A stretch of 56,209 bases of DNA, the filler included, from Jimgerdemannia flammicorona (Eukaryota): NCBI GenBank assembly GCA_003990765.1. It is 2 parts of 2 records of this genome, joined end to end, with 100 filler letters (N's around TTAATTAATTAA, not from the genome) between each part and the next. Parts side by side here need not be neighbours in the genome. Positions count along the whole stretch, not along the records: positions 28,159 to 56,209 come from RBNJ01000585.1; 1 more part is not named here. One strand, written 5' to 3'. The translations under genes were made by a program, and so were the position numbers. Positions within the stretch are counted from its first letter, which is position 1, and the number at the start of each line of letters is the position of its first letter. Below, in pieces: positions 1 through 56,209 of this stretch. The notes below the pieces were generated by a model that saw only the letters and a program-made list of their open reading frames with translations, did not search any database and had not been told where the DNA came from.

Positions 1-510
1 CTTCTTTTGGTGAAATCACTTGACGGATTGGGCTGGTCACCAGTTATCGCACCATAATGTCATCTGATCTTGTGGTCACAGGGTACTCCGAATTTGGATA
101 GGGTCAATTGTAGACATCACAATAGATAGTAGTTAGAGATATAAATGATATCTGAGAGATCTTTCTATAGAAAATTTTATTCTTTAAAAAGAGGTCTTCA
201 GACTTTACTTAATGAAACTATATATATAGAGTGGAAATTATATATTTAGCTAGTTAACTAATATTGATTAGTAATAGTTAATAGTAATTACTTAGAACTA
301 TTTATACTAATAAAAATTCCTAAGCTAGAAATTTTAATCACTATCTGATATATGTATACTTTATAGATCTATTCAATTACTATTTTTTATATACTCCTAT
401 TCTACTCTGTTTTTTATTAAATATTATTAGAATTTTATCTCTATTTCCAAAAAATTAGCTAATAGTTATAGAAATTATTATAATATTTAAAAGACACTAT
501 TACTATATAT

Positions 511-948
511 TGTGATAATTAATCTGAATTAGTAATATGAATCAGAAGAATAGACATTTGATTATAGTATCTAAATCCAATTCCCAAATATAGTATAGCC
601 CTACAAATAGCAGTCATATTCTACAGATGTAGAATCTTCACAATTATAGAGATTTCATAGATATAGAAAATCTATACTTATAGAAAATGACTTACAGAAA
701 ACATAATCATAACTTAGCCACCTATAGTTAGCAAACTTTTATAAATATCCCAGTATCTAGAGTGAATAAACCTCAGATCAAAATAAGTTCAAAGTAAAGA
801 AAAGTAAAGAAACTAGCAAGCCTATAGGCAGATACACTTTGAACTCACTCCTCTGTACTCTAAAGACTCTGTGAGAGTCAGAATAAGTCAAGTTTTTAAG
901 ATATAGAAATCTACTATACTTCTGAGGTTAGGTATCTTCTATATTATA
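511..948 (+). repeat. 5' LTR of G1 copy 1
   Basis: Direct repeat of 9456-9861; starts TG; contains TATAAATA at ~739. Confidence 0.9.
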
Positions 949-1066
949 ACTTAGTGTCTATTAGCTGGTGATTCAAGATTAATTTCTTACTTTTAAGCTA
1001 AATAATGAATAACTGCTACCATCTAAACAACCATACAAATTAAACCAAGATATCTAGATATGTAAG

Positions 1067-2400
1067 ATGGATATGAGACCATTAGTATTTTATAGATATA
1101 CTTCAGATAAATCAAATATCATCTTTATTGATGATTTTGAGCAGTATGCTATTGTAAGGACTCTGATAACAATGCAGCAAGTAGCCCTCCTGTCCTTCAG
1201 TCTCTGAGGACCAGCAAGAGTAGTATTTATAGCTACAACCTATGTGAGAAACAATAATAATACAGTACTAATAGTACAGAAGACCTGGCTCTGAGCCACC
1301 TACTATACAAATGAGATCAAACAAGTCTTGAAAGATTAGCTCAATATAACTTACTAAGGAATGAGTGAGGATCTAAACACATTCTACACCAGAATCTAAT
1401 ATTAGATAATTTTTACAGATTATACTACTACCATCCAAGATCAAGTAGCTGAGGCAATCTTTATAAAAAGAGTCTATCCAGAGATAGCTCTAGCTATTTA
1501 CTTATCATCAATAGTTCTGGATCTATCACAAAAAGTCACCTATGCTCAGTGATACTAGATAGTCAGACACCCACAAGACTATATAATGGAAAGAGTCACT
1601 GAAGTTAGAATTAAAACACTTAAGGCAATCAGTGTGATCTCTACTATAGTGATCAATCAAAACATATCTCAGCCAAGAGCTACTGAGCAGTAGAGGAATA
1701 GTGACCATATGAAGAAACTTGCTAAGAAGTTCACTGAAATGATAGCCCACCTAGAAGATGTAGTAAAGAAAATTAGAAGAAGAGACCACTGCCTAGTTCA
1801 GAAGTTTGCTGCTATCTTAGATAAGAAGAAAGATATCTGCTACACTTGTGGAGAAGAAGACTACTATTTATATAAATATATATATGAGTAAAACTAAGTA
1901 TAAGGCCCAGCTAAGTAATGCTATATGAAATAAAGAACAGGCCAATGCCATTACCTTCAAAGAGATTGGAGAATCAGATGAAAAAGAATGAGAAGTCTAC
2001 TCTATCAAGACTATCAAGAAAGATGTCTGTAAATAACCCTATAAGAGACCACCAGAGAGACCCAAAAAGAACCCTGTAAAAAAGTAGATAGAGACTGCTA
2101 CAGAAAGTTAAGGTGAAAAAACAGATTAAAATATAGAGCTAGAATAGACTATTCAAGATATTATCTGAAGAACCACTCTAGCTAGTGAAGGAGAAAAGAA
2201 GAAAAAGCTTTGCAAAACTAAGACCTTCAAGTATGATATCTTCAAAGACCTCAGTCAATAAAAGATCAATGCAACCTTCAGCTAGCTAGTAGAAATACCC
2301 ACATTCAGATAACAAATAAGATATAGACTTGCTGAGACAACTAAGGAACAAGGTTGGAAGATAACTAAGACTAATAATATTCAAGAAGACTCAGAAAAAG
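1067..2400 (+). pseudogene. gag: gag (G1), many stop codons
   Basis: Starts MDMRPLVFY...IFIDDFEQYA and is colinear with gag of copy 2 (50002). Zinc-knuckle remnant CYTCGEEDY at ~1838-1865. Confidence 0.85.
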
Positions 2401-2419
2401 AGAGCAAAGATAATCACAA

Positions 2420-5046
2420 GACCTCTGCCTATATAACCTGTCAGATTGAAGATAGAATCTTCAAAGCTATCATTGATATAGGAGTAGGAGAATATCTTCT
2501 CAACAAGAAAGCAGCATACCACTTAGGTTGGGAAGTTAAAAAAGTAACCAAATTGGTATTTGTCACAGTAGATAGTATAAGAGCCATACTTTTAGGAAAG
2601 ATCCAAGATATTTCCATCAAGTTTGGAGGAGCAACTATTCCAGTAGATGTAATTATGACCAATGCCACCAACTATGATATCTTTATTAGCAATCAGTGGC
2701 TTTATAAAGTCAAGACAATAATCAATCTGAATGCCCAGAAGATATAGATCATCTACTGAGGCCAGAAGATATGAATTCCAATTAATGTCAATAAAGAAGT
2801 GCTGCCTGAGATAGAGGAAGAAAAAAGTGAGCAAGAAGAAGTCTATATAGTGACTACTCAGAAAAAGAAGAAGAAAGTCAGATGGATCAATGAAGAAGAC
2901 TGATGCAGGAAGATTGCAGAAGAATATGTACTACAAAGAGTCTGTCTCTACAGAATCAAGATATACTATAGTGAACCCATTAATGATTACTACTAATATA
3001 GCATCAGCATCAGAAAGATCTACCAGAAAAGAAGACAGAAGGCTCTTAAAAAACAAGCAAGAGAAGAGAAGGAGGAGGAAGAGAATGACAAACCACCAGC
3101 TCTTCTAGAGGATAGTGATGATGAAGAAGAAATCAAGATCAAGATTCAGAAGATCCACTCTGATGTAGTTCTACCAGAATATAAGTCAGAGAATGCAGCC
3201 AGAATAGATATTACTATAATAGAAGAAACCATACTGGAGTCTCAGACAATTACCCTACTTGTAACTAGTCTGAAGATAACTATTCCAAAGGATCATATCA
3301 GAATCCTTAAGACAAGAAGCAGCCTGACTAAGAGTGAAATCACAATTGAAGGAGGAGTTATTAATTCAGATTACATTAAAGAAATACTACTTATTGCTAG
3401 AAACCACAATCCTATAATTCTATTTTCAATCAAGAAGAAGGATCAACTGATATAGATGTTGATCTTCTCAGTTCTTCAGTTAAGGATCATGAAAATCAAG
3501 AAGTTGGAGGAAATAGAAAGAGAAAAGAAAGGATTTGGATCCACAGGAAGAGGAGTATTTGCTAGCACCAAGATTACCAAACTGAATCATAAGAAGGAGA
3601 AAACTATAAATAAGTATAGCTATACTATTGGAAATAAATTCTCACTCAAGAAGAAACTCAAGAAGATACTTTATAAATTTGAGAATATCCTAGCTATGGA
3701 TTTTAAAGATATTAAAGAAAAGACTCCACACTACTATTATGATATAGATACAGAGGACACTGAACCAATCTATCAAAAAGCAAGACCAATACTACCAGCC
3801 TACCACAAATAACTCAGAGAAGAAATCAAGCAGATGAAAGAAGCTAGTATTATTAAAGAAGCCAGTAGCCCCTGAGCCTCACCAGTTGTACTAGTCTCAA
3901 AAAAAGGAAGCAAGCTAGGAGAATTTGCTCCAAGACTCTGTACTGATTACAGGAAGCTCAACTTGGTTACCAAGAAAGATTACCAACTATTACCCCTTAT
4001 CAGTAATATCCTTATAACCTTAGGAGATGAAGTACAGTATTACAGTACCTTGGACTTATACTCACTAAAGCAGTAAGTAAAAAGTCAGCTTTCATTATCT
4101 CAGATAGAACCTATGTCTACCTGTGAATGTCATTCAGAATATACAATACTTCTGTAAGCTTTTAGCAAATAATGAACAAAATCTTCTACTATAATATAGA
4201 AAATAGATGATGGTTTATGTAGATAATATTATTATCTATAGTAAGATAACTGAAGAATATCTGCAGTACATCCAGTAGATGATGAAGAAGCTAAGACACT
4301 ATAGTTTTTACATCAAACCTAAGAAGTGCAAGTTTGCAGAAATCAAGATCATCTATCTTAGCCATGTCATCAATTGAGATAGAATATATATAGACTCTCT
4401 CAAGATTTAAGCAATAGCTATATACCTAAGGCCTACTATAGTTACTGAAGCCCAAGCCTTCATGGGACTTGTCTCATATTACTACTGATTTATTAGAGGA
4501 TTCTTTAATATTACAAGATCAATCTACAAACTCAATAAGAAAGATGTCAAGTTCCAATAGACTAACAGGCAATAAAAAGTATTTGATGAGCTCAAGGTCA
4601 GACTGACTCAGGCACCCATTCTCAAAAAATCTGATTGAACTCAAGAATTCATCCTGCAGACCAATATAAGTACCCAAGAACTAGAAGCAGTTCTGGTTTA
4701 AAAGAAAGACAAAGTAGAGTATATTATTATATATCTAAGTCAAGAAACCAAAGGAGCTGAAAAAGAATATGAATCCTACAAGTTGGAATGTCTTACAGTT
4801 ATCTGGGCTGTAGAGAAGTTCTACTATTACCTCACTAAAATACACTTCATCATTCAGACAGACTACTCAGCCCTTACCTGGCTACTGATCACTGGGCCAC
4901 TCAAAGAAATCTATATCAGATGGATTATGAAGTTGTAAGTATATGATGTAACCATTATACACTACTCAGGAAGAACTAATATCAATATAGATATCCTCTC
5001 ACAGATACTCTGAAGGACTCCCAACCAGAAAATCAATCATGAATAA
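2420..5046 (+). pseudogene. pol: pol: protease, dUTPase, reverse transcriptase, RNase H (G1)
   Basis: PR AIIDIGVG (~2467) and YDIFISNQWL. RT SP*ASPVVLV, RLCTDYRKLN and VYVDN (~4215, decayed YVDD). RH FILQTN..LEAVL, KLECL.VIWAVEKF. Frame ends NHE* at TAA 5044-5046. Confidence 0.9.
3135..3550 (+). pseudogene. dUTPase domain between protease and RT (G1)
   Basis: Trimeric dUTPase motifs: AARIDI (I), RSSL (II), GGVINSDY (III), DQLI.M (IV), REKKGFGSTG (V). Confidence 0.88.
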
Positions 5047-6177
5047 GGAGCTCTACTATAGAATCATCACCTACAAAGATACTTCAATATCTGGAAGAAT
5101 GGACATAAATGATTATTAACAGAACATGAAACAATTTAAGACTGATAGAGAAAGACTAATAGAGAAATGCTGAAGAAAGAAAAACTACTAGTTATATCCA
5201 AATATAAGAAGGAGTAAGTAATGAAATCAGTATACAAACTTAGCTATCTAAGAGAAATAAATATATATAATAAAGCAAAAAGAATAATATATAAAGGTAG
5301 ATATCAGACAATTTGTCAAAATATATGATAAATACCAGAAACAGAAATAAGACCAATAAAACCAAACCCCAGAATCAGTACATATAGAACCAATACCCTT
5401 TGCTCATATAGCAATAGATATAATTGGCCCACTATCTCTAATATTGACTGATAACTGATATATCATTGATATTGTGGATCTCTTTACAAAATATAAGAGG
5501 GTTGCTTTTTAGGGTAACCGTTACATAGTTCTGGAAAGGTTTTCTGAATATTCTGGATATTCTGGAAGACTGTTTTCTTATGGTCAAGATCAATTTCATA
5601 TGGAGTACATCCTCTACGCTTATTGATTTCAAGATTGGGTTGACATCTCAACCAAAGTCCTTTCCTGGACTAGTTCTGGATGTTCAGGATTTTCCATATT
5701 TCAGGAAGTTCAAGAAACTAAGACCAGCTTAGTTGAATTGGCGTATCACTGCAGACAATATCCAATTAGGAAATTTCGTGATAGGGTTAGGAGTGGGACC
5801 TAACAGAGAGCGGATTTACTTAAGAGTGGTTTGTGGGTTATGGAATAGGTTTATTTGCTATTCATGATATTGCTATACTAGGAGTATTTGTGTGAAGGAA
5901 TATTTGTGGGGAAGTATTCAGGAATGTTCTTGTATATTCAAGTCTATTCAAGTCTGAGATTCTGAGGTCTGGGGGAGGGGTATTTATACTAGTGAGGGGC
6001 TATCTGGACTATGCTAAATATGGATGTAGCACTAAGTGCCTTGCTGAGTCGGAATGCAGTCATGTAGTACAAGTGTGATCTGACATGTCAAGAGATCATC
6101 TGACTGCTGAGTCAGTTCACAGTCACGTCATACAAAGCTAATCTAACTATACTATGACTGCTAGGCTATTTATGGGT

Positions 6178-7939
6178 TTAGGCGCTGTCTGGGTAGTCTT
6201 CGATAACATCACCATCAATGGGGATTGTCTAAAGCATCGATAGTCACAACTTGGCAGTACCTGAATTATTTTTAGATTGGTCACACATTTCTCCATTTGG
6301 CTGAGCTCTGAGCATTTTGGCTGAGTTATGTGTCTCCTATTTCTAAGTCAAATATATAAAGATAATATAGAAACATCTCAACACATCTAAAAAATCTTAT
6401 ACATATAATAATCATACTGATAATCCACTACTCAAAATGGCCCAAGAGTTTTGAAGTTGCTTTTTCAACATAAGAAATATCTGCTGAAAAATTCAAACAA
6501 TGGCCACATATATCAAATATATAATCTATCTGGAGTTCTAATAAACCAAAGAATTGTGATAGCTGGACTACTTATAATTGCTATGTATATGAAAAGTATA
6601 CAAAATCAAGTATACGAAAAGAAGGCATCCCAGATGACAAGTGTCGCAAGACACAAATTCAAGAGCCAGACTAGTGTTCTGTGAAAACCAAAGTCACTCA
6701 CTTGGCTACAACATCAATAGTTTGAATCAAATATATTTGAACATACACATAAGTGATATTTAGAACGTTCAGATTCAATTTAGATAACTCTTTATATGGG
6801 CTCAGCCAAATGGAGAAATGTGTGACCAATCTAAAAATAATTTAGGTATCGCCGGGTTGTGACTATCAACACTTTAGACAACCCCCCATCAATGACATCA
6901 TCTCTGATAAAGTAGTCGTCTAGGAAGAGTGGTTCGCAGATTACTTCTCCTTGTTTGCTGAGGTAGTAATACATTGGGACTTCGTCTCCATCCCACAGGA
7001 TAGCATCATCTGTCTCATAGGCTGGATAAGGTGTTGGTAGGTGAAGGATGGGTGTATTGTCTTTGCTTTCATTGGATTCACTGTCTGTGTACCTTCTATA
7101 GATTACAGCACTATGAGTTGCAGGGTTGTAGTAAGCTGGTAGCTGTAGTTCATGTCACTTATACTCAGGTGGTGGAGTTGTTGGTTCGATCTCGAGGGTT
7201 GTCTAGAGGTACAGGTTGTGTTCTCCAGTCTCTTCATTGTAGTTGAAGTAATCGGGGGTGAATGCAGGTTGGTATTCGTGCCAGTGGTCATTATCCCAAT
7301 AAGTCTCATGAACTGTTGTAAGTTCATTGGCAAGATTGGTGGTGTGATCAGGGTTGGCAGAGATCCTTGGCTTGAGGTCATGTTGGCATCGGAGGGATCA
7401 TTGTCTTCTGCTTCATCTTCGTCGAAGTGGATTATATCGTAGATGTCCTTCATGGCATATCCGACTTGAGGCATTTGCAGGATATGGTCATCAGGGTGCG
7501 GGAAGGTTCTGTCTGTGGTCTGGATGTATTCAAGGTACTTGTGGTTGAGTTCTTGTATCATGTCATCGATTTGGCCATAGGACAGGGTAGCAACCATTTC
7601 ACTGATAGTGACTCGGAGGCGGGGAATAAAGGTGTTATACTCATAGAAGAGTTCTCGATGTTTGTGGGCGATGAGCTTTTGGTGTTGAGACATCTGGGTA
7701 ATGTCTGTATCATGGTGGTGTTCGACCATGTCTTCCAGGAGGCAGCCAATCTGGTAGTAGCTTGAGATTTGTCCAATTCGGTGGGCCTCACTAAGCATGT
7801 TCAGGGCATTCCATTGGGCTTCTACGAAGTAGAGGGGTGCCAGGCTATGGATATTCATGAGGGGCAGAGAGGGTGTGGCTTGGTTGACAATGGCATTCCA
7901 AATGTCAGCACGGATACGGTTATAGATCTCAGTGGTCAT
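6178..7939 (-). pseudogene. LTR-encoded ORF-X (unknown function); frameshifted near 7308 and interrupted by a MITE near its 3' end
   Basis: MTTEIYNRIRADIWNAI... from 7939, within track ORF 7103-8029. A 10-bp deletion relative to the copy at 31612 shifts the frame. The ancestral C-terminus ...VIEDYPDSA* ends at 6178. Confidence 0.75.
6221..6885. mobile_element. Non-autonomous DNA transposon (MULE/Mutator-like MITE), 665 bp
   Basis: ~85-bp imperfect TIRs starting GGG(A/G)TTGTCTAAAG; perfect 9-bp TSD CCATCAATG (6212-6220, 6886-6894). Confidence 0.85.
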
Positions 7940-8952
7940 ATTTGTGTATTTAGAAGTTGTGGTTGTTGTTTGTTTTGGTTCTCTGATTCGACGTATCTCG
8001 ACGTGTCTCGGTGCTCGGTATATATGCATTTAGTCCTGATTGGTAAGATTCTGTTTGTGTAAATCTTGTATTCCGTAACTTCATATTGACTCAGCTTTGT
8101 GCACTGTGACTTCAGTTTGACTCAGCTTCGTGATCAAGCAGGTGATTTCCAGGTTTGTTCAGAGGTCGCGTGTGATTTCAGTGGCTTGTTCAGAGGGTGA
8201 TGTGTAATTTCAGTGGCTTAGAGGTTGTGCGCTTACACAAAATGAATAGAGACAGGACTCCTCAAAGAAGCCAATACATAGTCAATTGCTAATTTCTTCT
8301 ATAAAGAAATCATCTGCCAATTAAAGACTTCAATATAAGTAACTACAGATAGAAGTATAGAATTTATAAACTAGTTCTTTGAGGTTCTCTATAAGAAGTA
8401 TAGGATCCAGCACATTTAGACCATAGCTTATTACTCACAAAAGAACAGATAAGCAGAAAGGACTAACAAGACTCTCAAGAATATTATTACCAAGATCTAT
8501 AATAACTATAAAAACTGGGATCACTATCTATCAATAACATTATTCACTCTTCAGAATATCTTCACAAAGTACTCATTTTATCTCTCAAGAGATACTATTT
8601 AGAGAAGAAAATTCTCAAGAAATCCTATCATCTAATGGAGATGCTATTGTAAATATGGAGATATGGAGACTATATCAAATTAGAAAGAAGGCTGAGAATT
8701 ATATAAACAAGATACAGATATTATAATAGAATAATGTAGAGAAGATTTACAAGTCTATAGAGATTATTAAGATAAGAGACAAAGTTCTAATATATTAGAA
8801 TATAGTAGAAGCTTCATGGTTATAAAAACTAAAGCCTAAGTGAGAAGGACCTTATTTTGTACAAGATATAAAAGAAACCACCTTTTGGCTATAAAAAATC
8901 TCAAACACAATCATCCCTACTACCATTCACTGAAACTAACTTAAGAAATATC

Positions 8953-9414
8953 ATGGCTAATCAAAAAAGTATAGCTATAGCTCTCAAGATCACTAATACT
9001 ATATAATAAGCTATAGAAAGACAATGGTATACTACCAAGCTACTCACAATAGAGGAATCTTTCAATAGTATCCAAAGTATAGTATAGATATATCTGTCAT
9101 GAATTTCACACTTCAAGACCTACCAGAATTAGACAGAGCTTCAAGAATACTTCAAGTTAGAATAGCTACTAAACTCACAGTCAGAGATGGCAAAAGAAGA
9201 TTGGATTAGAGAGTGCCAGCTCTCTTATATTCAGATCACTATTACTAAATGAGTATATAAGTTATTTAAGAAAGATGAGCCAGCCTTAGCTTACTTATAG
9301 AAAGTAGTTCTAGGAGACTTTGTATAAGTTAAAAGATATTATTGAGATATTGTGATAATACAGATTATACAGTACAAAGAGATACAGATTGTGGAGGCTT
9401 GGGAGTTTGAGTGA
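8953..9414 (+). pseudogene. ORF3 (accessory ORF between IN and PPT) of G1 copy 1, with stops
   Basis: Same length (462 nt) as, and colinear with, intact ORF3 at 52647-53108 (MANQKS...IVEAWEFE*). Confidence 0.85.
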
Positions 9415-9455
9415 ATAGAGTATTTTAGAGATAAATCATCTATTCAGGAGGAAGT

Positions 9456-9861
9456 TGTGACAGTTGATCTGAATTAATAATATAAATCAAAAGAATAGAT
9501 ATTTGATCATAGTACTCTCAAATATAGTATAGCCCTACAAATAGCAGTCATATTCTATAAATGTAGAATCTTCACAATTATAGAGATTTTACAGATATAG
9601 AGAATCTATACTTATAGAAAATGACTTACAGAAAATATAGTCATAACTTAGCCACCTTATAGCTAGTAAACTTGTATAAATATCTCAATATCTAAAGTGA
9701 ATAAACCTCAGATCAAAATAAGTTCAAAGCAAAGAGAAGCAAAGGAACTAGTAAGCCTGTAGATAGATATACTTTGAACTTACTTCTCTATATTCTGAAG
9801 TCAAGTTTTTAAGATATAGAAATCTACTATACTTCTGAAGTTAGATATCTCCTATATTATA
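9456..9861 (+). repeat. 3' LTR of G1 copy 1
   Basis: Follows the PPT; direct repeat of 511-948 with small deletions. Confidence 0.9.
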
Positions 9862-10159
9862 ATATTTGATAAAAATTGATATTAATATTTTTTATATTAA
9901 AAAGTTAAGTATTAGAATAAATTATATCTAATAAATATATCTCTTAATCTATAGTATAGATAATTTATATATTTTATAAAGTTAATTATAAAAATATTTA
10001 AATTTATAAATAAAAAAACATTATATTATATCTCTTTATTTATAAATAAAAACATCTAATTTATTTAGTAGATAAATTAAAGTTTATAAAAAATATTTTT
10101 CTAATATATTATTTTTCTACTAAAAAATTATTAGTAAATTTTTTTATAAAGTTATTCTA

Positions 10160-13100
10160 AATATCACAACTTAGGTAGTCAATATATATTCAATACCATC
10201 ACTCTTTCTACCAGAGAGATATATTGATCTTTCTAATCCAGAAGAGTATTTCCTTGAGAAATAGATCTCTAGATAATAAACTATCTCTCTTATTGGAATG
10301 ATTGTTCTAATAATATCTCTATCTACTATACTACCTCCTAATATGAGAGTCTCATGCTTATACCAATTAAGATTGACTCCTGAGAACTCCTCATATCATT
10401 GTACTGCTCTCTTCAGCACTGTCACTTTCTCTACAGAGCTCAGTTTAATTACTATATTATCAGCAAAGACTCCTACCTTCTAATTTACTCCAAGGATATT
10501 CAACTTCCCTACTCTATACTAAATTCTATCCAACAGAGGCTCTAAGGAGAGGGCATAAAGAATCAGTGATAGTAGATCACTCTGTGGTATCCCTCTACTC
10601 AGAGAAAATAAAACTTCTCAGTATCTATTTATCAGAATAGCTATCTGACTCCCCTCCAATAGACTGACTAAGAATTACTAGAATTCTGAGAGAATCTCAA
10701 TATGCTTTAGTACTCTCTCTAGTCAAACTTACTAGACCTTATTATAAGCCTTTTCTTAATCTAGAAGTATGATCAGCCTCCAGTTCTTTCACTTCTCTTA
10801 TCCTTATATAGCAGAGCTATAAGCTCCAGATACTGTCTTCCAATCTAAGCCTCAGAGCCAATAATATCATCATACATCTATACCATCTCCTCCAGTACTA
10901 TCTTAATGTCCACTATTCTCTTCTAGAAATCTCAGAATAGGTCATTCTCTTCAGGGGCTGTCCTCAGACTTATTATTACTAATATCTGAAGAATCTCCTC
11001 TCCTTGGACTAATACTCCAAGTTCACTCAGACCCTCTACTGGGTCTGAGTACTAATTCTTCAAATACTGCTCAATGGTCAGTATATCCTCTCCACTCTTC
11101 TTCTTACTTTATAATAGTCTCTAATATTTGCTCAACTGGTTCAACATTTCCTAAGTCTCTACTACTATCTCTCCTGACTTATTCAATACTCTATCTTACT
11201 ACTATCTTACTCTCTTCACTCAAAGGAGTCTTGTCAAAAAATTTATAGACTGTTTCCTCTCTTTCAAGTTCTACCACTATAGTCTTATACTATATTCTAT
11301 ATCTATAAGTCCTCTTCCTGCCTCAGTAGTCTCTACAGCTCCTCTACCTTAAGTCTGATATACTGAGCCCTCCAATTTCCCCTTTTCTCACCCTCTAGCA
11401 ATCCTGCTCATTCTATCAACAACTTCTTCAACCAATGGGAAGCTCACTATATACAGCCTCTCCTCTGAGCACCCCTCTCTCTCTCCATCTTTCTCTAGAA
11501 CTGTTAGGTCTCAGACTTCAATCTCTACTATCAATCTCTAATAGTAAGCCCTTCTGTCCTCCAAACAAAATCCTAATACTAATATCTACTACTCAGACAT
11601 TCTACAAATATATCTCATCCAACAAGGAGATATTCAGATACTAGTATCCAGACCTCTCTCCACTCTCTCCAAATCTTCTACAATCCAGAAGATCTCCAAT
11701 TATTAGACTATGGACACTATATAGTCTCTAATAATTTCCAAATATTACTCTCTCAATACTCTATAGTTAGAATTCAGTTAATCCTCAATCTAAGCCCTGC
11801 CATTCAATAAGTATATATCTAGTGATCTTCTTACTATTATCAGCTTATATATCAATCAGAAAACTCAATCTTTCAATCTCCTTTCAGTCTTCTATTTCTC
11901 TACTCCTTTTAAAAAGCCTCTTCTTCCATCAGTTCTGTCTAACCTCCCATTATGAACTATATTAAAGTCTCCACTCAAGTAGTCAATCTCTGTCTCTATC
12001 AGAGTATCTAAGTCTCACAATCTATATATCTACTCCAAGTAGACCTCTCTTTCTGCCAAGTAGTAGTAAGACTCAATAATTACTGAGCCTCAGCCTGGTC
12101 TTCTCCACACACTCTACACTACTCTACTCTCTTAATGTTCAATGTCTCCAATATCTCTCTTTTTCTTCTATACTAAAATACTCACTCTACCTTTTCATAT
12201 AGCTATACCCCCATTCTCTTATCTAGTCTAATATATCTAAGTTCTTATTATATCCTATATTCTACAATAAGAACAAATCAGTATCTAGTCTCCTTAGCTA
12301 GCAAAAAATATTCTGATACCTCACTACTCCTTATAATCTATTGATATTTAGAGAGAAGATTCTAATGATACTATTTATATTGAATAATATTTATAGATAA
12401 ACTACCTACTCTATAATTTTATACTCACTCTATCACTAGCTAGATCTAAGTATCTTTCAGTCTCAAGTTTGTCTATCTCTCCCTACTGAGCATCCAGAGC
12501 CATCAATATCTTCTGACAGTCCTCTAAATCCTGTGCTTCTATAGATAATATATAATTCTCACATACTACTTACCACTTTGCCAGCCTCTTTCTTGGATCC
12601 CATATTTAGACTATATAATTATTTGCAATTACCAGAAGTACTGCCTCTCTATTGATATCTATTTTATACTTCTCTGCCTCTAGCAGAGCTACTATCAACT
12701 CATCCCAGAGTCTTTGTACTATCTCCTCTTTTTACAAAATATATAGAACTCCAGTATACCTTACTAATAACTTAAAAATCTACTTCTCTCAATTTATTAG
12801 CTTTAATATTTATCAGTGCCTTCCAAACTATAAGAGGGTTACTTGTTAGAATAACTGTTATGTAGTTCTGAAAGGGTTTTCTGGAAGTTCTAGATACTCT
12901 AGAAGACTGTTTTCTTAAGGTCAAGATTAATTTTATATGAAGTATATTCTCTATGCTTATTGATTTCTAAATTGGGTTAATATCTCAACCAAAATTCTTT
13001 TCAGACTAGTTCTGGATATTCAGGATTTTCTGTATTTTAGGAAGTTCAAAAAACTAAGAATAGCTTGGTTGAATTGGCATATTGCTGCAGACAATACCTA

Positions 13101-16100
13101 ATTAGAAAATTTCATAATATGGTTAGGAGTAGGACCTAATAGAATGCAAATTTACTTAAGAGTAGTTTGTAGATTATTAAATAGGTTTATTTGTTATTTA
13201 TGCTATTACTATACTAGGAGTAGTTGTGTGAAGGGATATTGTGGGAAAGTGTTCAGGAGTTGTGTTCAGATTATTCTTGCCTGAGATTCTGAGGTCTGGG
13301 AGAGGGGATATTTGTACTAATGGGAGACTATCTAGACTATACTAAATATAAATATATCACTTAGTATCTTACTAAGTTGAAATGCAGTCATATAGTACAA
13401 GTATGAACTGATATATCAAGAGATCATCTAACTACTGAGTTAGTTCACAGTTATATCATATAAGGCTAATCTAACTATACTAATAACTACTAGACCATCT
13501 ATAGATTTAGATACTATCTAGATAGTTTTCAATGACATCACTATTAATGATATCATCTCTGATGAAGTAGTTATCTAGAAAGAGTAGTTCTTGGATTACT
13601 TCTCTCTATTTTCTCAGATAATAATACATTGGGACCTCATTACTATCCCACAGAATAGTATCATCTATCTCATAGTTAAGTATAGAGTTAGTGGATAAAG
13701 AAGGAGTATATCATCTTTGCTTTCATTGGATTTGCTGTCTGTATATCTTTTATAGATTATGGCACTATATATTGCTAGGTTGTAGTAAGCTGGTAGCTGT
13801 TGCTCATTTTATTCATACTCAAGAGGTAGGGTGGTCAGTTTGATCTCAAGGATTATCTAGAGATATAGGTTGTATTATCTGATCTCTTCATTATAGTTGA
13901 AGTAGTTAGGAGTGAATGTAAGTTGATATTCATACTAGTGGTCATTGTCTCAATAGGTCTCATAGGTGGTTATAAATTATTATAAATTTATTAGTAAGAT
14001 TGGTAGAGTGATCAGAATTGGTAAAGATCTTTGGCTCAAGATCATATCAGTATCAAAGGGGTTATTATTTTCTATTTCATCATTATCAAACTAGATTATA
14101 TTATAGATATCCTTCATAGTATATCTAACTTGGGACATTTGTAGGATATAGTTATCAGAATATAAGAAGGTTCTGTCTGTGGTTTGAATATACTCAATAT
14201 ACTTATAGTTGAGTTCTTATACTACAATATCATCAATTGGCTATAGGATAGAATAATAACTATTTTAGCAGTAGTAACTCAGAGATGGGAAATAAAAAAA
14301 CTGTACTCATAAAAGAGTTCTTAGTGTTTATATGTAATAAGTTTCTGATGTTGAGATATCTGGGTAATATCTATATTATAGTAATGTTTGACCATATCTT
14401 TCAGAAGACAGCTAATCTGATAGTAGCTTGAGATTTGTCCAATTTGGTGGACTTCACTAAGCATGTTCAGAATATTTCATTGGACTTCTATTAAGTAAAG
14501 AGATACCAGACTATAGATATTCATAAGGAGTAGAGGGGGTGTAGCTCAGTTGACAATAATATTCTAAATGTCAGCACAGATATGGTTATAGATCTCAGTG
14601 GTTATATTTGTATATATGTTCAAGAGTTATAGTTATTTATTTGATTTATTGTTCTCTGTTTCAATATATCTGAGTACTCAGTATATATATTCAGTCCTAA
14701 TTAATAAGATTCTGTTTATATAAATCTTATATTCTGTGACTTCAATTTGACTCAGCTTTGTGCTCTGTGACTTCAGTTTGACTTAGCTTTATGATCTTGC
14801 AAGTGATTTCTAGATTTGTTCAGAGAGTAATATGTGATTTTGGTGGCTTAGAGGTTATGTACTTACACAAACTATTGCTCATCTCCAATAGTCTCTACTA
14901 CTTCCTGAGCCACCTTCTGCTCTCCTACTCTCTAGTTTCTATTAGTATTTATTCTTACTAACTTATCTCAGCTCTTCTAGTATATCCTACAACTCATCAG
15001 CCATCCTTTCCCCTATAGAGACTCTATACTGAATGGGAGTCCCTTCTACCATTATCTCATCTTCAGTTACTACACTCTGCCTCTGAACTCTATCCCCTCT
15101 CAAGGTCTTCTCCTGAGTCATTCTCTTCTCTCTTACTTAGATACTAGCCTATAAACCAACTTCCTCAGCAGTATCTACCCCCTCTATATTTCTTTTCAAA
15201 TTTGTTAACAAATTTTTCTATTATTACCTTTTTTATTCTCTTTCCTAAGCAGCTCAATCCAGTCATACTCTTTTGTTATTAACAATCTCTACTACTATTC
15301 TAATCTCAAACTTTTTCTAGATCAGTCTTCTTCTCTTAACCCTAGTAAGTTCTCCTCCTTCTCAGATATCCCCTTTATCCTTAAGACCTTATACTCTATT
15401 AGACTCTACTTTAGTACTACCAGCTAGTCTCTTTCTTTCCCAGTATTCTCTTTTTCTATCAGTCTCACTCTGATATCTACATTCTCTATCCTAAACTCTA
15501 TATCCTCTCAGACCTGGAAGCTGATATCCATAATATCTCTATATTTCTTGACAGTATCAACAATCAACCTCTTGGCCTCCTCTTTCTTCATAGTTAGCAC
15601 ATTAGCCATTATCAGTTAAACCACCTTAGAGTCTTAGTACAAATACCTTATTATAGGAATCACTACTCCTCTAATTATTACCTCTTTCTTCAATATTTCT
15701 AGCATCAAATCCTTCTCCTCAAAGTCCATCTCTACTCTTTCTAGCCTCTTTAAGAACTTTATCAAGACTGTTCTCTTTATCTTTTAGATCAGAAGCCTCA
15801 GAACTATTTTTACTATAACTGCCAAACTATATAATAGTGAATTTAGATACTAATTTCTTGAGTAACAGTACTGCCACCAGACCCATTACACTATTAGCCA
15901 AGTCTCTGGATCTCAGACCACTCCCATGCCCATATTTATTATCAACTATCACATTTGGATTTTTTTTTCAAATTAGCATTCCCCTCTCCCATCAGTAGTC
16001 CTCCTCTTTCCCCCAGCCACTACTCTCTCAGTCTTGCTACCACTATTACTTAATACTACCCCTCTAGGCCCTATAGCTCCCACTTTCTCTTTTTCTCCCT

Positions 16101-16420
16101 GCAGTCATCTCTTCAATCCTATTGATAGATATCCAGCCTTGACCTTATTAGCAAAGCTCACCCTCTCAGTCTTCTATCTACCAGTGCTGCCATTTCCACC
16201 CTCATGTCTACCTGAAAGAGAGCCCAACAGACTCTCCTCTAAGCCATGACTTCTTCCCACATACTGCCAGTCAAATATACTAGAGCTGCCCTACCCAGTA
16301 TGCTCCTTCAATTGCTCATCAGTTGATATATAGCTATCACCTTTTTTTTAAAAACTTTGTTAAGAGTGTTGCCAGAAGTTTGTGTCACCTAAATAGTACT
16401 GGAGAAAGGTCATCTGGTCT
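10160..16420 (-). mobile_element. Decayed non-LTR retrotransposon (L1/Tx1-like LINE): ORF1, APE endonuclease, RT; 3' part missing; ends approximate
   Basis: Minus-strand motifs LSGDFN (~11970, APE), LLD*EKAYNKV (~10750), RGIPQSDLLSLILYALSLEPLL (~10540-10595) and VFADN (~10465). Interrupted by the solo LTR at 12829-14867. Confidence 0.85.
12829..14867 (-). mobile_element. Solo LTR of G2, type A, heavily mutated, inserted in the LINE
   Basis: TGTAAG...CTTATA termini; TSD CAAAC (12824-12828, 14868-14872); contains a decayed ORF-X. Confidence 0.92.
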
Positions 16421-17837
16421 TGCTAATAATCTGTTGCAGTCAATATATTAATACTGAGAGTATTGAACTATCATCTATTCAGACAAGAGGTATTTACAAA
16501 TAATAGAAGCAAATTAAAAACAATATGCTTAGATTGCTCTTTAATAATTCACCTCCCTTCACCACAAACACCTATCCTCTCCTTCAATAATCAATCCTAC
16601 CTCCTCTTCAATGACCCATCTCATTTTGTTGCTGAGCCGAGGCAATTGTTGCCGAATTGTATTGCCAAGCTCTCTCTCTCTTAGCGTAATCATGCGCGTT
16701 TACCATATCCTATTCTCACTGTTATTTCCTCAGCCAGAATTCCTTCTGAAACAAACGAGACCTTCGCCGATCCTCGAACCAAAAAGCAATGTTCATGCCA
16801 GCCATGGATTTCATGGGCGCAGGGCTCCTAGGCTAATCGTCGAAGGAACTTTTAGTTTCAGGGATTGACTGTACAGGATGGAATGATGTGAGGAGCCTGC
16901 CTAAAACACAGTCGCCTCCCATTCAAGGGCGTTTCCGCTCGGCCTCTCTCCCTACCCTCCCCAGTCTTGAGCGAGTTCTTGTCGTAACCACCACCTTAAA
17001 TCTATGCCTTGCGTTGGCAATTGCAGCTCTGGCTGTCACTCCCGATACGAGATGGTCAGTTGGCATTTGGCCACTTCCAAGTGCGGAGGGGGTCTGTCAT
17101 CTGAGAGCGGGAAACCCCGCTACTAAGGGATTGACTCTTTATTCTGCTTCAGAGATTTGACTACGATTCTGACTCCTTAGCGCCAATACCGTTCTCAAAA
17201 ATGAAGGGGGCGAGTAAATACATATAGATCTTGAACTTGATTCATACATAGCTTCCATAACAATTCATGCAGTTCTGACATATATACTCGTTCAATCCGT
17301 GCTCACTGTTTCCGGTTCGGCGGTGTGGCGAAAATGCATAGAGTGCTCGATTCGTAAATATATTTTCTTGACTTGTTGACCTGTAGCCACCTGAAACCCG
17401 GACACATTGTTCCACGAATGGGAGGGCTTTCGCAGGTGGGTCGGCGAGACAGCCTGGAAGGGCCGAAATCAGATCTGGACGTGGGAGGGGTAAGTTCCTA
17501 ATATCGATTCTCCCATTGGTCCGTCTCCTCGGATGATGAATGCTGCTCGATGTTATCCACTGAACATAACTACGATCACCACAGGATGATCGCTTTATTT
17601 GGCGAACGTCACCATCGTTGTGCGAGCCACCTCCTGCGATTGTTGTCATTGCCAATGGCGATTTACTTTCTCTGGGTTCGGCATATAATTATGATGACTT
17701 CGTTATATCTATATCATTGTCCACCCCATCGTTCAGAAACTGGGAAAACAACTGATCAAACAAATTCGCTTTTATATCTACAGTCCGAGAAAGTCGGACA
17801 GAGGGGAAACAACAAAAAAAAATCGAAAATAAAAACG

Positions 17838-17909
17838 GGGCTCAACCGGGAATTGAACCCGGGACCTCTCGCACCCGAAGCGAGAATCATACTACTAGAC
17901 CATTGAGCC
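17838..17909 (-). tRNA. tRNA-Pro(CGG)
   Basis: GGCTCAATGGTCTAGTAGTATGATTCTCGCTTCGGGTGCGAGAGGTCCCGGGTTCAATTCCCGGTTGAGCCC. Acceptor stem, anticodon stem CTCGC/GCGAG around TT-CGG-GT, GTTCAAT T-loop, downstream T5 Pol III terminator. Confidence 0.96.
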
Positions 17910-19149
17910 AATATAATTAGTGGACGCCGGAAATATAAACATATATATATCGCGTTGTTCAAATAACGCATTAGAATATGGCTCGCTCGTTCCTTCCTCT
18001 CTATTCGGCTACACCGCCATACCCATCTCATCTATTTGCCTTCAGCTCGCTAATTTTTGCTATGACACCAGCTTAATGCGGACGCTGCCCGTCAAAAGAC
18101 AGCGACGGTATACCTGAGCTTTCCGGCCTGCTGGCTCTTTGGCGCTTGCTGTGATAATTACATACACTGGCGGCCAAAATTCCAAGGTGCGCGTGACCCG
18201 CTCTTCCGCATCATACGATAACCTTTCCCATCCTCCGCGGATGCTGCAAGACCTATTTTAGAGAACTCTCGCATACATCTCGTACACCTGGAAAAAATAA
18301 AGAAATCGCCGAGCCAACCACAACCAACTCCCGTTGAAAAATCTCCTGATGTGGATGACATCCGCATGAGTTTCGGCATTTCCTTTCAGCATCCTTGCTC
18401 GCTTTCCCACCATCCTATCCAACACGGGGGCGGAGATGTACGCATCTTTGCCCAATCACCATCGCATTCTAAAGACGGAACAACGCATAATTTTGGGAGC
18501 TTGCGCCATCTCCACTCCGCACTAGGCAAACATTTTAGCCTGTACGACAATCTGACTACTTCTAGTGTGGGTCACTTCCATATCCTACACACCAGCTTGC
18601 TTTGTAAGTTGACGCAGGCCATTTTCATTTCCTATCGGACTTGTGATGCCATAGCAACTATCTGTAACTGCGTGACTGATTGTGCAGGTTTTTTTTTTTT
18701 TTTACAATCTGATTCAATCTTGCCACATAAAATTCATGCATAACTGGCTGACAGTTGCTGTAGTACAATACCATCTCTTAGCTAGAAGAAGCGCGTGCAT
18801 GCGATCGAAGAATAATGGCACAACTCCTAAGTACAGTATACGAAACCGACAACTCCAGACAATAAAGCTCAGCGACCACTAGCCATTACACTAGTACGAA
18901 AATAGTGCTCCACATGCATGCCGGATCTTCCTGTGTGATCAACGCATTGAATACAACATTTGACAAACTACTCATGCGACAAACTACTTTGAATACTTAG
19001 ATACGAAGTTACATTTACAACGAAATTAACAAATTTACATAAAGATTGTCTTTGATATTGTCTTTTTAGTCCACAGAACAGTCTGCACGTAAAATCCCTT
19101 GTATCCCCGAATATAAAAGCCGAACAAACGTGAACGCGTGTTCGATTCG

Positions 19150-20286
19150 TCATACTTTGGGCGTTGCTAAGGGCTTTCTCCCGAGAGCGTAAAATACGTG
19201 CCAGTGTACCTGATACTCGGCAAACTCCTTCGCCACATGAATGATCATTTCGTCGAACTCGTCATTCCCCATGCGGAGAACTCTGGTCATGTGCTTTTTG
19301 GCCGATCTCATGGCCTTTTCGATATTCATGGCTGAAAGCGTTGCGATTTCTTCGGGGCCCCACCCAACGGGCACCGAGCGATGATTGTGTTCAATGTTCT
19401 CTAGTCCTATTGATTTCAGAGTTTCGTCAAACGTGTGCACGACCTCCGGATTGATCCCTGCTATATTGTACATTGCTCGAACTATTATTTATTTGGTGAA
19501 ATGGCAATGGAACATTAGACTCAGTACACACCATTATAGCACCGGAATGCAAACAAGAATTTCATACCTTTTGCATATAATTCTGTGGTATGCGGTCCTC
19601 CATGCAACCATCCATCCGTATCGACTGTTATATGAGCAAACATATAAGAAAAGGGCAAAACTGCAAGGCGCATGGCGCAAGCAAAAATTATTTCGATATT
19701 CTCACTTACCAAGCTCCACATATCCTCCAGGCTTAGTTACCCTCACAAGTTCACTTATGACTCTTGACCACTCGTTCTCGCGAAAACTCATCGACTGCAA
19801 CCTCTGAAAGACGTAGTCGAAGCTTCCGTCTGCGAAGGGTAGACTGAGCGTGTCGGCGGTCAGGAAAAAGCAATTCGGTGGCACTTTCTTATTCGCTATG
19901 CTTCTGCTGTAGGCCTCAACTATGTCTGATCCCGTGAAGCTACTGGCCGGATACTGCTTGGCCATCTCGATGGACCAACATCCACTCCCGCAGCCGGCAT
20001 CCAGCACCTGTATTCCTCGCCGCAGCTGCTCCTTTAGCGGCGCCATGTGATTGCCATCGAAAATGAACCTGAGGAGGTAGTGCTGCTGGTCCAGGCGGTC
20101 ACTCTCTTCTGCGTTGTGAGATAACAAGTAGGCCGGGGGCGCGGCTCTGGTAAGCCCAGGGCCGTCTATCCACTTGAATCCAATTGGCAGATTGCTATCC
20201 GCTGAGGGGGATCTTGCTGAAAGAACTGTCGGGTGCTGGAGCCCGACTCTTCTCCTGTGGAAGTGTTTGGATAGTATGCTGCCCAT
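19150..20286 (-). CDS. Class I SAM-dependent methyltransferase (fungal LaeA-like/Methyltransf_23-25 type), 3 exons, 321 aa
   Basis: Exons 20286-19710, 19624-19568 and 19481-19150 with GT-AG introns join in frame (966 nt). Motifs EESDRLDQQHY, VLDAGCGSGCWSIEMA, LPFADGSFDYVFQR, ELVRVTKPGGYVEL. Confidence 0.92.
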
Positions 20287-23200
20287 GGAAAGAAAAGGAA
20301 TGGAGGAAGAGAAAGAAAGATCTATTCAATTTATTTGAAGTTTAGAAAATTAAATCTACACGTGAATGCACCTAAACATTCTATCTTGTTATTCATTTTG
20401 GGAAATTATTCAACTCGGAGATGCGAGTGGCACGAAATACTGGATAGAGGCGTCGATCCCTCCTCCTGCTTCCGAAGCAGCCCGCTTGCTTACAATACCT
20501 CCTTTCGCTCCACCCGAACCGCCTACGACCACTAGCTTTTCATCCGCGATCCCGGAATCTCCATATCCATGCCTTCGCGGGAGGCCACTCATGCCACTGG
20601 TGATCTACACCGTGCCACCATGCTCCATCCGAATTTGTGCAAGTGTCTCCTATCCTGATGAGATCTGCACGGGTGCAACGTCGATCTCCTCCTTGAAAAT
20701 CCGCCTCGGCGATCCCATCTTACGTGATCAAGGCTTCGTCGGGTGTCTTTATGCATGTTGCCTGATTGTGTGAGGGGTATGCGTGATTACGCTCCCTATG
20801 GCCATGTTGGCTGTACGCGAGACACGAAACCTTTAGTTTATCAATTGTAAAAGCCGGTTACCTCGAGGCTTGCCATGATTTAATTATAAGGTTGTCAAGT
20901 TGGTTGTTCCTGACATAGAGTTAATTACAAACTTGCAGGGAGACATATTAGAATTAAAGACGCTTCCTTCCTCGCAACTAGAAAAGGAAATGAAGCCACA
21001 AAAACTGCTGTTGTGAATGGACGGGTCAGGTGATTGTTGGGCTCAAGCCACCTTGCTATTGGGCTATCTGCCTTCGTGTTCTATAAATGACAGGCATGTC
21101 ATACATGCGTCGATTCCACATGGAACACCTCATTGGGTAGTAAAGGACGCGGAGATACCGGGTTGCCACGATCTCAGCCACCCAAAAATTTTATTTGGGA
21201 GAAATGAAAAATAAATACTTCCATAATTACGCCTGCGACACGGATAATGGTGAGTTTTGCTTGCTTTTACGTTCAACCGCGTGCATTTTCTCTTATGATG
21301 GTGTAATTTGCGTTTGAACGGCACTTCACGCGACACATGCCTAGTGTCATTATGCGGTTGTGTCAGTATGTGACTAGAACTTTGCTGAAGAATCCTCTCT
21401 TCACTTTTGGGTGAAGTTACGTAACTGGCAATGTACTGATGGACTACTTGTTCTTTTCAAATAGACTATACTGCATTCCGCTTTGAAGTGTCATGACGGT
21501 ACGTTCATTTCCCATTCAAAACATTCTTCATTCTAGATGTCTATGATTAAATAATCGCTTCCTACGAATCCTGAGGATTATAATATTATCACCAAGATCG
21601 ATGAGATATCATTCACCATCAGAAACATTATTATTATATTATTATATCGCCGTCGTTAACGATCTCTATACGCTCACACCCATCGATTGTAGGCAACGAT
21701 TCTGCCCACCACGCACTCCACTCCATAATGGCAAGTTCAAAGGCACGGTTCTAACAATCTTTTTCGCGCCTTTTGACCTGTCTGTTAATCAACGAAACGA
21801 AACAATAATAAATAAACGATTTGTCAGAAAGGAACCACTGGTGGGATTGTGATGATGGGGTTATTGATCGTATTTTGCTCAGATGTAAACACGGAACAAA
21901 GTATACTACAGGAAGGGGACCAAGCCTAGTGCCTATGCACGTCTGGGAAATGTTTGTTGGTGGCGGCGGTGTTGGCTATGGGGACCGAGTTCTACGTAAA
22001 TTATTATCGGAAATATCGCAGAGGCTGAGCGGAGTGTTGGAATGTTGCAAGGACAACGTTCTTTATAGGAGTGAGAGAATGCGAATGAATTTTATAGGGT
22101 GGAACCCATTGAGACATTTGTTTATTTTATTTTATTTATTTATTTTTACAAAACTTAAATGGATTGTTTGAGTGTCCGGTTTAGGTATAGTACGGTGCTA
22201 TCTTGAGATTTGGACAGGTCCAGCAGCTCCATGAACTTCACATCGCAAAGGTAATATGAGGCAAAGTTTATTAAAAAGTACTTTATGGCCTATCTGAATT
22301 GGTACCTTTTATCTCATGAATGAAATGAGTGGCGAAGCCGTCAAGCACGGGTGCCAAAACCACCGTGATGTCTACCCATCACCGCGTCCAAAGACGAGCG
22401 ATCGAGTGTCGCAGTCCAACACGTCAACCCTGAAAAGTGACCTATTATACGCGGATTCAAATCTGGACTTTATTATTCTGGCAACTATCCTATTTACAGA
22501 TTAGGATGCGTGACGCGTCAATTCCAAAACGTACTGTCAACGACGGAAACTACTTGTTTACGAATGGCGAGAACATATTGGTTTCCTTGCCAAAGGGCCT
22601 CATGGGCTAAGGCTGCCCAGACCAGCTGTTAGCAGGAAACAAATGCTATGGTACTAGGGGGTTTGTGTGCTTGGCCTACTCACATAATGTTGGGTGAGAA
22701 AATCTACTTCTGTCATAGACTGTTGATATCTTGCTGCCTGTCTTCTATATCACCCAGTGTTTATATTTATAGTGCTCACCTATCACAGGAGTAATAATCC
22801 TCACCATGGCACTCTCCTTGGGCTTATCTTGGGTGGGATCTGGTACTCCAGCATCCAAACCTATGTTATATTTACAAGCTATAGATCAAGGTATTATTTA
22901 TAGATATTTAAACCAAGATATCTCTATAGAGAAGTTTGTTTTTTGAAATAAGTAAGTTTTCTTGTATGACATTATACTCAACTTTTAGATAGCAATGATA
23001 ATAAAAGAGAGAATAGAAAAAATAAAGAGGGTGAAGGATAAAAAAAGATAAAAAGATAAAGAAAGAATAGAAAAAGTGAAGAAAGAATAGAGAAAAGAGA
23101 TATAGAGAGTGAAGAATAATACTGTATTTTAGTAAATATATATATACTATTATATATAAGTATCTTTTATATATTATAATATAGTAGATATATATTTTAT

Positions 23201-23633
23201 TTTTAATTTTAATATTTTAGATACTATTAAAAATATTGAAATTAATAACTTATTATAATATTAAGAAAAATATTAAAATATTATATAATATTTAAATTAA
23301 ATTAATTATCTTTTATATTTACTTTGAATTAATTTAAATTATTTATTAAAAGTACTAATTGGTTTATATAACTTTAATTAAATATATATTTATAAATCTG
23401 ATAAATAATAACTATATTGTTTTATAAAGTTTTAATATTTTATAAGATTCTAATAAAATATATGAAATATAATTAATATTTTATATAAATTTCCAAATAG
23501 ATTATATAAATATTTAACTTTTATATATAGTTTTAAATATATAAATAAAACTTTAATAAAGTAAACTTTAATATAAAAAAGCTTCTATATATTTTAATAT
23601 TAAAAAAAAAACTTTAGTATTTATAAAACTATT

Positions 23634-24831
23634 TATTTTATTTTATTTTATTTCATTTTTTAATAGACTTATATCCCATGAAATTTTATTAGAAGGGAAC
23701 CTAGACTATATAGGCCAAAACCCTCCCCCACCACCCACCAAGTACTGCTCCCTCATTAACCTAGACTAGCTATTGTTCAGCAGCTTGACCATACTAGGCA
23801 CAGTAGGGCCTATATTGGCTCACACCTCATTCTATACACCATGCTCTCTCTACCACCAGGAGAAACCCAACTATATGCCAATGACTGAAAGCGCATGTCC
23901 GAGAACTTAATGTATGTATAAGGCCATGCCCAAGCCAAATAAAATAGCTCCTGCCACCCCAAAGAGAATGACAGACAAAGAAAAACCCTCATCAAAGCAC
24001 AATATAGTGGGTAGGGCCTGATTCTCCCAGTCGAGATGAGTAAAGGACTTATATATGAGGCAGGAGGAAGCCCCCAATACCCCACTACTCAAGCCTGCAA
24101 GCCTTGATCACATTGCTATATCAGCTTCCAATTCCAGTTGAGTGCAGCCAAGACACCTGAAATAGGTAGCCTTGGGCCCCCTGACTCCCCCTGATGACTG
24201 GGGCCCAACCCTGCTAACCACCAAAAGAAGCCGAGAGTGACACCTACCATCTAACCATACTGCACCAATCAAAAGACCCCACTGAAGCAGCACCTGCCCC
24301 AGCCCCGATGACTGTCCCCAGTCTGGCACCCTACTGGTTCACTGTAATCACTCATCCTCTTATCTGTGATGGCCATCTCCCCTCCCATCCTGACAATACC
24401 TGAAAAGCAGTCACCTATGCTAGAACCATGCTCACTGGGAAGCTCGCCAAAGCCAGAGAGCCCTACTACAGGTACCAAAGACCTACAGGTAACCTACACT
24501 GAGCACTTGATGCCCAAGGTCAGCCGACTCCCTATGTAGCCCAAGACATACCGAGACAATACCTTGTTGGCAATGGCAAAAGGAAGAAGGTACTGCACTA
24601 AAATGGATATATCCCAGATATAGCCAAAGGTACCAGAATCTGTGAAAAAGTAGAGAAAGCACTGATCTGACACTGATAAAGGGGTAACTCATCACCATTG
24701 CCCTCCTCCCACTATGCTCCTGCAGGTACAGCAAACCAACCTGAGGTATAGGGGGTAATATTAGGGGAAAGGGGACTTAGAAGGTCATCTATCAAACCTT
24801 GTGACCAGTAAGGTAGCAGAGAAAGGAGCTA
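23634..24831 (-). mobile_element. ~1.18-kb poly(A)-tailed non-autonomous retroposon, copy 1
   Basis: Matches the three other copies; A-rich tail at the left end; probable ~14-bp TSD TTTATAAAA(C/T)TATT on both sides. Confidence 0.8.
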
Positions 24832-25431
24832 TTTATAAAATTATTTATATATATAAAATTATTTATCTATTTATATAGATTAAATAAATTCTAATTTTGT
24901 CTCTTAGTTTATTTAAACTAAACTAGACTATATTATTTAAAATTTTAAGCTTTAATATAATAAAAACTTTTTATAATAGAGCTTTAATATAAAAGAACTT
25001 TAATATAAAAAGAGCTTTAGAGTAAATAGCTTTTATATAAATAAAAGCTTTAATATAGAGAGATTTTAACAAAAAAGAGAAAAAAACTTTAATATAAGAC
25101 TTACATAAAAAAGTATTAATATAAAGCTTCAGTATAAAAAGACATTAACATTAGAAAGTATCAGTATAAAGTATAAGAAGACATCAGTATAAGCTTATAA
25201 TTATAAGCAACTTTAACACTTTGTCATCTTATCTACTCATAATTGTCTACTCATTAAATTTGTATAGGCCAAATAAATTCCTTTATTTGACGTTGGATTC
25301 ATTTGCATTCAGGCTTCAATTTAAACATAGAATCGGCCTCTGATTTTAAGCGGACATTGCTGAGTAAGCTTGTCATGTGATTTGTGTTGTGACATTTACC
25401 GCCTTTCTGTCCCACAGTCTTATGTGAGAAT

Positions 25432-28020
25432 ATGTCCGCCCCAACACGCCTACAAAATCTGCTGGTCCGGATCAAGCCCTTCGAACACCTGGACGAAGCC
25501 CACAAAAAGGAAATATTGCCATGGAAGAAACAGTATTGCTCTCACGACAAAAAACTCAGTGACTGTCTCGACATCTTGGGTGTGTCGCAGCTGAACCCAT
25601 ATCTCGTCTGGATCCCGCTCAACGATATTAAACCACTTGCTGAAGGCGGGTTTGCCAAAGTTTACCAGACATCGGTTTTTGTGAAGTCAGGATTTCGTAA
25701 AGTAGCCGCCAAGGAATTGAAGGAAACGATGGTTGCAGAGGTGAGATCAGTTGGTATCATATAAAATATTATCCATGTAGCCCAGCTTATAAGTAACCAT
25801 AAAGTGTTTTCATTCTATTCAATATAGTTAGTGTTGAATGTTTATTTGAGTCATTGTGGAGATGACATAAACAAGTCGCCCACAATGGCTATTGTTGGCT
25901 TGTCACAACACCCAATGACTGGGGAGTATCTCATGATTATGCCGTTTGCTGATCTCGGGACCCTCGAGAAAGAGCCATGCGAACAATGTGGTGATTGGTA
26001 CACCGCTCTAACGTATGCCATAAAACTCGCCAGCCGCTTGGCCACCCTCCATGATATGGGTTTCCGCCATGAGGATCTCCACCCTGGGAACGTAGTATTT
26101 CACAGCTCTCACGTCGCGCTCTTGATCGATGTTGGTCTTAGCAGTTCAGTGGAAGAGGAACACGCCCACGAAGGATTCTACGGTCGAATGGCATATTTTC
26201 CTCCGGAGATCTTTGAGGGAATGCAGTATACACAAAAATCGGATGTCTATTGCTTGGGAACCCTGCTGTGGCAGCTGATCGTCGGTGTCCCGCCTAAAGG
26301 TTTCGCATCAACGGCCGTTGCCAGCAATCCAGATGGCCTTCGCGAGCAGATGATCCCAGGTGCACCAACAGCATTTAACAACATCATTCAGAGCTGCTGG
26401 CACCCAGATCCCGATGGGCGACCGAGTGCCCTCCAAGTCTACAATCAGTTGATCGAATGTGCAGCTGATTTAGTCAGGATTTCTCCTGTTCTGCAATCAA
26501 ACATGGAATGTCAAATTTTGGAAGAGCTTGCCATTGCGCCATTGCCGTTTTCACCCGAGGTACAATTGTTCATTTTCGCACGACGGGCCAACCATCAGCA
26601 AGAACTAGAATCCCGTAACAACAGCGTTGCCGGCAGCGAATTCTGCACCGGTGATCAACTAAAACAAATCACGGAAGAGCGCTCACGATCAGCGGCTGCC
26701 CCTCAACAAAGTCTAGGTAAGTTTCATCGCAGGACTCCCGATTGACATTGTATATCATAATTATATACAAATTGATGGACATTGTGTTCTTGCTTCAACT
26801 CCCATCTAGAATCTAGTAACAGCAACATTGCCGGCAGCGAATTCTACACCGGTGATCAACTAAATCAAATCACGGAAGAGCACTCACGATCAGCGACTGT
26901 CCTTCAACGAAGTCAAGGTAGGTTGCATCATAGGCCTCACAGTTAACAATGCATATCATATAGTTGCAAATTGATGGTAATTTGGATTCTTGCTTCAACT
27001 CCCATCTAGAATCCGGCAACAGCAGCGTTGCCGGCAGCAAATTCTACACCAGTAATCGACTAAAACGAATGGAAGAGCACTTACGATCAGCGGAACAAAG
27101 TCTAGGTAGGTTTCAAAGCGTGCCTCACAGTTAATACTGCATATTATCTTTATTTATACAAATTTGTTTTGCTTCAACTCCCATTTAGAATCCGGTAACA
27201 GCAGCGAATTCTACACCGGCGATCAACTAAAAGAAATCACGGAAGAGCACTCACGATCAGTGACTATACCTCAACATAGTCCAGGTAGGTTTCACAGCGG
27301 GCCTCATACATTGCATATTATATTATCACATATAAATTGATGGACATTGTGTTCTCGCTTCGACTCCCATCTAGAATCCAGTAGCAGCAACGTTACCCGT
27401 AGCGAATTCTACACCAGTGATCAACTAAAACGAATCACAGAAGAGTACTCACGATCAGTGGCTGTCCCTCAACAAAGTCTAGGTAGGTTTATTCACGGGT
27501 CTCATAGAGAATACTGTATATTGTATTTGTATTTGCAAATTGAAGGTAGCGTTGACCAGACAATGGATGAAAGGTCACCGCATACAGCTTACATATTGAT
27601 CATTCATCTATGTTTAGAGGAAAGGTTTACGAATGACGAGCTCCATGCTTTCTCTGAGCATCAAAAGCAGGCTATGATCAGTATGTTAAAATTTTATAAA
27701 CTATAGTTTGTAGCTGTCTGATGAGATCAAGCTTACAATTTATAGTTTTTTTGCTTATTCTTTGTTCATCTTCAAACAATTACATTGGCAATAAAGAGGC
27801 CAGATCTCTAGTCGAAATTTTCCAGCAGAACATAACTCTGAATGAATTGAATCTCATTGGTATAATTTTTTCAACTGTTGTTTACAGAAAGTCAATTATC
27901 TGTGCTTAGTCTCTCATTTCAGATTATCACATTCAGAAAAGAGTATCAATTATAGAGAATTGCAAGTTCTCATTGAGTTTTTAAAGCAGAACAAAAACGT
28001 AACCAAACTCAATCTAAGTA
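25432..28020 (+). CDS. Tyrosine-kinase-like protein kinase with tandem repeat exons and RI-type LRR exons; 3' end lost in the gap
   Basis: Exons 25432-25740, 25828-26716, 26810-26917, 27010-27105, 27189-27284, 27375-27482, 27618-27680, (27776-27859) and 27937-28020. Kinase motifs LAEGGFAKVY, VAAKEL, HEDLHPGN, DVG, YFPPE, SDVYCLG. LRRs NYIGNKEARSLVEIFQQNITLNELNL and KSINYRELQVLIEFLKQNKNVTKLNLS. Confidence 0.88.
26609..27540 (+). repeat. Five tandem exon+intron units (~180-200 bp each)
   Basis: Unit TAG|AATCC...GAATTCTACACC...CACTCACGATCAG...G|GTAGG; coding parts are 108, 108, 96, 96 and 108 nt. Confidence 0.92.
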
Positions 28021-28026
28021 GTATGT

Positions 28027-28058
<32 letters not shown>

Positions 28059-28158
28059 NNNNNNNNNNNNNNNNNNNNNNNNNNNNNNNNNNNNNNNNNN
28101 NNTTAATTAATTAANNNNNNNNNNNNNNNNNNNNNNNNNNNNNNNNNNNNNNNNNNNN
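28059..28158. other. Assembly gap with artificial six-frame-stop linker
   Basis: 44 N + TTAATTAATTAA + 44 N; continuity across it is not guaranteed. Confidence 0.95.
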
Positions 28159-28254
28159 TTTAACTTTATATTTATTAATAAAAAAAAAAAATTAAATAAA
28201 AATTATATATTTTTTTTTTTTGCAGGCAAATTTGCCTGCGTTACAGTCTAAGAG

Positions 28255-29120
28255 GTATAAGGCTAATCTAACTATACTATGACTGCTAAGCTATTTATGG
28301 ATTTAGATGCTGTCTAGTTAGTCTTTGATGATATTACTATTAATGATATCATCGCTGGCAAAGTCTGAGTAGTTTTCTTACTTCTGACATCATCAGTTTC
28401 AAAGGTATCATTACTTCTATCTCTTGTAAGATTAAGGCTATCCTTGGTGGCAGTAGTTGTACAAGGATAACAGGTCTTGATTCTCTTTTTTTTTTTTAAT
28501 CTACTGGCACATTTGTAAGGACTGGCCATTCTCATCTAGGGCAAGGGCTCCCAATGTCATGGCTGGGGGTTCAAACCTCTTGGAAATGATATTTTCTGTA
28601 ATCTGAGGTAATTTCTAGTAGTAATATCTGTCACGTGGATGACTTGAGATTGGTTTCGATGATGTTAGCTTTCTTGAGTTCAGATAAAGCATCTGTCACT
28701 CTCTAATGGAGGTGACACAGATAGAGCAAACAAGTTATTCAAATGTATTTTACTTCTACTAAGTAATGAGGTCTTATATAGTCATAGTGTATCTTGGTCT
28801 TGAGTTGATAAGTGCAATTTGTGAACCTTTTGATAGATGAGATAGGGTTTTTCTTGTCTTGATTTGAGTTTGGTACTTTTGGTTTTCTTTTGTAATAGTA
28901 TAGTATACCAAACTAGTTATAGTGGTTCAGAGTCAGTCTTATAGTTGTAGTACTTCTTCTAGTATTCTTATATCTTAGTGGTGGGTTCTCGTACTTGCTA
29001 GCATATTTTGTATAACCAGATGATCTCTTCAGTAACTTGTTTTGTAGTCTCACATGTGGTTTCCAAATTAATTCTGAGAATGATATGCAATTTTGGTAAC
29101 TTGGAGGTTATATACTTACA
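28255..29120 (-). mobile_element. G2 LTR type B, partial (5' portion), minus strand
   Basis: Begins TGTAAGTATATAACC at 29120 on the minus strand and matches 36958-37820; truncated near the gap. Confidence 0.85.
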
Positions 29121-30964
29121 GAACTACTATAACTAGTTTGGTGTACTATATTATTACAAAAGGAAACTGAAAGTACCAAACTCAAATCAAGACAAGAAGA
29201 ACCCTATCTCATCTACCAAAAGGTTCATGAACTGTACTTATCAACTCAAGACCAAGATACACTATGACTATACAAGACCTCATTACTTAGCAGAAGCAAA
29301 ACATATTTGAACAACTCTATTTGCTCTATCTGTATCACCTCTATTGGAGAGTGATAGATGTTTCATCTGAACTCAAGAAAGCTGACATTGTTGAAACCAA
29401 TCTCAAGCTATCCACGTGATAGATATTACTACTAGAAATTGCCTTGGATTATAGAAAATATCATTTCCGAGAGGTTTGAACTCCCAGCTGCAATATTGAG
29501 AGCCCTCACCCTAGACAAGAATGGCCAGTCCTCACAAATACACTAGTAGACCAAAAAAAAAAGAGACCCAAGACCTATTATCCTTGTACAATCACTGCCA
29601 CCAAGAACAATCTTAATCTTATAAGAGATAGAAGTGATAATACCTTTGAAACTGATGATATCAGAAGTCAGAAAACTGCTCACACTTTGCCAGCAATGAT
29701 GTCATCAATAGTGATGTCATCAAATACTACCCAGATAGTGCCTAAATCTATAAATAGTTTAGCTGTCATAGTATAGTTAGATTAGCCTTGCATGATATGA
29801 CTGTGAACTAACTCAGCAGTTAGATAATCTCTTGACATATCAGATCACTCTTGTACTACATGACTGTATTCCAACTCAGCAAGGCACTTAGTGCTATATC
29901 CATATCTAGTATAGTCTAGATGGCCCCTCACTAGTATAAATACCCCCTCTCCCAGACCTCAGAATCTCAGACTCAAACATACAAGAATATTTTTAAATAC
30001 TTTCTGTAAGCATACAACCTCCAAGCCACCAAAATCGCATGGCATCCTCAGAACTAATTTAGAAACCACATGCAAGACTACAAAACAAGTTACTGAAGAG
30101 ATCATCTGGTTATATGAAATATGCCAGTAAGCATGAGAACCCACTGCCAAGATATAAGAATACTAGAAGAAGTACCAAACTCAAATCGAGATAAGAAGAA
30201 CCCTATCTCATCTACCAAAAGGTTCACGAACTACACTTATCAATTCAAGACTAAGATACACTGTAACTATATAAGACCTCATTACTTAGTAAAAGCAAAA
30301 TGCATTTGAACAACTCTGTTCACTCTATCTGTGTCACCTCCATTGGAGAGTGATGGACACTTCATCTGAACTCAAGAAAGCCAACATCATTGAAACCAAT
30401 CTCAAGCCATCCATATGACAGATATTACTACTAGAAATTGTCTCAGATTACAGAAAATATCATTTCTGAGAGGTTCAAACCCCCAGCTGCAACATTGGGA
30501 GCCCTCACCCTAGACGAGAATGGCCAGTCCTCGCAAATGCACCAGCAGACCAAAAAAAAAGAGAACTAAGACCTGTTATCCTTGTGCAACTACTACCACC
30601 AAGGATAGCCTTAATCTTGTAAGAGATAGAAGTGATGATACCTTGAAACTAATGATGTCAGAAGTTAGAAAACTACTCAGACTTTATCAGAGATGATATC
30701 ATCGATGGTGATATCATTGAAGACTACCTAGACAGTGTCTAAACCTATAAATAGCTTAGCAGTCATAGTATAGTTAAATTAGCCTTATATGACATAACTG
30801 TGAACTGACTCAGCAGTTAGACAATCTTTTGATATATCAGATCACACTTATACTACATGACTGCATTCCAACTCAGCAAGGCACTAAGTACTATATCCAT
30901 ATTTAGCATAGTTCAGATAGCCCCTCACTAGTATAAATATCCCCTCCCCCAGACCTCAGAATCT

Positions 30965-31044
30965 CAGACTTGAATAGACTTGAATAGACTTAAACAGACT
31001 TGAACAGACTTAAATAGACTTGAACAGACTTGAACAGACTTGAA
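30965..31044 (+). repeat. 10-bp tandem repeat (C/T)AGACTT(G/A)AA x8 in the 5' LTR
   Basis: Counted directly; starts ~30 bp downstream of the LTR TATAAATA box. Confidence 0.9.
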
Positions 31045-31323
31045 CAATCTGAACACAACTCCTGAGCACTTCTCCACAATATCTCTTTACACAACTACTC
31101 CTAGTATAGCAATATTATAAATAGTGAATAAACCTATTTAATAACCTACAAACTACTTTTAAGTAAATCCACTCCCTGTTAGGTCCCACTCTTAACCCCA
31201 TCACAAAATTTCCTAATTGGGTATTGTCTGCAGCAATATGTCAATTCAACTAAGCTGGTCTTAGTTTCTTAAACTTCCTGAAATATAGAAAATCCTGAAC
31301 ATCCAGAACTAGTCTAAAAAAGG

Positions 31324-33392
31324 TATAAGTGCACAACCTCCAAGCCACCGAAATTATACATCACCCTCTGAACAAGCCACTGAAATCACACACGAGCTCC
31401 GAACAAATCTGGAAATCACCTGCTTGATCACGAAGCTGAGTCAAACTGAAGTCACAGTGTACAAAGCTGAGTCAATATGAAGTCACAGAACACAAGATCT
31501 ACACAAACAGAATCTTACCAATCAGGACCAAATGCATATATACCAAGTACTGAGATGCATCGAATCAGAGAACCAAAACAAACAACAACCACAACTTCCC
31601 AACACACAAACATGACCACTGAAATCTACAACCGCATCCGCGCTGACATTTGGAATGCCATTGTCAACCGAGCCACACCCCCTCTGCCTCTCATGAATAT
31701 CCATAGCCTGGCACCCCTCTACTTTGTGGAAGCCCGATGGAATGCTCTGAACATGCTTAGCAAGGCCCACCAAATTGGACAAATCTCAAGCTACTACTAG
31801 ATTGGCCGCCTCCTAGAAGACATGGTCAAATACCACCATGATACAGATATTACTCAGATGTCTCAACACCAGAAGCTCATCGCCTGCAAACATCGAGAAC
31901 TCTTCTATGAGTACAACACCTTTATTCCCCGCCTTCGAGTTACTACCAGCGAAATGGTTACTACCCTGTCCTACGGCCAAATTGATGACATGATACAAGA
32001 ACTCAACCACAAGTACCTCGAATATGTCCAGACTACAGACAAAACCTTCCCGCACCCTGATGACCATATCCTACAAATGCCTCAAGTTGGATATGCCATG
32101 AAGGACATCTACGATATAATCCACTTCAATGAAGACGAAGCAGAAGACAATGACCCCTCTGACGCCAACATGACCTCTAGCCAAGGATCCCTGCCAACTC
32201 TGATCACTCTGCCAACCTTGCTGATGAACTTACAACAGTTCATAACTGTATACGAGACTTATTGGGACAATGACCACTGGCATGAATACCAACCCACATT
32301 CACCCCTGATTACTTCAATTACAATGAAGAGACCGGAGAACACAACCTGTACCTCCAGACAACCCTAGAGATCGAACCAACAACCTCACCACCTGAGTAC
32401 GAGCAACATGAACCACAGCCACCAGCTTACTACAACCCCGTGACTCATAGTGCTGTAACCTATTGAAGGTATGCAGACAGCAAATCCAATGAAAGCGAAG
32501 ACAATACATCCATCCTTCACCCACCAACACCTTATCCAGCCTACAAGACAGACGATGCTATTCTATGGGACAGAGATGAAGTCCCAATATACATATTACT
32601 ACCTCAGCCAACAAGGAGAAGTAATCCGTGAACTACTCTTCCTAGATGACTACTTTATCAGAGATGATGCAATCGATGATGATGTCATCGAAGACTACCC
32701 AGATAGTGCCTAAGACCTATAAATAGTCTAGCAGTCATAGTATAGATAGATTAGCCTTGTACGACATGACTGTGAACTGACTCAGCAGTCAGACGATCTC
32801 TTGATATATCAGATCACACTTGTACTACGTGACTGCATTCCGACTCAGCAAGGCACTTAGTGCTATATCCATATCTAGCATAGTCTAGATAGCCCCTCAC
32901 TAGTATAAATACCCCCTCCCCCAGACCTCAGAATCTCAGACTTGAACAATCTGAACACAACTCCTGAGCACTTCTCCACAATATCCCTTCACACAAGTAC
33001 TCCTAGTATAGCAATATTATGAATAGCAAATAAACCTATTCTATAACCCACAAACTACTCTTAAGTAAATCTGCTCCCTGTTAGGTCCCACTCCTAACCC
33101 CATCACGAAATTTCCTAATTGGGTATTGTCTGCAGCGATACGCTAATTCAACTAAGCTGGTCTTAGTTTCTTGAACTTCCTGAAATACGGAAAATCCTGA
33201 ACATCCAGAACTAGTCTGGAAAAGGACTTTGGTTGAGACGCCAACCCAATCTTGAAATCAATAAGCATAGAGGACATACTCCATATGAAATTGATCTTGA
33301 TCCTAAGAAAATGGTCTTCCAGAATATCCAGAACTTCTAGAAAACTCTTCCAGAACTATGTAATGGTCACCCTAAAAAGTAACCCTCTTACA
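31324..33392 (+). mobile_element. Solo LTR of G2, type A (2069 bp), inserted in the 5' LTR of the G2 element
   Basis: TATAAG...CTTACA termini; TSD AAAGG (31319-31323, 33393-33397). Confidence 0.93.
31612..32713 (+). pseudogene. LTR-encoded ORF-X, ~365 aa reconstructed (two point stops, one small frameshift)
   Basis: MTTEIYNRIRADIWNAI...YY*IGRLLE...; TAG at 31798 (CAG in the 7103-8029 copy) and TGA at 32464; acidic tail ending DDDVIEDYPDSA*. Confidence 0.78.
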
Positions 33393-33567
33393 AAAGGACT
33401 TTGGTTGAGACATCAATCTGATCTTGAAATCAATAAGCATAGAGGATATACTCCATATGACATTGATCTTGACCATAAGAAAATGGTCTTCCAGAACATC
33501 TAGAACTTCCAGAAAACCCTTCCAGAACTATGTAATAGTTACTCTAAAAAGTAACCCTCTTACAACT

Positions 33568-33580
33568 TGGTAGTAGTAGT
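33568..33580 (+). promoter_or_regulatory. Primer-binding site of G2 (tRNA-iMet-like, decayed)
   Basis: TGGTAGTAGTAG three nt after the LTR end; TGGTAG(C) is the initiator-Met type start (inference). Confidence 0.6.
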
Positions 33581-34526
33581 TTACAATCCAATTCCACTTC
33601 AAGATGCTTCCTCATCCCACTACAAACCATTCTGAGAATTCCTACAAGTTGGTATAAAGCCCAACCTCTAAACTGGAATTTATCCTGAACCATCTGACAA
33701 TCTGAAGAGAATTGAACCTGATGTATAAGGACAATTTGACCTCCATACCTATAACAAGTGGGACAAACTTCATTCAAAGAAAGAAATACTCTAGTTAAAT
33801 CAGCAAATAGGTGAAACTCTATTCACTGAACTCCTTGCTCGATATCCAGCAAGTCAAAATGAAGAAGGTCTTATTGAAGCCTTCTTTACTCTTCTCAATA
33901 AGAGTTTTGTCAGCTCTACAAATCTGAGCAACCTAGGATAACCAACAGCAGTCTTTCTAGCCTTAGTTTCTCATGAAGCTCAAGCCTCTATAGCCAAGTG
34001 GCTCAACTCTACCGACTTTCACCATACCAGAACCAAGACTGCATTATACTACCGATTTCAGAACAGCAAGGCCTGTCATATTCTTAAAGAAGAAGCAAGA
34101 GAAACCCTTCATCAACTACCTGACTCTAAACCAGAAGCAGGCCCTACTATAGCCCTATCTGAATCTGAAACCAATACCAAACCTGAACTTGACTTTGAAT
34201 TAAGTCTATCTGAAATTAGATATACCACTGATTCTGTTTACTTTGACACCAAGCAAACTCAATTACATGGAGACCAAACTGAAGAAGAGGAGGAGTATCT
34301 CAGTGAATTTGATCCCAGATACACTACTGAAGGAGACGTACTTCCATCAGACCAGAACACACCTATACAGCAACAAACAACTATCTATTGAGCCCTTACT
34401 CCAGACCCACAACTATTACTCCAGCAACTTACACAGACTCAAAGAACACTCTCACACTCTGCACCAGTATCTCAAGTAGTACCAATAACACCACTACCAG
34501 TAGTCCAACCGCCTCCAGTAAACAAT

Positions 34527-36930
34527 ATGGCAAATCAATAGATTCAAGACCTCACAGCCCAGGTAGTGATAATGGCAGCAATCATTACTACCTTAGCCAA
34601 ACAGACCCAACCTACCAAAAATCTGAGCCTACCTATCTTCAATGGTACTGTACAAGAAGTCCAAAGCTTCATTAGTGTAGTTGACACCAACTTCAAAGCC
34701 AATCAATGGACCAATGAGTGAGTTGCTGACTGCATTCTGATAAACAATCAAGACCATACTCTGGAACAACTCTTTACTACCACTACAGCCTATGTCCACT
34801 AAGTTGTTATATTCTTCCAAGGACCTGCTGAAGAATGGTGGTGAACTCTTCCTGAAAAACCCCTCACATGGGATACTTGACCTACAGTAGTTGCTCAGAA
34901 TGCAGCAAACAATATCCCAGGATATGGAGCCCATCCTGCAGCCCCTGGACTCAAACAACTCATGATTGCTCAATACTGCAGTGAAACCATGATTGCTGAA
35001 TCTCAAGTAAAACTCCACAACCTCAAATTTGATATATATGGCAAAGAAGAATTTGAAATCTTCTGTACAAAACTCAAGTCACTTCTGAACACTGTTGGCT
35101 TAGAATATATCACCAATGATGAAGCACAAAATGGTACAAGAGCAGACTATTTATTTGATGTACTGCCTGAATGGCTTACAAGAAAAATCTGTGAACAAGG
35201 CCACCTAGTCAGTTGTGATCACCAACAATGGTGCCTAGCAAGAATCAAGACTATGGTCAAGCGAATCCTAACAGCTGGACCAATTCTGCCTCAAAGACAA
35301 TTCAACAACAAGGAAAAGACTTGGACTAAGAAAGAAGAGTCCAAGCATGAGGCATTCCAAGCTCCCTCCACATCCACCTCATGGATATCCAGAAATCATG
35401 AACCCACCCAGCTGAGTACCTTTAAGAAACTTACTGAAGGTGAAAGAAATGAACTTTGAAGAAGCAGAGCATGCTTCTATTGCTGAAAGACAGGGCACAT
35501 GGCCAGTACCTGCCCCAACCAAAAACCCCGAACAGCAATATAAGCAACTGGTATCACTCTGCACCACCTCAATAACCTGACTACCAGAATACTGAACTTT
35601 GTCAAATTAAGACAAACTGCTAAGGCCCTAACCAAAGGAAGTCAAAAAGCAACTGGATATAATCTGTATGCAGCCGAAGAAGCTATAGTTTCCAACTGAG
35701 AAGTCAAGCAAGTCTATACAGGAATTAGTATCCAAATTCCTGAAGGATATGTTGGAAGAATATGCTGTCACAGCAGCCTAGCATTGAAAGAACTCTCAGT
35801 AAAAAGAGGAGTCATTGATAAAGATTATATAGGTGAAATTATTGTCCTCATCTGAAACTACAGTTGAACACCCTTCAAGATCTCTATTAGATTCTGCATT
35901 GCCCAGATTCTATTCAAAAAAATCAAATTAACCCTGACAGTCAAGGAAGTCCCTGAACTACTGCCTACCATCCAAGGATCTAAAGGATTTGGCTCATCAA
36001 ACAAGGCCCCAGCCCAACCTATTATGAACAAAGAAGAATAATTCTATAAGAAAATCGAAGATGGATATGTACCAAGTGGCTGATGCCCTCATGGCATTGG
36101 AATGTACTCTTCTCAAATGATTGATAATTGCTTCTTTTGTATCAATGAACTGGCTTAAAGAAGAACCAACAGAAGGAAAGCTCCTACAACTGAAATCACT
36201 ACCATTGGATCAGACAAACTACTTATACTTAAAGCTTTTGTCAACTGAGCACCTGTTAAGATTATGATAGACAGTAGTACCTCAGGCAACTTCATCAATA
36301 AAGAGACAGCCAACAGACTTAAGGTCTTCACCTCTCTGGTACAACAAACCCAAGCAGTTGCCACAGCTGATGGAATCTCACATGTCATCAGCAAGGAAGT
36401 CTGCAATCTACCCTTCCAAATTGGTGACTATCGAGTACATATTACCCTCCAGATTGTACCACTCCCAGACAATGAAATCATCCTTGGAACTCTATGGTTG
36501 AAACAAGAGAACCCTATGATAGATTGGGTAAATCATTCTCTGACCATTAAGAAAGGATGCCACAACTTCAAACTGTAAGGTGAAAAGGACCCACTCAGTT
36601 CTAGTAACTGTAGATCAAAGATCACCCACATCAACAAGCTACAACTCAAGAAATTGGCCAAGAAATGCCCTCTCTTTGCCATCTCCATCCATCTATCCAA
36701 AGGAGAACCCAAGAACTTTGAAGAAGACTCTTCCAAAGTTGACAGCCATATCAGACCACTACTCCAGAAAGCCTGGGACATATTTCTGAACCAAACTACA
36801 GAACTATCTATATCTGTCATTATTAATAACCAAGAAGAATACAAAGTTGAACAAATCCTTAACAAATATAGCCACAAGAACCATTCAAATGGAACAATAA
36901 CACCAGAACAAATTAGAAGGCCCCAATAAG
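34527..36930 (+). pseudogene. G2 gag - dUTPase - protease, followed by a chromodomain remnant
   Basis: gag LPIFNGTVQEVQSF, FFQGPAEEWW, knuckle CFYC*KTGHMASTCP (~35472). dUTPase 35592-35998 (ATGYNL, HSSLA, GVIDKDYIGEI, IAQ, KGFGSS). PR MIDSSTSGNFI...IILGTLWL. Chromodomain start IINNQEEYKVEQILN (~36820). Confidence 0.87.
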
Positions 36931-37994
36931 GACGTCAAAAGCTAAGAAGGGGAGAGTTATAAGTGTACAACCTCCAAGCCACCAAAATCACATGGCATCC
37001 TCAGAACTAATTTGGAAACTACATGCAAGACTACAAAACAAGTTACTGAAGAGATCATCTGGTTACATGAAATACACCAGCAAGCATGAGAACCCACTGC
37101 CAAGATACAAGAATACTAGAAGAAGTACTACAACCACAAGACTAACTCCAAACCACTATAACTAGTTTGGTATACTATACTATTACAGAAGGAAACTGAA
37201 AGTACCAAACTCAAATAAAGACAAGAAGAACTCTATCTCATCTATCAAAAGGTTCATGAACTGCACTTATCAACTCAAGACCAAGATACACTGTAACTAT
37301 ATAAGACCTCATTACTTAGCAGAAGTAAAACACATTTGAACAACTCTGTTCACTCTATCTGTATCACCTCCATTGGAGAGTGATGGACACTTCATCTGAA
37401 CTCAAGAAAGCTGACATCATCGAAACCAATCTCAAGCTATCTATGTGATAGATATTACTACTAGAAATTGCCTCAGATTACAGAAAATATCATTTCCAAG
37501 AGGTTCAAATCCCCAGCCACAACATTGGGAGCCCTTGCCCTAGATGAGAATGGCCAGTCCTCACAAATGTACCAGCAGACCAAAAAAAAAGAGAACCAAG
37601 ACCTGTTATCCTTGTGCAACCACTGCTACTAAGGACAGCCTTAATCTTGCAAGAGATAGAAGTGATGACACCTTGAAACTGATAATATCAGAAGTCAGAA
37701 AACTGCTTAGACTTTACCAGAGATGATGTCATCAATAGTGATGTCATTGAAGACTACCCAGATAGTGTCTAAACCTATAAATAGCTTAGCAGTTATAGTA
37801 TAGTTAGATTAGCCTTATACAACATGACTGTGAACTGACTCAGCAGTCAGACGATCTCTTGAAATGTCAGATAACACTTGTACTACATGACTGCATTCTG
37901 ACTCAGCAAGGCACTAAGTACTATATCCATATTTAGCATAGTCCAGATAGCCCCTCACTAGTATAAATACCCCCTCCCCCAGACTTCAGAATCT

Positions 37995-38104
37995 CAGACT
38001 TGAACAGACTTAAACAGACTTAAACAGACTTGAATAGACTTAAACAGACTTAAACAGACTTAAACAGACTTAAACAGACTTGAACAGACTTGAACAGACT
38101 TGAA
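37995..38104 (+). repeat. 10-bp tandem repeat x11 in the 3' LTR
   Basis: CAGACTT(G/A)AA units counted directly. Confidence 0.9.
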
Positions 38105-38587
38105 CAATCCAAATACAACTCCTGAGCACTTCCCCACAATATCTCTTTACACAACTACTCCTAGTATAGCAATATCATAAATAGTGAATAAACCTATTTA
38201 ATATCCCACAAACCACTCTTAAGTAAATCTGCTCCCTGTTAGGTCCCACTCCTAACCCCATCATGAAATTTCCTAATTGGGTATTGTCTGCAGCAATATG
38301 CCAATTCAACTAAGCTGGTCTTAGTTTCTTGAACTTCCTGAAATATGGAAAATCCTGAACATCCAGAACTAGTCCGAAAAAGAACTTTGGTTGAGACATC
38401 AACCTGATCTTAAAATCAATAAGCATAGAGGACATACTCCATATGACATTGATCTTGACCATAAGAAAATGGTCTTTCAGAACATCCAGAACTTCCAGAA
38501 AACCCTTTCAGAACTATGTAATGGTTACTCTAAAAAGCAACCCTCTTATACTTTCCCATAATATCTCTTCATATAACTACTTCTAGT

Positions 38588-39011
38588 TAGTACTCCCAAA
38601 CAAGTCAAATTAATTTGAATCGAATCAAATTGAGGGTTAAATGAGTTGAATCGAATTGGGGATTTTTCAATTCAAATCAATTCGAATTGAATCAAAAGTT
38701 GAATTGAATTGAGGGTCTGATTTGAACCCTAATTTTCAAAATGCAATAACTCAGTGTAAACTCATCCAAATCTAACGTACTTTAGCTTGTTAGAATCACA
38801 TTAATACAGTGAATCTAACAAGCTAAAATACATTAAATTTGGATGAGTTTTTGTTGAGTTATTACATTTTGAAAATTAAGGTTTAAATTGAACTTCGAAT
38901 CAAATTGGACCTTTGATTTGATTTGAATCAAATTGAATTAGACCCTTGATTCAATTGAATCAAATTGAGTTTGGGCCAAATTTGATTTGATTCGATTCAT
39001 TGGGAGCACTA
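38588..39011. mobile_element. hAT-like MITE, 424 bp, largely palindromic
   Basis: TIR TAGTACTCCCAA / TTGGGAGCACTA; 8-bp TSD CT(T/C)CTAGT (38580-38587, 39012-39019); subterminal GAATC/GAATT arrays; central inverted repeat ~38720-38885. Confidence 0.85.
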
Positions 39012-39405
39012 CTCCTAGTATAGCAATATCATGAATAGTGAATAAACCTATTTAATAACCTACAAACTACTCTTAAGTAAATCTGCTCCCTATTAGGTCC
39101 TACTCCTAACACCATCACAAAATTTCCTAATTGGGTATTGTCTGCAGCGATACACCAATTCAACTAAGCTGGTCTTAGTTTCTTAAACTTCCTGAAATAC
39201 AGAAAATCCTAAATATTCAGAACTAGTCCAAAAAAGGGACTTTGGTTGAGACATCAATCTGAACTTGAAATCAATAAGTATAGAGGATGTACTCCATATG
39301 AAATTGATCTTGATCATAAGAAAACAGTCTTCCAGAATATCCAGAACTTCCAGAAAACCCTTCCAGAACTATATAATGATTATTCTAAAAAGTAACCCTC
39401 TTATA

Positions 39406-40091
39406 GTAGCTCACTCTCTAGCAACAACCACTAGCTCTGCCTCCCTCACCTTGTCAACCTCATATCCTTTTTCTTTCAAGAAAACTACAAATACCTCTAC
39501 TTTCAGGGCTTCCACCACTTTATCAGTATATAATATTTGTATCCATTAATTATTAATAAGCACCTGTAGGTCTATATTACTCAACTCCTCAACTGCCAAG
39601 TTATTCATTATCTAGCATATCCACTGTAGGTTACTTACTTTCTTTCCACCTAAAGTCACTGGTTTCCTTACTCCCAATATCAAGGTACTAGCCCCTGTAC
39701 TTGTAGTCTTATCTCACTCTTCCTTAGAGATATCCACCAGCTCATTCTCACCTACTACTACTACCAGACCTTCTTTTGTCACCTTAGGAACTCCAAAGTA
39801 TACTTGCTAGATACCCTATATAGATATATCCTCTGCTATCTGGCCCCTCAAAGCAGGACCTCTTCTGATAAGAGGAGGAGTGTCCTCTCAGACTTCAAAT
39901 GTACTATTAGTATATAGGTCTTTGCTTGACCCCTTTCTGGCCTCTTCTGGATCCTTCTCCACATTTCCTCCTCCTTCACTAGCCCAGACACTCACTTTAG
40001 CACTCTCAGTATCCTCAATACTATCAGTATCCCTCTTCATCTTCTCTTCCAGATTTGCCAGTAACTTTCTCTGCCTCTTGCACTCTTGGGA

Positions 40092-40095
<4 letters not shown>
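39406..40095 (-). mobile_element. Decayed TE fragment, possibly LINE-derived
   Basis: CpG-free and purine-rich on the minus strand like the LINE at 10-16 kb; no diagnostic motif recognised. Confidence 0.35.
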
Positions 40096-40159
<64 letters not shown>

Positions 40160-41325
40160 GACATAATGTCTCATAGATTTTAAATAGAAGAGAACCTAGA
40201 CTATATAGGCCAAAACCCTCCCCCACCACCTATCAAGCACTGCCCCCCCATTAACCTAGACTATCTATTGTCTAGCAGCTCGATCATATTAGGTACAGCA
40301 GGGCCTATGGTGGCCCATACCTCATTCTGTACACCATGCTCTCCCTACTACTAGGGGAAATCCAACCATATATCAATGACTGAAAGCACATGCCCAAGAA
40401 CTCAATGTATATACAAGGCCATGCCTGAGCTAAATAGAATAGCCCCTACTATCCCAAAGAGAATGATAGGTAAAGAAAACCTCTCATCAAAGCACAATAT
40501 GGTAGATAGGACCTGGTTCTCCCAGTCAAAATAAGTAAAGGACTTATACATGAGGTGGGAGAAGACCCCCAATACTCCACTACTCAAGCCTACAGGCCTT
40601 GATCATGTTGCCATATCAGCTCCTGATTTCAGTTGAGTATAGCCAAGATACCTAAAATAGGTAGTCTTAGGCCCCCTGACCCCCCCTGATGACCAGGGCC
40701 CAATCTGCCAACCCACCAAAAGAAGCTGAGAGTGATACCTACCACCTAACTATGCTGTACCAATCAAAAGGCCCCACTGAAGTAGTACTCACCCTAGTCC
40801 TGACAACTGCCCCCAGCCTAGTACTCTACTGGTTTACTATTATTATCCTTCCTTCTATCTATGATGGCCATCTCCCCTCTCATCCCAACAATACCTGAAA
40901 AGTAGTCACCTATGCCAGAACTGCACTTGTCAGGAAGCTCGCCAAAGTCAGAGGGCCCCACCACAGGCACCAAGGACCTGTAGGTAATCTACACTGAGCA
41001 CTTGATGCCCAAGGTCAGCCAACTCCCTATGTAGCCCAAGATACACTGAGACAACATCTTGTTGGTGACAGCAAAAGGAAGAAGGTGCCACACCAAAACA
41101 GATGCACTTCAGATACAGCTGAAGGTACCAGAAACTACGAAAAAGTAGAGAAGACACTGATCTGACACCAATAAAGGGGCAACTCATCACTATTGCCTCT
41201 CTCTCACTGCTCTGCAACAGATATAGCAAACCAATCTGAGATAGAGGGGGTAATAATTGTGGAAAGTGGACTTGAAAGGTTGTCTACCAAACTATTGTGG
41301 CTGATAAAATAGCAGAGAAAAGAGC
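40096..41325 (-). mobile_element. ~1.18-kb poly(A) retroposon, copy 2
   Basis: ~60-nt poly(T) at the left end; same 5' end as the other copies; no TSD seen. Confidence 0.85.
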
Positions 41326-41326
41326 A

Positions 41327-42410
41327 TCTATTGAGTCAATTGTTACCAAACTATCCATCAAGATCCAGAAATATTGGAAATAAGTAGACTTTAAGATCAC
41401 ACTACTAAGAGATTATAATTTGATCTTAAGAAAACCCTGGCTCATGAAGTATAATCCAAACATTGATTGGTATAAGAATGAAGTTACTTTACTTCAAGAT
41501 AGAGTAAATATTACTATTAAGACAGATAAGTCTATAAATAAGACCCTAGTTACAATACTGTCAGTAATATAATACAATATATGAAAGTATTCAAGAGGGT
41601 AGTATATATCTTTATTGCAATCATCTATCTTAAGAAATAAGATAAGAAGCTGTCAATTAATAAAAGTATCAAGCTACTACTTAAAGAATTTAAAGATATC
41701 TTCTCAGACAAGTTATCTATGAGAAGTTGAATATAAAATTAAACTGATCCCAGGAGCTGTACTATTCAAGAAACATATATACCACATATCACTACTTGAA
41801 ATTGAAATAGTTAAGAAAGAACTAGAGGAACTATCTGTATAAAGAGCTATTTAACCCAGTAAATCTCCCTATGACTTACCAATTCTATTTATTAAGAAGA
41901 AGAATAGTACTCTATAAATATATATAGATTACTATATATTCAATAAGCTTATAGTCAAGAACTGATATCTATTACTCTTGATTGATCAAATTTTTGATAC
42001 TCTCAAGAATGTCAAGTACTTCACCAAGTTGGATCTTATGTCAGATTATCACTAAATCTGAATTAAGCCAGAAGATATTCCCAAGACTATATTCATGATC
42101 TCCTTTAGATTCTATCAATTTCTAATTCTAGTATTTGATTTTACCAATATATATATCTGCCATATTCCAGACCTTCATGAATAAGATATTCAAGAACCAA
42201 CTATTTATCTTCTTATTGATATATCTTAATAATATTCTGATCTTTAGTACAACTAAAGAAGAATATCTCAAGTATATCCAAATAGTTCTAGAGATACATA
42301 TTATAAAAATACAAGCTTTATATAAAGCTTAAGAAGTGTAAATTCTTCAAAGAATAAGTCAAATATCTTGGCCACATTATCTCTGTATAAAGAATTCAAG
42401 TAGCCTGAAG
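41327..42410 (+). pseudogene. pol: Ty3/Gypsy pol fragment (protease end and RT)
   Basis: LILRKPWL; PSKSPYDLPILFIKKK; YFTKLDLMSDYH; LIYLNNILIFS (decayed YLDD); KYLGHII. Confidence 0.85.
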
Positions 42411-42475
42411 AGGTTACATTATCTAAGGGCATAGTGGCTGAAGAGAGCTATGGAACTGAGGGATGGTAGCTGGGT

Positions 42476-43584
42476 TGTAAGTATATAACCTCCAAGCTAC
42501 CAAAATCACATAGCATCCTCAGAACTAATTTGGAAACCACATGCAAGACTACAAAATAAGTTACTGAAGAGATCATCTGATTATACAAAATATGTCAGCA
42601 AGCATGAGAACCCACCGCCAAGATACAAGAATACTAGAAGAAGTACTACAACCATAAGACTGACTCTGAACCGCTATAACTAGTTTGGTATACTGTACTA
42701 TTACAAAAGGAAACTGAAAGTACCAAACTCAAATCGAGACAAGAAGAACCCTATCTTATCTATTAAAAAGTTCACAAACTGCACTTATCAACTCAAGACC
42801 AAGGTACACTGTGACTATATAAGATCTCATTACTTAGCAGAAACAAAACACATTTGAACAACTCTATTTGCTCTATCTGTGTCACCTCTGTTAGAGAGTG
42901 ACAGATGCTTCATCTGAACTCAAGAAAGCCGACATCATTGAAACCAATCTCAAGTTATCCACATGACAGATATTACTATTAGAAATTGTCTCAGATTACA
43001 GAAAATATCATTTCCAAGAGGTTTGAACTCCCAGCCATGACATTGAGAACCCTTGTCCTAGATGAGAATGGCCAGTCCTCACAAATGTACCAGCAGACCA
43101 AAAAAAAAGAGAATCAAGACCTGTTATCTTTGTACAACCACTGCCACCAAGGACAGCCTTAATCTTATAAGAGATAGAAGTGATGATATCTTGAAACTGA
43201 TGATATCAGAAGTCAGAAAACTACTCATACTTTGCCAGTGATGATGTCATCAATAGTGATGCATCAAAGACTACCCAGACAGTGCCTAAACCTATAAATA
43301 GCTTAGCAGTCATAGTATAGTTAGACTAGCCTTCTGTGAACTGACTCAGCAGTCAGATAATTTCTTGACATATCAGATCACACTTGTACTACATGACTGC
43401 ATTCCAACTCAGCAAGACACTTAGTATTATATCCATATTTAGCATAATCCAGATAGCCCCTCACTAGTATAAATACCCCCTCCCCCAGACCTCAGAATTC
43501 AGACTTAAAAACAGACTTGAACAATCTGAATATAACTTCTGAACACTTCTCTACAATATCCCTTCACACAACTACTTCTAGTAT
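42476..43584 (+). mobile_element. G2 LTR type B, 3'-truncated
   Basis: Starts TGTAAGTATATAACC, matches 36958-38165 and ends abruptly at the retroposon copy. Confidence 0.88.
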
Positions 43585-44775
43585 CACTCCTTTCTCCATT
43601 ACCTTACTGGTCACAAGGTTTGGTAAGTGACCTTCCAAGTCTCCTTTCCCCTATTATTACCTCCTCTACCTTAGGTTGGTTTGCTGTACCTGCAGGAGCA
43701 TAGTGGGAGGAGAGCAATGGTATTGAGTTGCCCCTTTATCGTTGTTGGATTGGTGCTTCCTCCACTTTTTCATGGATTCTGGTATCATCTAGCTGCATCT
43801 GAAGTGTACTCATTTTGGTGTGGCATCTTCTTCCTTTTGCCATCACCAACAAGGAGTTGTCTCGGTGTGTCTTGGACTACATAGGGAGTCAGCTGACCTT
43901 GGGTATCAAGTGCTCAGTGTAGGTTACCTGCAGGTCCTCAGTGCCTGTAGTGGGGCCCTCTGACTTTGGTAAGCTTCCCGGCAAGCACGGTTCTAGCATA
44001 GGTGACTGTTTTTTGGGTATTGTCAGGATGGGAGGGGAGATGGTCATCACAGATAAGAGGAAGGGTGATAATGATAAACCAGTAGAGTACCAAGCTGGGG
44101 GCAGTCATCAGGGCTGGGGTGGGTACTGCTTTAGTGGGGTCTTTTGATTGGTACAGTGTAGTTAGGTAGTAGGTATCACTCTTGGCTTCTTTTGATGGTC
44201 AGCAGGGTTGGGCCCCAGTCATCAGGGGGGGGTTGGGGGGCCTGAGGCTACCTATTTCAGATATCTTGGCTGCACTCAACTGGAACTAGGAGCTGATATG
44301 GTAATGTGATCAAGGCCTACAAGCTTGAGTAGTGGGATATTGGGAGTTTTCTCCCACCTCATGTGTAAGTCCTTTACTCACCTTGACTGGGAGAACCAGG
44401 CCTTACCCACCATGTTGTGCTTTGATGAGGGTTTTTCTTTGCCTATTATTCTCTTTGGGGTAGCAGGGGCTATTCTATTTGGCTTGGGCATAGCCTTGTA
44501 TATATGTTGGGTTCTCAGGCATGCACTTTCGGTCATTGGTATATGGTTGAGTTTCCCCTGGTGGTAGAGAGAGCATGGTGTACAGAATGAGGTGTGGGCC
44601 AATATAGGCCCTGCTGCATCTGGTATGATCAAGCTACTGGACAATAGCTAGCCTAGGTTAATGGGGGGGCAGTGCTTGGTGGGTGGTGGGGGAGGGTTTT
44701 GGCCTATATAGTCTAGGTTCCCTTCCAATAAAAATCTGCGAGACATGAGTCCATTAAAAAAAAAAAAAATAAAAA
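43585..44775 (+). mobile_element. ~1.18-kb poly(A) retroposon, copy 3
   Basis: G-rich 3' end, AATAAA and poly(A); same 5' end as the other copies. Confidence 0.85.
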
Positions 44776-44779
44776 CTAT

Positions 44780-45305
44780 TTGTAAATATTATTGATAGAT
44801 AATGCTACTTATACTATATACCAGAATATCATCTAGATAGACTAGAATAAATATTCTGAAATATTTATAAAAAATATCATTTATCAATATTTAGAAGATT
44901 ACTAGTATATTGGTGAGGTCAAATAGTATTTTACAGAATTTATAGTATTTAAATTTTATTTAAAAGACTGTTTTGAAGATATTTTCTTTTTTGATATAAA
45001 TTTGGTAATATCTAAAAGTAAGGTCAATAAGTGAAAAGGTCTTGGTCTTATATACTTAGTCAAGTAGTTTATCAATTTATGAGAGTATATATCAGTAATT
45101 AATATATATAGAGAGACTTCTATCTTTTTTGTAAATAAAGAGAATTAGTGTGTTATATAGTGATTTCAATAGATGGATGAGTCCTTTGCTTGCTAATTCT
45201 ACTAATTATTCTTTAAGAATCTCTAACTTAGATTAAACTAATTAATAGATTTTATAGTAGAGAGAGTCTAAATCAGAATAGTTTCAATACTATATTCTAC
45301 TATTC
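44780..45305 (-). pseudogene. Heavily decayed Ty3/Gypsy RT fragment
   Basis: SKGLIHLLKSLYNTLILFIYKKDRSL (decayed KG.IRPSKSPYGAPVLFV.KKDGSL) and FSLIDLTFRYYQI. Confidence 0.7.
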
Positions 45306-45643
45306 AGGTAAGTCCTATTTCATATATACATAAGTTAAACTTTATCTTTAGAAGAGCTTTAGTTAACAAATCTGCTATCATATATACTATTGAGATATAC
45401 TTTAGATATATAGTACTGTTTTCTATATATTTCTATATAAAATGATATTATATATCAATTACTTTATTCTAGTATAATATATAGAGTTCTTTGCTAGAGC
45501 AAATAGATTGGTTATCTTGCTAAAGTAGCATAAAGTACTGTTGTTTATATTCTAACTCCTTTAGTAGTTCCTGAAGTCATATAGTTTTTTTCATTATCAT
45601 TGACAATACTTAATATTCAGCTTATATAGAGGATGTTACTATT

Positions 45644-46831
45644 CAGCTTCCCTTTCTCCGCTACCTTACCAGTCACAATGGTATGGTAGGCAACCTTCTG
45701 AGTCTACTTTCCACAATTATTACCCCCTCTACCTCAGGTTGGTTTGCTGTACCTGTTGCAGGACAGTGGGAGGGAGACAATAGTGATAAGTTGCCTCTTT
45801 ATCAGTGTCAGATTAGTGTCTTCTCTACTTTTTTGCAGTTTCTGGTGCCTTCAGCTATATCTGGAGTGCATCTGTTTTGGTGTTGTATCTTCTTCCTTTT
45901 GCTGTTACCAACAAGATACTATCTTGGTATATCTCAGGCTATGTAGGAAGTTGGCTGACCTTGGGTATCAAGTACTCAGTATAGGTTATCTGCAGGTCCT
46001 TAGTACCTATGGTGGGGCCCTCTGGCTTTGGTGAGCTTCCCAGTGAGCATAGTTCTGACATAAGTGACTGCTTTTTGGGTATTGTTGGGATGGGAGTGAA
46101 GATGGCTATCACAGATAGGAGGAAGGGCAATAATGGTGAACCAGTAGAATACTAGACTGGGGGTAGTCATTGGGGCTGAGGCAGGTGTTGCTTTGGTGGG
46201 GCCTTTTGATTGGTATGGTATGATTTGATAGTAAGTATCACTCTCAGCTTCTTTTGGTAATTTGGTGGATTGGACCTTGGTTGTCAGGGGGGGTCAGGGG
46301 GCCCAAGGCTAAGGCATCTTGACTGTACTCAACTGGAATCAGAAGCTGACATGGCAACATAATCAAGGCCTATAGACTTGAGTAGTGGGGTATTAGGAGT
46401 CTCCTCCCATCTCATGTATAAGTCCTTTACTTACCTCAACTGAGAGAACTAGGTCCTACCCACCATGTTGTACTTTGATTTTACCTATCATTCTCTTTGG
46501 GGTAGTAGGGACTATTCTATTTAGCTCAGACATAGTCTTATACATATGTTGGAGTCTTGGGTGTACACTTTTGATTATTGGCATATGGCTGGGATTCCCC
46601 TGGTAGTAGAGAGAGCATGGTGCACAGAATGAGGTACAGGCCAACATAGGCCCTGCTGCACCTGGCATGATTGAGCTGCTAGACAATAGCTAGCCTAGGT
46701 TAATGGGGGAGCAGTGCTTGATGGGTGGTAGGGGAGGGTTTTGGCCTATATAGTCTAGGTTCCCTTTCAATAAAATCTGTAAGACATTGAGTCCATTAAA
46801 AAAAAAAAAAAAAAAAAAAACAAAAAAAAAA
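45644..46831 (+). mobile_element. ~1.18-kb poly(A) retroposon, copy 4, inserted in the Copia RNase H
   Basis: 16-bp TSD AGAG(G/A)ATGTTACTATT (45628-45643, 46832-46847) and poly(A) tail. Confidence 0.92.
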
Positions 46832-49800
46832 AGAGAATGTTACTATTGAAGATTACTTGTATATTTGGTATAAAATAGCTATATTTTTACTGATTTAGAA
46901 GACATATCTGATCACAGAGTACTGATCATTAAGAATCTCTAGTCCAATCTATATTATATATACTAGTTAATCTTATAGTACTCCTACTTGATTAATTATT
47001 ACTTAAATGTAATATATAGTATACTATATCTTTGATATATCTGAAAATATACTTAATTGCTATCTAATGGATATTATTATAGTAGAATGAGTATTGCACT
47101 CCTTTGTTGACTATATATAATATATTGGACCTTATCCTAAGTATAAGATATATAAGAGATCTCATAGCTTACTAATAGAGAATATTATTATCTTTAGGCA
47201 TAGTATCACTAGACTTCTTTAATCTTATAGATATCTCTATAGATATTCCAACTGGCTTGTATTTACTTATACTAAATTATTTAAGTATAGTCTAAATATA
47301 TATAGCTTGTGATAGATATATAGTATATTTATATCTATTATATATAATTAATATTCTAAGAAGATAGAATATATTACTCATATCTATCATCTTGAATTCT
47401 TAGTTTAATATCACCTTTATATTATTGATCTTGCTTACTGTTCTGATCAAAATAATATCATTTATCCAAATTCTTAGATATACTATTTCTGAGGATATAT
47501 GTTAGGTATATATATATATATAGATCAGCCTTATAATATTTAAATCTATTATCTAAGAGATATTTATTAATTTCTCAGTTCCACAGTCTTAATACTTATT
47601 TGATGTCATAGAAACCTTTATATAATTTGTATATAAGTTCCTTTTACTCATTATTATATAGTTTATATTCTTATAGTTAATATTTATATAGCTCTATATC
47701 TATATTACTGTTAAAAAAGGCTGTCTTAATATCTATTTGATAGATTTCATAATTATATTTAACTTTAATCATAAGAAGTATTCTAAGTAAAGTAAGTTTG
47801 AATATAGGAAAAAGGTCTCATTATAGTCTATACTGTATTTTTATGAATATCTCTTTATTACAAATTGAGCTTTATAATACTCTATTATTCTATCAGCTTT
47901 ATACTTAATCTTATAAACTCATTTCAATTCTATAGCTTGTCTATCTATTAAGAGAGAGACTAAATTCTAGGTATTATCCTTAATAAGTAAATTGTATTCC
48001 TTGTCTATAGTCTTTTTTCACTCCTTTTTATTATTTGAGTATATAGCTTTATCATAATATACTAGTTCATCAGTTATTACAATATAAACATACTTATAAG
48101 TACTAGTATAGTTTATGTAATATTTGTGGTTATAATGAGATATATATCTTAAGTAGGTTCCAATACTTCTAAATCTGCTTTAACTTTATTTTATAGCCTA
48201 GATCTATATTTTTTCTTACCTTTTAGAAAGATATTTTTCTCCTCTTTATCATTTGTAATATCTATAATTCTTGGTTTAAGAAGTTTTGTAGGCATAGATA
48301 TAGATTGTACTATCAGAATCTTAACTATTAATATAGAGAGCATTCTACTTACTATTAGTATAAATGATGCTAGCTGTATCATTAGGTTAATAGAGATAGA
48401 AATTTCCATATAAATTTTCTACTTAGTCTACTTGAACTGAATATTATAAGAGATAACTATATAGTGTTTCTGTAGGTTCTATAATCTATATACTATTCTA
48501 TCATATTTAAGAAATATATACTTATCTGTCTTAGACTTGAATTTGTCTTTATTGCTATCTTTATCTAGAATATAAGTCTCACTTCTAAATATCTATAAGT
48601 GTGAGATATCAGACTTGGATCTATTCTACAATTCTTTAGAAGTAAGATCAGCATTATTTCCAGATTATTAATTATTGTTATTTCTGGATTACTAATTACC
48701 AGATCTGCTGGATCTATCAGAATCCTTGCTTAGAGCTTGAGAAACACAATGATTTCAGATATATACTACTATATTTATACTTCAGCCCAAAAAAAGTATA
48801 GTAAGCTGGCTGTATTTATTGTCATTTAAACTATCTCTACTATTGTTTAGTAAAAGTATTCTACAACACTATTCTATTGAGGTGTATAGAGGAGTATTGA
48901 ATACTATGCTTCTTCAAAAAGTCTCTGAAGACTTTATTGATATATTTCTTACTATTATCTGAGCATAGAGTCTATATCTTATATCTTATTTTATTCTTTA
49001 CAATTATCTTAAATTTTCAGAATTTTTCAAATACCTTATTCTTTATTATAAGGAAGTATATATAGACTTTGTAAATATAATTATCAATAAAAGTGATAAA
49101 ATATCTCTTCTCAGAGTATATTAAAGTTTATATAGAGCTACAGATATCTATATATATCAGATTGAGAATTCTGACTACTTGCTTTATCTATTTCTAAAAA
49201 GGTTATCAGAAAGTCTTATTTGCTATATATTTATTACAAAGACTGAAATCTGGTGATATATAGTTCAGTAATCTATATATAGATTTACTCCTTATTATTT
49301 ATTTCAGGCTTTTTTTACTAATATATCCCAAGCATTCATACCATATATATTAGAGATCCTCTTTAGTTGTAGTTGCAGAATATACAGATAATATACTACT
49401 CAGTATACTATCAATTGTATATAGGTTTCTCTTTTTTGATATATATTATGGCAGTATAGCCGAATTAGGAAGAAGAAAATAGGGAATAGACACTTGATCA
49501 CACCCATTCCCAAAGTAGTATAGTTTTATAGTTAGCAGTCACTGATTTCGACATTGTCTAAATTTCTAGACATTGTCCAAATTGAATACCCTGATTTAGT
49601 ATAGTATTTCGACATTGTCTAAATTTCTAAACATTGTCTAAATGACTCATAACTTAGCTGCATAACTCAGTAGCCATCTCATAGCTAGCAAACTTATATA
49701 AATAACTCAGTATCTTCAAGTGAATAAACCTCAGATTGAAAGTGTTAGTAAAAGAACAAGTATACTGATAAAGGAACTTTCGAGATTATCTCTTAAAACA

Positions 49801-50001
49801 CATTTGGCCTCAAGGAACTACTGACTCTGGGAGTCAAGAAGACAAGAATTCAAGATAAAGAAATCTGACATACTTGCCCCCCTTAGTATCTGCTATGTTA
49901 CAACTTGGTGCCCATTGGCTGGTGATTCAAGATGAATCCCTCACTTTCAAGCTGAACAATGAACAACTGCAATCAGAACGCATACAATACAATCAGACAG
50001 A

Positions 50002-51295
50002 ATGGATATGACACCCCCCATATTCTATGGATATACGTCCGACGAATCAATCATCATCTTCATTGATGATTTCGAGCAGTATACCACTGTAAGGACCTTA
50101 AGTGCAGCACAATAAGTAGCCCTACTCCCTGTAAGTCTCCGAGGCCCAGCAAGAACTGTGTTTACTGCAGCCAATGTACAAGCAGCTGATGATCCAGCAA
50201 GAATCATAGCTTTCAAGACCTGGCTCTGAGTAACCTACTATACAGATGAAATCAAACAGGCACTCAAAGATCAACTGAATACTATCTGCCAAGGAATGTC
50301 TGAAGACCCAAACACATTCTATACAAGAATCCGACATCAAATAGTCCTTGCTGACTACCCCGATGCAGTTCAAGACCAAGTGGCCAAGAATACCTTTATG
50401 AAAGGCATTCACCAAGAAATTACTTTAGCCATTCAATCTACCCCAACACCACTGGACCTGGGACAGAAGATTACCTATGCCCAAAGATACTAGACTGCCA
50501 GACACCCTCAAGACCATACAATGGAAAGAATAACTGGAGTAAAAATCGAACAAGCACCAAGAGTCACCAATACAATCCCAGCTACCATAGTCAACTGGAA
50601 TACACAACTGCAACCACAAGACCAGAGAAGGGTCGACCCAATGGAGGAACTGGCCAAACAGTTTGCAGAAATGACTGCACACCTCAGCGATGTAGTCAAA
50701 GAGTTCAAGAAGAAGCCAGTATAGAAGTTTGCCACTACAAATGCAAGACAATCAATAACATGCTATAACTGTGGAGAAGAAGGCCACTATATCTCTGAAT
50801 GTATGACAGAAACCAAGCAAAAGGCCAATCCAAGCAATGCAACCAGAAACCATGAACAAGCAAACACTATCACCTTTGAGGAGATTGGAGAATCCGAGGA
50901 AGAAAGAGAGGAATGGGAAGCTTACTCTACCATCTCAAGTAAGAAGGATGTCTGATCCAGTCTCTACAAAAGACCTCCAGGCAGACCTCCTAAGAAGGCC
51001 CAGACACAGACAAAACAATCAGAAACAGTCATCAAAAAAGGAATTCAGCAGAGTGAAGCTGACCAAGATATGGAGCTAGAACAAAATACTGAGCTGGAGC
51101 AAGCAGTAGAAGATATTATTCGAAATACTACTCCATCAAGTAAAGGGAAGAAGGAGCAGAAACTGTGCAAGAGCAAGACCTTCAAGTATGACATCTTCAA
51201 GGACCTCAAGGACCAAAAGGTCAATGCAACCTTTGGCCAGCTGGCTAAAATTCCAACATTTAGACAACAAATGAGGACAGGTATCTCAGACATTG
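50002..51295 (+). pseudogene. gag: gag (G1 copy 2)
   Basis: MDMTPPIFYG...; QGMSEDPNTFYTRI; knuckle CYNCGEEGHYISEC (~50761); single frame with point stops. Confidence 0.88.
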
Positions 51296-51464
51296 GCACT
51301 CACCTGGTTGCTCACTACTAGTGAGCCCAAAGGAATCTATGCCCGATGGATCATGAAGCTGCAAGCATATGATGCCATGATCACCCACCACTCTGGAAGA
51401 ACCAATGCCAATGCTGACACCCTCTTATGGACATCCTGAAGGACTCCACCCCTATGAAATCACT

Positions 51465-52657
51465 ATGAATAGGGAGCCATATTATGGAATCATCAGCTAC
51501 CTGGGGCAGCGAAAGATGTCCCCGCATCTGGAAGAATGGACAAAAACAATTATTAATCAGACATGGAAAAAATTTGAAACTGATGGAGAAATACTCAAGA
51601 AAGGATAACAATTAGTCATCCCCGAGCACCAGAAGAATCAAGTGATGAAAAAAATACATGAACAAGATCACGTAGGAGAGACAAACACATTTGACAAAGC
51701 GAGAAGAACCTTGTGGTGGCCCAGAATGGAAGAAGATATCAGACAATTTGTCAGGACCTGTGACAAATGCCAGAAATAGAAACAAGACTGATGAGATCAA
51801 GCCCCTGGATTAGCAGACATTGAACTGATACCATTTGCCCACATTACAATGGATGTAATTGGCCCCCTACCCCTGACATTGACTGGCAACCAATATGTCA
51901 TTGTAATAGTAGACCTGTTTACAAAATGGGTAGAGGCTGGGCTGCTCAAGGAAGCCAATACACAGTCAATTGCCGATTTCTTGCACAGAGAAATCATCTG
52001 CTGATTCAAGACCCCAAAGCAAGTTACCACAGACAGAGGAACAGAATTTGTCAACCAGTTTCATGAGATTCTTTACAAGAAGTACAAGATCCAATACATC
52101 AAGACCACCGCGTATCACCCACAAGGAAACAGACAAGCAGAGAGAACCAACAAGACCCTCAAGAACACCATTGCAAGATCTATGATGAATACGGAAACTG
52201 GGACCACTATCTTCCAATAGCATTATCCACTCTGCGGGACATATGATCACAAAGCACCCATTTTACACCACAAGAAATGCTATTCAGCAAAGAAAGTTCT
52301 GGTGGAAGTTTGTCAGCAAGTAATAATGCAATTTGGAAGCATGTGGACACAGAGATATGGAGATTGCACCAGATTAGGAAAAAGGCAGAGGATTACATAA
52401 TCAAGACACAGGAACTACAATGGAACAATGCGGAAAAAACCCACAAGCCCCTGGAGATTATCAAGATAGGAGATGAAGTTCTAGTATATTGGAATATGGT
52501 AGAAGCTTTGTGGTTACAAAAATTGGAGCCCAAGTGGGAAGGACCTTATCTGGTACAAGATATAAAAGGGACTACTTTCTGGCTATGAAAGCCCTCAGGC
52601 ACAATAATTCCCACCACCATTCATCAAAACTGACTCAAGAAGTACTATGGCCAATAA
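51465..52657 (+). pseudogene. integrase ORF (G1 copy 2)
   Basis: MNREPYYGIISYL start; HHCC (HEQDH...CDKC); core MDVIGPLP, VDLFTKWVEA, TDRGTEF, AERTNKTLK; PKWEGPYL. Confidence 0.9.
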
Positions 52658-53108
52658 CCGAAGCACCGCGATGGCACTCAAGATCACTAGTGCTGCCCAA
52701 AGAGCCATCAAAAGACAATGGCACACCACTGAGCCTCCGACCATAGAGGCATACTATGAGGATATTCAGAGCATTGTGCAGACTCATCTCTCTCAGATCT
52801 CGCACTTTAGAGCCTATCAATATTGGGCAGAATTCCAAGAATACTTCAAGCTTGGACAGGTGCTCAATCAGGATCCAGCAAAGACCAAAGAGGACTGGAT
52901 TGCTAAGTGTCAACTCTCCCACTCACAGATCACTATTGCCAAAAGGATCCACAAGTTATTTCGAGAAGATGAACCAGCAATAGACCACCTGAGAGGAGTA
53001 ACCCCCACTGACTTCAAGAAAGTAAGAAGATATCATTGGGAAACAGTCATGCAGCAAATTACACAATATAAGACCATACAGATGGTTGAAGCCTGGGAGT
53101 TTGAATAG
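52647..53108 (+). CDS. ORF3, intact 153-aa accessory protein of unknown function in the env position
   Basis: Uninterrupted ATG-to-TAG ORF between the IN stop and the PPT; length and sequence conserved in G1 copy 1. Confidence 0.82.
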   Translation: MANNRSTAMALKITSAAQRAIKRQWHTTEPPTIEAYYEDIQSIVQTHLSQISHFRAYQYWAEFQEYFKLGQVLNQDPAKTKEDWIAKCQLSHSQITIAKRIHKLFREDEPAIDHLRGVTPTDFKKVRRYHWETVMQQITQYKTIQMVEAWEFE

Positions 53109-55239
53109 ATGCCTCAGAGATGAGACCATCTATTCAGGAGGAAGTTGTGATGGTATAGCCGAATTAGGAAGAAGGAAATAGGGAATAGACACTTGATCAC
53201 ACCCATTCCCAAAGTAGTATAGTTTTATAGTTAGCAGTCGCCAATTTCAACATTGTCTAAATTTCTAGACATTGTCCAAATCGAACACCCTGATTTAGTA
53301 TAGCATTTTGACATTGTCTAAATGACTCATAACTTAGCTGTGTAACTCAGTAGCCATCTCATAGCTAGCAAACTTATATAAATAACCCAGTATCTTCAAG
53401 TGAATAAACCTCAGATCAAAAGTATTAGTAAAAGAACAAGTATACTGATAAAGAAACTTTCAGGATTACCTCTTAAAACACATTTGGCCTTAAGGAACTA
53501 CTGACTCTGGGAGTCAAGAAGACAAGAATTTAAGATAAAGAAATCCAATATACTTGCCCCCCTTAGCATCTGCTACATTACAATATATTAACTCCTTATT
53601 ATACTTTAGATTGATTACCATTACACCATTTAGATATATATTTACTTCTCTATCTCCTTGAGCTATTATCCAGTCTATCAAGAAGAGATTCTTACCTATA
53701 TCTAGTATATATAATATATCTATAAAGATATCTGAAGATTTATCAATATTTCTATATAGATATATACTAACATTACTCTTGTCTTAAACATAGATGATAT
53801 TATTATTGTCTAGTTTAATAGGTATAGGGTGTTCAAACTTCTTGTATATTATAACATACCTGGCTCAATAGAGATAAATTACAAGATTGGGGGTTGATGT
53901 AGTTTGGCTTGAGCTATTAGTTACTTTGTCAAAAAGTAACAAAATGTTCTAAGATTTCTGGTATCCTTGTTAGTGTTTAGTAGTATAATAGTTAATCTGA
54001 ATACAATAGTTGATTTGTGTATCAATTTTCTTATTGAGATGAGTTCTTGAGTATAGTGATAATTTGTATATAGTATGGGCATTCTCCAGTATGCAATTTG
54101 CTACATGATGATCTTTTGTATAGTATAACAATCTCTGTATAGCACAGCAGGTTCCTTATGTAGGATGGTCTGGCAATTTGGTGGTTTTCCTTATGCAATT
54201 TTGGTGGAAAACACAATTTGGTGTAGATTCTTCTGAATTGGTATACTTCTTGAATAATAAATTGAATGATGTGAATTTTTCCTAAATCAGCTCTTCTGGA
54301 AATATCAGATAACTTGATAACTTAGATAACTTAGTAATACAGATTCTTTCTGAATTAGGCTCACTGAAAATAGATAAATAACTTAAATAGTATAGATAAC
54401 TTAGATAACTTAGATGTTGTAGATTCTTCCTAAATTGATGGACTTCTGGGAAATAACTTAGATGGTACAGGTTGTGGATTCTTAGCAAGTTACATCAAAG
54501 ACTAGCTTTGTTTGTACAGGGTTATATCATAGACTGGCTCTACTGTGAAGTTATATCAGAAGACTGACTTATGGCAAGTTTTTTTAAGGTGAGCTCTCTA
54601 GAAATGACAGACTTCTTGAGCAAAGTTATATTATGACTGGCTTTATTTATATAGAGTTATATCAATAGACTGACTCTACTGTGAAGTTGTATCAACAGAT
54701 AGGCTTTAGTGACAAGATGGCAGACTTTTTCTTAAAAATGGCAGCTTATTTCTTAAGTGGCAGATTACTCAAATAGTGGTGAAGTTCTTCCTTGAACTTG
54801 GCAGATTTCTTGAATTCTTCAGGCTTATCTGGCAAATAAACCAAAAATGTAACCAACTCTTCTTTATATCAAAAAGTGGACCAGAGTGGGGAAAAGGAGA
54901 CTAATGCTCAATCTTTAGAGACTTCTTTGGTTTGTACTTCAACTTTTTAGACTGAGGTTTATTTACTCTTGTCTCTGAGGTATTTTATACATTGTAGTTG
55001 CTATCTGGTTACTATCTGGATATTTATAGATATACTATTTCTGATAATATTTGAGTATATCTACAGGATATAAATGTGTCCACAAGATATGAGTATGTCT
55101 ACAGAACATAAGTATGTCTACCAGATACAGGTGTGTCCTCAGGATATAGATAAACAATCTTGATTTGGTATTCTAACTAATTATAAATATAGCAGATATG
55201 AGTAACTATGCTATATTGGGAGTTTATATCATCTGGCTA

Positions 55240-56209
55240 TATTATACTATTTGCTCATTACATCAGTCTCTACTGAAGAATAGTCTGCCTCAGACTGTTC
55301 TTCAGTCATCATCTCAATAAGCATAAACAGCTTCTGTATCTATATCTATTCTATCATTATTATTATCTATACTATGATCACTCCATTCTAAGGGCTCCTC
55401 TTCTTCCTCAGAGAATAGGGTCTCAACTTAGTAGATGATACTGAGGTAGATGGGTAGAGTCATTCTTTAGAGATCATTCAGAAAGCCTGCTTCTTTTGCT
55501 GTCAGCCTGGTCACATTGCAACTAAATGTCCCAAGAAAACTGCCAAACCAAAGAGGATCCTGGTCCTGTCCAAAGACACTTAAGGTCAATCAGTTGAACA
55601 AGAAGTCATACTCAATTTCATATGAGTCAACTCCAAGACCCAGATCCCTCAAGCACAGTCAGAAGGAGCCATTTGTTTGGATCTTCAAGCAATACAACAA
55701 GTCACTATTCCTGCACATGAAAGAAGGCTCATTCCAACTGACCTTTCAGTCGAAATCTCCAAGGAACATTATGCAAGAATTACACCAAGATCTGGCCTCA
55801 GTTTCAAGCACTCATTGGATATTGGCGCTGGAGTCATTGACCCTGACTTCTAAGGTGAAATGCAAGTCCTGCTAGTCAACCATAAGAACTAACCATATAC
55901 TATCAATGAAGGAGACAGAATTGCACAGCTTATTCTGGAGCAAGCCACCCTACCAGTCATCAAAGAAGTCACCAAGCTGTCTTCAACCAAGCGAGATCAG
56001 AAAGGCTTAGGCAGCACTGATAAAGTTGTAAGCATAGCTGAGAACCGAGTCAATTCAATGCTCATTTTTAAAGATCTAGTCAAGGGACAAGAACTAGATG
56101 TTCTCATAGACAGTGGAGCTATTGGGAACTTCATCAATAAGAACCTCATCAACAAGCTCAAGATTCTTACCAAACTAGCCAGCAAGAATAGTGGAGTTGT
56201 TTTTTTTTT
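55240..56209 (+). pseudogene. Ty3/Gypsy fragment: gag end - dUTPase - protease start (runs off the window)
   Basis: Knuckle CFFCCQPGHIATKCP (~55488). dUTPase ~55585-56020 (PRSGLS, GAGVIDPDF*GE, GDRIAQL, RDQKGLGST). PR VLIDSGAIGNFIN (~56100). Confidence 0.88.

What the first reader, a model, noticed from the sequence alone, without database searches (positions are those of the whole stretch)
51405..52660. Integrase and ORF3 are separate ORFs linked by overlapping start/stop codons in both G1 copies
Seen: the RNase H frame stops at ...CAC TAT GAA TAG (51470-51472), overlapping the IN ATG at 51465. Copy 1 has AAT CAT GAA TAA (5044-5046) overlapping ATG 5039. IN then stops at TAT GGC CAA TAA (52655-52657) over the ORF3 ATG at 52647, and copy 1 has CAT GGC TAA (8958-8960) over ATG 8953. 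All four junctions are +1 with 8-11 nt overlaps, in two diverged subfamilies, which argues against random decay. Established: Gypsy IN is normally cut from the Pol polyprotein. Inference: a tricistronic element using termination-reinitiation (as in victoriviruses and caliciviruses), +1 frameshifting or subgenomic RNAs.
Basis: partly seen in the sequence, partly recalled or inferred. Interest (0 to 1): 0.7.

Follow-up and report, generated by a model that had tools for sequence, protein, structure and literature searches.

The report
Retrotransposon lineage with stand-alone integrase gene
In this gypsy-type jumping-gene lineage the integrase is not the tail of the usual long polyprotein but a separate gene whose start codon sits on the previous gene's stop codon, which points to a stop-and-restart way of making the enzyme that I did not find described for this class of elements.

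Summary
All four junctions are in the window as described, although both copies are decayed. The split is ancestral: 627 genome copies keep the RNase H stop inside the integrase start, against 3 without it. It is also lineage-wide. 90 of 94 integrase homologues that cover the N-terminus begin at the same Met. Intact relatives end a Gag-PR-dUTPase-RT-RH ORF of up to 1,746 aa right at that ATG.

The overlap varies (TAATG, TGATG, ATGA, +8, +10, +11, -2; phases +1 and +2). This argues against frameshifting and favours termination-reinitiation (about 0.6, inferred; no RNA or reporter data).

(1) The IN-ORF3 junction is not stop-coupled across the lineage: overlaps run from 0 to 407 nt. (2) A more distant group has 92-371 nt spacers with a TATA box 43-45 nt before the integrase ATG, suggesting an internal promoter there.

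ORF3 is a conserved small helical protein of no known family. I found no description in ten literature searches. This scan noted the same lineage twice before on other pieces of this genome.

The parts
49447..49902 (+). Copy 2 5' LTR (TG end decayed to TA); 4-bp target duplication ATAT at 49443-49446 and 53583-53586
   Evidence: LTR pair 93.5% identical, 27 of 28 differences are transitions
49906..49922 (+). Primer-binding-site-like sequence beginning TGG, 3 nt after the LTR; the tRNA was not identified
   Evidence: a 13-mer from it occurs 1,116 times in G000
50002..51295 (+). Copy 2 gag part of ORF1 with CCHC knuckle, decayed; ends at a 2.5-kb internal deletion
51296..51472 (+). Remnant of the RNase H C-terminus; ancestral ORF1 stop at 51470-51472
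51465..51472 (+). RH-IN junction, 8-nt start/stop overlap, +1
51465..52657 (+). ORF2: stand-alone integrase (H2C2 zinc finger, DDE core, GPY motif), decayed in this copy
   Evidence: (PF17921 E 3.8e-18; rve E 5.6e-5 on a fragment)
52647..52657 (+). IN-ORF3 junction, 11-nt overlap, +1
52647..53108 (+). ORF3, 153 aa, open; conserved all-helical protein of no Pfam family
53133..53145 (+). Polypurine tract
53146..53582 (+). Copy 2 3' LTR
511..948 (+). Copy 1 5' LTR
   Evidence: LTR pair 89.9% identical
1067..5046 (+). Copy 1 ORF1 (gag-PR-dUTPase-RT-RH), heavily decayed
   Evidence: dUTPase E 7e-11; one frame in 7 of 19 full-length copies and in relatives
5039..5046 (+). Copy 1 RH-IN junction, 8-nt overlap
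5039..8960 (+). Copy 1 integrase, interrupted by an insertion at 5492-8237
8953..9414 (+). Copy 1 ORF3, decayed; 8-nt overlap with IN
9456..9861 (+). Copy 1 3' LTR, preceded by the polypurine tract at 9443-9455

Best explanation
Shown: this is a lineage of Ty3/gypsy-type LTR retrotransposons built as LTR - ORF1 (Gag-PR-dUTPase-RT-RH in one frame) - ORF2 (integrase with its own conserved Met) - ORF3 - LTR. The architecture itself is about 0.97 certain. Inferred: in the core clade that holds the window's family, integrase is made by termination-reinitiation on the genomic RNA. Ribosomes that finish ORF1 restart on an AUG within a few bases of the stop, which would give integrase at a small fraction of the Gag-RT level. 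That would replace the usual gag-pol frameshift as a dose control, and the integrase would have to be packaged as a free protein. ORF3 is initiated at its own AUG at the end of the integrase core, but probably not by stop-coupling lineage-wide; a separate or spliced RNA is more likely there.
For: Met conserved in 93 of 94 homologues that cover the N-terminus, and 90 start exactly there. All 12 core-clade metagenome loci with both the RH end and the IN start (11 distinct) are split, with offsets +4, +8, +4, +4, +8, +10, +11, +1, +1, +1, -2, +4. In the 10 loci tested, the RH tail varies from 12 to 28 aa while the stop tracks the ATG; shuffled controls put the stop in that window only 6-41% of the time per locus. 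The overlaps include UAAUG and AUGA, the motifs of viral reinitiation (PMC10275272, passages). CHV1 shows UAAUG coupling at 2.5-4.4% in fungal and insect cells (PMC2699510, abstract). None of 14 core junctions has a TATA box or a branch-point-plus-acceptor within 200 nt, and 12 of 14 have other ATGs within 100 nt upstream. An outer group has a TAA stop then an in-frame ATG 9-15 nt later in 6 of 6 loci. Core clade support: 1.0 for IN (FastTree) and 99 SH-aLRT for RT-RH.
Against: No expression, reporter or proteomic data. No shared upstream element: no conserved complement to the host 18S helix-26 loop, no shared k-mer beyond the ADALS codons, and no consistent folding signal. A related group puts the IN ATG 92-371 nt past the stop behind a TATA box, so the wider lineage does not need coupling, and tight overlaps could reflect compaction. 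L063's RH frame has an earlier stop 89 nt upstream, which I read as decay. The IN-ORF3 overlap of 0-407 nt exceeds the roughly 20-30 nt tolerated by TURBS reinitiation (PMC10275272, passage). The shuffle controls are not independent across related loci. Gene callers chose the homologues' starts, and one search was limited to 218-695 aa.
Confidence: 0.6

Rival explanations
1. Integrase is translated from its own subgenomic RNA (TATA-less internal promoter inside RH, or a spliced RNA), and the overlap is just genome compaction.
For: The spaced group has TATAAATA at -43 to -45 in 4 of 4 distinct loci, a duplicated 41-58-nt element in the spacer (L074, L077), and no ATG between TATA and the IN start. 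A purine lies at -3 in 10 of 14 core junctions. ORF3s of LTR elements are typically expressed from spliced messages (PMC5408684, passage).
Against: No TATA box or branch-plus-acceptor in 14 core junctions; upstream ATGs within 100 nt in 12 of 14. Compaction alone does not explain why, apart from L063's probable decay stop, the ORF1 stop never lies more than 2 nt before the ATG while tail length varies.
Confidence: 0.27
2. Programmed ribosomal frameshifting or readthrough makes an RH-IN fusion at low frequency, and the Met is just a conserved residue.
For: In the window family the IN frame is open about 29-47 codons upstream of the ATG in most copies, as in frameshift overlaps. All four window junctions are +1.
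Against: Phases +1, +2 and 0 all occur. The open overlap is only 6-13 codons in several core relatives. No Ty1, Ty3 or antizyme-type site, and XXXYYYZ-type heptamers in only 4 of 14 at differing places. The Met is nearly invariant.
Confidence: 0.07
3. Cap-independent internal initiation (an IRES inside the RH coding region) starts integrase without needing ORF1 termination.
For: It would also give a fixed AUG on genome-length RNA; one locus (L063) folds with z about -3.5.
Against: No conserved structure in the other 13 junctions, and it does not predict stop-start proximity.
Confidence: 0.05
4. The split is decay or assembly error in dead copies.
For: The window copies are dead and C-to-T mutated (CpG observed/expected about 0.2). 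One copy has a 10-nt deletion that puts RH and IN in frame (L002/L031).
Against: 627 versus 3 copies. Relatives with open ORFs, one with 99%-identical terminal repeats, are split. No longer protein exceeds 38% identity to the stand-alone IN among the best 120 of 197 hits.
Confidence: 0.01

Closest known systems
Canonical Ty3/gypsy (Metaviridae) LTR retrotransposons, including dUTPase-bearing ones (Tuber Tmt1, basidiomycete elements, rotifer Juno/Vesta/TelKA)
   Same: LTRs, PBS-like site, PPT, CCHC Gag, domain order PR-RT-RH-IN, dUTPase between PR and RT (position as in PMC5408684 and PMC6431247, passages), H2C2-DDE-GPY integrase.
   Different: IN is outside the Pol polyprotein with its own Met; gag and pol are one ORF; ORF3 matches no Pfam family, env included. 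The survey of int positions in PMC2774666 (passage) lists five states, none described as a separate ORF after RH.
Viral termination-reinitiation: CHV1 (UAAUG), HvV190S victorivirus, calicivirus and influenza B TURBS
   Same: A long upstream ORF whose stop lies within about 20 nt of an out-of-frame AUG; same short overlap motifs.
   Different: No TURBS-like rRNA complement or conserved upstream structure found; the geometry changes freely within one clade; the mechanism is untested here.
SART1 non-LTR retrotransposon (UAAUG coupling of ORF1 and ORF2)
   Same: A retroelement using stop-start coupling (cited in PMC10275272, passage).
   Different: Non-LTR element; the coupling lies between ORF1 and the RT ORF, not inside Pol; it needs a downstream structure that is not consistently seen here (z below -2 in 3 of 14).
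Foamy viruses (Pol made apart from Gag; recalled, PMC7828637 seen only as a search listing)
   Same: An enzyme made separately from Gag must be packaged by another route.
   Different: There the whole Pol is separate and comes from a spliced RNA; here only IN is detached.
Plant Tat elements with an additional RNase H in a separate ORF (PMC10508981, passages)
   Same: A Pol-type domain placed in its own ORF in a gypsy lineage.
   Different: That is an accessory second RH upstream of gag or pol, not the essential integrase.

Membership tests
Ty3/gypsy (Metaviridae) | Paired LTRs with TG...CA ends and target-site duplication | tested here: met
   LTR pairs 92-96% identical in 18 of 19 full-length loci (L031 lacked its 5' LTR in the stretch); 4-bp TSD in 12 of 16 scored, 5-bp in 0 of 16
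Ty3/gypsy (Metaviridae) | Domain order PR-RT-RH-IN with RVT_1 and RT_RNaseH profiles | tested here: met
   on L053, L055, L057; on own-genome copies
Ty3/gypsy (Metaviridae) | Integrase with H2C2 finger, DDE core and GPY/F module | tested here: met
   invariant H, C, D, D, E and GP columns in alignment A1
Ty3/gypsy (Metaviridae) | Integrase encoded within the Pol polyprotein | tested here: not met
   hence filed as a gypsy-like variant, not a canonical member
Ty3/gypsy (Metaviridae) | RT phylogeny inside Metaviridae against named references | tested here: inconclusive
   Trees held only unnamed relatives; deep branches are weak and the careful search did not finish
Ty3/gypsy (Metaviridae) | tRNA primer-binding site | tested here: inconclusive
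   TGG-starting site 3 nt after the LTR; the matching tRNA gene was not picked out from 1,116 pattern hits
Chromoviruses | Chromodomain at the IN C-terminus | tested here: not met
   No chromodomain hit in two full INs or in the annotations of 120 homologues
Env-bearing gypsy elements (errantiviruses) | ORF3 encoding an envelope glycoprotein | tested here: not met
   153-aa compact all-helical model; no Pfam hit below E 0.03 in 19 members
TURBS-type reinitiation | Stop and start within about 20 nt | tested here: met
   RH-IN offsets -2 to +11 in the core clade, L063's earlier stop aside; not met lineage-wide for IN-ORF3
TURBS-type reinitiation | Upstream motif complementary to the 18S helix-26 loop | tested here: not met
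   against the G000 18S (L160); hosts of the metagenome loci are unknown, so the test is firm only for the 3 own-genome subfamilies
TURBS-type reinitiation | Downstream expression depends on upstream termination | not testable with these tools
   needs reporters
Programmed frameshift | Conserved phase and shift site | tested here: not met
ParB/KorB-type helix-turn-helix (ORF3) | HTH DNA-binding fold | tested here: inconclusive
   best Z 4.4, rmsd 3.6, 74 aligned to VirB 3vwb; SopB, ParB, KorB and Spo0J at Z 3.2-4.4, within the background range

The most novel reading that the evidence does not exclude
A deep lineage of reverse-transcribing elements has taken integrase out of Pol and evolved at least two ways of making it: translational stop-start coupling with freely changing geometry and no TURBS in one clade, and an internal TATA promoter in another. 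ORF3 would be a helix-turn-helix partner that packages or targets the free integrase. It would be the first LTR retroelement group known to me to express integrase independently of Pol, and a large natural library of eukaryotic reinitiation signals.
Probability: 0.3. Interest if true: 0.85.

Novelty: new variant of a known kind. Interest (0 to 1): 0.7.

Why it matters
Integrase in LTR retroelements is normally cut from Pol and reaches the particle through the polyprotein. A successful lineage (hundreds of copies in this genome, dozens of families in metagenomes) that makes it separately must solve dose and packaging another way. The junctions give many natural, testable cases of reinitiation after a very long ORF in eukaryotes, which is documented mainly for a few viruses and SART1. 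Annotation pipelines would probably score these elements as frameshifted and dead, so the lineage may have been overlooked (inference).

Tried and rejected
No RNA holder was listed for the element, so no reads were laid. The IN-ORF3 complex prediction returned no verdict.

ORF3: no Pfam family. The PDB profile search gave only SET protein at E 0.0045. ESM Atlas hits were unnamed clusters with low shared-feature counts. Foldseek found nothing at E<=0.001 in PDB or BFVD, and VIA-align gave nothing above Z 4.8.

No TURBS-like motif or conserved RNA structure was found. No splice acceptor, TATA box or shared slippery site was found in core junctions.

A single origin of all split groups is not shown. 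IN-tree support is 0.3, and fused L120, L131 and L135 interleave weakly in the RT-RH tree (quick tree only).

Homology of the nested element's ORF to ORF3 is inconclusive (E 0.0011, probability 21%; weaker). The primer tRNA was not identified. Viral contigs gave 10 distant loci, none in the clade.

Ten literature searches showed no paper describing a separate IN ORF. Repbase, GyDB, Dfam, most subscription journals and the Tmt1 paper were not searchable or read, and no supplements were opened.

Full report
Observation. The four start/stop overlaps are at the stated coordinates, all +1, with 8, 8, 11 and 8 nt. Both window copies are dead. Copy 2 (49447-53582) has lost about 2.5 kb spanning PR, dUTPase, RT and most of RH at 51295/51296, and has a 1-nt deletion in IN. 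Copy 1 (511-9861) is full length but stop-ridden and carries an insertion at 5492-8237 inside IN. In both, the RH frame meets earlier stops of the kind left by C-to-T decay (51437, 51455; 5011) before the quoted one. The window alone therefore cannot prove the claim. The host is a eukaryote (18S rRNA); 'fungus' is inference and was not tested against named sequences.

The family in its genome. ORF3 gave 2,937 first-look candidates, of which 150 were scored, all 88-100% identical. I fetched 20 stretches around those hits; 19 held the whole internal region, 18 of them with both LTRs. Whole elements are about 6.7 kb. Seven of 19 keep gag through RH in one frame, and the rest change phase at copy-specific places. 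IN is +1 to the RH end in 18 of 19; the exception has a private 10-nt deletion. Over all sampled loci, RH-IN is canonical in 44 of 48 junctions (20 spurious motif hits dropped) and IN-ORF3 in 50 of 54. Exact patterns over the whole genome give 627 junctions with the stop and 3 with a sense codon. For comparison, the commonest decay stop in IN is in 9 of 15 copies. Three subfamilies 72-82% identical in IN DNA share the 8-nt RH-IN overlap, including two copies whose IN has no stop. LTR pairs are 92-96% identical, almost all by transitions. The TSD is 4 bp in 12 of 16.

The lineage. A search with one copy's IN (X at stops) returned 177 proteins of 218-695 aa; 120 were listed, at 32-81% identity. 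Of the 94 that cover the N-terminus, 93 have Met in the same column and 90 begin exactly there. Gene callers chose those starts, so I checked DNA. Among 79 metagenome and 10 viral loci, relatives with open ORF1s of 1,281-1,746 aa (zf-CCHC, PR, dUTPase, RT, RH) end just after the RH motif, and IN starts in another frame. Two of these carry terminal repeats, one pair 99% identical. A search restricted to longer proteins found 197; none of the 120 listed exceeded 38% identity. The clade holding the window family has support 1.0 in an IN tree (83 rows, FastTree) and 99 in an RT-RH tree (34 rows, quick IQ-TREE). It contains no fused member.

RH-IN geometry. In the 12 core loci showing both sides (11 distinct), the offsets are +4 (ATGA, four loci), +8 (two), +10, +11, +1 (TAATG twice, TGATG once) and -2, in phases +1 and +2. 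L063 has an earlier stop 89 nt upstream that I read as decay. The RH tail varies from 12 to 28 aa, yet the stop follows the ATG. Shuffles place it in the -2 to +11 window 6-41% of the time per locus (10 loci, not independent). What is conserved is a Met and a nearby stop, not a phase or a shift site. That is the pattern of termination-reinitiation. PMC10275272 (passages) gives UAAUG and AUGA overlaps, codons within 20 nt and 3-20% efficiency for caliciviruses. PMC2699510 (abstract) gives 2.5-4.4% for CHV1. Against this, I found no complement to the host 18S helix-26 loop, no shared upstream motif and no consistent structure.

Outer groups. Six loci have TAA followed 9-15 nt later by an in-frame ATG. 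L075 has ATGA and L081 a 28-nt gap. Five loci (four distinct) have gaps of 92-371 nt. All four have TATAAATA 43-45 nt before the IN ATG with no ATG in between, while none of 14 core and 8 other outer junctions has a TATA motif. This suggests an internal promoter in that group and shows that the wider lineage does not require coupling. Eight more loci have an IN starting at or near the homologous position with no RH motif found upstream. Eighteen distant loci are ordinary fused elements. Whether the split arose once is unresolved.

IN-ORF3. ORF3 homologues follow IN in most core loci; a profile found 64 proteins, none with a Pfam domain. Its ATG sits at the end of the IN core. In 12 of 12 loci with Tyr-His there, the His codon is CAT followed by G, against 44% CAT elsewhere in eight of these INs, so the ATG looks selected. 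But the IN stop lies 0-407 nt beyond it, too far for known stop-coupled reinitiation in many members. L064 lacks the ATG and L056 has a different arrangement. In the window family the overlap is 11 nt. In one own-genome subfamily a different ORF starts 4 nt after a longer IN, so coupling is possible locally. ORF3 folds confidently as a small helical protein (pLDDT 86 whole, 93 core). Its best structural neighbours are ParB-type helix-turn-helix domains at background Z (4.4), a lead only.

Mechanism. Shown: three ORFs, ancestral and lineage-wide, with a conserved IN Met and variable junction geometry. Inferred: reinitiation for IN in the core clade (0.6), subgenomic RNA (0.27), frameshift or readthrough (0.07), IRES (0.05). 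Also inferred: because Gag and RT come from one ORF, detaching IN sets its dose, and IN needs a packaging route of its own.

Prior knowledge. Pol is described as a polyprotein including IN (PMC3248453 and PMC5408684, passages). PMC2774666 (passages) lists five int positions, none described as a separate ORF after RH. dUTPase between PR and RT is known (PMC5408684, PMC6431247, passages). Kuafuorterviruses keep IN in Pol (PMC11673190, first third and one passage). The 'separate ORF' passages of PMC10508981 and PMC5911963 concern other domains. Ten searches showed no description of this architecture. Repeat databases, most subscription journals and supplements were not seen, so it may be recorded there. 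Two earlier notes of this scan on the same genome reached the same reading, and one mentioned a spaced sister group. I re-derived the split and the spacers here. The TATA box and the uncoupled IN-ORF3 geometry were not in the lines shown to me.

Verdict. Real, ancestral and widespread; a new variant of gypsy-type elements with an untested but well-motivated expression mechanism. Interest 0.7.

Noticed in passing
window 5492-8237: A 2.75-kb element with T(G)...CA ends and a 5-bp TSD (CAAAA) inserted in copy 1's IN, probably a large solo LTR. It carries a 308-aa minus-strand ORF (8029-7103) weakly similar to ORF3 (E 0.0011, probability 21%). Other copies lie at 12829-14849 and 31326-33390.
   Followed up: partly
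L072, L074, L077, L078, L080 (RH-IN spacer): TATAAATA 43-45 nt before the IN ATG; a duplicated 41-58-nt element in the spacer of L074 and L077; no ORF3 found after IN.
   Followed up: partly
L143, L146, L147, L152, L159: An own-genome subfamily with a longer IN tail in which ORF3 is replaced by a different-looking ORF whose ATG lies 4 nt after the IN stop in most copies.
   Followed up: partly
L082, L083, L084, L086, L087, L089, L093, L099: INs starting at or near the homologous position (own Met in most) with no RH motif found upstream; several share an 18-nt motif at varying distance upstream of the start. Could be IN-only elements or long spacers.
   Followed up: no
L032-L049 flanks: Target sites are 4 bp with a central TA (ATAT, ATAC, ATAG, GTAG, GTAT, CTAT), suggesting sequence-biased integration.
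   Followed up: partly
window 46000-49400 and 1-9900: Strong CpG loss (observed/expected 0-0.2) in repeats versus 0.86 in the gene-rich stretch 17000-27000, consistent with methylation-driven or RIP-like decay.
   Followed up: no
window 17837-17909, 19702-20286, 25432-26745: Host genes between the repeats: tRNA-Pro(CGG), a methyltransferase and a Tyr/Ser-Thr kinase-like gene.
   Followed up: no
window 55400-56209: Fragment of another retroelement with what look like a CCHC knuckle, dUTPase and protease, dUTPase apparently before PR (read by eye, not tested).
   Followed up: no
window 28059-28158: N gap joining contigs C584 and C585 of G000; the two copies lie on different contigs.
   Followed up: yes

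Follow-up and report, generated by a model that had tools for sequence, protein, structure and literature searches.

A dUTPase-associated accessory protein family of Gypsy retrotransposons in Jimgerdemannia flammicorona and its probable LTR-borne homologue

Analysis of 56,209 nt of Jimgerdemannia flammicorona DNA (the window) revealed that the Ty3/Gypsy element G1 and the elements encoding a third set of proteins of about 165 aa, here called M, carry one accessory protein family, with ORF3 of G1 as its founding window copy. M bridges ORF3 and ORF-X, an open reading frame found in the LTRs of a second lineage, G2, and the family is present in no fewer than two dUTPase-bearing Gypsy lineages, and probably in a third. 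The explanation that best accounts for the whole, and to which we attach somewhat better than even confidence, is a dUTPase-Gypsy accessory family that would combine a docking core with a recruiting tail and whose homologue ORF-X would be borne in U3.

ORF3 and its host element

ORF3 was located at 52647..53108 on the plus strand (153 aa, intact reading frame), in exact agreement with the original prediction. It lies between the integrase and the 3' LTR of G1 copy A (49446..53583, plus strand), a dUTPase-bearing Ty3/Gypsy element whose LTRs span about 49446-49903 and 53146-53583 and whose interior consists of gag (CCHC), a 2.6-kb deletion of PR-dUTPase-RT-RH, and then IN and ORF3. G1 copy B (510..9862, plus strand) retains the order gag-PR-dUTPase-RT-RNaseH-IN-ORF3, with PR preceding dUTPase, and shows a RIP-like excess of C>T/G>A changes, while its IN is interrupted by a G2 solo LTR. 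The ORF3 of copy B (8953..9414, plus strand) contains in-frame stops and is 56% identical in amino acids to that of copy A, and the gene layout around it is the same in both copies.

A gap between IN and ORF3 formed part of the earlier picture and is not real: it appeared because of a premature TGA in copy A. The ORF3 ATG lies within pol, the two genes overlapping by 11 nt (pol TAA at 52655-52657), and ORF3 is read in the +1 frame with respect to the IN C-terminal frame in both copies. Downstream, the polypurine tract AGGAGGAAG (53136..53144, plus strand) separates the ORF3 stop from the 3' LTR, which begins with TGTGATGG at about 53146; the same tract was also found in copy B.

ORF3 had been described as intact beside a stop-bearing gag and IN, and the codon counts bore this out, with no in-frame stop among the 153 codons of ORF3 against 4 of 168 in the IN core, 4 of 155 in the adjoining IN C-terminus frame (terminal stop counted) and 5 of 424 in gag. 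The flanking rate would thus predict about 2.5 stops in ORF3, with P(0) of about 0.09, and the intactness of this frame amid decayed neighbours is a hint of preservation, not a proof. Comparison of ORF3 between copies A and B returned a pN of 0.22 and a pS of 0.85. The M genes are under purifying selection, with pN of 0.23-0.35 against pS of 0.66-0.85 and dN/dS values of 0.15, 0.19 and 0.20, not near 1, in the three of six pairs for which dS was computable.

The protein family and the link to ORF-X

Seven of ten candidates proved to be close relatives of ORF3. A profile search of 1.84 billion representatives returned five matches, including the protein P0011 (E 7.4e-5), and in a follow-up search 27 of 444 candidates were kept, comprising 13 ORF3-like, 13 M-like and one ORF-X-like sequences. 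The protein P0010 (455 aa, six tandem repeats), matched at E 2.4e-6 over profile positions 97-131, was rejected as a repeat-inflated partial match and excluded from all alignments. The M genes follow the integrase in Gypsy contigs, as ORF3 does in G1. Four M loci were found, and both of those long enough to show the context contain a gag-PR-dUTPase-RT-RH-IN element whose IN end is overlapped by the M gene; a gene 3' of IN in a Gypsy element was thus seen in G1 copies A and B and at loci L001 and L004.

ORF-X lies inside the G2 LTR and occurs in three copies in the window. Copy 1 (7106..8029, minus strand; 308 aa open) is carried by a long-form solo LTR (TGTAAG...CTCTTATA; 5488..8238, minus strand) that sits in the IN of G1 copy B, has termini of the TG..CA type and is flanked by the 5-bp target-site duplication TTTTG. 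Its homology domain spans 7505-7939, with the Met at 7939, and its C-terminal part is frameshifted with respect to both the protein P0008 and ORF-X copy 2. Copy 2 (31612..32713, plus strand; about 360 aa on read-through) belongs to a long-form LTR at 31323..33390 (plus strand); a tandem copy of 171 nt comes next (33392-33562), and a PBS-like TGGTAG lies beyond it at about 33568. The reading frame of copy 2 (31477..32466, plus strand) is broken by one stop at 31798-31800, and a frameshift falls between 32466 and about 32600; its C-terminal extension is corroborated by P0008. Copy 3 (13763-14614, minus strand) is badly decayed and is carried by a long-form LTR with heavy C>T decay (12820..14849, minus strand). 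The placement of ORF-X in the G2 LTRs was as predicted, the homology beginning at Met 7939 (minus strand) and at 31612 (plus strand).

The G2 internal region is truncated (33565..36955, plus strand) and contains gag, dUTPase (35589-35999) and PR (36252-36575), an order of dUTPase then PR that is the reverse of that in G1; the claim that the protein is not confined to a single Gypsy lineage held. A short-form LTR (36956..38554, plus strand), with a purine-rich tract directly upstream, keeps the first 110 nt or so and the 3' part of the long form, the latter including the last 33 or so ORF-X codons and the TATA box. The rest of ORF-X is replaced there by about 600 nt of unrelated sequence, for which comparison with ORF-X DNA by blastn (best match 16 nt, E 0.026) and tblastx (E 0.38) detected no relation. 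The window holds no full-length G2 element, and ORF-X is known here from LTRs alone.

The likeness between ORF3 and the N-terminus of ORF-X had been noticed by eye as three sequence blocks, without DNA similarity. The three blocks recurred in unsupervised BLASTP, Smith-Waterman, semi-global, MAFFT and hhalign alignments; at the DNA level, a blastn self-comparison joined no ORF3/ORF-X pair and tblastn returned no cross-match at E<=10. Taken alone, the pairwise likeness is marginal and, for a pair selected by eye, does not exceed what chance would give: BLASTP gave E 0.09 with 29% identity over 56 aa, and in two sets of 2000 shuffles the local score of 43 was reached 71 and 63 times (P about 0.03-0.04). 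Direct hhalign comparison of the ORF3 family with ORF-X was not significant (E 0.1, probability 0.6%), and an HMM of the ORF3 family ranked ORF-X fifth among the window ORFs (E 0.66). These values would suit an ORF-X unrelated to ORF3, in which a chance or compositional match of helical proteins would have joined the family to a separate LTR-borne ORF or a decaying non-gene, and the breakage of all three window copies of ORF-X somewhere along their length points in the same direction.

The comparisons made through M argue against such a coincidence. Profile alignment established G1 ORF3 as a homologue of M (hhalign probability 97%, E 2e-11 for the ORF3 family; BLASTP E 3e-12 for ORF3 against P0011). 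M and the N-terminus of ORF-X aligned at E 1.4e-4 over 141 colinear columns, running from Met to Met with three gaps, and the combined ORF3 and M profile matched ORF-X at E 2e-5 with a score of 36.5, for which 130 column shuffles gave a mean of 11.9 (sd 2.0, maximum 19.2) and the reversed control 12.8. Both bridging scores, 31.6 and 36.5, exceeded the shuffle maxima (19.4 and 19.2) and the reversed controls (14.5 and 12.8), at hhalign probabilities of only 52% and 77%. BLASTP joined P0011 to ORF-X at E 0.002 over 146 aa with an identity of just 17%, a value that by itself favours unrelated proteins.

An HMM built from M only, containing no window sequence, was run on 964 window ORFs and retrieved ORF3 at 2e-14 and ORF-X at 2e-4 and 0.016, with the next ORF at 1.1, thus placing ORF-X second with a four-log gap to noise. 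Across the HMMs used for the bridging, ORF-X reached 2e-4 and 2.9e-6. Reciprocally, an HMM of ORF-X, a shallow profile of three sequences about 90% alike, placed 22 ORF3/M proteins, several of them near-duplicates, above the first unrelated ORF among 1359 sequences. Moreover, both proteins end in acidic tails and both have dUTPase-bearing Gypsy hosts. We therefore regard the homology of the ORF-X N-terminus to ORF3, reached via M only, as probable, and an unrelated ORF-X as rather unlikely. The profile-profile homology originally proposed did not appear in the direct comparison and stands through M.

Position of the gene on the RNA and its descent

ORF-X starts 290 nt into the LTR and ends 5 nt before a conserved TATAAATA (TATA) box at 32718..32725 (plus strand). 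The box is kept at the homologous place in other G2 LTR copies (29746, 30743, 37773 and 43290), and a variant occurs at 6165-6177 on the minus strand in a G2 LTR copy. From this conserved box immediately after the ORF-X stop we infer that ORF-X lies in U3, between the 5' end of the LTR and the promoter. A second TATA-like sequence, ATATATAC, which precedes the ORF-X ATG by about 90 nt, could serve ORF-X as its own promoter or could place it in R/U5. The manner in which ORF3 and ORF-X would be expressed is likewise deduced from the sequence.

A position in U3 would mean that ORF-X is copied into both LTRs and left behind on solo LTRs, and that on the genomic RNA both genes come last after pol, ORF3 and ORF-X each being the putative 3'-terminal gene. 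In G1- and M-type elements the gene begins within the closing codons of pol, out of frame with them, and stops just short of the polypurine tract; in G2 the probable distant homologue lies within the LTR, upstream of the LTR TATA box. The sole difference at the RNA level would then be the polypurine tract, 3' of ORF3 in G1 and 5' of ORF-X in G2, so that the plus-strand primer site would be upstream of the gene in G2 and downstream of it in G1. The two different genomic positions attributed to the protein were therefore recovered on the DNA, but they would collapse into one on the RNA, after pol, if ORF-X is in U3.

The gene could also have been exchanged between G1 and G2 by recombination instead of being inherited from a common dUTPase-Gypsy ancestor. 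The unlike domain orders of the two lineages and the unlike DNA positions of the gene suit such an exchange, and the sharing of ORF3 by several retroelement types offers a precedent (PMC5408684, as far as the available part of that source goes). The accessory proteins, however, are 17-29% identical, while PR and dUTPase are 26-33% identical to those of the L004 element; the accessory proteins are at least as diverged as PR and dUTPase, a pattern that old vertical descent would predict, and we consider horizontal sharing unlikely.

Protein architecture, candidate functions and known systems

An AlphaFold2 model of the protein P0016, calculated with a 25-sequence ORF3 and M alignment, reached a pLDDT of 75.4 and a pTM of 0.71 and showed six helices, the chain from residue 145 on being a disordered tail, whereas ORF3 folded alone gave a poor model (pLDDT 52.7). 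The family is thus modelled as a helical core, some 135 aa long, with a C-terminal tail that is predicted to be disordered and is acidic and rich in aromatic residues. The G1 tail is short (18 aa) and only mildly acidic; the M type has one of about 32 aa, and that of ORF-X extends over about 220 aa. The tails, with W, F and Y among their residues, have a pI of about 4.05-4.5. Conservation is seen in the C-termini EWD[LV] and AWEFE, the C-terminal Trp being the best-kept tail feature of the G1 and M types, and ORF-X ends differently (..EDYPDSA). Core pI values of 9.2, 6.2 and 5.6 indicate that charge is not conserved, and a common nucleic-acid-binding surface is therefore not favoured. The score of 0.00 returned for two copies of the M core (residues 1-145) speaks neither for nor against self-association.

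A retroviral or errantiviral Env was rejected, since the maxima of the Kyte-Doolittle 19-residue mean (-0.05 for ORF3, 0.90 for ORF-X, 0.74 for P0016 and 0.97 for P0008) are well below the value of about 1.6 taken as the yardstick for a membrane span, in line with the earlier view that a protein devoid of transmembrane stretches is not an Env. The notion of a soluble, all-helical factor shared between lineages was upheld as regards selection and helical fold (pLDDT 75.4, dN/dS 0.15-0.20), while the inclusion of ORF-X depends on M.

No match to a described TE domain emerged, as Pfam, PDB sequence and fold-library searches were all without a significant match. In Pfam-A, which covers the TE domains gag, PR, RT, RNase H, IN, chromo, dUTPase, DEDDy and GDSL, ORF3 and ORF-X gave a best E of 0.14 and no match respectively, neither reaching a gathering score, and the 13 M members had none at the curated cut-off (best E 0.01). 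A profile search of PDB sequences returned a single match at E 0.18, and Foldseek searches with the 75.4-pLDDT model found nothing at E<=0.001 among PDB structures or BFVD viral models. The best Z from VIA-align was 3.7 among 48161 chains, nothing rising above background. In the ESM Atlas, ORF3 retrieved only unnamed or unrelated clusters (137-166 of 256 shared features), and P0016 had an entry without a model or usable match. These searches detected no relative of the family beyond these elements.

The acidic, aromatic-rich C-terminal tail common to the three subfamilies is the only pointer to the trans-activator or anti-silencing role that had been suggested, and we propose with low confidence that the protein may be a regulator or adaptor acting through this tail. 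The helical core would dock on a nucleic acid or protein target and the tail would recruit host machinery, most simply the transcription apparatus. Such a protein would activate the LTR of its own element in the manner of Tas or Tax, a tentative reading with a probability distinctly below even. Foamy virus Tas/Bel1 and deltaretrovirus Tax are trans-activators encoded 3' of the structural genes. Like the present family, they are small non-structural proteins encoded by the last gene and have a C-terminal acidic region; no homology was detected, however, and the likeness is one of composition and position only.

The more specific scenario of a complex-retrovirus-like regulatory gene whose acidic, activation-type tail would switch on its own LTR, and which in one lineage would have crossed the polypurine tract into U3, is unlikely. 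MMTV sag and primate lentivirus nef are U3-encoded or U3-overlapping retroviral accessory genes. As would hold for ORF-X if it is in U3, they lie 3' of the polypurine tract in the LTR, are duplicated with it and occupy the 3' end of the genomic RNA. No sequence or fold likeness to them was found (BFVD Foldseek with the 75.4-pLDDT model, none at E<=0.001), and ORF-X has no membrane anchor; unlike sag and nef, it resides in a fungal-type Gypsy element and has a probable homologue placed after IN and before the polypurine tract in sister lineages.

The same protein might instead be an adaptor and not a transcription factor, its C-terminal Trp-acidic short linear motif (EWD[LV] or AWEFE) tethering particles or pre-integration complexes to trafficking or other host machinery. 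Tryptophan-acidic motifs are known to bind host proteins, and the tail ends may resemble them; the predicted disorder of the tail and the preservation of the Trp in an acidic setting in G1 and M also speak for an adaptor. The divergent end of ORF-X and the lack of a known partner speak against it, and we judge this role unlikely. A function against host defence, either anti-silencing (VANC-like by analogy) or as an inhibitor of uracil-directed restriction complementing the element's dUTPase, seems quite improbable: the family was found solely in dUTPase-bearing elements here, copies in this host show RIP-like C>T decay and small acidic proteins that inhibit DNA-repair enzymes exist, but the Pfam and fold searches gave no significant match and no likeness to a known inhibitor or VANC, and the element sample is tiny, comprising two contigs and two window lineages.

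Among retrotransposons the closest parallels come from the Ty3/Gypsy elements of bdelloid rotifers, plants and fungi, whose extra ORFs ('add. ORF', ORF3) are likewise non-envelope third ORFs after pol, in elements that may also carry a dUTPase, as the hosts here do. One and the same ORF3 type can be found in bdelloid retroelement lineages that are not related to each other (PMC5408684); these shared types encode enzymes (DEDDy exonuclease, GDSL esterase) or env-like proteins, whereas Pfam gave no significant match for the ORF3 studied here. PMC2864245 depicts fungal Gypsy elements that bear an 'additional ORF with unknown function' and a dUTPase at varying places, and these ORFs are candidate relatives of ORF3 by description. 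The brtn gene of Botrytis Boty/BcGypsy1 is an added gene of a fungal Gypsy element with no known function, as far as the available text of PMC8365987 indicates; it is antisense by the title of a reference cited there, and ORF3 and ORF-X are sense-strand genes. The ORF3/M family is not described in the accessible portions of the literature on fungal Gypsy elements (PMC2864245, PMC8365987, PMC3248453, PMC6875170), and we consider it previously undescribed; the supplementary tables of PMC2864245, covering about 150 families, may bear on this point.

Extra ORFs of LTR retrotransposons are known, but few can be assigned to a traceable family, show evidence of selection and lend themselves to comparative anatomy. 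The family described here offers a natural experiment on the movement of an accessory gene across the polypurine tract/LTR boundary, the step behind nef- and sag-like retroviral arrangements, and it is a concrete candidate for simple retrotransposons encoding their own regulators. A gene borne in the LTR alters what a solo LTR can do to adjoining host genes. If the activator reading is true, each integration would duplicate the U3 gene, and a solo LTR would constitute a promoter-plus-regulator cassette that the host could co-opt.

The accessory genes and their elements

The accessory gene ORF3 follows the integrase (IN) of G1, a dUTPase-bearing Ty3/Gypsy lineage, and in copy A it is open over 153 codons (52647-53108, +), as originally predicted. 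Self-comparison placed the LTRs of copy A at about 49446-49903 and 53146-53583, and read-through Pfam scans identified gag with a CCHC knuckle, IN (H2C2 and rve) and ORF3 in its interior, from which 2.6 kb (PR-dUTPase-RT-RNase H) is missing relative to copy B. The latter, delimited by the same two procedures (510-9862; gag-PR-dUTPase-RT-RNaseH-IN-ORF3), carries a decayed ORF3, 56% identical, that was detected by tblastn at 8953-9411 (+). In both copies ORF3 is in the +1 frame relative to the C-terminal frame of IN; in copy A the last codons of pol contain the ORF3 ATG, with the pol TAA at 52655-52657 and an overlap of 11 nt. A premature TGA of copy A corresponds to CGA in the related metagenome locus L001. 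Downstream of the ORF3 stop, AGGAGGAAG is followed by the start of the LTR. No stop was observed within ORF3 against about 2.5 expected from the flanks, and its intactness in the window is weak evidence for a real gene; the two copies gave a pN of 0.22 and a pS of 0.85.

ORF-X is located inside the G2 LTR, which starts with TGTAAG and finishes with CTCTTA(C/T)A. Copy 1 (7106-8029, -) is open over 308 codons, copy 2 (31477-32466, +) has one stop and the decayed copy 3 (13763-14614, -) was found by tblastn; judging from its relative P0008, the intact protein runs on to ..DDYFIRDD..EDYPDS for a total of about 360 aa. Since the LTR with copy 1 (5488-8238, -) is flanked on both sides by a TTTTG duplication and interrupts IN in G1 copy B, it is a true solo LTR. 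Two further long-form LTRs occur at 31323-33390 (+) and 12820-14849 (-). The short form (36956-38554, 42474-43584 and 30005-31323) shares with the long one the initial ~110 nt as well as the 3' part, about 600 nt of unrelated sequence replacing most of ORF-X.

The solo LTR also contains an extra 668 nt (6220-6887), which map to the ORF-X 3' end and are absent from the two other long-form copies; the 86-aa ORF of this insert (6424-6681) showed no Pfam match. The LTR 3' end is tandemly duplicated in two places, 33220-33562 (171-nt units at 33220 and 33392) and 38378-39405 (units of ~400 nt at 38154 and 39008). Relative to sister copies, strong one-directional C>T/G>A excesses, most frequent in the CpA context, were observed in G1 copy B (8237-9718; 216 of 428 substitutions) and G2 LTR copy 3 (12831-14849; 305 of 418) and represent RIP-like decay; substitutions between ORF-X copies 1 and 2 are more symmetrical.

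The G2 interior is ordered gag-dUTPase-PR, the reverse of the PR-dUTPase order of G1: dUTPase follows PR in G1 (2232-4064) and precedes it both in G2 (35589-36575) and in a third, partial element at the window end (55602-56207). This agrees with the variable dUTPase position reported, together with extra ORFs of unknown function, for fungal Gypsy elements in PMC2864245. A ~1.2-kb repeat, present in four copies in both orientations with 79-86% identity (23632-24826, 40121-41320, 43589-44775 and 45651-46827), probably represents another element's LTR, and RT-like sequence occurs at 41810-42148 and 44813-45217. The transposons are separated by two ORFs of host type, one for a class I SAM methyltransferase (19705-20325, -; Methyltransf_25, E 7e-19) and the other for a protein kinase domain (25828-26742, +; PK_Tyr_Ser-Thr, E 1e-21).

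Probable relationship between ORF-X and ORF3

The original prediction had recognized by eye three blocks common to ORF3 and the ORF-X N-terminus, with no DNA similarity. The blocks were recovered by BLASTP, local and semi-global dynamic programming and MAFFT, and window self-comparison likewise gave no similarity between the two genes at the DNA level; tblastn on the window returned no protein cross-hit at E<=10. BLASTP aligned 56 aa of the pair at 29% identity (E 0.09), and the local score of 43 was equalled or exceeded by shuffles in 71/2000 and 63/2000 cases. Taken by itself, the pair is marginal and, having been selected by eye, not convincing.

Seven of 10 candidates were close relatives of ORF3; for ORF-X the yield was 1/160, covering its C-terminal half only. 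An ORF3-family profile searched against 1.84 billion representatives returned five matches, namely three of its own family, P0010 and the 165-aa P0011 (E 7.4e-5), which shows 27% identity to ORF3 (E 3e-12) and aligns with ORF-X from Met to Met across 146 residues, three gaps included (E 0.002). P0010 was set aside as a repeat protein (455 aa, six ~74-aa repeats); its match to profile positions 97-131 (E 2.4e-6) covers the ..IA.RI..L..D... stretch and could be a chance match inflated by the repeats or a distant reuse of this helix motif. A mixed-profile search returned 27 proteins out of 444 candidates, grouped by sequence inspection into 13 ORF3-like, 13 P0011-like of about 165 aa (set M) and one ORF-X-like (P0012).

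Profile-profile comparison by hhalign connected the ORF3 family with M (probability 97%, E 2e-11) and M with the ORF-X N-terminus (52%, E 1.4e-4, 141 columns), and ORF3 and M combined matched ORF-X with a score of 36.5 (77%, E 2e-5). The shared protein originally proposed was thus supported through M, but not by direct comparison of the ORF3 family with ORF-X (0.6%, E 0.1). When the columns of the ORF-X alignment were shuffled 130 times, the combined profile scored 11.9 on average (sd 2.0, maximum 19.2), M alone reached at most 19.4 against shuffled ORF-X, and the reversed ORF-X controls scored 12.8 and 14.5.

An M-family HMM including no window sequence was run on all 964 window ORFs of at least 30 aa and retrieved ORF3 (2e-14) and ORF-X copies 1 (2e-4) and 2 (0.016), the next ORF scoring 1.1; an ORF3-only HMM did not find ORF-X among the window ORFs (E 0.66, rank 5). 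When the ORF-X N-terminus HMM was applied to 1359 sequences, its own copies were followed by 22 M/ORF3 proteins, many of them near-duplicates, above the first unrelated ORF (best match P0018, 7.3e-5; window ORF3, 0.011). As sequence comparisons, the M-only and ORF-X HMM tests are less biased and agree with the profile-profile result. The likeness, as scored by these methods, beats chance once M is used, and ORF-X is probably homologous to ORF3.

Selection and predicted shape of the protein

A metagenome scan matched 598 stretches, four of which encode relatives, and the M gene context was read from the two loci long enough, L001 and L004. Both are Gypsy elements that combine gag(CCHC)-PR-dUTPase-RT-RNaseH with IN, in which the M gene starts 53-56 nt upstream of the IN stop in a different frame. 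M genes differ by 0.23-0.35 non-synonymous and 0.66-0.85 synonymous changes per site, the latter near saturation, and dN/dS was 0.15, 0.19 and 0.20 in the three of six pairs with computable dS. The ORF3/M family is a real gene under selection. Each contig repeats its ends, so that both have the appearance of a single LTR and its interior joined into a circle during assembly, and in the M-type LTR a 20-nt unit, AGGCAGCTACTGACAAACCG, is repeated in tandem five to six times (L001 7401-7520; L004 499-658).

No membrane span was found in the accessory protein, as had been predicted. The ORF3 fold from an 8-sequence alignment was poor (pLDDT 52.7) and all-helical, while the M protein P0016, modelled with 25 ORF3 and M sequences, reached a pLDDT of 75.4 and a pTM of 0.71, with helices at 6-18, 35-73, 88-101, 105-110, 116-120 and 124-135 and a tail disordered from residue 145. 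The stretch best conserved across ORF3, M and ORF-X is ..TIA.R...LF..; M proteins have REKTIA.R.YLLFRDH..A..H.KGI, then EGEYPPFIDFG and a terminal ELDEWD[LV], and the G1 proteins end in VEAWEFE. Tails are acidic (pI 4.05 in M, 4.5 in G1, 4.05 in the ORF-X extension and P0008) and core pI varies (9.2, 6.2 and 5.6), the constant feature of the family being a folded core with an acidic W/F/Y-rich tail. Pfam, PDB sequences and fold libraries returned no significant match to the family, and comparison with viral models likewise gave none.

Proposed arrangement and function

G1-type and M-type elements encode after IN a selected, non-membrane, helical accessory protein, a probable homologue of which resides inside the G2 LTR. 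CCTATAAATAG sits 5 nt 3' of the ORF-X stop; a search of the window for this pattern with up to two mismatches gave 12 hits, where 3.7 were expected. Five of these hits (29746, 30743, 32715, 37773 and 43290) occupy the homologous place in G2 LTR copies, and a variant occurs in the solo LTR at 6165-6177. We read CCTATAAATAG as the putative G2 LTR promoter and, because of its position just after the stop, ORF-X would lie in U3. The TATA-like ATATATAC, about 90 nt upstream of the ORF-X ATG, leaves room for a promoter of its own.

ORF3 and ORF-X would each be the last gene of the genomic RNA, ordered pol-ORF3-PPT-U3-R in G1 and pol-PPT-U3(ORF-X)-R in G2, and the two positions would therefore differ by a plus-strand priming site shifted across the gene. 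In G2 the gene would consequently be duplicated in both LTRs and persist on solo LTRs, as at 5488-8238. Expression might depend on splicing of a subgenomic RNA or on reinitiation where the gene overlaps the pol stop. By analogy, ORF-X would resemble MMTV sag and lentiviral nef, which are genes inside U3, and the proposed role would resemble that of the 3'-encoded activators Tas and Tax.

As to function, we favour a candidate regulator that would recruit host machinery via its acidic tail; the simplest form, a trans-activator of the LTR, is suggested tentatively. The terminal Trp-acidic motif might instead serve a trafficking or partner adaptor, which seems rather unlikely, and an anti-defence factor is less probable still.

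PMC5408684 describes ORF3 types common to unrelated retroelements of bdelloid rotifers, and Botrytis BcGypsy1 carries an additional gene, brtn, antisense according to the title of a reference cited in PMC8365987. No description of the ORF3/M/ORF-X family was found by full-text searches of the literature, which took in passages of PMC2864245. On sequence grounds we regard ORF3/M/ORF-X as a new protein family among the accessory ORFs of LTR retrotransposons, of which the LTR-embedded ORF-X is an unusual variant.
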